A stretch of 63,633 nt of DNA, the filler included, from Hausera hauseri (lineage: Eukaryota): the NCBI GenBank assembly GCA_046269625.1. It is 11 parts of 11 records of this genome, joined end to end, with 100 filler letters (N's around TTAATTAATTAA, not from the genome) between each part and the next. Parts side by side here need not be neighbours in the genome. Positions count along the whole stretch, not along the records: positions 11,164 to 24,396 come from JBJURY010888733.1; 10 more parts are not named here. The stretch is one strand, 5' to 3'. Numbering within the stretch: position 1 is the first letter of the stretch; each line of letters opens with the position of its first letter. Below, piece after piece: positions 1 to 63,633 of this stretch. Under the pieces are notes generated by a model, which worked only from the letters and a program-made list of their open reading frames with translations, did no database searches and had not been told where the DNA came from. The translations under genes were made by a program, and so were the position numbers.

Positions 1-797
1 ATTATATTACTTGAATCTAGATTTGGCGAATAATATTTACACCCTAAGCAACACTTATTTGCGTTGTTACTAAATTTTGTGTGGTAATAGCATACGAGAG
101 ACCTCGTAGGTGACGGTGTTTGACTTCTAAAAGGAGAACGTGTTCGATTAGATGGAGGCACATTACGACGCTGTAAAGAAAGGTTATTCAATTTATCATT
201 GATAGGGTTAATGGTATGATGGAGTGCCGCATTTTTGGTGCGTAATTCGTTCACCTGCTGTTCGAGTGAAACATTGCTGGTAGTAACTGCTGCAGAAATA
301 ACTGGTTAAGTGTGTACGTTCAAAACCTCATATGTTTTATCCGCCAGTGCGGCTAATTCATCTAATGTTGTCGATTCTTCAACGACAGTAAGTAAGGCCC
401 TAATTTGTATGGGCAATGTATTCAGGAAGTAACGTCGCAAAAGATCGGAGTTATGTTGTTTCGTCACGCCAAGTGTTTGAAGTTGCACGAGTGACGTTCT
501 AAGAAAATCAGATGGTTTCTGCTCCCCCATTGCATTGCCGTTGAAGAAATGGTAAATTATTGAGTCCATAGATGGTTTCGTAAGTTTCAAAACGGCGTTG
601 TAAAGATGCGTGTATGGATCAGGTTTCTGGAACATATCGACCAAATCATGAATGGCCGTTTTTACAGTTGTTCGTAAAAGACAAAGCAGGTTATTGGCCT
701 TAGTTACCGGATCAGTGATATTGTTTGTTTGCAACCAGAGTTTGTGGAAACTAAGCCATGTTTTGTTAGACTGTTTGTGGTCAGTAAAATACTCTGT
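1..797 (-). pseudogene. gag: Ty3/Gypsy Gag (capsid-like domain plus CYYHxxF...C zinc knuckle), one in-frame stop, cut by the window start
   Basis: KTWLSFHKLWLQTNNITD...PDPYTHL...MGEQKPSDFLR...LDELAALADK, then past the TAA at 306-308 RSLVCYYHTKFSNNANKCC. Homologous to the Gag at 49821-50715, which precedes a complete pol. Confidence 0.85.
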
Positions 798-2261
798 TCA
801 TTGAGAAGTGTGTTTGACTGGCGAAGTTGTAGAAACATAACTACTAAAAAAAGATGGCGTGGTAACGATCGACGATTTTTGGTTGAACGCAAAATGTGAT
901 GTTTTGGAGGTATTTAGGTCAGTAGTGTTAATGGTAGGTGATGATTTCATTCCACCACGTATGTGAATGTGTATGTGAATGATGATGCAATGTGTTAAAG
1001 ATACAGAAAGGTTACAGAGGTTGGTGTTAGTTATTGGTATATTATTGTACGTTAGATAAAAATCAGAAATGTTGACGGCGTTTAGTACGTAGTTGTGTAG
1101 GTAGAACGCATTTATCGAATTTGTCATTTTATGTGTTAGCAAATGGTGATTATTTAAAAAGAATAAAAAAGAAATAGATTGTATAAACTCAAGTGGTTGG
1201 TGTGGTGATGGAACACACCATGGCGTGGGACTCATTGACTTAGGACAGATGGTTGATTGGTTTATCATGCCATGGTTTGTATGCAACTCAAGAGTATGAG
1301 ATGATTGGAACACTTTATTAATTTCTTTGTGGCCATCATCAAGTTTACGAATTCTTACGAGTGCAAAGTACCTCGAAAAACTATGTCGTGGACAAAGAAT
1401 AAAGTGAAACAATGGTTGAATAGAATAGACAAAATTTATTAACTGAGGAATAAAGAAAAGGAATGTTTTGCTGAAATTATTTAGAATTCCAAAGGTGGCA
1501 GGAGTCCTGTCCGAATAATAGCAATATGTGTTAACCAAGGGCGCCTTTACTGGATGAAGGTTGTGGGTCAAATATGAATCTTGATATACAATAACTTTAC
1601 GAATGAAGTCATGCAAATATGATGCATCGGTACAATGTGTGACATTGGTAGTATATATCAATTTGTTAATGGCAAAAATGCATATGGGAAAAGGCATGGA
1701 CAAACGGTAAGTTAGGTCGTGAGGTATCGCCTGATAGATTACTTCGTGGTATATTAAAATACGTTTAGTTTCTTCTGTATGTACAATTGCGAATGTGGTA
1801 AGAACCACAGGTCTCCTATTTACGATCTGTTCGATAATTTGTGTTTCGGAGGACCCTTTGTAATCGTCTGTACCCGTTTTGATACATGGTGTGTCGTGTA
1901 CGAAACCAGTGTTATGTATGTAGAGTGGAAATCGATGACGACCCAATCTCACAGACCAATCAATAGGGTTGTCTTTGATGCCATTTGTTCTAAATGATCT
2001 TTTAGGTAAAATATCGATAAAAGTAGGATTCGCTATGTGAAACAATGATAAAAATGTCCCAGATACGATAATTTCGTCAAAATGATTAGACGGAACTCTC
2101 AGAAAAATTACAGTACATCCAGAGGCGTTGTTGAATTTCTTTAAAAGGTGTTTGGAAGACAGAGCATGATGATCATGGGACATGAACAATTCCACCAGAA
2201 ATGATGTCTGTTTGTAATGTGACATAACTTTACAACAGTTAAAATAATAATTTTCGCACAA
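798..2261 (-). CDS. 487-aa ORF of unknown function, in frame with the downstream Gag across one TGA
   Basis: Long open frame in AT-rich DNA. 2261-734=1527 (multiple of 3), and 735-797 translates openly (TEYFTDHKQSNKTWLSFHKLW) into Gag. Confidence 0.6.
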   Translation of the reverse strand: MCENYYFNCCKVMSHYKQTSFLVELFMSHDHHALSSKHLLKKFNNASGCTVIFLRVPSNHFDEIIVSGTFLSLFHIANPTFIDILPKRSFRTNGIKDNPIDWSVRLGRHRFPLYIHNTGFVHDTPCIKTGTDDYKGSSETQIIEQIVNRRPVVLTTFAIVHTEETKRILIYHEVIYQAIPHDLTYRLSMPFPICIFAINKLIYTTNVTHCTDASYLHDFIRKVIVYQDSYLTHNLHPVKAPLVNTYCYYSDRTPATFGILNNFSKTFLFFIPQLINFVYSIQPLFHFILCPRHSFSRYFALVRIRKLDDGHKEINKVFQSSHTLELHTNHGMINQSTICPKSMSPTPWCVPSPHQPLEFIQSISFLFFLNNHHLLTHKMTNSINAFYLHNYVLNAVNISDFYLTYNNIPITNTNLCNLSVSLTHCIIIHIHIHIRGGMKSSPTINTTDLNTSKTSHFAFNQKSSIVTTPSFFSSYVSTTSPVKHTSQ

Positions 2262-2312
2262 AATGAGGTTTTCCTCATTGGAATTTATCAGTAGTTGAAC
2301 GCCGTCTTTTTC

Positions 2313-2959
2313 TCATTGTTCAAAACGCGAAATATCGACCATAAGTTTAAGTAAATTAAATAACATCAGGGAATAAACAGAAAGCTCGGGCGCCAAATTA
2401 TCTGCTAATTGAACATCATCCATAACGATGATGGGGCGGCATCCTCTGGCTATAACTACATATATTTCCTTTGGATGTACGATAGTTATGTGATTTTGAC
2501 TGTACATGTGGGACGAAAGCTGAGTGCAGTTTCCTGATTTTGACTCCCGTGATGAGAAATCTTTAAAACTTTCAATGTTCGACCTTCTAAAACCATTATC
2601 ATTTTAGTTGTAGTTTTTATAAGCTGTGTTGACTTGGGAACAACTACTTTGTTTAAGGACTGGGACTTTGAATTAAAGAAAATGTCCCCTTTATTGCAAA
2701 TAAAAAACTTCCTGACATTTCCTTCCGATATTGTTCTTAAAAAAATACTCGATCTCAGCAATATAAATCCATTGCCATGAAAAACAAGATTTATCGAATC
2801 ATAAAAATCGATACAAAATCCCAACAAATGATCTGCAAATACCGTTGACCATACTTTGTTGCTATCTGTGTTCCAGAGACCCCATTCACTACCGCTATGC
2901 AAAACCAACATGGAATCAATGATAACTTCCTTATTCTTTAGCCGAATGGAGTCTGACAC
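2313..2959 (-). pseudogene. Frameshifted ORF of unknown function upstream of the 487-aa ORF
   Basis: Overlapping ORFs 2486-2959 and 2313-2507 on the same strand; protein-like composition, no recognised motif. Confidence 0.35.
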
Positions 2960-4714
2960 TTTTTTTTCAATGAATGTTAAAATTACACAGAATAGTAGCG
3001 TAGTTAGTTTCGCATACGATGATGGTCTCCGATAAGTTAACTGATGTTGATTTCAGAGAATATTGCCTTTTTAGATCATGATAATAATTTTTAGATGACC
3101 GCTTAACCAAGTATAGGTTATTATAAGCGATAGATAAGAAAGAAGCAAAATAGTAAATGCGCCATGCATAACGCTAAAAATGTAGCTAACACTCAGAAAA
3201 TATGTACAAGGAGTGAATCGATGTTGGTGATTCCAATGGGCACGGTTACAAAGTTGTCGGACCGTGGGAACATGGGGAAATCCGATTGAAAAATGTCATG
3301 GGAAATATTTCCCGTTGTGCACATATAATAACTTTTGCTCGCCTCGTCACGCGCTATCGATATCACTTGGTCCAAAGTCAATTGCTCGACCTCCTTTTCG
3401 GCCAGGGGGGAGTCGTGGGAAAATTTTAATGAAATGATCGCTATAGCCACTCAGGAGGGGAAAAGCGGTTTTCGGACCAATCAGAACGATTGTGTACATT
3501 GTTTTAGTAATTTATGTTTCATATTTTTGACGTTTTTTGTCAACGTCTTAGTCGATAAACTAAATTTCAAGTTTTTAATAAAGGATTTCCTTCAATAGTA
3601 AAATATTTTTACAGTGTGCATAACAATTTTAAAATTTTAAAATTGATATGAGAATTGAACATTTTTGTACTTACATACTAGTCTCGTTTTCAGATAACGT
3701 TTGATGTCTTCAAACTGAATTCCTTTGTCCGGGACAAGTGTATAATGTTATTACAACTATGAGTATATGAACTTTACGAACATATTAATGAATAAGTATT
3801 AGATAAATTAATTATCAGAATTTTTTACCTTTAACGGTTTTATTACAATTAATTCTGACACTAATGATACTTCGACATATATTTCGAATCACAAATACAT
3901 TGTGCTCGATATTGTTTTTCGTTTACGGAGTGTATATTCCGGTAAAATCAATACATCAAAAATTCGTCCTTCCCATGAAACTAATGAAAACGATGTGACA
4001 ATTTTCCACAACACAGAACCGAACTTCCGTTCATTCTAGACTATCCGAATTGTCTTATATCGTGGTTAGCCTTTTATGACCAATGGTTATTTTCCAGTAA
4101 TATTAACAACTCGATTACTAAGACAAATTCACTTCTTTCGCTCATATATTCCACATATCTACAATATAGCCAGAATATTTAATAACGTTGATATGTTCAA
4201 TGTGCTAAAATGACTTTGTGTAATCGTACTGTATCGTCTACATACAATTTAGTTTGAACGTATCTAAATAACCAAACCTTAGAATTAGAACGTTAGTCAG
4301 TCTTTCTCTAAAAATATTTAAATACTCTTAGAAAAACTGGAATTACATCTGAAAATAACAAAGCTTTGATATACTGTTACCTTTATTCCACTATACCTAA
4401 AATTCTTCACATGATATTACTCACAGATGAAGGAACTATGCCTTTACCGAAATTAGCTAGTTTATCGTATTAATTCATCCATCTTTTTCGCTCCGAGAGT
4501 CATAATTCACTCATCACTTTTATAGAAAACTCATCTTCAGTGGAATCATCTGTTACAAATACGATAGCTTCATTACAACTCTGTTTCTGCGTGATTCAAT
4601 TTTCGATTGGTCATACTTAAATCGTTTACGCCTATTTTGTAAATATTTGCGGTAATTTACGAACTCGCTTTTAAGGCGTTTGATTAGTCAAATCAACTGA
4701 ACTTTTGTGGTATA

Positions 4715-5371
4715 CAGGGTGCGATTAAAAAACGACTTGAGCCTAACATCATCTGGAACCTGAGCCAGAACCATAAAGAGCAACAAGACTAAAAAGATTA
4801 TGTAATATAATTTATTTTGGCATGAATATAGAATACAATTATTAAAAGTGTCCTCCTTCAGCAACAATTACACCCTCAAGACGAGGTCAAAACTTGGAAC
4901 AGGTTGTCCGAATGTACTCATCTGACATGTTGGTCTGCTCCTTGATAATGTACTTCTTCAAGTTGTCTGTGTTGTCATGTGGATGAGCACAGGCCTTGGC
5001 CTCACATACGCCCATATTGAATAATCTAAGGGATTCATATCCAGAAAGCTGGCTGGCCATATTGCTTTGGACAAGAAATTTTGATGTTTTTCTCAAGCCA
5101 ATTCTGGATCAAGTTCGAAGTGTGAGTCGGAGCCCCGTCCTGACATCATGTTGCCATCCCTTGTGTAGATAGAGTCAATCCAGGGCTTGACATGGTTTTG
5201 CAGAACATCCAGGTACACTTCCTTGGTCACTTTTCGTTCTTTTTGAAGAAGACCGGAAGCATTTTCTTACCATCAGAGGAGACTAGTCCAAACATTATGA
5301 CTGAGGCCGGATGCTTTGTCTGGAATGCATGTTTAACATTGTCAAGGACATCCTTTGGGTCCTCCTTACTG
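4715..5371 (-). mobile_element. Tc1/mariner (maT/DD37D-like) transposon remnant, 3' part
   Basis: Decayed transposase motifs TKHPASVIMFGLVSSDG, DGAPTHTS, CAHPHDNTDNLKKYI and RLEGVIVAEGGHF; terminus TA|CAGGGTG at 4713-4721. Confidence 0.8.
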
Positions 5372-5471
5372 NNNNNNNNNNNNNNNNNNNNNNNNNNNNN
5401 NNNNNNNNNNNNNNNTTAATTAATTAANNNNNNNNNNNNNNNNNNNNNNNNNNNNNNNNNNNNNNNNNNNN
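5372..5471. other. Artificial contig spacer (44 N + TTAATTAATTAA + 44 N). Identical spacers at 11064-11163, 24397-24496, 30635-30734, 34845-34944, 39705-39804, 45052-45151, 51032-51131, 55240-55339, 59543-59642
   Basis: The same 100-nt pattern with an all-frame stop linker occurs 10 times, and the flanking sequences are unrelated. Confidence 0.98.
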
Positions 5472-5984
5472 TTACAAGATCGAAGTGTAACATATTCCGG
5501 TTATTTGGAAAGGAAAATTGATTGGCTTTCATTTAAACATTGGATCAAGTGCTCGCAGTCATTTTCAATGGTAATCTTTATATTTATACGAGTAATACAT
5601 GTTAAAAACCGAGTCTGGTTTGCATCTTAAACGCATTTCAACAGGTCGAGGTGGTTAAAAATCTTTCTCAACCGCCAATGTGAGTGTGGTGCCCGCGTCC
5701 ACCGTTGCCCTCCGTTCCATTCGATTGAGCAAGGCCGGGTTTTCCTCTGCCAGCGCATCGGGCGCATAGGTGGGCCCCGATTTTCCGCCTTGGAGGAAAA
5801 TGAGTATTCTTCATCTGACTATCCAAATCAAAAAGACAAAGAAAAATTTCAATCTTCTTCTTCCGAAAATCCAATTGAAAATGATCTAAAGAAGCTTCTG
5901 AATCTTCGTAGTTTTCAGAACATCCAAATAACAATCCATTTGCATTAACGGCAACGTTGTATTCTAACATAATCCCATTTTCAG

Positions 5985-6485
5985 GTGGATATAATTTCAG
6001 AATTGGTCATTATGATCGAATACTTCATATTTCTGATACTTGGTTTGCTCCACGCAAGTCATGATGTATCTAAAGTTATTAAGGCTCGCGAAAATGACCG
6101 GTACTACGAGACTCTTGCGCTTGGTTTACTGCGACCGGGTACCATAATTCCATTAGACGAACGAGATTTTAGTCCATTCAAATCCACATCCACGAATCTT
6201 CTACAGACCGTATCACAAATCGACCGAGAATCCATTTGTCCCGACAAAACATTACCAAATATTCAGCGATTGTGTCGCGATGATGAATGTTGTAAATTGT
6301 TGGGATTTCAGTTTTATTCCTCCGGAATAGACAAGACCATTTTAATACTGGTCAAAATTACCGATGTCAATGATCAGGAACCCCGGTTCAGTAATGTAAA
6401 AACTCCATTTGCGAAAATCCCCGAAAATGCATTAAATTTTGTTTACAATGATGTTTCGGTTTCGTTCGCCATGAAGATGAAATGA
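5985..6485 (+). pseudogene. Protocadherin-like N-terminal fragment (signal peptide plus first cadherin repeat)
   Basis: Hydrophobic leader, then IDRESIC, ITDVNDQEPRF and IPEN cadherin motifs; truncated after the first repeat. Confidence 0.65.
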
Positions 6486-6487
6486 AA

Positions 6488-7566
6488 ATGACTAGAGTAA
6501 GTTAATTATTAATAAAACAAATGTTATTGTAATGGATATTTAATTTTAGTACCAGTTAAAATAATTGTACCACTAATAATTTTTTTTCTGAAAAAAATTG
6601 AGAATTTCTAAGTTTAAAAATTTATCACTCTTAAGAAAAGAAGTAAAATAAGGTCAAAAGTACAATCAGATGGCTCTCAGAAGTCAGAAGATGAGATTCA
6701 GTATTGCATTTGTAGAAGTTCAGATGGAACTCGCTTTATGATGTAATTTTCATATTTGCATATAACAAAATCGATTTCGTAATTTTGATTTGCCTAAAAA
6801 TAAGTTCTAATTTTAGAGCATGTGATAATTGTGAAGAATGGTATCATGGAGATTGTATAAATGTAACACCAAAACAAGCAAATAATATCAAACATTTTTA
6901 CTGTCATCTATGTATTGGACGCAATCCGAGTTTGGAAATTGAATATAAAACAATAAAAGAAAATCGCCCAAGACTTCCAAATTTGAGGCAGCAAATCAAG
7001 AAGATAAATTTCTCTTCCGATGATGAAAATGATGCTGATTTAAGTTCATCAAGCACTCCTGAAAAGTCGTTCCCTTCCGGTAGAAGCAAAAGAACGACCC
7101 GAAAAAGATCTCGACCTTCCTTATCAGAATCGGTTAAATCTTTAGCCAAGAAACGCCGTGGTCGTCCCAAAGAAAAGCATGACGAATACGATGATGAAGC
7201 TACTGAAGATGAGATTGAAACATCTGGAATAGCTCCATCGATAAATGATTGTGCTCCTATCAGTATTTCGAATCATCCGGAAGATAGTGAATTGTACGGC
7301 AAAAAGTCATTTCGCAATCAGTTATCTAGTAATAATATATTCTGTGGTTCTTTTGTGCCTAGAACTCCGTCAATGGATGGTGTTATGAAAATATGCGGTA
7401 TGTGTGAAGGATGTAAATTAACCAAAAATTGCGGAAAATGTGATATGTGTTTGAAATGTTCGACGAATATAACTTCAAAATCCGTATGCCGAAAACGAAT
7501 TTGTCTCCGAAATAAATCAGATTCACACAATCAGAGACATCCGTATAACAAGGATTATCAAACCAT
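6488..7566 (+). CDS. CXXC1: CXXC-type zinc finger protein 1 (CFP1), 5' exons 6488-6496, 6636-6742, 6817-7566
   Basis: GT-AG introns splice in frame to MTRKRSK...[28 protein letters not shown] (PHD finger), followed by a CXXC finger CGMCEGC...CGKCDMC...CRKRIC. Downstream exons not seen. Confidence 0.85.
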
Positions 7567-8054
7567 GTTAGTGAATCAATTCTTGTTTTAATTTACTTTG
7601 TATTGATAATTGCGTAATTTGAGTAATGATTTTACGTTTGATTTTTATCGTAAATTAGTAGTAAACACAAAGTAAAAACGTATATATTGGAGAAATATTT
7701 TTAAACCGTTATATTGCATTTATTTTGTGTAGTAGTTATTAAAATATTGTATTAAGCATATTTTTATTCTGTATTGAACAAATATGACCTTCAATTATGT
7801 GGATTTATCATGTTGTTATTTACTTGAAGATACGACATTGACTAAATTTCATTTTTCTACTTCTGTTTATTGAACTTAATTATCGTTAAATTATATTTTT
7901 TAACCATTTAATTACATAAATATGCATGACACTAACATTGTTTTTTTAGAGTTATGTGTAACAAAGATAAGGAGTTACTAAAGATAGAAACACAGTTAAC
8001 CAATCATATTGGATAAAAATTTGGTCAGATAAAATCAGGGTCAAATATATTTTA

Positions 8055-8132
8055 CAGGGTTATTATCAAGTCTCTTCCCTAAATTCCTATCTAAATACAT
8101 TTGATTTAAGAAGGGATTTGATAATAACCATG
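8055..8132. mobile_element. 78-bp Tc1/mariner-type MITE
   Basis: 23-bp terminal inverted repeats (CAGGGTTATTATCAAGTCTCTTC / GAAGGGATTTGATAATAACCATG, 3 mismatches) flanked by TA on both sides. Confidence 0.65.
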
Positions 8133-9392
8133 TATATTAATGTACATGGGTAGAAATTACAACGTACAAAAAATTAAATACATCAGCAAACATTTGTAAA
8201 ACGAATTTTAAAAATATCTATAATTTTTTATTGACTACGACGAAATGATAAGTAGAGACCAAAATTTGAAACTCCAAAGTTCAACCATATCAGTGTGATA
8301 AACAATTATATTGTTCGCATACAACTGTTTTATGTAACCTGAATATAACAAAGATATTTCCATCATTTTGTAGTTACTCCCTCACTTCATTTACAAATAA
8401 TTTACCCCATACCAGTTGGCTTGTTTAAAAATAAAATATGCTTAGCCAGTTATCTAATTGTTCTTTTTATTAATTTATATCGTATGTACATAAAGTATTT
8501 CGAAACATTTGTTTTCATTTCAAATTGAAGAGATTTGATTTTAATTTTCACTGCAATCATTCATATTTGATGTTTCAATTATTTTTGTTGTATCAACTGT
8601 GACAAATTTTTACTGCTTAACTTTCACCTATTGTATTGGTATTGTATTATTACAATGTTTTTACTGAAGCAAAGAAAGTCAAATTTTCTGAGATAAGATT
8701 GAATTATGAAAATACTACGAATCCATTTCTTGAAACTTCATTGTTTTCACATACATTTCAGTCTATTATCACTATTGCTATTGGTATTAATCAAAGTTGA
8801 GGACAGAATCACATTGTCAGAAAATCTGTTTTACGTAGGAATTGCTTTTTTGAAGCTAGTGGCTGATTGTCGGATATATCTTCAAATTGATTTTATGCTT
8901 ATGGAATACTTGAAGAATTTGCTAATTTTCCCGTCTCATAATTTGATCTTTAACTTTAGAAAGATTTCTATGCAATGATTTTTACTTTTCGCAACGGGTT
9001 TTAAAGGTAGTCTATAATAGGATCAACGCCACCGAACAGTTAATCGTCTGCCACCCATTTTGGAATTTTACTCCGTGTACTGTTTATATAAAATATTGAA
9101 GTGCTCACCTCCCAAAAATGTTCTTCTGTCTTCAAAAATGTTATGCACTTTTAGTATTTTACGCAGCACAGGATCTGTTAGTCTACAGGTGTAAAATTAG
9201 ACAATTTAAATTATCTACTTTAGTCATTTATCTATCTAACAAATCCGTTATGAATCTGAAGCAGTTATTAGAGGACTAACACACTCAGACGAACTGTATT
9301 AAGAACATTACACAAAAAAGAAAAACTTCCAGATTATTCGAAACACGTTACCAAAATTTTTACAACTTTAAAACAAAGTCTTTTTGCTGTCC

Positions 9393-9801
9393 CAACATTT
9401 TCCTCTTTTTAAAAGTCACGAAAACGCAGGGGAAGGCGTCGATTTCGTCGCGGACGCCCTGCGGCATCTTCCGCAACAGGTAGCTCCTCTTCCCCGTCAC
9501 TATGATGTCGTCCGTTTACCATGTCACCGTCGGCTGTCATTTGCAGAGTGGTATCTGGGTCACTGTCCGCCGCCGGTGCTAGCGCATTTGATAGTCTCAG
9601 CGGTGTTGAGGTACTGAGTAGTGGATGAGCAGCCACCGCATAATCCTCAGTGATTGGAGGGTTTGTCGTGGATCGGTGTACTGCAGCGTTCTCCGAGGCA
9701 GCTGTGCAACCAGCTGATGCCACTGTTGTACCACGTGGAGGCAGAATGTGCACTTGATCAGCGTGCCGCCGATGCACAGAACCATCTTGTTGGTCCAGCA
9801 C
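9393..9801 (-). mobile_element. Gypsy 3' fragment: integrase C-terminal tail, PPT and LTR start
   Basis: DGSVHRRHADQV...RPRRNRRLPLRFRDF*, then AAAGAGGAAAA and TGTTG; a GC-rich island in AT-rich DNA. Confidence 0.6.
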
Positions 9802-10574
9802 ACGGAGGAATTATTATTAATATAAAAATGACGTATATTCAAACCAAATGTTCATGCACAAGGCGTAACGAATGAAAACAAATTTCAGCCGTTCAGTCGG
9901 TTTAAAACCGTCGAGAAAAACGCTGAAAATTAACGATTTTTCACATTTTTCTGTGATAAAAGTGCTTTGAAACGGGACATATTGTACATAAATAGTTCAG
10001 TTGAATTTTATGACGAATCATCATTGATGACGAAAACTGAACGTTTTATGGATAAGGAACGTGTGCCCATAACTTCTCGCTCAGGCACTTCTTCTGTTTT
10101 CACGCATGCTGAAATGGAAACAACGATACTTTCACACATCATTGACCTTTACCCATTATTCGATCATCTTTCATTCTATTCGGGTTTTGATCTTCTTTCG
10201 ACGTGTCCATGGTATCTCCATTTAGTGAATTTCATGGAATTGCATTAAATCAAAATTGTTAGGCTTGTATTTTTGCTGGAACTAACTGCTTTTCCATTTC
10301 TACCAGATTTCTATCACCATACGTAATTTGTGTTCTTCGTGCGTTTTTCATCAGATCGAAAGTTTTGTGAAATTTATTGGAACCGAGGCCTAGCATCAAT
10401 TGCAGTGTGTCTAGTCCCTACCTCTGAAAATACATGCTGTGAAATAATTCTGCGTATTTTGAGACCTCCTCTCCCCCCCCCCGCCCAATAATTCTTTTCT
10501 TGGATACATGCTTGTATATATTAGTACATTCTAATGCATTAAAATATAAAATTTAGAAAGAAGAGAACACTTAC

Positions 10575-10721
10575 CCTGGAATGACTTGATACTTCAAAAC
10601 TTCTTGGTATTGAGTTAATCCATTTTTGTCGCAAATTTTCTTTGGGAAATCTGAATAGTGAAACACGTGGGGTATTGCTATAATTACCCCTACAATTGGG
10701 TATGCAACATTTATTGACCAT
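10575..10721 (-). pseudogene. THAP-domain exon, probably of a decayed P-element-like transposase (possible remnants down to about 8700)
   Basis: MVNKCCIPNCRGNY...SLFRFPKENLRQKWINSIPR...SR followed by a GTAAGT donor; faint ISDN and LKCM motifs near 8740-8880. Confidence 0.65.
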
Positions 10722-11172
10722 TCTTTTCAAAAAATAAAGAACTTGTGAATAAATACTGAACAAGTTATAAAAATATCGATAAGATTTATGTACTTTATAT
10801 AAAACTACGCAAGCAAAATGAACTTTTCAAAAGACGAAGCACGTTTTTTTACAACACGTTGTACACTAGGAAGTCAAAAACCCAGTCGTGAACAGGATCG
10901 ATTCAATGGCCCCACTGTTGTGACGTCAGACCCCTCTCGAAAACTGGTTTCTTGGCCTTCTCTTAAAGGGGGTATTGGCCCGACCCGCTCGGCAGTTGGC
11001 CACACACTAGCGAGCGGGCTCACCGTGCATAAAGCAAAAATTACTACGGCTTTTGGCAAAAGANNNNNNNNNNNNNNNNNNNNNNNNNNNNNNNNNNNNN
11101 NNNNNNNTTAATTAATTAANNNNNNNNNNNNNNNNNNNNNNNNNNNNNNNNNNNNNNNNNNNNAAGAACCTA

Positions 11173-11735
11173 GTGCCACTAAGTGGAATTCTAACCAATG
11201 CTCCAAGTCCGAAACGCCCGGTCGGCAGACCTAGAAAAGCCGGAGAAGTTGACTATAACGGAGAGTTAATTAGAGAGCTAAGACAAATGTCGATTCCTAC
11301 CTTTAACACAGACAATGAAGAACTAAGCGAGTTAATGAAGAATTTAATACGTATCGTAAATTATTCAAACCTTCGAGGATATACATTAGATAAAAAAGAA
11401 AAGGCAATATTTAACGCAGCTAGGACAATGAGAAGTTCGCGTTTCAAACTGTCAAAAAGTAGCCTAACTGACGACGCAGTAGTTGGGAAAATTATGGTGG
11501 GAAATACGACAGAAGAGCTAAGGAAAGTACTATTGTACTTAGCAATCAAGACAAACCCAAATCGAGAAAATAAGTTCAACCGAGCTACGAGCATGGCACT
11601 AAAAGCAGCTAGGCAGCTTCCGTGCGACCAAAATTGTTTGACAGAGAAGACAAGAAGAACAGTAGTAATAATGGACTCGGAGACATAATACGGAATTTGA
11701 TGACAACGGATAATAATAACCGGAAAAAGGAATCT
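11173..11735 (+). pseudogene. Unknown polyprotein segment (ORF-X C-terminus) upstream of the glycoprotein
   Basis: PKRPVGRP...AARTMRSSRFKLSKS...EELRKVLL is conserved in the copy at 32761-33300 (-). Confidence 0.7.
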
Positions 11736-13677
11736 AATTGGTTAATCAGTTTGCTCACCATAATAATGCTGATATAACAGATGGGCGCCGTCACCGTCTA
11801 CGATTGCGATAGATTTAAGCTTGGACAAAAATAATCACTAATGAACCTAGAAGTATGTGAAGATGCCAGGCCACATAAATTGGAAACAAAGAAGAATTAC
11901 TTCCTATATCAACAACAAGAATTGATATCTTTGAATGGTATGGAGTGTATGCTGAGACGATCTCGTAGCATTTTCCATTGCGGATCAATGCACGGACATT
12001 CCTCGATAATTAAAACAACGACTCCTCCAACTCCAATGAATTTAGAAAGACAACACTGCAAACAGGCTCGAAAAACCGGAAGACTAAAATGGGATAGTAT
12101 GGAACTAGAGATGCAGCCTGGAAAGATAATTAGAGCATATAAGATAGTAGTCGGAAGACTAGATATGCATAATAGACAATGTAGCGGAACAGAATACGAT
12201 ACCAAAAAAGGACTGGAAGCTAACGTAATAGTAGTAGACTTTTACGAATCGGTGATGAGACTCCAAAAGGTGATGTTCCATAGCGTCACCAAGCTATATA
12301 CCGAGAATCAAAAATGTCATATACACGGCGGAACTTGTGCCTTCAGAAGCTCTGTCGTAATATGGGAACCGCCCTCCGGAAAAGGTTGTAATTTTATTAA
12401 GATTAACAAACTGAAATTTAATGAAACCACCGGAAAGAGATACATAGGCAAATCCGACGACAGTTCAACATCACGCGAAGGTGAATCAGAATATCATACA
12501 CCCACGATACTAATTTCTAATCAACATAAATTAAAATTCATAAAAAAGGAAAAGATTTCACGTTGTGAAGTAGTAATATTTACCACTAACTATGAAGCGT
12601 TTTTGTCGCAGAAACGGAAATAAACGCGCAAACATATAATCTAGAAACGCAATACATTCGAATTAAGGATTATCTGAAAAATCGGGACGATTACTTTTAT
12701 TATAAAGAACACGTCGGGATAGCCGAACTATATAACAAAATGATAACTAATGATTGCAAATTAGGTATAGAGTTTATGAGGACAAAATAGCTCTTATTTA
12801 TGCAAACCCTAAGTTAGTCTCACCAATCATTTCCGTGAGAGAATGGATCTTTGGTCGAGTTACTGGCGAAGTTTTGCTGACATATGAGTGTGAGAAAAGA
12901 GACGTACCAATTAATGTCAAATAAAAACGATGCATACAAAAACTTCCTATGATCTATCAGAACACTCCGCGGTTAGCCATACCCTCACTAGAGTGTTGCG
13001 AGACAACGAAAACACAACCCACAATCCTAAAGGACTGAAAGGCAAGTTTGGGTGAACCAATGTTTAGGCGTAGCGAAACGGATTGGATTAGTTTACCAAA
13101 CGGCGGTGTCACGATCGTCCCTAAAAAACTAACTGGAACTAATGTAGCGAAAAGAATTACCGACGACAAGTTCCAGGATATGGCACAAAAGGGCATTTAC
13201 AGACCAAAGGAGATCAAAGCTTTTAGACAATTTCTCGCTTTTCCACGGCAGCGAACACATGAATTAAACCGAGCTATGGCATTAGTGGTAGATGATACCC
13301 GTTATTAGGCTAAATGGGAATCTTTACTCGGTGTGAATCATTATCAGCAGGTGATCACAGAAATACTCTACAAAATATGGGGAAGATTTTTAATTTTTGG
13401 ACAAGCCTCATTAGGGTTTTTGGCTATATATGTTTTGGTACAGCTAGTAAAGGCAGTATTTCAAGCAATTATAAACGGATACGAAATATTCACGCTAACA
13501 GAATTTTCTTGTAAAATTTTAACCGCAATTATCGGACCCTTTGAAAAAATTCTGAAAACCTATGAAGAAAATCAATGGAAAAATGACGTTGAACGCCATG
13601 TCAACTACCATAATTACAAACAACGAGCAAGACCCACATTTCTATCGAAACGCAAAGCTAAGAAATTGACAACATGA
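11736..13677 (+). pseudogene. env: Env-like viral glycoprotein, chuvirus/gB-like class III fusogen, with internal signal peptide
   Basis: NWLISLLTIIMLI*QMGA|VTVYDC...SLMNLEVC...IFHCG, Cys-rich ectodomain, GIYRPKEIKAFRQFLAFP, and TM region WGRFLIFGQASLGFLAIYVLVQLVKAVFQAIINGY. These match chuviral glycoprotein motifs as I recall them. Confidence 0.8.
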
Positions 13678-14198
13678 AGAAATAGCTCCGATGATGACGA
13701 GCCTAAGGGAGGAGAAGTGATCCTCAGACAAAATAGACACAAAATTTATTCATTAATTAAGGCGTCCTTGCCCATCATCCCCCAACAGCCCCGATATATA
13801 AAGACTGCGATAAAACGTCAGTGATGTCATATAAATCAGAAAACCATCGAACACCCTTTAGATATGGGGACCCTTACGAAGAAACAAAACAGTACGAAGT
13901 ATTAAAGAAAATGAAAATCACTAATCAACAACGAGCGGAAAATGACCATAAACTATTGTACTCATCAAGAATAGCTCGTAATATAGAATCAAGATCGACA
14001 ATTTAGGGAATACAAGAAAGGGAATCGTTCCAAAAACCAATAATACAAGAACCATTATTTAGAAAAAACGCGGGTAACATAGCAATTAACGACTTATACC
14101 CGAACGAGGAACTAAAACAATGGACCGAAAACATCATTTCATCACCAGAGATCACAATAAACAGGCATAATATTTCTTCAATTAAGCGACCAAAGGAC

Positions 14199-14624
14199 GT
14201 GTCAAATCGTTACGGAACAGTTAAGGAAGGGAGACCCTTCACAAAAGTTGCCATTAAAGATGGGGAAGTCTATGCCTTAATCGACACCGGATTGGAAAAA
14301 TCATTTATTAAATTGGGATCAATACCCCCGACACTACGAAAACAATTACACCCAGCGTCATCGTCAGATCCAAGTAGCATAGAAGCCTTCGGGCAGGAAT
14401 CCAAACCAAAATTTAAGTAAAATCCAGTAGTGCAATTAATGGGTCAAATCCTTCAACACGAGTTTGTCATAATAGATCAGCTAACCGATAATGTAGTGTT
14501 AAGTTGCGATATACTGAAACAATTGTCCAATATCGCGATAAATTTGCATACCGGAAAAATACTTCAACTCGGACCAGCAAAAGGAATTAAAACAATGAAA
14601 GAAAGGAAACTAGGAGACGTATAA
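14199..14624 (+). pseudogene. Retropepsin aspartic protease
   Basis: YALIDTGLEKSFI...HEFVII...VVLSCDIL. Confidence 0.85.
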
Positions 14625-14891
14625 ATCCCCGTTGACGATCCCCCTGCTCAGAACCGAAATGATAAATTATGCTCAAATCCGGGAAGAAGACCAACCAGTA
14701 TACTTTGAACCACAAAAAGATGTTAACCCAAATATCAATACTCAATAAAATTTTGACAAGAGTGATAACAGGTCGGGTACCAATAAGATTAGTAAATAAC
14801 GCACCAACCACTGTAAGGTTATATGCCAATATTACATTGGGCCATACTTATAAGGTGTCAGCAATAACAGTAGAACAAAAAGCATACAAAT

Positions 14892-16396
14892 GTGCTGAAT
14901 TTCCACCTCACGTCGAAACTAAGTTTTCACCAGAAGCATACTGTCAATTTTACGAATTACTATGCAGATATAAGTCGATTATTGCCCAAAAAAGAAGATA
15001 TAGGTCAAGCAAAGGCTCTAAGGCTAACAATCCCATTAAAAAAACCTGGCTTAAATGATGAAATTGATTTGGAAGAGCAAAAGATGCCAAAATGGTATCC
15101 TCCGACCCATTCATTAAGGCCCGAAATAACTAAAGAGGTAGAACGCATGTTAAAGGCCGATGTAATACGACCAAGCTACCGGTCCTGGTACTCACCGATA
15201 CTCATGGTCAAGAAGAAAGGTACCACTAAACATGTATTCTGTATAGATTACCGGGCTCTAAAGGCTCTTATGATGGAGGACTCATTTCCACTACCGTCAG
15301 TAAAAGAAGCGTTAGATAGATTATCAGGAGCAAAGCGGTTAGCCACATTGAATTTACAATCCGGATACTGGAAAGTAAAAATTGAGGAAGACGATCGTTA
15401 CAAAACAGCGTTTAAGACGCACGACGGAGTTTACGAATTTAAGGTCATGCCGTTTGCTATAACAACCGGCCCAGATATCTTCACCAGAATGATGAATAAA
15501 ATGTTAATGGGACTCGATCACGCGTTCGCCTACTTAGACGATGTAATTATAGCATCGAAGACGGAAGAAGAACACCTAAAAACATAGAAGATACTCTCAT
15601 GCGGTTAAAACAGGCAGGATTGAAACTGAATCCCAAGAAATGTAAATGGGTGCAGAATGCTGTATCTTACCTCGGACATATAGTGGGAAAAGGAGGATCG
15701 AAACCAGATAAATCCTTATTGGGCAAAATATCAGATTGTATGGAACCCCAAAATCAGAAGGAATTAAGGCATTGGTTAGGCTTATGTGGATACTACACCA
15801 CTTATGTACCGGACAACTCGAAGATAAATGCACCATTATTTTGATTATTGAAAAAGGGAATCAAGTAGAAATGGACCGATATCGAACAAAAAGCGTTCGA
15901 CGAAATGAAGAAAATTCTAACAAGTGAACCAATAGTAGTAAGATATCCCGATTTTAATTTACCATTTATAACTAAAACAGATGCAAGTAAAGAGGGAATT
16001 GGTTACGAATTGGCGCGGAAACGAGAAGATAAGGAACTGGAACATCCGATTGCATACGGAGGACGATCACTCAAGAAGGCCGAGAAAAATTATTCGGTTA
16101 CTGAACTAGAGACACTAGCCGTGAAAGAAACCTTAAGGCATTTTAATGTTTATGTATACGGGCAGAAAATCATCACAGTTACCGATCACAAAGTCGTTAC
16201 AACGCTAAAAGGACGAGCTAATAACCCGGCATGTAAATTAAATCGGTGGATCGAGGAAATCTCACAATACAATATCGAATTTCAACATAAACTCGAAAGT
16301 AAATATATTAACGCAAATGCTTTATCAAGACTTAAGACAAAAACAAGCACGACTAAAACTATGAAGATAGCTCAACTCGAAAAATTGGTCGAATGA
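14892..16396 (+). pseudogene. pol: Gypsy reverse transcriptase and RNase H
   Basis: SPILMVKKK, CIDYRAL, YKTAF, FKVMPF, AYLDD, LNPKKC, YLGH, TDASKEGIG, YSVTELE, VTDH. Confidence 0.95.
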
Positions 16397-16399
16397 CAA

Positions 16400-17704
16400 C
16401 GGATCTGAACATTAAATAAAACTATCAAAATTTCTTCAGAGCAAGCTAAAGATAAAGTTATCCAACAAATAGTCAAATTCGTCGAGCAAGATGAAACACC
16501 GAAAGGACGCCAGCTAAAGAAACAATTACAAAGACACGGGCATAAATACTATGCATCAAATCAAGACAATATTTCATATTACGAACGAAAGGGACGGAAA
16601 CTAGTAGTCATTCTAAAGGGATTACGAACGGAAGTATTAATGGCCGAACATGATTCACATTTAGCTGGACACATGTCATGGAAGAAAACATTAGAAAGAA
16701 TACTGAATAAGTACTACTGGCCAAGCATTTATATCGACGTGAAAAACTAGGTGGACGCTTGAGAAGCATGTGCGACGAAACAAAAGAAGGTGAAAAACTA
16801 TATAGCAGAACTAAAACCAATCAATGTACCATACAGGCTTATGCAAGCTATGTCTATAAATATAGTAGGGCCCCTACCCACAACCCACAAAAATAACAAA
16901 TATATTTTGACATGCGTAGATCGACTAACACATTTTGTTGAATTAATAGCACTGATTAACCAGAAGAAAAAAACTTTAGCAGATGCAGTAGTGAGGAAAG
17001 TCCTTTGCAGATATGGACCTCCCGATCAAATATTAACTGATAGAGGAAGAAACTTTACGAGTGAGTTATTTGATAGAATTTTTAATATCTTCGAAATCGA
17101 ACGACTGACCACTACCGCTTATCACCCCAGTGTAACAGAATGGTCGAACGTATGAATGCAACCGTTCTACGAGTTTTATTGACAATAATCGCGAAGGATC
17201 AGAAGGATTGAGATAAATTTTTAGAAGGGGCATAATTTGCTATCAATACAACCCCACATCCGGCCACAGGATTTACACCATTTTTTATGATGTATAAAAG
17301 CAATATTACCTACGGACTTAGGAATGACTCCGTATTACGCAAATCCAGAAGATTTAGAACCGAATTTCGCGGAAGTTTTACAATTGAGATTACGAAGGTG
17401 TTGGGATATAGCAAAGACACTTACCCTCGAATATCAAGAGCAGTTTAAGAAACAGTATGGTAAGAAAGCCAGACCTCACGATTTTGAAAAAGGAAATTGG
17501 GTCTACGTGCATTATCCAGTCTCGAGGAAAAGTACGTCGTTAAAACTTACTAGTACCGGACGAGGACCTTACGAAGTTATCCGAACCAAAACAACCACTG
17601 TCTATATTAATAAAAATGGAAAAGAGGAGGTAGTATCTATACAGAGAGTTGTGGAAACCGAAATAAAAGGGGAAAAACGTTATAATTTGCGATCCAAAAA
17701 TTAG
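16400..17704 (+). pseudogene. Gypsy integrase (HHCC zinc finger, DDE core, GPY motif)
   Basis: HDSHLAGH...YYWP, GPLPTT...VDRLT, ILTDRGRNFTS, TTAYHP, GPYEV, RYNLR. Confidence 0.93.
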
Positions 17705-17757
17705 AATTCAAATCCAAGTCAGGCCAAAAGGAAAACAGATACATCTTCTATAATAAA

Positions 17758-19146
17758 TAGGCCAATATCCTACGTGCAGATAAAATCTTAGCATTATCAT
17801 TAATTGCCTCTTATGTTCCTAGGACTAAAGCACAATGGTGGGATGACAGCGAATCCAGTCTAGCAAATGTATATGCGATTAGCATAGGTGGAAGGGAAGC
17901 TAAAATTAAAGAAGAACAGAAACGCCTAGAAGGACGAAAAGATGTAGAAAATCTGAAAATTATGAAAGCCTGCGGCACATATTGAAAGAAACCATGTATC
18001 TGGTTCAGAACTGACAAGGCAATAAAATTATATGAAAATTCGTATAAAATTTACTGATCAACTTAAGGAAACGGTAAAAAATTGCGAATTCAGTTACGAA
18101 ATCTATAAGAAATGTTGCAAACTAGAATTTGGACAAACATACAGATATGTAATACTTATGTATTATTTCCAGTATGAGATTGTCCGTACAGATATAAAAC
18201 CGCTGATTGAAATAGCTATGCCAAAACAGAGAATTTCAAACCAAACTAAACTAACAGATGTAATTCAAGATACCGACCCTCAAACGAAATTGCTAGATGG
18301 AAATATAATTAAGGTCTCCGAGGCTTTAGAAAACGCATGTATCAAGATTAAAACTAGAAACGGACTAACCGAATCACATTAGATCTCGGTTCGATTTATA
18401 TCGCTTGAAAAATCAAGTTTACCAACAAGATATTGTGCTATTAACCAATGGAATTCAAACCCGTGTTGTAGAATTCCCCAAAGACACAGATACAAAATAA
18501 AGCTCGATCTGTATAAAACCAGACCAAACCAACCAAGTAAATACCTAAGAGGATATCGCTTAGGAAGTCAAATGTGCAAAATTCCATTCAGAGCGACGAC
18601 AACAACTAGCACTACTATTAAAACCATTACGACAAGTAAAGGACCCGAAAGACGACCGGAAGGTATTCCTATTAAATACTTATTACACCGAAACAAGATA
18701 ATATTCTTTGTCGAAGAAAAATTAAACTATGATATAGAGATAAACTGTCGGACCTTATATAGTAGACAAAAGGATACTTGTAAAGAATACACAACAGATA
18801 GAGTATAACTCATTAAAATCTCAGAGAGAGTATATAATACAAATTAATGCAGCTGAAAAACATAATCAAACAATTACTTTACATACTTTAACGGAAAATG
18901 TTTACCCAGAATCGCAAAAATGTCAAAACACCGAAAATATAATCTCTAGGCGTAGCACAAAACAGAAACTATCTGATTTGACAACTTAACCCACTATATT
19001 GATCTTCGAAATGTCAGCATTTGTCCTAATAGTATTAAGCGCGTCATTTTATTTGATTGCTAAAAATTGTAAAAAACAGCGTAAAATTAAGGGGGCAGAA
19101 ATAAGGGTAGTATACCAAAGTGACTTATATGATAGAATAATCTGAC
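17758..19146 (+). pseudogene. Putative second type I membrane protein of the element (signal, Cys-rich part, Thr-rich linker, FN3-like segment, TM)
   Basis: ILALSLIASYVPRTKAQWWD signal, PCC...KIKLDLY, TTTTSTT linker, KIIFFVEEKLNYDI, TM near 19000-19060; conserved in 61910-63290. Confidence 0.65.
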
Positions 19147-19256
19147 AATTACAGATCGGGTTATTCTATCGTCAGACAGTAAAAATGTTTCACTATGAAG
19201 CAAAAACCTGTCTTAAGATTAACCATTTTTTACTTTATTTTAGATTGGTAAGTAAA

Positions 19257-21340
19257 ATGGCAATCAGAATAGAATCTCACAGCCAGACTGATATCGACAA
19301 ATTCCTACAAGAAAACGCTAAGGCAATAACCCCAAACTCCAAAACAATCTATCAACAGATCCATATAGAACTACAAGACAAAACATCAGTCGGCTATGAT
19401 CAAATAGATAAAATCCCTATACATCTAGCAGAAGAAGAAATTTATTACCGATTGACTGGACAACCGTAAAAATCGAAAAAAGGACGACAGTATAAATTTA
19501 GCACTTTCCGACTGAGTAACAGGAGTCTATGTGACTATGAGTTAGAATTTAGGATCGCAGCCCTACCCGTAAAATTGATGTTAGAGATTACCTGCGAAGA
19601 AATTCCAACGGTGTCCCTACACCCTTTAATATACCACCAATACTCAACAGAAGAACAAATAGAACAACATTCAGGATCATACAAATTGGTACAGGACGGA
19701 CGGAATATTCGCGTCATGGCGACGAATTATGGAGAAAAGGATAACAAAAATTTAACTCACATCGAAATTTCTATACGCGATATGAATGGAGTAGAAATTT
19801 ATTATAAGAAGATCACACTCCGAAAAAGAATAAATGACACCTTTGCCGAAATAACCAGAATCAGGAAGGAAGATTTAATTAATGGAAAAGACATCCGAAT
19901 TGTGGAGATGGAGTTAAATCATTGCGTGTATGGATGTATGATTGCAGGGTTCCAAGCCCAAAAGCAGATGGAGAAATTAAAAATAAACATAGCAGGAATA
20001 CGCGAATTTTGGACTCACCCAAAGATTAGAGAGAGAATGGATAATATGAATTGACCAGTCCCGATGACTATGGAAACCCAGTTTAAAACCATGCTGGAAT
20101 CCATGAGTGAAAACCTTTACAAAATCAACAGACAATTATCCGCATCTAAGCGAACTCAATACCCCCGAGACTTTTATGCCACGTTAAAATGGGACCATGA
20201 ATGGTCACTGTTGAACCCCAAACAAAATTTGCAAAGTAGACAAGCCCAAAAGAACTAAACCACCGTCATCGCAAAGAGTTTCAGCCCTATTTCCCAATAC
20301 GGATCATAGAACTAAAAGAAAATAATAGTATACAAGTCACCGTGTCGACTCAAGAGGACAAAAGGATTGTACATCCTACCCAGAACATTATTACGCACGG
20401 ATTCAAGGTACCAGAAACATCTCAGAATTGTCAGGAAACATCACCAAAGAAATTCAGACTGCTTAAAGAAAAGAAAACAAAATCGATTTTTAACTTCTTT
20501 AAAACGAAGGATAAAGAGACAAAACAAATCAAGAAGGATTCATTCGAGAATGAACAAAATGAGACTCACAGAAGTAAGTGTGTTGAGCAAGAAAAGAGAA
20601 AATTCAGAAGAAACACAGCCCAAACCAGCCCAGGATGACGAAAAAGATTGGCCCCGGATCTTAATAATGGCAGAATACGTAAGTTATGGGAAAATTAAGG
20701 AAGCCCTGTTGTACATATATATCATGCCGAAACTGGAACTACATGAAAATGCATACGCCCGAGTAGACCCAAAACTTGGAAGATACCTCACGCCAGTTTT
20801 TAAATCGAAAACGGAAACTAATAGATTGACAGTGCCCGTAGATAATAAAGCACGGATAAAAATGAAGAGACAATACAAAAGGATGGGAGTTCCTGACTTG
20901 GATGCCGAACAAGTAGTCGAATGGACTCTTATAACCGTAAATGGCGACGCTAGGAAAAGTTCCATAGACTCGGACCAGAAACAATTGCATGGATATTTGT
21001 ACAAAAGCCCAAAAGGACTCCTTTTCAAGAGATAACATGGGTCACGGATTGTGACTTAGATAACGATAATGGAAAATTTGTCCCGTATGCGAAGCCAATT
21101 TATGGCAAGGTTATATAGTTTTAGCAAATAGAAATTGCCGACATCGACATTATCGAGACTGTTTAGAGCAATGGACATTAGTCAATGGTAAAACTACTTG
21201 TCCAGTATGCCGAACAGAGGAATCGCAGCTGAAATATTTTGCCCGAGGAGAAAACAACCGAGTGGTTAAAATAAAACCAAATTCTGCTTATTATTTGAAG
21301 GCAGGACCCCATACTAGAATATGAAATTCTTCGTTAGATA
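19257..21340 (+). pseudogene. 3' accessory ORF of unknown function
   Basis: ORFs 19185, 19575 and 20064 share one frame separated by single stops, then frameshift into 20342/20367-21035. Preceded by a pyrimidine tract + AG at 19226-19243. The 3' end is approximate. Confidence 0.55.
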
Positions 21341-21439
21341 ATTCGCAAAGTGATCTACGCGAACGGATAGACGCATTACGATGCTCAGATCATAGCGTCA
21401 CCTCTCCTGACGCAATAGGCACATCCGAGGATGTCGCTC

Positions 21440-21451
21440 AGGAAGGAGAAA
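21440..21451 (+). promoter_or_regulatory. Polypurine tract
   Basis: AGGAAGGAGAAA directly before the LTR start. Confidence 0.75.
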
Positions 21452-22176
21452 TATTATAAAAGCACTTAGTTGGTTATAAAGAAACACTCAATCGACAACG
21501 ATTGTAAATATTATTTTAGTCGACAGTAAATTTAATGATTATAAGAGAGCACTTCAGTGACGAAAATTGCAATAACGCTAATTGTAAATATTATTTTAGT
21601 AATTTTAAGCATCATGGTGCGGATTGGGCCAACAATAATTGTAAATAAAGTGGTAGAGGAATTAATGGAATCGGGTAAAATTGATTAAAATGGTGAGAAT
21701 CGAAAATTAATGTGTAAATATTCAGACGGTAAACAAAAGAAGTATATATACTGAGTCGGAAGAAACAGAAGGGTAACAATAACATCGACTGTAGAGTTGA
21801 TTCGGAAGCCAGAAACTGAGAAGAAAGGAAGAGCCGACAAATTCGAGAGAAACCTATTGAAATCTTACTTGATTGAACTTATCAACTGTGGTAGTGATTT
21901 GTGGTATTAATATATTTTGTCTCTAGAAAATTATCTTATAGTTTTCCTTCGGCTCTTAAAGCTGATTTGAGTCACATTAAGGTTAAAATCTACAGTCAAC
22001 TATATAGGTACCAGAATTATTAAACAACGCACAGGACACGACATTTATTCTATCCGCACGTAAAGCATACATATTGGCACATTCGTTTAACGAGAACGTT
22101 AAACCGAATCTTCGTAGCTCAACAAAAATTTATGTTATATAGATGAGAGTGATAAGAGCCACCCTAATATATAACA
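21452..22176 (+). repeat. LTR (about 725 bp)
   Basis: Starts TATTATA (TGTTATA with one change) and ends TATAACA (inverted ends); PPT before, PBS after; TATATATA at 21743-21750. Confidence 0.8.
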
Positions 22177-22178
22177 TT

Positions 22179-22196
22179 TGGCGACCCTAGCAGGAC
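22179..22196 (+). promoter_or_regulatory. Primer-binding site, tRNA-Arg type
   Basis: TGGCGACCCTAGCAGGAC lies 2 nt after the LTR end and is complementary to the 3' end of a tRNA-Arg(TCG/CCG)-like tRNA. Confidence 0.8.
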
Positions 22197-22478
22197 AGTC
22201 TGTGCCTAGCTAGATACTATTCAGAGTCAAGTAACGACATACCGGCTATCAGCGCCATCTACACCAAGTAATTGTGGAAAGATTTAAAATTTGGGATATA
22301 AGTTATTGAACTTAAATTTAAAGGGATAATTCAGGACGAATACTGACAACCAAGTAAACGGTGAAGAAAAATCACCTATACGTCAGACGCGTAGAGTTAT
22401 ATATAAAGAAATAAATAAAAAATCAAATTCTGAAACTAGAGCTAAAATAAGTAACGTCGAACCAAGAATAACGCAAAC

Positions 22479-24055
22479 ATGATAGCAGATAATCCAGCCA
22501 TAGTGCAGAAGCTTGACATTTTTACATTTGACTCCTTGAATCTGTCATCATACGATGGTGACCCAAATGGACTAAACGACTTTTTAAGAACTTATAAGTT
22601 TCATGCAAAAGGTGCTAATCTCACTCCTGAAGTAACAATAAAAAGTTTATCACTATATCTAAAGAATTTAGCAGCTGATGCTTATAGCGAGCTTACTAAC
22701 GATGAAAAGAAAACTTGGTCCGCCCTGGTAGGTGCATTAAACCGTAAGCCATTACCAACAGTAACGCCGCAACAGAAACTTATGGCATTTTAGAACAGAG
22801 TGCAATAGAAGGGTGAATCAGTAACCCAGTTTGCATTTGCGTTAAAGAAACTCGCTAACAGTTACGTAAGTACTTTAGGATAGCCAACTTATTAAAAGCT
22901 AAAACAGATGCAGAACGTAACGCTTCGGAAAAAGTGACCCCACCTGATTTAGAAGCCATGATGACAACTCAGTTAATAAATGGCATATGGTCAAGAGATC
23001 TAGTTAAACAGTTGATTCTGGCCAGACCCGACAATTTTGAGAAAACGTTGCAATTAGCTCAAGATTTAGAGATGGCATTGGAGAGATATGCCAAACAAGG
23101 TAATAAATACGAAAGGAACAATGACGGTAATAATCGGCATAAAAACGGTAACCACGACAACAGACATTATAATGACAATACCCGAAACCGAGGTTTTAAT
23201 AATAGGAAGAAGAATCAAAGAGATAATAGAAATTTTAGTAATAATCGGAATACGTTCAGCTTGTACAATAAGCCGGGTTATAATCCTGACAGGAACCAAG
23301 ATAGTTACCGACTAAATAATAAATACACGGATAATCTAAATAACGATAATAGATATGACGGAGATAACAGACAATTACCACAAAACCAAAATAAGAATAT
23401 AAACAGATAAAAATCACCCGTGAACGAAGATGGCCGACAAAGGATTGTCCGAAACGGGAATTTAATTTGCTTTACATGTGGCAAAGAAGGACATATTGCT
23501 AGGTCATGCTCAAATCCTAAAAGTGTTGCATTTACGGAACCAAATAAAACAGGTATGATTAGAAATAACCCAGAAGCTATTTATGGTAAGCGAGGCGACA
23601 TAAGTATGATTATTGAAATGCAAAACTTGTGTAGGTCTGCAAGAAATATAGGCGAAACTACTAACCCTCAAGTCATAAAAGCTAGAAAAGAATATGAAGA
23701 GAAATTACGACTAATTGAAGTCTATCACGGACTAAGAAAGCCCCAAACCGAAGAAGAATATGCACTGGCACCAAACAACGCCAATATGGCGCGTAAAAAG
23801 TCTATTACTCAAGGGATAGTCCAGTCGGAAAAACAAACGACGTCTGTGAATGTCGATTTAGATGCAGATTCCGAAAAACATTACCCAGATAAAACAACAA
23901 ACGAAGTCGAAAGCGAATTTATGGGGCCTTCAGTTCTCAAAATAACGAAGAATAAAGGTAGAAGCCCATTGCTTAAGAGAAAATCCAAAACCCGTTCAAG
24001 ATCGCCCATTAAGAAGGACGTGAAAGGAAAAGGAGACTTCTATACCGCTATCTAA
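22479..24055 (+). pseudogene. gag: Gag with Asn-rich linker and CCHC zinc knuckle
   Basis: YDGDPNGLNDFL...YLKNLAADAY...W, QxxGESVTQF, QLINGI, CFTCGKEGHIARSC. Coding-like sequence continues to the contig end with no protease motif. Confidence 0.9.
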
Positions 24056-24496
24056 GGAGACAACCCGCCCTTAGACAAGCTTCAAAGGACTTTAGACACG
24101 TTGGAAATGTCAAATATAATAACCATTAACGATGAAATCAATGAAACTTGTCTGCTTCCCACTAGTGAGGAAGAAACTAAAGGAGACAATGACTTTGATG
24201 CAAAAAACGGAAAGTTTGACGTTCATGGAAAAATGCCGATAAATTAAAGAGAATGAGAATTAGATGTCACGATCCAGAGGTAATCCGACACAATCTAGAA
24301 GGACTTAAACAGATCAGTAAACAAGCAGATATATCCGGTAAAGAGCAACAATTTGGGGAGAAATTATATAAAAGTTTGAAATTATGTAGCGAAGGANNNN
24401 NNNNNNNNNNNNNNNNNNNNNNNNNNNNNNNNNNNNNNNNTTAATTAATTAANNNNNNNNNNNNNNNNNNNNNNNNNNNNNNNNNNNNNNNNNNNN

Positions 24497-25071
<575 letters not shown>

Positions 25072-28000
25072 CTATGAAGTAAATTCGCACCTTGTATGGT
25101 GAAGCCCCTTCTAAGCCTTAGCTTAAACAAACAACTACAACCCCAGTCCACTAATTAATAAAGAATGAAACCACTTACCCCTTCCTAGTAGATAAAAACA
25201 GTGAAGAATAGATTAATGCTATAAGACTCTTGTATCTGCTAATGCTTGAATGTCTGAGACAGCAATGAGATGTAAAAAATAATAAAAAATAGGCAAGTGG
25301 TAAAAGATATCATAGCAAAAAACACAACAAGAAAAATAAGTGAGTTACTGCATTGTAGGCGTCACTAACAACAGGGAGAATAATAGTGTGGGAATCAGCA
25401 ACTTCTCAGAGACGTGTTAGTCAAACATCGATGTACGTAAGAAAGTAACACACGCGGCTAAACATGTCACCATGAATCAAGAAATTGTGGAGGAAGCCTT
25501 TTCACTCCAACACAGTCTATTGATTGCATTTTCATTGCAAGTAGTAAAAGCCACAACTGCCTTGGAACCAATACGCAGTCAGACATACAGGCGAAGTATA
25601 GACAATTGTATTTTGAATTTCTTCAAGGAACAAAAACTCCGCTCATAGCACTTGGCTGTCATACCAACGTGCCTCCCACAGCGCCAGGAAATATTCCTCC
25701 ATACCTCTGGGATGAGGGATGTATCCCGTCGTACAATGTAGTGCTGTGTATCACAGTGGCCTGTTCACCACGTTAACATCCATAACACAGATACAACCAT
25801 AACATAATGAAGAAGTGTACACGTGTGCATCCAACACAGTCGCGGTGGCGCTGCTGAAGAAGGGTGACCAACGCACCATCATGAGTTCATACACATAATG
25901 GTACGATTCTTTGCACCATGCGTCTCAAAATCACATGCAACACGAAGCCGCGTCTGAGACCGGCGGATCATTGGCTCACAATGCAGAAATACGCATACCT
26001 TAGCACACACAGAACAATACAACAAAACACTGCATTGTTCAATAATCCCAGTACACTAATTCCACGTCAACATGTGTCACATTTCGGCTACTGCGTTGAC
26101 TGGCAAGACAAGCAGTCTTCGTAGAGATGCTACGTTGACGAGCTCAACATCCATTACTGGCAATGAAAAATACCAAACAAGTGATGAGTGCTGGAAATTG
26201 CCGAGCAACAACAGTGGGAAGTGAGAGCACAGTCGCTGTTTGCTCTTGCGTGGATCATTGTAGTGTCATTTTCTGTCTTCATTCTGCACGTCATTCTGGG
26301 ATCCCGATTGCTGTGCGTAACAATCGTGTACCACACACTCACATGAATAAACGTTTTTTTTTTTGTTTGTTTGGTCATGGCATCGTGACACAAGCATGTG
26401 TGTTACATGTGAGCTGTTTTGTGTGTGGATTGTTTCATGAAGCAGCGCCATCTCACAGCTGCATGATAGTGAGCACGGGTTTCAATTATGCCATGTACAA
26501 TACTCCCCATGCATTTGTCATTGTACTCTTTGATTGCCGACATGCACGGTGCTGCGCTGACAACAAGAATGTAGTCTGCATCGCTCTGTAGCATGTGATA
26601 CTTACTGATAGTCATTTGAAGAGTAATCATCTGCCAACGACTTCCATTGCAAATAATATCGCAATTTGACAACAACAAGGAGATTCGCCTTAGCATTTCC
26701 TTGTATCTTCTGCCACCTCAGCAGTATACAGTTTGTTTGAAACGTTTGTTTAATTGCAGTGACAACGTTCCATTATGTATCCGCTTGTACATTGGGAAAG
26801 AAGATTCGGTATGTAAAGAAACAGATTGACAAAATGAGATGCATAAATAAAAAAAAACATCAACAGACACAATTCAAACATTACAAAGCATGCGCATGAG
26901 GACATACAATAAACGAACAGTGAATGTAGGATCCTTCTCGTGCTGAGACAACGGCATAAACCCAAAGCAGCCGCAAGTATTGAATAATGGAAAATACAAA
27001 GGGTTACGCACACGTGAGAAAATATGTCCCATCTGCCTTTGTGCGCTCTAATGTGTTTTTTCCGTTGACACACTTCAAAGAAATAAAGACCACAGCGTAC
27101 TGCCCTTGCTGTTCGCCGCATAGCTCGCGATAGTCTAAAATGTTCAGGTTCTTAAACAGCGGTGTCGTTTCTTAACCGTTCAGTTTGTCGCATAAGAAAC
27201 ACACCACCATCGACAAGTTAGTCGTCTCCCTGAAACCCATAGCACGAGTGATGACCGGAGCCTTGTAATGTCTAGTAGGCATATCAGCAATAAATAAAGT
27301 GTTGTCAACAAAAGGTAAATTGTTATGTATCAATTTTACATAACTGTTCCAGTGGCCGTACCATTCTTTACGTTGTTGATCCTTTTACTAGCAGACACAA
27401 ATATTCACCTTATCATATTCTTCCTCACGCAATTAACAGAGATAAAAAGAAAGGAAAAAGAAAAATAAATAAAAAGGAAACAACGATGAAAACAGCAAGC
27501 AACTAATTTATCAGCACAACTATGAAAATCAGTGTGATAAAACAAAAGTGACGATATTTGCTGTTACAAGGATTAACATACCGTCAACTGCATTCAATCT
27601 CATCAGTAGTCACATGACAAGCAACCACTCCCAAGACACAGTGACGTGCTCAATAGTAGTTGACTCCTGTCGCCATCCAATTCATTATACTCTGCGCCTG
27701 TACACGTTAAGCAGACCAAAGCACCATCACTAATCGGATTCGATTCAGCAACAAGTACTAGACCATCAGTTACATGGTTGTCTTGTTCTGTTTCACTTCT
27801 CAGAAACCGATCGTTCAGACATCCAACATATAGTATCTGTGCCGATACAGCTAATTCTGCACTCATCGAAATCGTCCTTCTTGTGCAAAAAATGACAAAG
27901 AAACGGTGCCACAACAATGTTATTCATCAGCTGTATAAATCAGTACAACCACAAAGAGCATTTTTACCCCCTCCATGAGCGCTCCGCTTCCTGTAGGAAA

Positions 28001-30734
28001 AAAAGCAAATAAACAACGTCGACAACGGCTTATGCTCCTTTACAGTAGCAGGTTGACGCTCTAACTTTACCTGCGAAAAGAGAACAAATCAACAAAACGG
28101 AAATGGGTTCGTACATGTACGGGTCACGACCATGGCTATATGTTCGTCTGTGTTGATTCATTCTGGCCTGTACCCTTTTCCCATCTAAAATATGCGCCAA
28201 GAACAGTTCATGTGCAATTCATCACCACCAACCGATTCATGAATAAGCAAAATACGTTCAAAAAATACATCCTGATTGTAATTAATTCCAGCAACTGTCT
28301 ACTTCACTCCTTGACACCTTAATCAGTTGTGCTGATTATTGAAGAGTTGCACTCCATACCTCACAAGCCCAGAGACATCATTCTGTGTGCGAGGTTGCTG
28401 ATAGTATTTGTGTTCAATCAGAAACACCCAAGAGGAAGTTCGAGTCGTCACGACCAGCAAGCTTCACGGCCCTTAAGTATTAGGAATCTTACAGTGCAAC
28501 TCTTTGATATTTCAATGATGTGGTCGAGGATCATTTATTTCCGGGTTTGGAGTGCCGCAGTGGGTCATAGTAAATGAATAACCACAAATTCCACGAGAAA
28601 GTGATGTACGAAAGTACTGACGAGAGATTCCAATCAAGCTGTAACATCAGCACAGACACCAACCATAACAAGCCTACACAGATGACAGTCCAGCATGCTC
28701 AGATCTGACCAGTGTTTATTGCAAGACAAAAAATACACGGACACGATAGTCACAAATGATAACTAAGAGGAACAAAACATAAAGCAACACATGAGAGAAG
28801 GTTGTTAACCCTCCGATGCACTCACCACAACCTGCAAAGATAATGCTCACAAAGCCGACATGGAACAGGCTGACAACTAAAGATCATCCACAGAACATGT
28901 GACTGCATAACGACTTATTGTGTAACTCATCAACACCATTGCTAGTATCAAATGGCAGCAGATGTGGAGACATCTCAACTTTGGGAGAACACGAACCACA
29001 AGATTACGTTCCTTCTCCTGTGTCTCTACAAAAAAATAAAAAACAGAAAAATTGCACAGAGCCATTTCCATGTTTGTCACTGCATTGACGTGTTTAAAAA
29101 AGCGCATTTTAAAGTAGTATAGATCGTATTCCAGTTGCAGTGAAGGAAAAGCTGAGACAGTTTAGCAACTACGCAAGTCGTCTTCCGTCATGAACACAAC
29201 GCAAAATATAACAAAGGAGAAACAAAACGACGATCATGACATACCAAATATTAACAACCAACAGGAAGGAATACAGCAGTGCAAAATGGAACACCTTTGT
29301 GTTTTACTTTCAAACAGGGGTTCAGATCATACAGGCATCCTGCACTGCGCCAACATAGGTGTGCATCACCGCATCACATGGTAAAATACGTTCGTCATCA
29401 GCGTACCTTAACATGTGGTCCAATAAGTCCAATACTGCACGTTCACAATGAGGAACAACATGTGTTGTAACAAGCGATGGCAATGAACATTTAGCAGCCC
29501 TCGAATATCCAGAACAGGTTGATCCACATCGTTTTCGAAGATTGGTAGATATTATTTCAAGACATTCCTTACCATTGCCTCATCCAAGAACGTAGATGAT
29601 CTTTTCCAAGTTGATCGTTATTGTCACATTCTAGACAGCATGCGTCTCTGCGGAATATTAGGCCAGCCAGCACATACCTCAGACTCAAGATGAAAAGAGT
29701 ATAGTTACTGTCCCGCTATTCAACAAGAAGCTCTGACTCTTTATAGTAACGACAGACAACAACGCACAAGTGCAAGACTTGACAACTATCCCACAGGGAC
29801 AAGCCTCACATACCAATCACATCACACTATGACAAGAAACGTTACAACTCAGCGCTGCCAACAGTACTATATACGTGCCACAACATCCAGGCGGCAAACC
29901 TAGGCATTACATTTTACCCTCACATAAATATCAGCCATAACAAAATCTTTAAGAGATATGTATCAATACTACAAAACACACAAAAAAAAAAAAAAGAAGC
30001 ATGAGAACAAAACAATAGGGAAACAGAATCACTAGCAAAAAACATACAGTAATCATACACAACAGAACAACAAGAAACAGAAAGAAATATATTACAACCT
30101 CATCTTATCTAATTGCGGAAATGGTGTGTTTGCTATGTGGTTAGACACAAAGTGTCCATATTGAATTCTTCCACACCATCCAACTAAAAAGAAAAATGTA
30201 ACAACGGAACACATCAAACGAATCACAGTCAACACCAAGCTTTGTGCTCAAAGAATACAACGGTTGCTCATACACAAATGTAACAGTTTAACAATAATCT
30301 CAATATTGGTTGGTGTTTCTGTGTCGTTTTCATGTCTGTCTTTTCGTTGTTGCTGAAAATAACAAAAATAGAAACAAATCGATGCATAAAAAACCCTGCC
30401 ATATCCATAAACAACTATGAAGCTGTTGAGGGATAAGTTACAGTGGAAAAATAGATGCACACAATGTGTTTAATGTGAGGTTACGAAACCATCTTAAACT
30501 GCTTTGACAAATTCCTCATCACAGAGAATTTATCATCGTCTGCATCATAGTTGTTCTGTTTAGTTCATATAGGCGATAGTAATGATCTAAAAAAAAAATG
30601 GTTTACTCTTTTTATCAATTGTCCCTCATAGAGTNNNNNNNNNNNNNNNNNNNNNNNNNNNNNNNNNNNNNNNNNNNNTTAATTAATTAANNNNNNNNNN
30701 NNNNNNNNNNNNNNNNNNNNNNNNNNNNNNNNNN

Positions 30735-32759
30735 ACAGAGTACATTTTATGCCTATTTATTCCTAAAAGTGCTTCTCCTACCTTAGATTCGTCATCATCT
30801 GAATTATTCCTTCGTGTAATAGGTTTTGTTAATTTTTGCTTCTGTAGGAATATAGGCCTTCCTGTTCGTTTACGATTATAGTAGCCGACATGGCGTTCTA
30901 CGTCCGATTTCCATCTATTTTTTTCGTATGCTTTCAAGAATTTTTCAAAAGGCGTTATGATTGCAGTCAGTATTTTACATGAAAATCCGGTCAATGTAAA
31001 TATCTTGTATCCATTTATTACTGCTTGAATGACTGCCTTAATCATTTGTATCAGAAAATATATAGCTAAAAATCCGGATGCGGCTTGACCGGAAATCAAA
31101 AATCTTCCCCAAATTCTATAGAGTATCTCTGTCGTTACTCTTTGATAGTGGCTTACGCCAAGTAATGATTCCCATTTAGCCTGATATCGTGTATCGTCTA
31201 TTACAGACGCCATATCTCGATTCAACTCATGTGTTCGTTGTCGCGGAAAGGCAAGGAATTGTCTGAAGGCCTCGATTTCCTTCGGGCTGTATAAACCTTT
31301 TGACGAGGTGTCTTGAATTTTATCATTTGTGATTCCCTTCGCGAAATTCGTTCCTGTCAATTTATTTGGGCGGCAATAATACCTCCATTTGGCAAACTAA
31401 CCCAGTCTGTCTCACTACGTCTAAACATAGGTTCTCTTAAGCTTGCCTTACAATCCTTAAGAATGGTTGGTTGTGTTGCATTATCCAATGATACTCTTGT
31501 CAACTGCGTAGCTAACCTGGGAGTATTTTGATAAATGACAGGAAATTCCTGAATGCAACGTTTTTCTTCTACGTTGATGGGTACATCTCTCTTCTTGCAT
31601 TCTTAGGATAGCAGTACTTCGCCTGTAACCCTACCGAAAATTCCTTCTCTCATAGGAATCATGGGAGAAGCTAACTCTGGGTTGGCGTATATGAGAGCCA
31701 ATTTAGTCCTCATAATTTCAGTATCTAATTTTCAGTCATTCATTATCATTTTGTGATATATTTCTGTTATCGCGACTTGCCGTTTGTGATAGAAGTAATC
31801 GTCTCTGTTTTTCAGGTAATTTTCAATTCGGACATCCTGCGTGTCAAATTTGTAGGCTTTTGCATTTATTTCTGTTTCTGCAACGAAAAATGCTTTATAG
31901 TTAGTAGCGAACATTACCACGTCACAACGAGAGATCATTACCTGTTTTTATAAATTTCAATCCATACTGATCCGAAATCAATATAGTGGGCGTAGGCTGT
32001 TCCGATACATCTTCGCGTGTCCTTGACTTAGTCTCAGATTTATCTATACATCGTTTTCCGGTAGTTTCATTAAATTTTAACTCTTTAATTTTAATAAAAT
32101 TACAGCTCCTTTCAGACAGAGGTTCCCATATTATAACAGAACTTCTAAAAGCACAGGTTCCATCTTGTAAGTGGCATTTTCGATTCTCGGTGTATAACTT
32201 GTCGACACCATGGAACATTACTTTCTGTGACCGCATCTCTGATTCGTAAAAAATCTACTACTACCACATTCGATTGTAATTCTTTTCCGGTATCGTATTC
32301 CGCTCCGTAACAATGTCCGCTGTGCATACTTAATCTTCCGGCCACTACCTTGTATGTCCTAATTATCTTTCCTAGTTGCATTTCTAATTGCATACTGTCC
32401 CATTGTACTCTTCCAGTCGCTTTAGCTTGTTTGTAGTGTTGGCGTTCTAAGTTTATTGGAATTAGCGAAGTGGTTGGCTTGATTATGGAGTAATGTCCAT
32501 GTACTAGCTTACAGTGAAATATGCTATGCGACAGTCTCAGCATGCATTCCATTCCATCTAACGATATCAATTATTGTTGTTGGTATAGGAAGTAATTTTT
32601 TTCTCTTGTTTCCAACTTGTGCGGTCTGGAATCTTCGCATACTTCCAGATCCATTATGGAATATCTCTGCCCTAGTTTAAACTTATCGCAATCATAGACG
32701 GTAACTGCGCTTATGTGTTTTATTAGCATCATTAAGGTGAGTAGGCTGATTAACCAATC
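30735..32759 (-). pseudogene. env: Second copy of the chuvirus-like glycoprotein
   Basis: DWLISLLTLMMLIKHISA|VTVYDC...GLYSPKEIEAFRQFLAFP...WGRFLISGQAASGFLAIY; collinear with 11736-13750 and open past the TM to the contig end. Confidence 0.85.
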
Positions 32760-34798
32760 TGACTAATTTTGCCGGTGGCCAAAATCCGTCGTTGTTAAAT
32801 TGCGTATTATATCGTCAAGTTTATTACTGGTCCGTCTGTCTTCTTCCTTGTCAAACAGTCTTGATCAATTTACTTCGCAAGGCATTCTTCTTGCTGCTTT
32901 TCGTGCTAAGCTTATAGCTCTGTTGATTTCATTCTCTCGGTTAGAGTTCACTTTGATAGCTAAATGTAATAATACTTTTCTCAATTCCTCGTGGGTGTTC
33001 TCTACCATGATCTTCTCGATTACCGATTCGTCGGTTAAGTTACTTTTTGATAATTTAAAACGTGAACTTCGCATTGTTCTAGCTGCATCAAAAATTATCC
33101 TTTCTTTATCATCTGATGTGTTTGAATAATTTACAATTCGTATCACATTCTGCATTAACTCGTTTCATTCTTCATTGTCTGCACTAAGAGTCGAAATCGA
33201 CATCTGTATCAATTCTCTAATTAATTCTTCGTCATAATCCACTCCTCGCGTTTTCTTGGGTATACCTACTGGACGTTTCGGTCTTGGACTCTTAGTGGTT
33301 GTTTCACTCAGTGGGACTAAATTTATGTCGTATTGTTCCTTATCCTCATCCGTTTGTAAGTACTCAAAATACATTGCAGCGTCTCGGACACCCATAATTT
33401 GTCCTACACATTGCTCCGTTTTAGCTTTACGTGTAGATTCTTTCTTTGTCTGTTCATTACCCATTATTGCCACTATCCGATTTGTTTCGTCGGGAATAAT
33501 TTTGACATCTATCAATTGTTCTAGGTCGTCGAGGATTTTGCCTGTAAAGTAAAATCTATAATTTACCTCATTTGTTCCGCCGTTATTTAATAACCATTCT
33601 CTTACGTCCCTCACATAGGAATATGTAGTTAATTTGCATACTTTTTCGTTCATCCACTCGGATGATATCATTACTTTCATCGCTACGTCTGGTCTAGCCT
33701 TCAAAATTTTAGCGTACTTCATAATCAGAAGTTTCGGCACCTTACTATAAATCGTATTCTCACTAGATAGTTTAGTTAGCGTCGGAATTAGTTGTCTTAA
33801 CTTATTTTTAGTAATATTTACGTTAATTAGTTCCACTAAATCTTTTTCAGTTAGCGCTAAGTCCAGAAGCATCTCCACATTGAATCTCCTGTCCTGCGGA
33901 CATGTTTCTATCTCGTTTCGTTGCAGTGGAGTCACGGGTTTTTCGGCAAATATTGCGTCAAAGTATGCATCCCATTCGGATTCGTTTCCAGCATCTGGAG
34001 GTCCATAGCCTACTAAAGCCGTATTCATTCGTTTCACGTTTTCCCTGATTTCTTTTAATCTTGGTTGAAATTCTTTCATCTACGTGGTTCGGGAGCCTAC
34101 TCCGTTTCCGCAGGCTTATTGAATCATTTTCAGTAACTCACCAAATTTGATAGAATCGATGCGCCCCTTTTGGTGATAATCCGTTAGTTCAATAATTACG
34201 TCTTTTTGCCACCTTTGTACTAATTCTCGCTTATTTTTAATCTATGACTCAGTAAAAGCATATTTGTTTTGATAGACTTCGAGCTTTTTTGTTAGTTCAT
34301 CCAACCTGGTTGCTCTTTGTTTTGTTTTAATACATGTTTCTTCTACTTTGTGTATCATGGGCATCAATTGTCTTATTTTCTCATCACTAATCTCTGCCAT
34401 TTCTACCAATAAATGGCTTTTGAGTCTGGGTCCATTGCATCCGACAATGTCTTTACGAATTTCTGTTCCAGAAAACTAAAATGTGTGTCGTTTTTTATTT
34501 TTGTCAACTTGGTATGAAAATTCTGATTTGATCCGGCCATCCATTCTTGTGGTTTATGCAAGAATTTTATTGCGTCCGTCATCATGTCTCGATGTTTCGG
34601 ACAGATGTCTAAAGTTTTAATGCCTTGGACAGCAATCTCGTCGATAGGTTTATCTGTTAAATGTTGGACTCCTTCTAGTCGAATAATTCTTAAATTTAAG
34701 TTTAAGTTGTAAATCATATTCCTCTTTTCTGTAAAGTTCGTCTCTTCGACAAATTTATAGATGTCTTTCAATATCGACGTTTCTTGTTTTCCTTTCAT
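32760..34798 (-). pseudogene. ORF-X region of the giant Gypsy (unknown segment upstream of the glycoprotein)
   Basis: ORFs 33165-34079 and 32865-33155 share a frame across one stop; the C-terminal part aligns with 11173-11735. Confidence 0.7.
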
Positions 34799-34944
34799 AA
34801 ATTTTTATGGTTGTAACGCTTAGAATTGAGTACGAATGTCTATTNNNNNNNNNNNNNNNNNNNNNNNNNNNNNNNNNNNNNNNNNNNNTTAATTAATTAA
34901 NNNNNNNNNNNNNNNNNNNNNNNNNNNNNNNNNNNNNNNNNNNN

Positions 34945-37900
34945 ATCAATAAACAGTTGAGTCTTTCATTTCTTTTGACTCTCTATTGGAATTATTCATT
35001 ACTTTTGCTGTGGATATTTATGACAAATTTAGCACTCAGCTTCTTGCGTTATCTATAGCTTCACATGCTAACCCATCTCTAGTAATCGGCCAAGATCTTC
35101 TCACTAAACTACGGAAAGCACATTCTATCTTAGCACCAATCCTACAAAATGACTATTGGATGCTTCTCAGAATTAATCTCATCAAAGGGAAAATTCAAAT
35201 ACTAGACTCTCTCTCGAATAATGATAATGCGGAGTTGAAACAATTCCTAGTCTCTCTATGCGAAACTTTACCAAAAATTCTGAACTGCGGTACCTTCACA
35301 TTCGAAAAATATCCTAAAACACTGTCAAAGCAAACAAACAATATAGACTGAGGCCCATATATTTGCGATTTTATAAAATATCTGTGTGATGAAAGATCAC
35401 TAGACTCGTTTGATCCAGAACAAGTACGGCACAAAGTGGCTCTGCGCCAAACTTTAAAAGCTCTCCCAAGCTGACCAGCGAAGATCAAGGGCGCAAATTC
35501 TATGCATTCATCCTTGAGAAGAATTACATGTTCCTATGCATGGAAGGAGATTGTCAATTTACTTCATACCACATCCGGACAAACCACAGTGACGCAAATG
35601 ATCCTCAACTGAGAATCTTATGCAAGTGCAAACGCTTCTACAAAGTGCACGAAACATTCTCACATACTAAAGACTGCATGAAATTGGACACGGCAAGCCG
35701 AAAACTTCTAAAAGACTGGAATTTTGAACTTCTATCGAAATTTAAATGCCAAAAGCTCATATGCTGCTTTCCCCAATGCCTCGAACAATTTCAGTGTGCG
35801 AGAATTTCAACGGACAATATAGAACGTCACTGGTCTAAACGTGACCATAAGGAGCTCACGCCTGAGTCAAACATACATTGTTTTGGCTGTCAAGAAATTT
35901 TACCTTACAAGAATCTTAGCAGCCACTACAACCAACACCACAAACTGACTCAAAGCGCCTCCAAACGCAAACTTGCATGACTATCCAAACCTAAAGCCTC
36001 ATCTATTGACTCTCTAGATACTACTATCAAGACCTTACTTGACAGATACCTACCCGCTACAGCAATGCTCTTTAATATTCAAGCGACAGCGGCACTACTA
36101 GCGAAAGATGAGGACTTCATCAAACACTCAATTTCATTTTCAGATTTCATATATTGAATATCTCTTCTGCTTAATTACAACTGCTACTGGACATCGAATG
36201 ACCTTCATTGGATCGATATCAGACGGCACTTGCAGCATAATTGATCCAGCAAATTCAGATAATCCTTTAAAAGCAAGTATATACGGACATATTTTAACTA
36301 AATTGTTCAACAGCTTTCTACGATCATCAAAGCTTAAATTCTCAGAAAATACCCATATAACACGAAAGGAAGAAACATGTCTCGACTGTGGCCCGATTAT
36401 CTGTGCTGAAATTCTAAACATCATTCAAGAGGCTCCAAATCGACAATGGGACATCAGAAGCCTCAGATATGAGTTGAAGAAAATTCAAAATCATCAATTT
36501 CGACAGCCGGAAACTGAAAACTCAAAAATCAGAAAACACTCTATAGGCATCGGAAAACAAGCTGCAAGTGACTTACTGCGATTACTGTGGTTAGCTAACA
36601 CACAAATGGCAGCAGATAAAATCTATGAACACATTCTTCAATTGCGCTCTGACAAACCACTGCCCCAAAATATCAGACACGATCCAAAGCTACCAGAACG
36701 GGATCAAAATTGCGAAAACATCCGAAAATCCTATTTAAAAGACAAAAAAGGAACAATCGAAAAATACTCTATGCATCCACACTTACGGAGTTCTCCAACG
36801 AAGAAACAATTGTCGCACATTTCATAAAGAAAGGCAACCCATCAAAAGCCGTTAATTGGACGGAAAGCTTCCCAACAATTCAAGGGTCGGAATTCCAGTT
36901 TCATAGTCCATCGGCTGAAGAAATTATGACATGCTTGAAGAGATTAAAACATTCCGCGGCGGGAGAAGACACAATCTTTTATCGAGACTTCTTGTATACT
37001 GATCCTGAAGCAAAACTCATGGAATACCTCTTTAACAAAGTGGTTGAAAATTGTACGGCTCCGACACAATGGACACGTTTCAAAAACTTGCTAATTCCAA
37101 AAAATATAAAGATGGCTCTTATAACAACATCGACTCTTGGAGACCCATCGCTCTACTCTCGTCAGTATACAAAATTCTGACACGTTGCCTAACACACTAG
37201 CTGCAATACTAGATTAAAGCAGTAGGACTTTTTCACCCGTTTCAGAAAAACATGGGCCCATACGAAGGATGCTCGGTACACAATTTTACTATAACATCAA
37301 TTTTCCAATATCAAAGACGCAATTAGATCCTCCCAATTCATGTGGCCTTCTTGAATATTTGCGAAGCATTTCCAACAGTGCTGATATGCGTCAACCTTCG
37401 CAAAATGGGCTGCCAAGAAAAATAATTATCTTTAATAGAAGCGCTTTACTCCAAAAGCGATTGCGCATACATTTGCGGATCGATCAAAACGGGATACCTA
37501 CCAATTCGCACTGGTGTTCGCCAAGGTTGTCCACTTTCGATGTTACTACTCAGCATTTGAATCAACCCACTTCTGATGGAGTTGTCGAGTGAGCTAAGCT
37601 TTGGATACAGTTTACACCAACAAAAAGTTGCAGTTCTAGCATACGCCGACAATTTGGCACTTATTTCTCAAACTCAGAACTGGTTGCAACAAATGATCCA
37701 ATGTGCGGGGAGGTTTGCTGAGAGAATCAATATAACTTTTAATCCGAAGAAATGTGGTTATCTTAGCCACAATCACACGCATTCTTGGGATCTCATAATC
37801 CACGACCAGCCTATCCCGATTATCAAAAGTGGATAATCCTACAAATATCTTGGAGTAAACTTTTCAAAACGAGATAAGACTTCACCAGTCGAATTAATGC

Positions 37901-39460
37901 AGAAATGCATTCTTGATCTCTCTAAAATTCAGAACAGCAACTTATTACCATGGCAAAAACTCGATGCCTATCATACCTTCATTCATTCAAGACTAACATT
38001 TATATTTCGCAACGTCGAGTTTCCAATAAGATTTCTCAATCACTACATGCTGCCAGACCCAAGATATCCCTCTGAAATGACATCTTGAAGCAGTAAATCG
38101 CGAGTTCATCCGAAAGGTGACATTCTCCCACGAAAACTATCCTACATCATATATGTACACTGAAAAATCTATGGGTGGTATTGGCCTCTTATGAATCACC
38201 GAAGAATACTGCATTAAATCCATAGTTCAAGCATTCAAAATGCTGGTTGCTGGAACACACAGCCTTGGCACATATTGCTGAAAATGAATTAATCCAAACC
38301 TCTGAAAACTACTCTAATAGTCCATCAAATTTATCTTCCGCTTTTAATTGGCTCAAGTCTGGCTCTCAACGCAATCCCATCTCATCCTGGTGGCACAGAG
38401 TCCGATACACAATTGGTTACCTAGCTTCTACGTGTCAAATCGGTATAACATTCACACAAATACCCAATATCAACATCAATATCAGACATATGCCAGAGCC
38501 ATCAAACATTACCCACAAGAAAGTGATCATCAGCCGGGAGAAGAAGCAAAGCCTAACTCACGCTTTACACGACATGATACGGCGAGCAAACCTATTCAAC
38601 TGGAGAAAAATGAAACGACACGGCGAGTGCAGTATGGCGCAAGCACTCTCTCTCTCTCTCATGGAAAACACTGCTATTTTAATCGTTTAAGCTTATACGC
38701 GTGGCGTTTTATCCATCGAGCAAGAACCAACTGCCTGGCTACTCGTGATGTTCCGGAAAACGAAAACAAATCCTGCTGACAACGTGATTACGACAACGAA
38801 TTGCTGCAACACGTGCTATGCCACTGTCCGGCAAATATGCACCTGGTACGAAATCGACACAACACAATGTTACGACTCATAGCTAAGGCACTCTCCAAAT
38901 TACCTGATATCGAATGCATATTCGACCAACAATGCAAACTATCAAACCGAAATCTCCAACCAGACATTCAGGTGACATGTGAAGTTGTCACGGCCTTCTA
39001 CATCATTGATGTAAAAACGCCATACGACACTGTCACAAACTTCCAGAACGCTGCATCATTCAACACGCAGCACTACAAAGATCTTCATTCAGATATTCGT
39101 TCAGCGCTACCTGGTTGAAGAGTCCATATTTACACTGTAATAGTCGGAGCGCTAAGAACGTGGGCACAGGCAAATGAGTCTGCGCTAAAAGAACTTGACC
39201 TTTCCGATACTGCTGTGAACAGACTGAGATCACACTGCGCGATTGCAAGTATAGAAATCTCATCAATGATTTGGAATAGCCACAACCACGGTCACCGATA
39301 TATCCTACAAACTGGTGATAACTTCTCTGATCACGGAAAAAAATTGTGACTGATTGTTCACTCGTTTATCGCAAGGTACGCGTACCTTATCCAAAAAGAA
39401 GAAAAAGGTATAGATCTCAACATTGATGTTAAATTTGTATATAATAAATATATTTTACAC
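34945..39460 (+). mobile_element. RLE-type non-LTR retrotransposon (NeSL/Utopia-like): Ulp1, zinc fingers, Ulp1, RT, CCHC, RLE; decayed, 5' truncated
   Basis: Protease-like YWMLL/ILDSL/QTNNID*GP; C2H2 fingers 35528-35980; RT motifs AAGEDTI, WRPIAL, GVRQGCPLS, LAYADNL, FNPKKC, YKYLG; HVLCHC, RHN, PDI...IIDVKTPYD; AATAAA at 39443-39448. Confidence 0.9.
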
Positions 39461-39487
39461 TCGAGAGTTCAATTCGCTCCGAAGGCA
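39461..39487 (+). pseudogene. 3' half of a tRNA-Thr gene directly abutting the retrotransposon 3' end
   Basis: TCGAGAGTTCAATTC is identical to 39689-39703; CGAAGGC pairs with the GCCTTCG acceptor stem of the downstream copy; T-rich terminator at 39488-39497. Confidence 0.85.
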
Positions 39488-39642
39488 TTTATTTTTTCGA
39501 TGCTTTCCGCACATTAAGTAATGTTAACGATTTGGGCGCTGTGTCACCATTTCAAAGACGAGATGCATTGACGATTTTGATGGATTTCGTGGAGTTTGCG
39601 AGCAGAAAATGTGAAGAATAAAAATATAAAGAAGAAAGTGAA

Positions 39643-39704
39643 GCCTTCGTAGCTCAGTGGTTAGAGCACTGGTCTAGTAAACCAGGGGTCGAGAGTTCAA
39701 TTCT
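39643..39704 (+). tRNA. tRNA-Thr(AGT), 3' end cut by the contig end
   Basis: GCCTTCG, TAGCTCAGTGGTTAGAGC D-arm, CTGGT-CTAGTAA-ACCAG anticodon arm (AGT 39676-39678), GTTCAATTC T-loop. Confidence 0.93.
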
Positions 39705-39804
39705 NNNNNNNNNNNNNNNNNNNNNNNNNNNNNNNNNNNNNNNNNNNNTTAATTAATTAANNNNNNNNNNNNNNNNNNNNNNNNNNNNNNNNNNNNNNNN
39801 NNNN

Positions 39805-39993
39805 TACATAGAGTAGCGTATTGTTCAAATCCAGGTATTCATTGTCCGATGCCATAATGTTGAATTGAATGTCAATGTTATTGTCCATTGAAACCGAATC
39901 AACGGAGTAGATTTCTTCAAATGCCGCATTGTCAATAACAACTAGTGGCGCCGCTTTGTCAAATATACACAATTCAGATTTTGCAGGTGCCAT
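39805..39993 (-). CDS. Maverick major capsid protein (double jelly-roll), N-terminus
   Basis: KSELCIF...IQFNI...EYLDLNNTLLYV matches the Maverick KSELDLF...IEF...YLDL..T.LYV pattern. Confidence 0.8.
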
Positions 39994-40378
39994 TTGTCTG
40001 TCTGTCTGTCAATCGATCGAAAATCGTACGACGACGACGTTTGTTTATAGTTGCAAAGCTAACTGATCTACCACGTCCACGTTTTCTCATCAAGCCACTG
40101 CCAAGAAATTGTTTTTTGACTGATTCAACGACCCTCTGTGCAGCGCTTTTTATTTCGGACAAGGCATGTATTTTCAGTGATGGTAAAATTGATTTGTTTT
40201 CATATAGTACATTATGTGCGGTTTTTACTGCCAAGGCTCCAGTACGCTTCAACACCGGAAATTCTAAACGTGCCAATGTACGCAACCATCCAGAGCCGTA
40301 CTGTTTACCGACGAAATACTGCAGTTTCCCGCCCTGCTGCGGTTTATTGTAAATGGATACGATTTCGGAATCAATCAT
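39974..40378 (-). CDS. Maverick basic core-like protein
   Basis: QQGG...FVGKQYGSGWLRTLAR.FP.LK motif and Arg-rich tail; lies just before the capsid gene. Confidence 0.7.
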   Translation of the reverse strand: MIDSEIVSIYNKPQQGGKLQYFVGKQYGSGWLRTLARLEFPVLKRTGALAVKTAHNVLYENKSILPSLKIHALSEIKSAAQRVVESVKKQFLGSGLMRKRGRGRSVSFATINKRRRRTIFDRLTDRQTNGTCKI

Positions 40379-41455
40379 GTTGTTGTTGGATTCGACGGAA
40401 ATGAAGTGTTAGACTGGTTGTTGTACCGTACGGAAATTCAATAAGGTAGCCCGCATCACATGGGATATTCACTTCAACATTGTTTATCGATGTAGATGCC
40501 ACAGATATGTACATTGAATTATCCAGCTTGACAGTGATATTGTCTCCGGCAATATACTTGCTGCTTTCCGAATAAATTGCTCGGAGTAGCAGTACACGTA
40601 TTCCACCTACCAAAATCGGTTCGGTGACATTCACGTAAATGTACATTTGACTTAATCCCGTTTTCAGTTTGAGTTTGAATGTTGCAACATTTGCCACCGC
40701 GGCCTCTGTTTTCGAATTTGATGTCTCAAACCGCTGTTTTTCAAAACTCAATACCATGACCAAAGCTCTGTCCAATGAAATATCGACAATATCGTTATCA
40801 AGTACAAATTTAATGTACCTATATTTATCTGACTCGAAAACTTTAAATATCGCTTTGTACTTTTTATTAGAAGAAAAGTGTTGACAGAGATGTGCTACAG
40901 ATTCGCAATAGACATTTTCTCCAATGACGTTGACACCCTTCCTGTTGTATAGGTAAATTTCACCGTTGTCTGGTAATATACGGGACTTAATCTTGGAGCA
41001 ACTATATTTTCACTTTTAATATGATTGCCTTTGTACTCTGTATTGTTGAATACAAATTTCTGTGCCATCTCAGAGGACGGAAAGGTAACATTAAATTCAA
41101 AATTTGCCATAAAAACTAAGTTTTTCTCTAAAATATAAACACGGATTTTGCCGTGTGAACCGGAACTTAATGCAGTTGTGCAAATGGCCGATTTTCTAAC
41201 CGTAATTTTATTGTTAGTAAGTGTTGGAGGAAAAGAATGTGTTTTGGTTTCAGTAACAATCTTGTACGTTATTTTCATATTACCTTTCAATATCACCGGT
41301 GCGTAGAAAAAGTTAAATTCCGTCAGTGCAACTTCCCATTGCCCAGCAGATAAATCCAAAGGATTGTCCGAATCTACAACGTATTCACTAGCGGAATTGT
41401 TTGGATGAGTCGTCACACAACTGTTGCTTGGAAGCACCATGTAAATACTCGTGAT
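40371..41455 (-). pseudogene. Minor capsid (penton) protein, copy 2
   Basis: IYMVLPSNS...PNNSASEYVV...LDL..GQWEVALTEF...MYIYVNVTEPILVG..LLR...LTLHFRR. Confidence 0.8.
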
Positions 41456-41491
41456 CTCGATGATGATGATGATGATGACGCAGTTTGTTTA

Positions 41492-42539
41492 TTATCGACG
41501 TCGAAAATGTAACGTCAAATGTGTCGTTGACCTGAACAGAAATTTAATGGGTTCCCAAAATTTATCAAACATATACACGGAAATACTGTGCACAATTTTG
41601 TAAGACAATATTAAGTACATGGGCCTGAACATAATAACGCGAACAGTTTCACCCGATGATGCTGATTTGTACGTATCAAAATCCAGTTCGATAGAATCCA
41701 GCAGTTGTTTACGTTCTCAACAAACGAGTACGGATTCGGTTAAGTCCGTTAAAATGTTGATTTGGTGAAATGCTCCATAAAGTTGTGGTTTGTATTTGGC
41801 AACAATAGATCGTCCAACAATGTGAAAACCCAGATTCTGAGCTAATAATTTATCAAAGGCAAAATATGTAACATTTTAATGTAGTGTAATCGAAATATGA
41901 CCATCTGCGTTTATTTCACGTCTTTACGGCTAATGCGGCCGTTTTCTTGACGTGTTCACACAATTCCAGTTTCGTTTCCATTAGTAAATCATGAGGTATA
42001 ATACATGAGCGGAAGACTGATTCTGACTTAGTCCACTTTACCATAATATTAGATTCCGCATCGGAAAAAAGGTCCAATTTTTCACCAATTATAACATGTC
42101 CACATAGCCGTAGACGTTATGAGTGTACATTGACTGATTGAAAACCCCATGTCTGAGCATCAGCTATAGATTTAAACTGAATTTCTATGGGATTTCGATG
42201 CATTAGTTTCATACGGTAGTTTGAAAAATAAGCATAAACCGAAAAATTTTCTCGCAAATAATTGCGAAGAACATATCGGTTATTGTGTCGGATTGTCCGC
42301 AAACGACTTGAAATCGGGTACGTTTCTTATCGGGTAAAGTAAATTCCACTGCTCTGACGTATTGTCATTGGTGAAAATGTAAACATGAATTCTGTCAAAG
42401 CCACTTCCCAGGCTCCCTGGCCTAAATCAACCGGTTGGTTCAAATGCACGGTAAACTGTTTAGCGGTATTGTCATCATTGTTGTCGTCGTCATGTTGTGA
42501 TAATGATCTGTTACTATCAAGTACCAAATAAATGCTCAT
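41492..42539 (-). pseudogene. Minor capsid (penton) protein, copy 1
   Basis: MSIYLVLDSN...NTAKQFTVHL..PVDL..GAWEVALTEF...PMY...LTLHFRR. Confidence 0.75.
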
Positions 42540-43620
42540 CACTCAATCTGAGATGCAAATATCCAACTCGGTGTACTGTATGCGTGCAACTTGCCGAGAT
42601 ATTGTTTATTCGAACCTTTGCCGCGTGAACGTAGAATTTCCTGAATACGACACACATCAGGTTTTTCGGTAGTACTTGCAGTTCCTGTTCGTAAAATTTG
42701 CCACGTATTTCGTCACCATTTTCATCTTCTAAAACATACATATCCGGATTTTGCTTTGTGTTAATTGCTAAAATTCGGAAAACCTAATCGCTCCAGTTCT
42801 GATTAAAATTCTTAATAAATGGTGCCGTACTCAGCTTTAAAATACGTACATAATCACCGATTTTACATTTTTGGCGACGTTTAATTGCCTGACATCCTCA
42901 TTGGGTTCGGTTGTTTTGATAAAGCTACATGTCCAAATTATCGATTACGTCAACCGACCGTAATCCATTGATACCACAATGTGTCGAATGATTGTATGCA
43001 TGAATAATATCCGGCAGTACATCTACCCAGCGTTTGTTGCCTTACTTCGCAAAGAATTTGTTTAGGCGACCGCATAATGTTCGATTAAATCGTTCAACGA
43101 GTGCAGCCTTTTATTGGGAAAACACCGAGTAGTGGTTTACGCTGAACCGTTTCAAGACCGCTGCAACGTGGGCGTTGTAGTATTCCTTACCCAAATCTGT
43201 TTGTAAATTCTTCGGTTGTTCTTGTTGTTGTTGTACCAGCAGTGTCTGACCAGCGTCAGCAATCCCTTTACCGGATTTAGATTTCACAGCAATTGCGCGT
43301 GCAAAACGACTAAACACATCAACACATGTCAGCACGTACCGATAACCATTATTGATGCTGGCGTAAGGAATCATTTCCATCAGATCAATTTGCCATACAT
43401 TATTTACACCGGCAGCACGGTATGCACGAGTTGGAAACCGCCTTCTTATCGGTTTGTTTAGGTTGCATGCTAACTGTTTCCCGAGCCAACGTTGAACCTG
43501 TTGCCGAGTCTCTTTGGCAGTCTTTGCTAGTTTGTCGATGCCAGTATAGCCGACGGGATGACGCGGATCGAACCACATATCGCCCATCATTGCCGTCGAT
43601 GGTGTCGGTGTTGCTTGCAT
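42540..43620 (-). pseudogene. Maverick retroviral-like integrase with chromodomain-like tail
   Basis: WQIDLMEM, YVLTCVDVFSRFA, LQTDLGKEY, KAALVERFNRTL, YNHSTH, GDYVRI, GKFYEQELQ. Confidence 0.9.
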
Positions 43621-43699
43621 TACAACAACTAGAACGAAACGTAAGTGAAAGATTCTGTAAACTGGGGCAGAAAGATAAAAACCATGCACCCATATCGCC

Positions 43700-44050
43700 T
43701 AATCCTCATATACTTACCGACATTGTTTATACTAGGCTGCTGTAAACCAGTGAGTCCGCCCAGTAATGACGTGACAATCGGTAGAATTGCATTAAGGAAT
43801 CCGCCGTCTTGCTGGTACATAACTATCGTTTCAGTCGTTTACTACGGTCGTTGGCAAGGTCAATGTGTCGTTTTCGATACTTTGGTAAATTCCGCTGCCC
43901 ACTACCAATGTCAGCGTGACCCACAACAATATTGTACAAAATTTGCATTAAATCATCTACTAGAAACTGAGGGAATGACCGTAGCATGTTTCGCTTATGT
44001 CTCGTAAGTGCCTTGAGCAAAGCAATTGTGGACGTATTAATGTTGATGAG
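43700..44050 (-). pseudogene. Small Maverick protein with C-terminal QxGGFL amphipathic segment
   Basis: ILYNIVVG...KYRK...QQDGGFLNAILPIVTSLLGGL. Confidence 0.6.
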
Positions 44051-44099
44051 ACGTAGTTGTTTATAACCGTTGCCACTGTGACGGTAATTTGCATTTAGC

Positions 44100-44912
44100 T
44101 GCTGCTGTTGTTGTTCTACAAAGCACAGAATTGATTAATCGCTTAACTGTAGCGGTGGTTCGTTTTGATACACATTTCTTGCCGGCAGACACCTGCTTGA
44201 TAGTATGTTTACGTTTAACAATTTTTTCGGAAATTTTTCACTTTTTTATCATAATCATGTCGTCGATTTTCGAATTTGTTTATAGATACATACACCACCT
44301 TTCTGATTGAAAATGTCTGTTCGTACACGCATATCATCGAGACACCTTTGCGTAAAGTCGATGAACAAGTATCCGTGTGGTTCAATAGTAGCCTCATGAT
44401 ATGTATCTATCAAGTAGGCTCGATTGTGAGGAAATGCTTGTCGTGTAACATAATCAACGATAGTTTAATCACGGGGATTTATGAACAACACCAAATAGTG
44501 TACATTTAGATTTCTTGTTCGATGCTGTCCGTCTTGATGGAACATGTTTTGCGTAATAAAAATAACTGTCACACCACGGCGCTGTGCAATCTTCGTGAAC
44601 AGATTCTTGAAGTCTGATTGTTTCGCGGCTTCCTGAAATAAATCGTCAATGATAATAACGTCACCGTTGCGCAATCTCTCTGAGCAGTTCTCACCAAACT
44701 CATCAATTATCCTTATCGATTTCAGTTTACAAAATTCTCGATGAGTCAAACTGGACTCACCATCATCACCAACACCTTGATGCCAGTATATGTGATTGTA
44801 CCGCGTTGAATGTAACATGTCACGGTAGTTCTGCAATAGTTTACACAAAAAGTGTTTTGCCACTTCCACTGGGGCCTACAATCTGGAAAATGGCATCATT
44901 CTGCAGCTTCAT
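44100..44912 (-). pseudogene. Maverick FtsK/A32-like packaging ATPase
   Basis: Walker A GPSGSGKT, Walker B IIIDDL, FITQN, NVHYLVLF.NPRD. Confidence 0.9.
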
Positions 44913-45536
44913 CCAATAATAGTAATAATACAAACTTTCTCACCACATGATTTGTTTATAATCATGTTACACGCATATAAATAGCTATAGTATAAAAACT
45001 GTTTCCATAATGTTAGCTAATATCAACTATCGCGGACATGTTACCGAGTGTNNNNNNNNNNNNNNNNNNNNNNNNNNNNNNNNNNNNNNNNNNNNTTAAT
45101 TAATTAANNNNNNNNNNNNNNNNNNNNNNNNNNNNNNNNNNNNNNNNNNNNAAGCTTTTGAGATTGGAAAATTTTGCAAATAGGAGATTTGTAGCACTAT
45201 AGACTTGAAAATGATGACGTCTTTTTGGTGGTGTTAAATCGATTTTCTCATAGACAACAAATAATTTCCAACAGGCTGTTTGATTCGAGAGTTGCCAAAA
45301 TCGGTTTGATTGACCATTTGTTAGTTCTTGGAGCACCTGATCTAGTGCATATTTGGTCGTTGGATTGTTACCGTCTAATATTTCTAACACTTCAATTTTT
45401 CCACGGTATATCAGTTTTGTACTATTAACATTGTACATCTGCTGTTTGTTTGGGTAGCAAAATCAAAGTTGATGTTTGCACAAATACAAATCCATCTCGG
45501 CATTTCGGGAAAGCGTAGACGTCAGCATAAGGAAAT

Positions 45537-48500
45537 TGTGGACCTTTGAGGTAAAAATTCGGGTCCGACTAAATATCCGACGCGACGGCAACGGAGGTTC
45601 GACTGTGTCCAATTAAATGGGTCATTGGGCACCAGCCTCTGTGGGTACCACGTCACCCCCCCCGTGGCAAAGTGAAAACTATGAAGATTAAAACAGACGG
45701 AAGAAAAACAAGCGCTAAACAAAAAAGTGTATGTGTCAGTCGGTCTTAGTGTGGACAAGACGTTGGGTGCCTTCTACTAATTTTTCCCTGCTATGTTTGC
45801 TGAATGTCACTGCGTGTTTTGCTTTTATGCTATTTGCTTGCAGAGTTTGAAGTTGGATAAAAAATTGTCGGATTTTGTTGAGTGTTGTGTCGTGCGAAGA
45901 CGAGTCAGAAAGAAGAGAGGAAGAAGAAAGCGAAGTAAAAAGAGAGATTGTGGGAGATGGATGGTTGAAGGTGTTTAAAGGAGTGTTTGAAGGCTAAGGA
46001 ATGATAAAAGGTGTAGTGGAGGATAAAGGAAGAGTGACAGGAGTTGGAGTAGAAGTTGGAATTGAATTTGGTGGACGAGTGGAAGTGGAAGATGAAAGAG
46101 AGGTAGTGGTAGAGGGAGGAAAAGAGATGGGAATGGAAGGAAAGAGAGGAGGAAGTTGCGAAGCGGAAATGAAAGGAGTAACATATAATGTGTGAGAAGA
46201 GAGGGAGGATGAAAGCGTTGAAAATGAGGAAGGTGTGGAACAAGAAAAAGAGAGAGGGAGAGAAGGGTGAAGAGATACAAAACGGAAGAGAACAAGAAGA
46301 TGGAGAAGACGAAGGACAGCAGTTGGAAAGTGGTATGCAAGAGGTTGGAATCATGAAAGAGGTAGATGTAGAGATTTGTGAAATCGAAGTGTGTTTGATG
46401 AAGGAAGTATTGTAAGAGAAAAAAGCAGGTTGTTAACAGGACATGAAAGAGGTGTGAAAAAGCTTGAAGGTGCATAATCGGATGGGGAGAGAGAGGCTAT
46501 ATTGTAAGAAGAAATTGAAGTAAAAGTCTTGGGAGAAAGCGTAGGCAAAAGTGGATTAAGAAATTGAGCAGAGATGGAAGGTGCATTGTAGGATTGCTGC
46601 GCGTCGTGTAGAGATGTTGGTGGAGAAGTGGTTTCGATGGGAGACGTATCGTCAATGAAGAAAGCCGTTTTAGCGTTGTTGATGTGGATTGTTACTTCTT
46701 CGTCGTTCTTGAGGATGATGATGTTATGGGAGTGTAAACAAATTACTTTGTAAGGGCCGAGATACTGAGGTTGAAAACCACACGGCGTCTGATTCTTTAA
46801 CTAAACGAACTTAGCAGTATATAAATCGTCGGGTATGTAAGGTTTATTTACGTGTAATAGTCTACAAAATGAGTCGTTGCTGATCTCAACGAAGTGTTTC
46901 TGTGCCGCTTGTATGGTTTCGTCTGTAGGAATACTGTCCAGCTCAGTCAACTCGAACAATGATTTGATAAAAGTGCCAAATAATGCTTCTGCAGGTGAAA
47001 AGCCTGTAGAAGTAGATGGTGTGTTCCGCCAGCCAAGCAGAACGTACGGAAGGAGTTTAGTCCAACTGTGATTGGACTCAGCAAGGATTTTGAGAGACGT
47101 TTTCATCGTTCGGTGAAAGCGTTCCAAAAGGGGATCATATGGTGACGTATGAATGTGGTCAATTCCCAATCGATTGACAAGAGCTTTAAACAGGTTGGAT
47201 TCGAACTGTGGACCTACGTCTGAAATGATGTGGCGAGGTGATCCAAACCTGCTGATCCAAATGCAGATAAAAACGTCTGCGATTGTTTCTGTGTTGGTGC
47301 TCCGAAGCAGGACCGCCTCTGGTCATCGCGAGGAACAGTCCATCATTGTGAGGATGAACTGATGGCCGTTGTCTAAGGGTAGTGGGCCTACAAGGTCAAT
47401 GTTAACGGATTCAAAACGAGACGTGCAGGGAAAATTATATAGTGGTGGCTTCAAATGCTTAGTAATTTTGTATTTTTGGCATGCCACACACTGCTTAACC
47501 CATGTCTGCACGTCAAAGTGCATCGACGGCCATACTACTTGACGTTGTAAGAGTCGAAAAGTGGCCTTGGTACCAGGATGGTGCAGCGAGTAGATGTTAT
47601 TGAGTGCTTCTTTTTGAAGCGATTCAGAAAGGATAGCTTTAGGATTATTAGATTTGGAGATGTCAACGGCCACATTGTCGATGGTTTTGCACGATTTAAA
47701 AGATTTAAGGATGTCAGGAAGTGGCTGGTTTAGTTGAAGTTTGGATTGAGGAAAAATTGGTGTGAAATCAAGCGAGCTGACCGATCGGAGCAGAAAGTCA
47801 GCTACTAAATTGTCGACTCCGTTTAGGTGCTTAATCACAAAATTAAATGAGGACAAATATTTGCCTCTCCTGACGTGGAGAAGGGGATTTCATGGTGAGA
47901 ATTTGAAGCAAAAGCTTGTGGTCCGTTTGTATTGTAAAAGTTCGTGCAGTTAGCAGATGTTTAAAGTGTTTTACGGCAAGGACCATTGCATGAAACTCTC
48001 TGTCAAAGGTGGAATATTTTTGCTCTTGTGTTGTGAATTTTTGAGAGAAGAATTCTAATGGCTCATGGGATCCATTTTTGACTTGATGGAGGACAGCACA
48101 TGCAGCTGTTGTAGAGGCGTCCGTGGTTAAGAAGAGTTCTGCATGGGAGTCTGGATAGGCCAGGATTTCCACGGTTTTAGATTATCTTTAAGGTGATCGA
48201 AAGCGTTGACTAGCTTGGCGGTCCACTAAATAGGTTGTTTTTCTTGCCAGAGATTAGTGAAGCAAATGGAGCGGTTAGAGTGGAGCAGTGTGGAACATAC
48301 TAATGAATAAAGTGAAAGGTTCAGAGGAAAGAATGTATCTCTGTTGATGTACGTGGTAGTTGTATGCTTTTGAGCTGTGTGATGCGGTCTGGCTGAGATG
48401 AATATTCGGAGGAGCTAATAACATGTCTTAGGAAAGTGACCTTATGTTGAAAAAAGGAGCATTTCGAGAAATTAATTTGCAAGTTGTTTTGGTGCAAGCG

Positions 48501-50715
48501 TTGGAAGATTAGACGTAATTGTTCGGAGTGTTGTTTCGAGGAGGATGATGAAATTAATATATCATCGATATAGGGATAGGAAAAGTATAAACCTGGCAGA
48601 ATTGTATCAATATAATTTTGGAAGGTCTGGGAAGTTCTACGGAATCCAAAAGGCATGAAAAGGTATTCGAAAAGGCCGAAAGGTGTAATGACAGCCGTTT
48701 TAGAAATGTCTTCTGGGGCCACCGGAATTTGGTGGTATGCTTTGTGTAAGTCAATGCAGAAAAAGATAGTCAAACCATGGAGCCTGTAAAGGATATCGTT
48801 GATTAATGGTAGAAGGTAGGCATCCATTGTTGTTATAATATTGAGTTGGCAGTAATCACCGCATGGGCGAAATGTACCATCTTTTTTTGGAACCACATGC
48901 AGTGGTGAAGACCACGAGGATTTGGATCTTCTTATTATTCCTGATCTTTCCAGTTTGAGAAACTCAGCCGCCACTGCCTGTCTGCGACGAGGCGGTAGCG
49001 GACGGACCTTTTGACGTATTGGTCTTTGATGTGCTGTTACTATGTAATGGAAGGTGGATTTAGGTGGTGCGAATGATTTGTCCTTTTGCAACAGACGTGT
49101 GCAGCAAGACGAAATATATTGCTGTAAGTTAGAGGACAACAATGAAAAGTTTTCAGATGGTGTCGATGCATCATAACTGGATGCAGTTAAGGTATGAGTT
49201 GTAGACAAGGTGTTGTGACAAGGTGGTACTAGGTGCAGATGTTCGTGTCGAAGATGGTGTTGGCAGCTGTACTATCAGTAATAGGTGCCACGCAGTTGGC
49301 AATATCGTATTTGTCACCGTAGGAAAAATTTCTGTATAATGAGTGATTATAAAAATAATTCAAATCTGAAGTCGTTTTCTTCAGTATTGACTTGCTGGAA
49401 GCGATCGCCCGGGTGGTCACCGAAATGCTGCTAATTTGATTAAGATGATTTCCGCACTTTAAGGAACATCGTTTGCCATCTACAAGTAAATTGTAGTGGG
49501 ATAGGAAGTTTGAACCCAATATAGGTGTGCGTACATTGGCTATTGTAAATTTCCAAGTGAATGTGTTTGGGAAATTTGGGAGTGTGAAAGTTAATTTAGT
49601 AACACCAAGAGTTTGTAAAGGTTCACAGGATGCAGTGAACAGTTGCTTTTTTGAAGTGAAATTGTTTTCCATGTGCTGTGTTGGTGGTAATAAAGAGATT
49701 GCTGCGCCGGTGTTTATAAGAAAGTTAATGTTTTGCTTTGTTGGAGTGACAACTGCCGCTTCCAACGTGAATACAGCAAAGGAAATGTGTTGGCTATCTT
49801 TTTGCAGGTTGTTGCCTTTGCTAGAACTTGCCGTGTGTCCTAGCGGAAAAATCAGTTTTTTGTAGCTGGTGAGTTTGGCCTACTATTTTGTGGGAGTTTA
49901 GTAGTGTTAGTTTTATTTTGTGTGTTGTAGTTACAGCTAGGTAGAAATTTTTGTGCTTTTGTTCCAAATTTTGAGTGACAGATGCAAACGATGTTGCTTG
50001 TATTAAAATTTGGGGAGTAAAATTTACAACTGATGCAGCATTTTGGAGCATTATTACCAAATTTGTTATGGTAATAACAAACAGACGACTGCGCGGGCGA
50101 AGGCGACCGTTTTTGACGTTGACTAAATACATTAGGGGAAGCAGCCCTATAAAAACCGCGTCGAGGCAGCGTTAACTCATTTAATTTCTCATTTATGTTG
50201 TTAATTGTCTTTTGTAACATTTCATTTTCCGTGCGTAATTGCGCAATTTGTTGCTGCAGCATTGCATTTTGTTGGTGTTAATCTGTTGTTAATGCCGCAG
50301 AGATAGTTGGTGCCATGTGTGAGTGCAGTACTTCATATGCTTTGTCCACCAGTTCGGCTAGCTTTTCCAGAGCCGTAGAATCCTCGACCACAGTGAGCAA
50401 GGCTCTTATTTGAATTGGACAATGCATTGAAAAGATAAAGACAAAGAAGTTCTGGACTATGCTCAGATGTTACGCCAAGGGTATTAAGATGAGACAAAAT
50501 GTGCGCAAGAATTCAGAAGGCCTCTGAAGGCCCATGGCGTTGTCGTTGAAGAATCTTTGAATGATTGAATCGATTAACGGCTTAGTAAGCTGGAGAACGG
50601 CATTACAAAGTTGAGTATATGGGTCGGTGTAATGAAGGATGTCGATGATATTGGTAATTTTAATTTTGATGTAAGCTGGTAAATGAAAAAAAAGCTGTTG
50701 GCCTTGAGTAGGTAG
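45537..50715 (-). mobile_element. Ty3/Gypsy element (gag 49821-50715, PR 49229-49765, RT 48321-49208, RH 47843-48172, IN about 46650-47856, PPT 45653-45663, short LTR about 45537-45652); decayed, 5' end missing
   Basis: CYYHNKFGNNAPKC, LINTGAAIS, SPLHVVPKKDGTFRPCGDY, YIDD, TDAS, IDLVGPLP, SDVGPQF; G-run followed by (T)GTGG...CCACA. Confidence 0.92.
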
Positions 50716-51131
50716 AAGTGTGGGCTCTCAACCACCGTGGGAAAATTTTTTCAGAAGCATTTTTCAAGCTTTCCTATATAATTTCCCCACCTATCGTGCA
50801 ATTCTGAGCATTTCAAGTCTCGAGGTCAGAAGACCCCCCCAGGATTGGAAGCACATGTCACATGTCGCACATGTCACCGACGGAAATCGATAGAGCTCAA
50901 TGGGGGGGGAGAAAAATTTTCTAGCGCGGCGAGAGTCAAATATTTTACTGGACGGCACTAGAAGCAAAAGAAGCAAAACAGGAAATTTTTATGAGAAACG
51001 CGACACGAGTTACGAATTTCGCAATCTTTGGNNNNNNNNNNNNNNNNNNNNNNNNNNNNNNNNNNNNNNNNNNNNTTAATTAATTAANNNNNNNNNNNNN
51101 NNNNNNNNNNNNNNNNNNNNNNNNNNNNNNN

Positions 51132-51232
51132 GAAAAATGTGAATATAATTGAAAACTAAATGTTTTGGAACACAAAACGTTTAGCATTTTGTGGTGGTAA
51201 TTATCATTTACCACCGTGCGCTAAAGGGTTAA
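51132..51232. mobile_element. Possible piggyBac-type element terminus
   Basis: Ends ...GTGCGCTAAAGGG|TTAA with a subterminal GGTGGTAA...TTACCACC palindrome; only one end visible. Confidence 0.4.
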
Positions 51233-54200
51233 AACACAACCTAAATTAACTATTAACTAGTTGCAGTGTTTCCATAACCGTATTAATTAAAGCAGTGGTA
51301 GATAAAACGAATGGTGACATTTTGAAAATTAAGTCGAAAACTTACATCAATGCATAAAATCAAATGCCCTTATTTGAAGAAAAACCTGGGGCTTCACATG
51401 GCCCGACGTGTCACTCTAAAAAATTAAATCCAGACTGATTGCACATTGCAAAAAGTAAAATCCCTAACGGCATTTACCCAAAGCCTGTGTCCAAGTAAAT
51501 GCCAATCATGGAAACCCATAAAAAATACGACCCATTACATTTTCAAATCTTCCACACATCAGCACAGACCATAAACAACAAGCTGTACACCGAATCATAC
51601 GGTAATTTTATAAATTCAAAATAATATTTCTAATAAAAAATTTTCAACAATTTTCCCAAAAGTCACCCGGTGATTATCAAAAATGAAAGTTCCTACGCAA
51701 TAGCGGGTAACTCGATTTAAAAAATTAAATTCACAGAATTAAAAAATTCAGCAGTTGTTTCGAATTCTGAAATTCCAAACTGTATATAAACTGCTGTTGC
51801 ACGAATCAAACAACACAATTACTGCATATAATTATTACTTACTAAAGTTATAACGTTTCGTAAGATTAAATTCCAATAATTGTCGGGTATATCCATATCT
51901 ATTTTAAGACAATTAGTCTTATCCGATACCAGTTATCATTCGTTAATACAACACGGTCTAACCTACAAATTCTCAAAACTTACCGATACTGTAAAACATC
52001 GAAATCACTGAAATGCTATCGAAATGCACCATCACACTGAAAAACAGCTTCGTCGAAATGCATTTACACCGAAAAACAGTTTAGTCATTAACTGAATAGA
52101 AAATAATGATTTTCCATTTATTTAAATGTCATAGTTTTTTCTTCCTATTCGTATTAACGTTTCATGTTATAGTTGTGCTTTATACACATATTTATGTACA
52201 CTTATAAAGGTTATTAGTGTGATGTTTCCTAATTTTTTGCATGAAAAAGTGAGATTTGGGTTATTCATTTCATTCTATTGCTATAATGACCTCATGTAAG
52301 TATCTATTCTAAATGCATATGGTTGATTGCTAATTTTACTGTACGAGTGTGATATCTTATTGATTATACATTTATTCTTCATTTATCAGAACAGTTTTAA
52401 TTTGTGATCTTTGTCAAAAATAAACATTTTAACTGAATAAATGCTTCAGTAAATTGGCTGATTCGTCGACCAGGTCAAAACTACCTGACGACGGCCTGTA
52501 TAATCCTAAATAATAATAATAATGTATTAACCAGTAGGAAAGTAAAAGTTAATTAACAAGTGTTCCCTCTTACATACTACTGACTATACCCGTAGGTAAG
52601 ATACCTTACTCTCCTCATACATCGACCGAACAATACGTAAAGTAGATTTGTTCTCCCCATTAATTAACATTAAATTTAAGTCGCTCCTAACGTAATTAGT
52701 CAGGATTGAACAGTACCGATCAATTAATTAACTTGATCAATATGAACTGCAACGCAAACGGATCGAATGATTACTTTTATAATTAAAATAAAAGAAACTG
52801 TCTTTTATTTGTATATTTAGTATCAATAAATATTATTAAAGAAAATTAGTCTAACACTATGGTAATGGATTTTGTCTGTTGAAATAGAGATTGATTCATT
52901 TCTAATAAATAAATTGCAATTGCTGCTTACGTTAATTGGCTGGTGGAGTTATTGCATTCCAAAGGAGCATATTAATACCAGGTGCAGATAGCTTGCTATC
53001 GATCCACCCATGGACTCACGAGAAGAACTGCCACAGAGATCATAGAAGTCGAAAATTTTCAACCATAAGAAAAGTCCTAGCTGAGGGAAATTCGATAACC
53101 GACCATTATGTGATTTATGTTGTCTGATTTAAATGATTTATATCAAATATAGCGATTAATTGTAATTATTTAGTCGTTACGAGTATTAATGGGATTAGAA
53201 AATATGACCTACCGACCTAGTGTAACAAAGTAACAAATTCATCAACATATCAATTCTTCATCGTAGTCTTCCAGCTTTACATTTTCAACAGACAACACCC
53301 ATCAGGTTATTTCCAAATTCAGTAAATCAGAAAAAGGATGTAGTTCGTAAATCAAACTTTCTAAATGTTCGATAAACAATTGAATATAATCAGGCGATTC
53401 CTTAAATCACTTTTTAATTTCTGATCAATTTCCTGCAAACAGTCGATTCTCTGTAAAAATGAAATTAAATCACATTTTTTGAATCAATTTCCTACCAGAG
53501 ACCATTATAAATTTGGAACATTACATTTTTAACTTTTGGTGATCAAATATGTACTTACATTTTCAATGTTTTATTGTATTTCAAATGATGGGTTTAATTT
53601 CCTGTCATTATTTTGTACGATTCATTGTGTCATCGGATCAAGTATAAATACTTGATCATTCTATAACAAATTACCACAAAAATTAGTGACCTTTGACCTT
53701 TGACAGCATCTATTCACGTAAGTTTTTAATTATATTATGGTTTGTTTGTTAAATTTCGTTTCTTATCACTGCTGCCTAACGAAAGTAATTAAATTACGTG
53801 TACCAAGTAATTTGGCAGTGGTACCAACGTTCTGCTGGACTGCGTCTCAAATAACTAGATGACCTCGAGGCAAGTAAACCTTAGTAAGCAAAAGAACGCT
53901 TATTTCGATAACCTGTAGTGCCTATCATACGCTACCCTTTTGTCCATGTAATTTTTATTTTTTTTTGTTTTCCAATGTAAAGTTCATGCACATAATTTTA
54001 TGAGATAAAGTGTTGTAAATTATTTCATATTGTGTAGTTTGTAACATATTTTTATGGCGTTATTTTGTGTTAGAAATTTACTTTTGTTCAAAATGATTTC
54101 TCACCTTAATATGTGTATATAAACTTATGTAATGTTGCTTATGTTTAATAATGCTGATTAATAATGTGAAAATTATTTTATGAAACAACTGCTGGGGGTT

Positions 54201-54931
54201 CTTGGATAAGAGCCGGGCTCTATTGATCTCGTAAATTTACCGGGTCAAATATTTTGTTTAAAATACACGATAACTTAGAAAAAAATTTAAGGCGATAATT
54301 GAAAGTTTGAAATAAATAATAATACGTTTTACACTCGTTTTGATTTTGGTAATCTACTGAAAGCCGACAAACAAAAAGACATTTTAATTGTCATAGCATG
54401 CCACAAAATTTCCCGTCTACAAGAAAATGATGATATTCTCTTGGTGCAGAGAAATTTTGTAGATGACATTTCGATGCACCAACAATACTTGGTTAAAAAT
54501 TGAGTTTTTTAATCTTATTATTTACATCAAAGAATCAGTGGCCGATACATATGTACTACCATTATGCTACAAACAGCACTTAATATTTTTATAAATTATA
54601 AACTTCTACATATTATTGATTTTTATTTTAATTATCGCTGGCCCTAATAATAACTAATATATTAAAATTACGTAAAAGTTAGTATATTTCAATAAATACA
54701 TTATATTCAAGTGTTTTAAAAACTGTCCGCCACTATAGAACTCACTGCATTTGCTATGAGGAAGGTAATAATAAATAAGACGAAATGTGTCAGACATCGA
54801 CATTCAAGGTAATCAGACATTGGTCAGTGCAATCAGAAATTTCAAATGTTACGCAATTTCTAATTTCTCTTTTCAACTCATTTTGATCACAAACATTACA
54901 TTCCAAATTTTATAAACATGCTTTAACATAC

Positions 54932-55217
54932 CTCGGTACATTTTTATTCATTGTAATAAGTCCATACAAGAACACTAAAATCCCGACAATTGATGCTGGC
55001 AGTAACCAAACAGTATAAATTCCTTAGAAAATGTAAAACAACAACTAAAGGCACTGACATTACCAAGCCATGAAAAATATAGTCCAATCTTCTCTCCATA
55101 ATATTCTCTGATAATGTCAAGGGGCTGGTATTTATACCACATTGACCATCTAGCCCAGTATTTATGCAAAATCTGACGTTGATTGCAAATTTCGTTTTTA
55201 TCATATTCATAAGGGCC
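54932..55217 (-). CDS. Anoctamin (TMEM16) internal exons 55064-55217 and 54932-55022 (41-nt intron)
   Basis: [39 protein letters not shown]|[20 protein letters not shown] with in-frame GT-AG junctions. Confidence 0.9.
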
Positions 55218-56329
55218 CTAAAATCACTAAAATAAGCATNNNNNNNNNNNNNNNNNNNNNNNNNNNNNNNNNNNNNNNNNNNNTTAATTAATTAANNNNN
55301 NNNNNNNNNNNNNNNNNNNNNNNNNNNNNNNNNNNNNNNAGAGTTGGTAGTAGTTTATTCATTAAAATACACTTACCTTTCTTCATGAGACGTTTCCGTT
55401 TTTCAGCTTTATTTCGTCCCGATACTAAATGTGTAAGTAAATTTTTACGTTTCTTCTTTACATATCGTGAATATACCGTACTTTGTAAAATATAAATAAA
55501 ATCATTCATCATAAATGATGGAAATGATTTCATTACTATTAAACGATTTAGGTGGTGACTTGAGAATTATTTTAAAATAGGAATACTTCTATTCATTTTT
55601 CATACTTTGTTGATTTAACTAACTTTGTTTATTAGCCACTTTATCTACAATTGATGTTGCTCCATCCATTCCAAACGCACCAGCTGCTTCTAACCCATTC
55701 CTTTTAGTGCTGCAATTATTTATGGAATTAGTGCTGCTAAAAAGAATGCACCACCATGCTGTATACCTGGTTTTGCACCTAAATATTTACTTTTGTTTCT
55801 TCTTTTTCGATAAACTGATTGTTGGTTTTAAAGGAAAATGTTGTAACCGAATCCGCTTTTTCCTATTGAACTTCCTTTATTTACAAAATCAATAAGAACT
55901 TTTCTATATTTCCTTAAAATCCCTTTTTTGCTTTAAATATTAATACGTCCCTCTATTATATTTGGCAAAATTTCAAAGAAATCATGCAATACAAATTGCG
56001 GCAAGGAATGTAACAATTCCCATCTAAATCTACTTGGTGATTTGATAATTGCCTGGAAATATGGTAAACTTCTCTGTAATCGTTTCCTTTTTACAAATGT
56101 TAGTTACAACACTTTTGTTTATTTACAATCTAATTCATCGTTTAGGTAATCTACACTTTTTTCGTTTATGAGTTACATGCTTTTTAGCAACTTTCCTCCG
56201 CTTTCGTACAATATGTACTGTTGGTTTGATTATTACTTTTTTAAATTTCATTTGAAACCATCATCCTTATTTAATTTGTTTATACACAGTTATTCCGCTC
56301 TAATTAAATACGTCTTTCAACCCGTTCAT

Positions 56330-56900
56330 CATCTGGACATTGTTGCGTAATGTCGATGAAAATATACCCATGTACATTTTTCGTTGCATCATGAAATGAA
56401 TCAATCAAATACTTTTTATTATGTGGATAAACTTGTCGAGCAACAAAATCACTTACAGTTTAATCATGAGGATTTTTAAATAAAACCAAATAGTGAACAT
56501 TTAAATTCCGGGCTCTATGTTGTCTACCTTGGTGAAATAGATTTTGTGTGATGAAAAATACAGTAACTTCTCCATGTCTTGCAATTTTTGAGAAAATTTA
56601 TTAAAGTCTGCTTCCTTATTAGCTTATTGACACAAATCGTCAATAACAATAACATCGCCAGATTTCAATCGCTTAGATTAATTTTCCTCAAAGCCATTGA
56701 TGAATTTAATACCTTCTAATTTACATCGTTCCTTACGTGTTAATCCACTTTCACTACTGCCGCCCTGGTGCCAATAAATCTTATTAAAATTCAGTTTAAA
56801 ATACTTTTCATTTTGTAATAATTTACATACAAAATGCGTTTTACCACTACCACTGGGACCAACAATTTGGAAAACTGCATTATTAGTTAATTCCGCTATG
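56330..56900 (-). pseudogene. Maverick packaging ATPase
   Basis: NAVFQIVGPSGSGKTHFVCKLL, IYWHQG, GDVIVIDDL, FITQNLFHQG, RNLNVHYLVLFKNP. Confidence 0.9.
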
Positions 56901-56955
56901 AAAAGGAAAACACAACAAGATTTGTTTATAATATTTATTAATATAATATTTACAA

Positions 56956-57250
56956 CTATAACCTTAACAGTTCATAAACTCTCCAAATAGGAATAATTGT
57001 ATCTTTCCTTGTTTTGTACCCTTGCAATTGTATTTTGACTTGAGCTACTTTGCCTGATATTTGACAAGTATTCGTCCAATCATTTCCATAAGAATCAATA
57101 ATTTTGACATTTACATGAGATCGTAGAAATATATCTGTTTTCGTCAAACTGAGCTTCGGATGAACAGATATTAAACCGTCATTTATAATTTTCATTTGCT
57201 CGTCAGTTAAGTTTTTAATGCGATAACCATACTTGCTTTTCTAAATATCC
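56956..57250 (-). pseudogene. Small element gene of unknown function
   Basis: Open 79-aa beta-rich frame ending VKIQLQGYK...IIPIWRVYEL, just upstream of the ATPase. Confidence 0.4.
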
Positions 57251-57685
57251 GCATTTGACAAAATTAGCATTGACAACTTTTTCAACATACGAATTTCACA
57301 GCCGTGAAATATTTTTCATTCATTGAATAGATCATTATATTGGACGAAATCAATGTATCATCAAGTTTGACTGTTTTCATTGAATCTATAATATGTGTAA
57401 TGATATCAAAATTGGACATTAAACTAACTTTTCGGTGTTAAAGTTGCTGTTGGTGGTGGATAATACACAAAACCATACTGTGGAATTGGCTGTTGTTGAA
57501 ATCTATAGTGTCCACACAAACTTGACTGGTATGATGGGAAATAAGAATGAGACATTGTGAAAAATGAAATATTCTGACAAAATATCGGTATTTATACTAT
57601 TTTCGTTCAAAATCAATCAATCAGAACGCGATGAGTCATATTGAAAGTAAAATATATAATGAAATTGTATCAAGTATATGCTCTT

Positions 57686-58095
57686 AGTATAATAACTTTT
57701 TTCTAAGAATAATAATTTTTCCAGTATGAAAAACGTTCACACAGTGGAATGAATTCAGTTAGACGTTATGCAGGAAATAATTCTGGCTCATATGAGCATG
57801 GTACATTTTGTGCCAAATCATTTAGATTAATATTTTCATTCAGATTCATACTTATGGTTACTGGCTGAAGTTTTCCTATTTTAATATTTAGTGGTAAATC
57901 TGTTTCCACAAAAGGTTTTTTACAACCCATAATACGACAACTGCTGCTTGGGAACATGATGATTTTGTAATCGGCATAATTACGAATACACTATCTTGGT
58001 TTCCGTTTGTTAAATTGAAGATGTTGGACATTTTATCCATCAGTATGTGCTTTAGAATTAATAATGACTTACAGTTTAAAATTTCACAGACACAT
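57686..58095 (-). pseudogene. Divergent, intronless TATA-binding-protein-like gene
   Basis: IIMFPSSSCRIMGCK (first repeat, cf. LIFSSGK.V.TGAK), INLNDLA...CSYEPELFPA, and after a stop and frameshift NVFHTGKIIIL (second repeat). Confidence 0.7.
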
Positions 58096-59689
58096 TTACT
58101 CTACGTATATTCACTTTCAACCAATCAGATTTATTTATAAGGGTAAAAATTTAGTATGAATACACTTGACAATTGAAAACAATTCCTTTTTACAATGGAA
58201 TACAAACCGTGCTGTCTTCGATTAGATGTTGACGACAATGGTAACATCGTAATTATCGACCCAATCGACACAGCTGCTTAACAATTTAACAGTGACAAAA
58301 CATCCGATGTTGCTGATGAACAATTTTTTGATAACAAAATAGTCGATGAAACTTATTTGGATAAACCTGTTCTTGTACATAAAATAGAACAATTTTAAGA
58401 CATTGATATGCATGAAAACTGTGACAATTTTGCTGATTATGCAAATAAAGAAGAATTTCATGACAAAAGTCCTCTCATAAGCGTATAATTTTAGTTCAAT
58501 ATACTCTACTTAATTATTTTAATAGGGTTGTGAAAGTTCGGAAGACTTCAAAACAACAAATGATGAAAGTTCAGATAAGAGCAAAATCGTTTGATGAATA
58601 TGCGGATCAACTAGCAAAGATCTACCAGTCTAATGTCTAGGCTACTAAAATTGACACTTATGAAAAGGATTTCGACTTTACCAATCTTCTTAAACAGTTA
58701 ACAGATACAATTGTAAGTGGTATATTTCACAAGTCAATAATTATACCTGAAGCCAAATTACGAACAACTGTCCAAGAATATATTGGATTATTCACTCGAT
58801 GTATGATGATTTATGATATCATAATGAACATTGGTGTAAAAGACATGGAACGAAGGGAAAAATTCTAAATTTATGAAAAGATTTGCACACTTAGAGTATT
58901 TAAACAGTTATATATAACCGTTACGTGTTTTGTGTTCTATAGCAATAAAAAACAAGTTAATGAATACAAGATTTATTACATTACATTTATTGTCTATTAA
59001 ATTCAACAATCAGTAGGAGGATGTGAGCACACTGCGCCAATACACCTCCAGGAAAAGAAAATTTATGTGATTCGCGGATGAGTCATTGGGTAGAAAAAAC
59101 GATACACACGCACGGTTAATAGGGCGGAGATAGGAGGCACACAGCCACAAAGTGGATACACACAAGCACATGTACTGCATGAATTCGGAGTTCTTTAAAA
59201 AATTAGAATTAGGCGCCAAAAATTTTTTGTTTTAATTTTGGTGATCGGCTATAAATATAGGCCTTGAAAATTAGATCAGTGTAAAATATCTCAGGAAAAT
59301 GACTCGAAAACATTATCTAATTTCAAAATGCGAATGACTGCTGCTTCAGTATTGATACAGGTGAAAAAAAAGATATTCACTGTGCATTGAATACAGTGCA
59401 AAAATTGTTTACTACAACAGATGATTTAGAATACGTTGCACCAGAGATATTGTTGGAAGTGATACGAAACAGATTGATTAATGTAAGTCCAATGATCGGT
59501 AAGATAATCAGAATGACAGAAGAATTCCAAAACAATCAGAAGNNNNNNNNNNNNNNNNNNNNNNNNNNNNNNNNNNNNNNNNNNNNTTAATTAATTAANN
59601 NNNNNNNNNNNNNNNNNNNNNNNNNNNNNNNNNNNNNNNNNNTTTTACCTGTTGCTTGTAATGGCAGCTGTGTAAATACACCATCATCA

Positions 59690-59900
59690 CTAAGTGCTCT
59701 GCTGATTAGCATTGCAATCATGTCTCTTCACATCTCTCCATCTCTTGCATTGGACATCAAATGTTTTGTTCACTTTTGTTGTTAATGCCATGTTATCAAG
59801 CCATCTAAATTTTCTGTCTCTTCCTCTGGCTCTCTTCACCTCTCTTGTTTTTATTAGGTTTTCCAATTTCCCTCTTCTCATCACATCCTAAAAATTATTA
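59690..59900 (-). mobile_element. RTE-clade LINE 3' remnant
   Basis: MRRGKLENLI...KRARGR...RWLD C-terminal motif. Confidence 0.6.
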
Positions 59901-60202
59901 TTCTTTTCTCATTCCATCTTCCAAAACAGATTCATTTCACTGTTTGTATATGACATCTTCATTATTCTTCTCAGGAACCTTATCGATGTGGCCTCTTGCT
60001 ATTTTTGTATTAGTTTATTCATGCCCATGATTTGATTCCATAAAGAGTAAAGATATAATGTAACTCACTATAACGTTCTTGATATTTCTAGTGTCAAAGT
60101 ATGCTTTTCATTTTCTGAAACATTTCCTTTTCTTTACTTTTGATGCAATGCAAGGAACAAAGATTTTATTACAAGTCACTGAACATTACATTAGGCACTT
60201 AC

Positions 60203-60529
60203 TTGATCTCTGTCCTCTTCCTGATTTATTAATGCCTGAAGCTGTTCCAACAGAATGTCCCTCAGCCTTTCGTGGTTTATTTCAAAAGGAACTCCCTGTG
60301 GTTCTTCCTGTGTCTCGTTTGTTGCTGCGGTACTTGTGTCAACACCTGATGATCCTACTGCAGGATTATCCATTTCAGCTGACACTGGCTGATCTACTAT
60401 ATTTTCTGTTGATGCTGCTGTTGAAGCCTTACAATCTGGTTGATGTAGAGTTGATCTCTGTGTTGCTGGGCTGTTATCACCACTGGTCCCTGATGATTCA
60501 CTGATAAAGCTGACATCCCTGACATGTGC
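60203..60529 (-). CDS. Possible host exon of an unidentified gene
   Basis: Open frame bounded by a TTTTATTACAG acceptor and a GTAAGT donor; low-complexity Ser/Thr-rich peptide. Confidence 0.4.
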
Positions 60530-60559
60530 CTGTAATAAAAAAGTCAGCTTAAAGAAATA

Positions 60560-63290
60560 ATAGATCGCCAACGAGCCTTACCAATGGATAAAGCAATTAA
60601 AATCTCCACAGAACAAAGAAAGGATAAAGTTATTCAGCAGATTGTAGAATTTTCTAAAAAGGATATCGTACCAAAGGGACGACAATTAAAGAAACATTTA
60701 CACAGACATGGACATAAATACTGCATCTTAAATGGCAAGAGCAATGAGGATATTTTATATTACGAACAAAAAGGTATGAAACTGATAGTTATTCCAAACG
60801 GTTTACGAACCGAAGTGTTAATGTTGGAACATGATTCATATTTAGCAGGACACATGTCCTGGATAAAAACATTAGAAAGAGTATTGAATAAATACTTTTG
60901 GCACAATATCTATATTGATGTAAAGAATGGGGTAAATTCTTGTGAAGCATGTGCAACTAAACAAAAGAAGTCGAAAAATTACATGGCCGAATTAAAACCA
61001 ATGTGCCCGATAGGCCTATGCAAGCCATGTCAATGGATCGCGTAGGACATCTTCCTACGACCCACACGAACAATAAGTATATCTTACCTTGTATTGATCG
61101 ACTAATAGATTTTGCCAAGTTGATAGCACTAATTGATTAAAATGCAGAAACCTTGGCAGGAGCCGTAGTAAGAAGAATTATTTGTCTATATAAACCACCA
61201 AACCAAATATTAACGGATCGAGGAAGAAACTTTACCAGTGAACTTTTCGAGAAGATTACCAGGATATTTGAAATCGAACGGTTATCTACTACCGCGTATC
61301 ACCCTCGGTGTAATGGAATGATTGAACGAATGAATGCAACAATCATACGCATACTATCAACAGTAGTAGCTAAGGACCAAAAAATTGGGACGAATATTTA
61401 GAGGGAACTTAATTTGCGATTAATACCACCCTACATCCAGCAACAGGATTTACGTCATTTTTCATGATGTATGGACGTGAAGCCGTATTACTCTAGGATT
61501 TAGGAGTGAAGCCATACACGGTTAATTCCGAAGATTTAGATCAAAACTTTGCAGAAGCATTGCAGACGCTACTACAAAAATATTGGAAAATCGTCAAGGA
61601 TTTATTTGAAGAATATCAAGAACAGTTTAAAAAGCAATATGATAAGAAAGCGAAACCGCATGATTTAGAACAAGGAGATTGGGTTTATGTACATTATCCA
61701 GTAGCCAGGAAAGGCACCTCATTAAAATTGTCCTGTACAGGCAGAGGACCGTACGAAGTTACCAGAGTTACGCCAACCACAGTAGACATCAACAAGAATG
61801 GAAAGGAAGAAGTCGTGTCAGAGAACAAAGAGTTGTTAATACGGATATACGGCCCAATAAACGTTACAATTTACGCCAACGCGAGATAAAAACTTCTTCA
61901 ATACTTGCTAGACCGATATCATACGTTCAGATAATTTTAGCATTATCGTTAATTGCTTCTTATATTCCGAGAACACAAACTCAGTGGTGGGACGATGAAA
62001 CTACGCTAGTAGATGTATACGAAATTCGGAAGAACGGATCAAGGTCGAAAGTTATTATAACGAAAAAGAAACCAACAGCGAAAGAGATCCAAAAAACAAG
62101 AATACACTAAAATGTTAAAATCAATGATGATTCATTACTTTTCGCCACACGCTATGTGCGTCTGATTTAAAACTTGGAGTCAGCATCACGATTTCGGAAG
62201 ATTTCAAATTGTCCTATATGATGTAACAACGAAAGAAGTGAAAAACTGTGACTGAACCCTCAGATTATACCCAGTCTTGCGACGTAGATTTTGAACATGT
62301 TTACATCCTTACGTATCGACTATACTTATCAGACTCATCAGAAGTCTATATCGAAGTAAACCCACAACTTCAGTTGATTATTCCCCCTTGGTGCGGGCGA
62401 TTCGGAAGGAAGACGGACGAAATGCTACAGTCCACGAACCCAGATATAAGGTTATTAGATAAAAATATCAAAGGAATATCGGTAAGTCAGAAAAAAAATG
62501 CATTCAAGTAGATACTCAAACAGGATTAACTTTTAGTCAAGAAATTAGTATCGTTTTCGAAGCAGTGAACCTAAAAACCTCGAGAATAAATTATTGTTCT
62601 ATTCATGCCCCTGTGCAACGCCCATGTTGTAAGCTACCAGTTAACCAAGAAATCAAAATAAAATTCGACTTATATGACGTAAGACTGAATAAACCGAGCA
62701 AACATTTGCGGAACAACTATCCGAAGAATAAAATATTGAGGACTTCAGTAGAAACGTCAACCGAAAAGCCGACTACTCGAGTTAGTGCTATTACAAGACC
62801 TGCAACATCAAGCAGTGCGCCTAAAAGAGAATTAGAAAGTGTACATATTCAATATTCGGCGCATCAATCTAAAATTGTGTTCTTTGTAGAGGAAAAACAA
62901 AATTACGATATACACATAAGTTTCCAAATAACCTATAATAATCAAATTGTAATATTAATTAAAAAAACTTATCAGATAGAATGCAGTTTGCTAAAACCGC
63001 AATCTAATTACATAGTACAAATATATGCAGAGAATAAACAAAGCCAAACAAATAATTGCATACCTTAGACGAAATTCGTGCAGAATCGCATATATATGAA
63101 AATATAGACGATGAAATCACAACTCCAGTCACCACACAAACACCAATGGGATTAACCACTTTACCGATCGTATCCATTCTTGTACTATCAACAATTGTTC
63201 TCATTATACTAATTGCAATTTTTCGGTTAGTTGCCAAAAACTATCATTCTAAGAATCCAAACATTACAGAATTGGAATCGACGGACCACG
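60560..63290 (+). mobile_element. Third piece of the giant Gypsy family: integrase plus downstream membrane protein
   Basis: HDSYLAGH...CEAC, ILTDRGRNFTS, TTAYHPRCNGMIERMN, GPYEV, RYNLR...IILALSLIASY, TM LPIVSILVLSTIVLIILIAIF; collinear with 16400-19146. Confidence 0.9.
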
Positions 63291-63633
63291 ATAGTACTGT
63301 GAATATGGCGGTTCTGCCCCACCCAGCGGCGGGTGTGCAAATCGATATTGCACATGTGCCAATCGATAGTGCACCCGGTGCACCATTGATCAAAAAGTGC
63401 CTAGCAACTGTGCCTCTAGGCACCGTTGCTATGCACATTTTGCACTTTTGACAAATCGATTGCTGCAGAGTGCAGTATTGATCGAATCGATCGTGACAAA
63501 CTGCTAATCGATAGTGCACATCAATGCACATCGATTGGTACAAGTGCAGCTGTGCAGCACATGTGCAATTGTGCAACTATCAATAATATTGGATTTCCGA
63601 TATTTTAAATATTGATGATTAGCACTCGGCACC

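Follow-up and report, generated by a model that had tools for sequence, protein, structure and literature searches.

A decayed Burro-like Ty3/Gypsy element of Hausera hauseri with a chuvirus-type fusion glycoprotein upstream of the protease

The window, that is the whole stretch of 63,633 nucleotides of Hausera hauseri DNA that was analysed, consists of 11 separate contigs joined by N-linkers and contains the remains of a decayed, multi-copy Burro-like Ty3/Gypsy element. Its active form was likely one polyprotein in which a class III fusion glycoprotein (G) was placed between Gag plus cargo and the protease. A probability of roughly 0.8 is assigned to this reading, which draws directly on the identified domains and their order, the fold of the fusogen, purifying selection across ORF-X, signal, G and tail, and the existence of relatives with a single ORF.

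Three copies of the element were found in the window. Copy 1 occupies the plus strand of a 13.2-kb contig (11164-24396) and comprises ORF-X, a signal, G, protease (PR), reverse transcriptase (RT), RNase H (RH), integrase (IN) and a post-integrase protein. Copy 2 (30735-34844, minus strand) is located on a separate contig and presents a longer ORF-X, the signal, G and the start of the linker, while copy 3 (60542-63260, plus strand), on the separate contig 59643-63633, carries the integrase followed in frame by a second membrane protein. Identity to copy 1 reaches 72.6% over 2,605 columns for copy 2 (30738-33319, minus strand) and 70.4% over 1,480 columns of the integrase region for copy 3. In the 827 codons of ORF-X, signal, G and tail that could be aligned between copies 1 and 2, six stops occur in copy 1 only and five in copy 2 only, and none of the 11 is common. 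The dN/dS over these codons is 0.09 overall (0.12 for the 181 codons of ORF-X, 0.06-0.12 for G and 0.26 for the tail with the linker start), all values being rough because synonymous sites are near saturation; in a control with the frame shifted by one, 60 common stops and a dN/dS of 1.2 were obtained. Because none of the stops is common to these two copies and dN/dS is 0.09, the breaks are ascribed to decay, and the element copies in the window are dead. One integrase stop, at 17233, is common to copies 1 and 3. In run X1, from which the window may itself derive and which is thus no independent source, 24,200 contigs map to the 13.2-kb contig with all 30 bins covered, and from this number and cover it follows that the element family is abundant. 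At the stop within the signal, 7,773 of 7,780 of the X1 depth disagree with the window, and several X1 contigs show indel differences at the frame breaks of the window's G.

G extends over 11790..13674 on the plus strand as a chuvirus-type (Monjiviricetes) glycoprotein interrupted by stops and frameshifts, with its anchor at about 13417-13461. The domain scan of the broken frames, in which X was placed at stops, matched PF24664 (Monjiviricetes_fusion, cut-off 27 bits) in both halves: the N-half (11727-12620) with E 7.5e-19 and 67.6 bits over profile positions 5-282 of 653, and the C-half (12781-13869) with E 2.3e-23 and 82.5 bits over positions 352-634 of 653. An AlphaFold model, made for the N-half only from an alignment of 59 rows, had a pLDDT of 85.5. 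Its best Foldseek match was the G of a chu-like virus (E 4e-17, TM 0.58-0.64), and among solved structures herpes gB (E 2e-6) and baculovirus GP64 (E 2e-5) were met at TM of about 0.3-0.4. By profile and predicted structure, then, G is a class III fusogen, as the first-pass annotation had proposed.

The same annotation was right in placing the fusion glycoprotein upstream of PR-RT-RH-IN: G, protease, RT, RNase H and integrase follow one another on one contig and strand. The protease (14226..14525, plus strand) is a retropepsin-type aspartic enzyme (PF00077, E 6e-05) with its DTG at 14283. It is followed at 14753..14864 (plus strand) by a probable remnant of the spacer that separates PR from RT in the relatives, recognised at the expected place by a weak profile match (E 0.024). 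No dUTPase domain was matched between PR and RT of the window element, where Burro has a dUTPase-like domain. Decayed RT, RNase H and integrase occupy 15207..17700 (plus strand; PF00078, PF17917, PF17919, PF17921, PF00665). Their Ty3/Gypsy order and Gypsy-type RT and RNase H assign the pol to Ty3/Gypsy; it is not of the BEL/Pao type, having a YLDD motif and Gypsy-type matches, in an RT tree composed without BEL rows.

Upstream of G, the cargo region between gag and G is represented in copy 1 by the 3' part of ORF-X (11167..11735, plus strand), which is helical, contains a GRPR motif, is broken in frame near 11625 and begins close to the contig start at 11164. In copy 2, ORF-X includes a ubiquitin/SUMO-like module (33453-33692, minus strand) present by three weak, agreeing lines, none above a curated cut-off: a ubiquitin match at E 0.07, 22% identity over 143 aa to the corresponding module of the related locus L002 (pairwise E 4e-06), and Atlas leads to PF11976/PF00240 at 0.85-0.86. 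A Bcl-2-like domain gave no significant match in the window's ORF-X by profile, Pfam or Atlas; in one relative (P0134) a weak Pfam Bcl-2 match precedes G (E 0.00096). Between ORF-X and G lies a hydrophobic, signal-like stretch (11736..11789, plus strand) with one stop at 11775 and a predicted cleavage before VTVYDC. A similar stretch precedes the start of G in 12 of 16 relatives, namely those in which the start motif was found. The proposal that this signal is internal and continues ORF-X in both copies holds for the hydrophobic stretch itself and for copy 2, where ORF-X enters the signal in one frame with scattered stops. Copy 1 has the frame break near 11625 and, just upstream of the signal at 11700, an ATG in frame; this ATG is missing from copy 2 and counts against the single-polyprotein reading.

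The linker from the G tail to the protease (13675..14225, plus strand) is present in full in copy 1 only, which counts against the single-polyprotein reading. Its first stop, at 13675, is private to copy 1, as had been claimed: it is absent from copy 2, and 1,786 of 1,923 of the X1 depth, on 50 contigs, differ from the window there. Beyond it the coding sequence was said to run to the DTG protease with one frameshift and one more stop; the single frame change, near 13866, was found, but the further stops are two (13822 and 14004). These two stops and the frame change lie past the end of copy 2, which reaches only to the position corresponding to 13751. In X1 no indel is listed at the linker at a share of 40%, the cover being thin at 13780-13860, and two X1 contigs join across parts of it (13711 to 13839 and 13761 to 13846), from which it follows that the linker varies among copies. 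The same ancestry could therefore be reconciled with gag-X-G and pol expressed as separate units, through a frameshift, read-through or splice within 13760-14000 that would lower Pol relative to Gag as in retroviruses; the frame change, the two further stops and the X1 joins are what such an arrangement has in its favour. It is nevertheless considered unlikely, given that the G clade has an open frame from G into the protease motif in 14 of its 17 rows, that the first linker stop is private and that no slippery site happened to be noticed.

The single-polyprotein reading is strengthened by the relatives. A HMMER search with the C-half of G collected 196 proteins at E 0.001, the best of them long; a word-based search with the same half for longer proteins gave none at E 1e-10 among 1,453 candidates. 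Almost all of the G relatives are metagenome proteins. One of them, P0125 (HBK71150.1), is entered at NCBI under a Flavobacteriaceae MAG and is likely a eukaryotic contig binned with a bacterium. Of 15 long or top relatives scanned, nine carry G and, behind it, a protease domain within one ORF. The same holds for P0275 (4,844 aa), which has several proteases and ankyrin repeats, and for the loci L001 and L002 described below. The ORF continues through RT, RNase H and integrase in P0125, P0133 and P0246, gag features precede G in P0132 and P0135, RT-RH precedes G in P0140, and no pol domain was found in P0142, P0144 and P0217. A second, weakly hydrophobic stretch past the G anchor was seen in P0125 and P0135. 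A locus search with P0134 gave two loci from 31 candidate stretches. In L002 one ORF of 3,703 aa encodes gag, two CCHC knuckles, a ubiquitin-like module and G, followed by two proteases, RT, RNase H, integrase and a further C-terminal stretch, so the suggested gag-X-G-PR-RT-RH-IN polyprotein does exist in the family; L001 is similar, and an exonuclease ORF lies behind both. Two to six tandem protease-like domains follow G in P0132, P0133, P0275, L001 and L002, and one in the window element.

Downstream of copy 1 several accessory parts were recognised on the plus strand. An ORF at 19470..20219 is possibly a degenerate DEDD exonuclease like that behind L001 and L002, the match being weak, with 21% identity over 80 aa at a pairwise E of 0.004 and, by profile, an E of 0.021 at 2% probability, and a RING finger follows at 21076..21213 (PF13639, E 1.2e-06). 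The sequence CA, two bases and TGGCG (22175-22183, with TGGCG from 22179), in the stretch 22175..22190, likely marks where an LTR ends and the primer-binding site of a next unit lies. No direct repeat was found in 21300-22520 and the window holds no second LTR for comparison; no tRNA genes were detected in the window and no LTR pair in L001 or L002. At 22480..24396 (plus strand), cut by the contig end, there is a gag (PF03732, E 0.0038; PF00098, E 1.3e-05) with a CCHC knuckle at 23468-23512. It is 33% identical to the L002 gag over 108 aa, also matches the N-terminus of P0131, and is best read as the start of a next tandem unit of the same family type. The end of this gag does not overlap copy 2, and in none of the window contigs is gag joined to ORF-X. 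The placing of G between Gag and protease is borne out by relatives such as L002, but in the window itself no gag is seen upstream of G. The size of at least 15 kb once quoted is a sum over contigs, the summed coding span (10,167 + 1,514 + 1,917) being 13.6 kb, plus a gap and LTRs.

The descent of G and pol was addressed by two trees, both obtained by quick methods without bootstrap or any Burro sequence and with long window branches (1.69 and 1.78). In the RT-RH tree, built from 127 rows with P0089 omitted, the window element is sister to five of six G-polyproteins with an SH-aLRT of 92, P0246 standing apart from the others. In the G tree (72 rows of at least 560 aa, P0140 left out) it falls inside a clade of 17 rows with support of 99; 14 of these have a protease motif after G in one ORF, and of the remaining rows the two other than the window's stop a short way behind G. 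A search with RT-IN returned generic Gypsy pols of 27-44% identity, with a G domain in none among the 120 matches listed. As both trees place the window element with the same polyproteins, G and pol descend together, with no nested insertion or private capture. It had been supposed that G and pol belong to one element, and the agreement of the trees confirms this; the accompanying idea of an independent envelope capture has to be abandoned, as the window G nests inside a clade of G-then-protease polyproteins. By this placement the glycoprotein is inherited with the clade. That a chuvirus endogenous element or another envelope was inserted by an unrelated Gypsy pol, or captured independently, is largely refuted and very improbable, even though the best viral fold matches of G are chu-like virus glycoproteins, G shares only about 29% identity with the relative closest to it, and chuvirus G fragments often adjoin Gypsy fragments in arthropods according to the available passages of PMC10084718. 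Apart from the trees, the Ubl module of ORF-X, the gag and the post-integrase domain are all of the same family type, and selection acts on a collinear X, G and linker in copies 1 and 2.

The architecture, which was presented at first as new, has already been catalogued in Burro/GYPSM1 (PMC6431247) and in flatworm gag-env-pol elements with a gB-type envelope (PMC13524379), as far as the available passages of these papers go. According to those of PMC6431247, Burro1-4/GYPSM1 of Schmidtea mediterranea and a relative in Dugesia tigrina have an in-frame env between gag and pol, in the order gag, CCHC, Ubi2/SUMO-like, BCL2, env, PR, dUTPase-like and RT, within one huge ORF. The Burro env matches arthropod and fish mononegavirus glycoproteins, the interior reaches 25 kb with LTRs of several kb, and decayed copies are found in related genomes (PMC6431247, same passages). 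Judged against this description, the window element resembles Burro in the env between gag/cargo and PR, the CCHC gag, the ubiquitin/SUMO-like cargo before env, the PR-RT spacer and the decayed copies. The position of env is X-G-PR in the window and gag-G-PR in the relatives; env shares one ORF with gag and pol in L002 and P0125, and X and G are in frame in the window. Unlike the Burro so described, the window element has a single protease, no Bcl-2, BIR, MATH or ankyrin domain detected in the window, and a coding span of at least 13.6 kb compared with up to 25 kb, and the term giant, formerly applied to it, is modest in that comparison. It sits on a long branch, away from the core of its own relatives.

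Envelopes of the HSV/gB type are known in Gypsy elements across animals, the order being GAG-ENV-POL in nematodes, bryozoans and flatworms, and a chuvirus-like glycoprotein is carried by 114 Gypsy elements of arthropods, although elements with the gag-env-pol order do not constitute a single clade (Chary and Hayashi, PMC13524379, available portion). Smed_errantivirus_1-6 of that study share with the window element a Ty3/Gypsy pol, a class III env upstream of pol and flatworm hosts, and the rows of their env domains I-II have motifs and cysteine spacing in common with the relatives found here, by eye only; the word "polyprotein" is absent from the main text of PMC13524379 in the form available. 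Non-canonical nematode metaviruses (Sacco et al. 2022, via its citation in the available part of PMC13524379) likewise have an RNA-virus glycoprotein upstream of pol, as in the window, in nematode hosts, and are likened here by description only. Atlas virus of Ancylostoma, as the available passages of PMC9094657 describe it, also has its envelope inside a single Gag-Pol-Env polyprotein (2,828 aa), but differs in being BEL/Pao with a class II phlebovirus-like, C-terminal fusogen. The layout of classical errantiviruses, with an F-type env as a separate 3' ORF, is not that of the window, where a class III env lies 5' of PR and an FN3-like protein at the 3' side.

In Anakin BEL/Pao elements the envelope occupies the 3' position. 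These belong to the same glycoprotein family but have a BEL/Pao pol and mosquito hosts (PMC7642597 and PMC10084718, available passages).

Behind the integrase of copy 1 a second predicted membrane protein was found (17782..19060, plus strand), with a signal-like stretch, an FN3-like ectodomain, a Thr-rich stretch and a transmembrane segment from about 18993. Its counterpart in copy 3 (plus strand), with the FN3-like domain at 62823-63065, a Thr-rich stalk and a transmembrane segment from 63176, is in frame with the integrase, and a signal-FN3-like-transmembrane protein follows the integrase in frame in copy 3 and in all 7 of 7 relatives. Between copies 1 and 3 the ectodomain has a dN/dS of 0.33. 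The FN3-like fold was tested on copy 3. By sequence, Pfam fn3 was matched in copy 3 at E 0.091 only; no Pfam fn3 match was obtained in the post-integrase proteins of L001 and L002 and no meaningful match in a sequence search of PDB. The hhalign comparison of window and relatives gave a probability of 15% and E 0.0017. The profile used on this domain had been built from 7 repeats chosen by one motif of the analyst's choice. An extra signal, FN3-like repeat and anchor were seen between two of the proteases of L001 (L001:4748-5300), a third membrane passage inside pol, and a hydrophobic insert occurs at a comparable site in P0275 (residues about 2095-2145).

The topology proposed for the active element is based on hydropathy and standard ER translocation only. 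Gag and ORF-X with its ubiquitin-like cargo would be made in the cytosol, the internal signal would send G into the ER lumen, where signal peptidase would free its N-terminus, and the G anchor would stop transfer so that PR-RT-RH-IN would be cytosolic again. A second signal and anchor behind the integrase would put the FN3-like protein on the same membrane, its luminal N-terminus likewise released by signal peptidase, and owing to this second signal-anchor protein the chain would pass through the ER membrane four times. The cytosolic parts would be cleaved by the element's own protease. Particles may bud with G as the fusogen that would join them to target cells, and spread from cell to cell like an endogenous retrovirus; the FN3-like protein may be a receptor binder or a decoy. 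Alternatively, G may have ceased to be a particle fusogen and serve instead as cell-fusion cargo, or as the membrane anchor, of a retrotransposon that stays inside the cell and assembles on the ER, since equimolar Gag-G-Pol synthesis would presumably tether Gag and Pol to this membrane; evidence of Burro particles or infectivity was not found in the available literature passages. Such a role is quite improbable, because the whole G ectodomain and its cysteines are kept under selection as strong as that on the integrase (dN/dS 0.06-0.12 compared with 0.095).

For the second surface protein, by contrast with the gag-env-pol layout, we could not find a description in the available portions of the literature. 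The signal-FN3-transmembrane protein behind the integrase is not mentioned in the available Burro text (PMC6431247), and no post-integrase protein was met in the gag-env-pol errantiviruses of the HSV/gB type in the available part of PMC13524379. It is tentatively suggested, as a possibility less likely than its negation, that Burro-like elements are retroviruses with two glycoproteins, both released from a single polyprotein that passes the membrane four times. In these, the class III fusogen lying between gag and pol would be accompanied by an FN3-domain type I membrane protein behind the integrase, acting as the fusogen's receptor-binding partner or as a cytokine-receptor decoy; the window element would then be a deep branch and the pair ancestral in the clade. 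Herpes gB, too, has receptor-binding or partner proteins (gD, gH/gL). We know of no other retroelements in which binding and fusion are split between two unrelated membrane proteins, and such a split would follow if the attachment-partner role were true.

The window also holds features outside the element. A papain-family cysteine protease with an I29 propeptide (24497-25071, minus strand) has an uninterrupted frame on a contig of about 41% GC; it resembles kinetoplastid enzymes of the cruzipain type, and the contig may therefore come from another organism. CXXC1-like PHD and CXXC fingers lie in one frame at 6716-7588 (plus strand), and the nine named proteins among the best 11 of 43 matches are all from flatworms, with no planarian among the named. 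On the assumption that this contig and those of the element belong together, the host of the element is therefore probably a flatworm. Close to them, a signal-bearing ORF with cadherin-like motifs (DRE, DVND; 5973-6482, plus strand) was taken by eye for a protocadherin, with no Pfam match at E 0.01. Two overlapping ORFs at 40374-41488 (minus strand) share their contig with an integrase core (43114-43698, minus strand) and look, in our estimation, like the minor capsid (penton) protein of a Polinton/adintovirus. Zinc-finger and RT-like pieces at 35414-38687 (plus strand) resemble by eye an R2/NeSL-type non-LTR element, with no Pfam match at E 0.01. A second decayed Gypsy element (PR-RT-RH-IN; 46500-49879, minus strand) does not group with the G-polyproteins, and a 630-bp repeat, 66% identical, is present on two contigs (44273-44900 and 56273-56884).

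Because the surprising layout is already published, the window copy adds a divergent, dead member to it. By fold, selection and trees it gives independent support to the view that the env of Burro-type elements belongs with the chuvirus-related class III fusogens and was passed down together with pol. For the attachment-partner reading, planarian Burro1 may serve as a live system for testing. What may matter in the little-studied biology of this clade is a polyprotein that would be cut by signal peptidase and by its own protease, with Gag:Env:Pol output fixed at 1:1, and a second surface protein that is conserved and FN3-like in fold.

Follow-up and report, generated by a model that had tools for sequence, protein, structure and literature searches.

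A predicted type I membrane protein with FN3-like domains encoded behind the integrase of a gB-type Gypsy element in Hausera hauseri

Behind the integrase of a decayed Gypsy element in the genome of Hausera hauseri (assembly GCA_046269625.1) lies a reading frame that begins with a hydrophobic segment and ends in a membrane helix. It raises the question of whether the element encodes a second surface protein, how such a protein would be connected to Pol, and what it would do. The initial annotation had described an integrase reading through into this protein and had taken the product for an attachment or receptor-mimic partner of the fusogen. The window, the whole stretch of 63,633 nucleotides that was analyzed, consists of 11 small contigs joined by N spacers, and the contigs bearing the gB-type element span 4-13 kb. 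Our overall reading is that the gene belongs to a gag-env-pol Gypsy element and that its product is a predicted type I protein containing three predicted FN3-like domains. This product likely forms the end of the Pol polyprotein and probably acts as an attachment or adhesion partner of the gB-type fusogen; for the conjunction of all these parts, our confidence falls slightly short of even.

The element and its gene order

One element family was found on three contigs, A, B, and C, with the following features:

11164-24396, plus strand: contig A (JBJURY010888733.1)
11757-13824, plus strand: env, decayed; an internal hydrophobic signal-like segment followed by a chuvirus/gB-type fusion glycoprotein (Pfam PF24664)
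13824-17701, plus strand: pol, decayed; protease, RT, and RNase H, together with integrase (Pfam RVP, RVT_1, RT_RNaseH, Integrase_H2C2, rve)
19257-21340, plus strand: accessory ORFs, with a RING finger in the last one (21076-21213; PF13639, E 7.7e-07)
21439-22196, plus strand: purine tract (21439-21451), putative LTR (21452-22176) with near-perfect inverted ends, and PBS-like TGGCGACC at 22179 (sequence inspection)
22479-24396, plus strand: gag of the next unit with a CCHC knuckle, running off the contig (PF00098, E 1.3e-05)
30735-34844, minus strand: contig C with copy C, 72.6% DNA identity to 11171-13751; pre-env region (weakly ubiquitin-like stretch, ubiquitin E 0.1, and AT-hook-like motif) and env (PF24664)
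59643-63633, plus strand: contig B, 70% DNA identity to 16416-17873
60539-63286, plus strand: copy B; integrase, linker, and membrane-protein gene from 61910, with breaks near 61821, 62072, 62163, 62253, 62271, 62482, and 63054

The pol domains follow one another in PR-RT-RH-IN order at 13824-17160 (Pfam), and env sits upstream of pol. The Monjiviricetes fusion glycoprotein family, PF24664, scored above its cut-off on two env segments of copy A (E 1.7e-17 and 1.9e-23) and in four of the five env segments tested in copies A and C. The hydrophobic segment of env is in frame with the preceding ORF, with no break upstream. In copy A, the stop codon of env overlaps the first ATG of pol in the sequence TGATG (13822-13826, read from the sequence), a layout known from termination-reinitiation; the overlap could alternatively be a private break of one single ORF. 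The region before env (33165-34079 on the minus strand and 11167-11688) resembles ubiquitin weakly over one stretch, contains an AT-hook-like motif (Pfam E 0.19), and has a helical domain at the place where Burro, a planarian giant Gypsy element, has BCL2. The ubiquitin match lies below the Pfam cut-off, and 19 of 21 PDB rows for this stretch were ubiquitin chains at about 3 bits per domain.

The order on contig A is env, protease, RT, RNase H, integrase, the membrane-protein gene, more ORFs, and a RING finger, followed by a purine tract, an LTR-like stretch, a PBS-like motif, and gag with a CCHC knuckle. Given this succession of integrase, gene, and purine tract with LTR, the membrane-protein gene lies inside the element; the LTR call is based on one single LTR, without an LTR-LTR comparison. 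As gag and the PBS-like motif are on the far side of that LTR, gag and env of one unit do not share a contig, and from the sequence layout we read contig A as two successive units that share an LTR, the first represented by its 3' part and the second by its start, which would reflect a tandem insertion or a collapsed assembly. A purine run at 13706-13720 was rejected as a polypurine tract, being inside the env tail. Directly 3' of the membrane-protein gene is a 266-codon accessory ORF (19257-20054) with one stop and no family match above the cut-off, and the RING finger ends the ORF or ORFs at 20064-21340; apart from the RING-bearing one, the accessory ORFs at 19257-21340 gave no Pfam match above the cut-off. 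Rfam returned no matches across contig A. The gene order of the element fits a flatworm origin, which we consider likely.

Elsewhere in the window, a contig of higher GC carries an intron-free papain-family cysteine protease ORF (24445-25071, minus strand), which we take to be protist-like, and the assembly may mix organisms. A PHD and CXXC protein is encoded at 6716-7591 (best PDB match CXXC-type zinc finger protein 1, E 1.3e-13). Three further regions were inspected by eye (35414-38690, 40371-43698 on the minus strand, and 46801-49879 on the minus strand); they hold a zinc-finger-bearing non-LTR retrotransposon, Polinton-like ORFs that include an integrase, and another Gypsy pol, this one lacking env.

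The membrane-protein gene, its conservation, and its predicted fold

The gene at 17759-19145 in copy A aligns end to end with 61910-63286 in copy B. A frameshift-aware pairwise alignment recovered the homology from signal peptide to TM helix, each copy having its own breaks. The architecture comprises a signal peptide, a charged helix, two Cys-bearing repeats, a Thr-rich linker, a third beta-domain, one TM helix, and a YxxI tail. The parts in copy A, with the homologous protein P0001 (see below) as reference, are as follows:

17702-17758, plus strand: in-frame TAG (17702-17704) and ATG-free linker from integrase tail to signal peptide, 33 nt longer than that of copy B
17759-17832, plus strand: predicted signal peptide with predicted cleavage before QWW; frameshift near 17783; 88% amino acid identity to copy B, pN/pS 0.10
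17833-17990, plus strand: charged segment, a long helix in the P0001 model (helix 42-76); stop at 17983; 35/69 residues identical to P0001
17992-18240, plus strand: beta-domain 1 (Cys, Cys, Cys-Cys), predicted FN3-like; frameshift near 18030; model strands 87-161
18320-18530, plus strand: beta-domain 2, the YC...PCC block, predicted FN3-like; stop at 18380; pN/pS 0.52; model strands 191-261
18570-18655, plus strand: Thr/Ser-rich linker, low model confidence
18656-18890, plus strand: beta-domain 3, FN3-like by prediction; frameshift near 18773; 51% amino acid identity between copies A and B, pN/pS 0.36
18891-19145, plus strand: stalk, TM helix (about 18990-19064), and basic tail ending YDRI; stop at 18987; terminal TGA at 19143-19145

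The signal peptide call is based on hydropathy (Kyte-Doolittle 2.2-2.3) and the residues at -3/-1, cleavage before QWW being presumed from the small residues there under the von Heijne rule. The TM segment reaches a hydropathy over 19 residues of 2.1 in copy A, 3.2 in copy B, and 2.3 in P0001. The tails read YDRI in copy A and P0001 and YGRI in the second homologue, P0002; copy B has no YxxI, and its sequence past the TM helix does not resemble that of copy A. YxxI-type tyrosine sorting motifs are known from viral envelope tails. A PDZ-type C-terminus was considered and dropped, being a misfit in two of the three tails seen, which end in Thr. Downstream of the TM helix of copy B, 63250-63633 is rich in short palindromes (TGCA, ATCGAT) and is perhaps another insertion. 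Near the 3' end of the gene in copy A, the summed contig depth in run X1 was about 7800 at 19120-19561 and 150-970 in the adjacent bins; a short sequence there is common to many more contigs.

A profile search of 1.84 billion representative sequences returned three matches, and no host donor gene was among them. P0001 (479 aa, E 6e-47) has the whole layout intact without a break; all eight window segments match it, with no more than 1 of 500 shuffles scoring as high. P0002 (189 aa) covers the C-terminal part, its gene call starting inside the ORF. Both are single ENA sequences, P0001 coming from another element and lying on a contig of 4939 bp. The layout is common to four diverged sequences. 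The third match, P0003 (E 1.1e-08), is a tandem-repeat protein of unrelated layout and was left out of the alignments; a misaligned row (62073-62270) was also removed between alignments A2 and A3. In P0001, the hydrophobic segment is at 17-27, the only 19-residue window above 1.6 is at 429-447 (hydropathy only), and the protein has four NxS/T sites and nine K/R in the tail; its ectodomain has no furin-like site. With an N-terminal signal, one C-terminal TM helix, and a basic cytosolic tail, the product is by hydropathy a predicted type I membrane glycoprotein. Further searches retrieved no intact copy with DNA context: the copy B segment gave no match among 131 candidates, profile A3 found P0001 alone among 4571, scans for loci confirmed none of 157, 205, and 2 pattern matches, and a PDB sequence search gave one chance TM match.

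The initial annotation had called for a codon comparison of the two copies. Across 423 codon pairs, pN/pS was 0.54 [0.47-0.63] at an amino acid identity of 40% and with synonymous sites near saturation, which indicates purifying selection. By part, pN/pS was 0.10 in the signal peptide, 0.71 in the N-terminal part, 0.52 in the Cys domain, 0.73 in the Thr linker (interval spanning 1), 0.36 in the third domain, and 0.52 in stalk and TM helix; integrase controls gave 0.21-0.23. Because a protein-guided alignment favors low pN/pS, the comparison was repeated on a DNA-only alignment, and this frame-blind test agreed: identity was 0.47-0.49 at third codon positions but 0.65-0.70 at the first two, with Fisher p values from 1e-11 to 2e-9 in all three scoring schemes. 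The initial annotation had named a lack of purifying selection as a ground for rejecting its reading, and the gene withstood this check. The signal peptide is kept more than the integrase, suggesting a shared processing constraint; the ectodomain has diverged fast (29-51% amino acid identity versus 70-78% in the integrase), a divergence that would fit receptor binding and host-conflict roles equally. The gene is real: it is decayed, was formerly under selection, and is encoded by the element. Part of the initial description held: both copies have the Cys-rich YC...PCC block, the Thr-rich linker, the FN3-like segment, and the TM helix, and selection, P0001, and the Pfam matches of env support the view that the element encodes a predicted type I membrane protein in addition to a fusogen with its own gene. 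The description had overlooked another Cys-bearing repeat, which lies upstream of YC...PCC. Domains 1 and 2 of P0001 are repeats with the pattern Cys, Cys, Cys-Cys (none of 2000 shuffles reached the score); domain 2 resembles domain 3 weakly (27/2000), and domain 1 shows no resemblance to domain 3 (1213/2000).

Structure prediction, also proposed at the outset, gave seven-strand FN3-like domains at moderate confidence, and in place of the single FN3-like segment first recognized the model shows three predicted FN3-like sandwiches. The AlphaFold2 model of P0001 (9 rows, mean pLDDT 55.5, pTM 0.29, domains about 55-74) contains a signal helix, a long charged helix, three seven-strand beta-domains, and a confident TM helix. 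Foldseek placed tandem FN3 fragments on top (best E 2.1e-05; fibronectin, Tie2, gp130, tenascin), the best 10 PDB rows being eight fibronectin/FNIII/gp130 FnIII fragments, one IL-23 receptor complex, and one phage tail fibre. VIA-align returned a flat list with none at 8, headed by a phage tail-tip protein (Z 7.2, rmsd 2.8, 78 aligned), and its best Z of 7.2 is within the range of common folds. Domain 1 had a best Z of 7.2 with many FN3 rows at 6-6.8, domain 2 matched fibronectin 6mfa (Z 6.8, rmsd 3.8, 75 aligned), and domain 3 was hardly covered. For domain 3 of copy B, Pfam fn3 (PF00041) gave a subthreshold score (E 0.026, 15.2 bits), as it did for P0002 (13 bits; cut-off 25). The ESM Atlas leads were FN3 membrane proteins (0.83-0.88, all below 0.9), and a viral fold library returned generic phage FN3/tail proteins, with no animal-virus attachment protein near the top. 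A model of the copy B fragment (pLDDT 36.8; structure search best Z 5.8) was too poor and was discarded. All three domains are likely FN3-like; the searches found no donor gene, for which receptor phosphatases, cytokine receptors, and cestode oncosphere antigens are candidate families.

The junction with integrase

In copy B, the integrase tail QRVV...KRYNLR is open without a stop into RPISYVQIILALSLIASYIPRTQT-QWWDD, as first reported and as translation confirmed; this tail shares its frame with the signal peptide from QRVV onward, but is separated from the integrase body by a frameshift near 61821. The same motif in copy A, also claimed initially, is present from 17759 but split by the frameshift near 17783. 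That frameshift is absent in three contigs of the one public run containing the stretch, which holds many related contigs but is possibly the source of the assembly and so not independent. A 386-letter contig of the run spans 17386-17769 with 72 differences and, among the top 40 differences listed, no gap; the linker length of copy A is therefore not private. We take YNLR here to be the integrase end motif; a literature search for it in that capacity produced nothing relevant.

The claim that the integrase reads through is favored by the shared frame and the absence of an ATG but was not confirmed as to continuity. In copy A, integrase and signal peptide lie in one frame with the TAG at 17702-17704 between RYNLRSKN and the signal peptide, and an unbroken frame from integrase to signal peptide was seen in neither copy. 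The frame is nevertheless kept in both copies despite the 33-nt length difference, and no ATG occurs in any frame at 17660-17790 of copy A or 61820-61945 of copy B. Copy A has 17 stops in 2260 codons (a stop at 18023, which depends on frameshift placement, was left out of the count), giving p=0.13 for a chance stop within the 19-codon linker. From these sequence features, readthrough from integrase is likely, and we lean somewhat towards a fusion of the membrane protein to integrase in this element family.

The chief alternative, a serious contender that we place somewhat below even, is that the integrase ends at RYNLR and that translation of the membrane protein starts at an ATG of its own, uses a spliced RNA, or depends on leaky stop readthrough, with subfamilies possibly differing. 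The TAG directly after RYNLRSKN in copy A would fit such an arrangement, although copy B has no stop in its linker. P0001 was called as a stand-alone protein with a Met directly before ARPISY (...MARPISY), and its leader resembles neither linker, with 151 and 462 of 500 shuffles scoring as high; against this, neither A nor B offers an ATG, and gene calls in this collection can begin inside an ORF, as for P0002. At the RPISY arginine, the two copies share a TAG in the same register, preceded by a pyrimidine-rich stretch; this could be a splice acceptor, but the AG is accounted for by the Arg codon alone. Splicing and stop suppression have both been reported for retroelement env-like genes in the part of PMC2829016 consulted. 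A search for a fused homologue, comparing an integrase-tail profile with longer proteins, gave 0 of 3155 and was a weak search.

Possible role and relation to known systems

If the protein is fused to integrase, the hydrophobic segment would act as an internal signal sequence and host signal peptidase would cut before QWW, a course of events that we find modestly probable. Pol would stay tethered to the membrane until released, while the ectodomain enters the lumen; the internal signal of env would act likewise for the Gag part. The protein would thereby come to lie in the same membrane as the fusogen. Its YxxI tail would direct it to the budding membrane, and the two distal Cys-stabilized domains, raised on their Thr-rich stalk, would engage the target cell through a receptor or a matrix glycan, acting from either the particle or the producing cell; sorting and binding taken jointly stand at about an even chance. 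Distal Cys domains on a stalk, a fast-diverging ectodomain, and a sorting motif are compatible with an attachment or adhesion protein, and also with a decoy receptor; for the attachment or adhesion role itself, we consider the case evenly poised.

Instead of an entry factor, the protein might be a cell-surface modulator of the host, an FN3 receptor decoy or mimic or a reinfection blocker acting with the RING and accessory genes, which we think possible but rather unlikely. The gene heads the accessory ORF block with the RING finger, among its fold neighbors are receptors for cytokines and interferons as well as an IFN-gamma binding protein of a poxvirus (Z 5.9-6.5), and Burro elements carry apoptosis and ubiquitin regulators according to the portion of PMC6431247 seen. 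No receptor family stands out, however, with Z tied near 6-7, the short tail lacks a signaling domain, and the processing constraint suggested by the signal peptide, kept more than the integrase, also speaks against this role. That the element captured an FN3 gene from a host and carries it as a neutral passenger, or that decayed sequence came into this arrangement by chance, is very improbable: synonymous sites are near saturation, yet the frame, the cysteines, the signal peptide, and the TM helix have been preserved, four diverged sequences have a common layout, and the three matches among 1.84 billion representatives include no host gene.

Membrane proteins encoded behind pol have precedents of other kinds. 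SIRE1 has, like copy A, one stop between pol and an env-like ORF, which is expressed by stop codon suppression, but it is a plant Copia element and, unlike the element here, has no fusogen (PMC2829016, consulted in part). Bdelloid LTR retrotransposons have small membrane-protein ORFs 3' of pol, as here; these extra TM ORF3s replace env, whereas here the membrane protein accompanies it (PMC5408684, in the part seen), and "fibronectin" and "FN3" do not occur in the main text of that article.

Closer relatives are the gB-type errantiviruses with GAG-ENV-POL order, known from Platyhelminthes, Nematoda, and Bryozoa (Chary and Hayashi, PMC13524379, consulted in part). They share with the present element a Gypsy-order pol and a gB-type env before pol, and the env of Smed_errantivirus_1 in supplement 3 has, by eye only, the same cysteine and motif spacing as the env here. 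Smed_errantivirus_1 and _2 are multi-copy elements, with 45 and 215 copies. The sections of that article at hand annotate GAG, ENV, and POL only and mention no protein past integrase; "RPISY" and "LSLIASY" do not occur in its seven supplement files, an absence that says little, as the sequences seen there are ENV alignments. The same source calls the cell entry of these viruses unknown, as herpes gB needs partner glycoproteins. A second surface protein in gB-type elements would be a concrete candidate for such an entry partner, and the intact P0001 makes binding testable.

Burro (GYPSM1) likewise has env between gag and pol with matches to mononegavirus-type fusion proteins, within an internal region of up to 25 kb (PMC6431247, consulted in part). 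From the same partial source, it has a ubiquitin-like stretch before env, weak here, as well as accessory ORFs and a RING motif, a trait shared by the element here (21076-21213), position in Burro aside. Its env is in frame, whereas in copy A, which is full of breaks, the env stop overlaps the pol ATG; copy C ends before this junction. BCL2, dUTPase, BIR, ankyrin, and MATH had no match in single-sequence Pfam scans of the element part present; the BCL2-like domain before env and the dUTPase-like domain between PR and RT are HHpred-level findings in Burro (PMC6431247). That review on Burro contains no occurrence of "Fibronectin," and the literature covered, to which the Burro figure, Grohme 2018, and the Repbase entries do not belong, yielded no description of the present protein. 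The candidate can be sought in planarian elements with hundreds of intact copies. As a tentative and rather doubtful generalization, flatworm Burro-type gB retroelements may be two-component enveloped viruses, with a class III fusogen from the Gag side and an FN3 adhesion-like protein from the Pol side, each freed by its own internal signal peptide and both polyproteins moored to the membrane; the FN3 protein would then be the missing receptor-binding subunit, like herpesvirus gD or paramyxovirus H/G but with a host adhesion fold.

Signal-flanked envelope proteins inside polyproteins have precedents in the env of Burro (PMC6431247) and in the GN/GC of Atlas (PMC9094657), both sources seen in part. 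In the nematode belpaoviruses of the Atlas/Cer13 type, GN- and GC-like proteins stand at the end of one Gag-Pol-Env polyprotein (PMC9094657). The initial label of a two-glycoprotein retroelement therefore holds in that a second membrane-protein gene accompanies the fusogen, but the present system is no new category. Like Atlas/Cer13, with an attachment GN-like and a fusion GC-like protein behind Pol, it may work with two envelope proteins. Atlas/Cer13 are, in the part of PMC9094657 seen, Bel/Pao elements with one phlebovirus-like precursor and a class II fusogen, whereas here the element is Gypsy, two genes flank pol, and the second has a predicted cell-adhesion-type fold; if this reading is true, an LTR element has kept such a fold as a structural or cell-surface gene.
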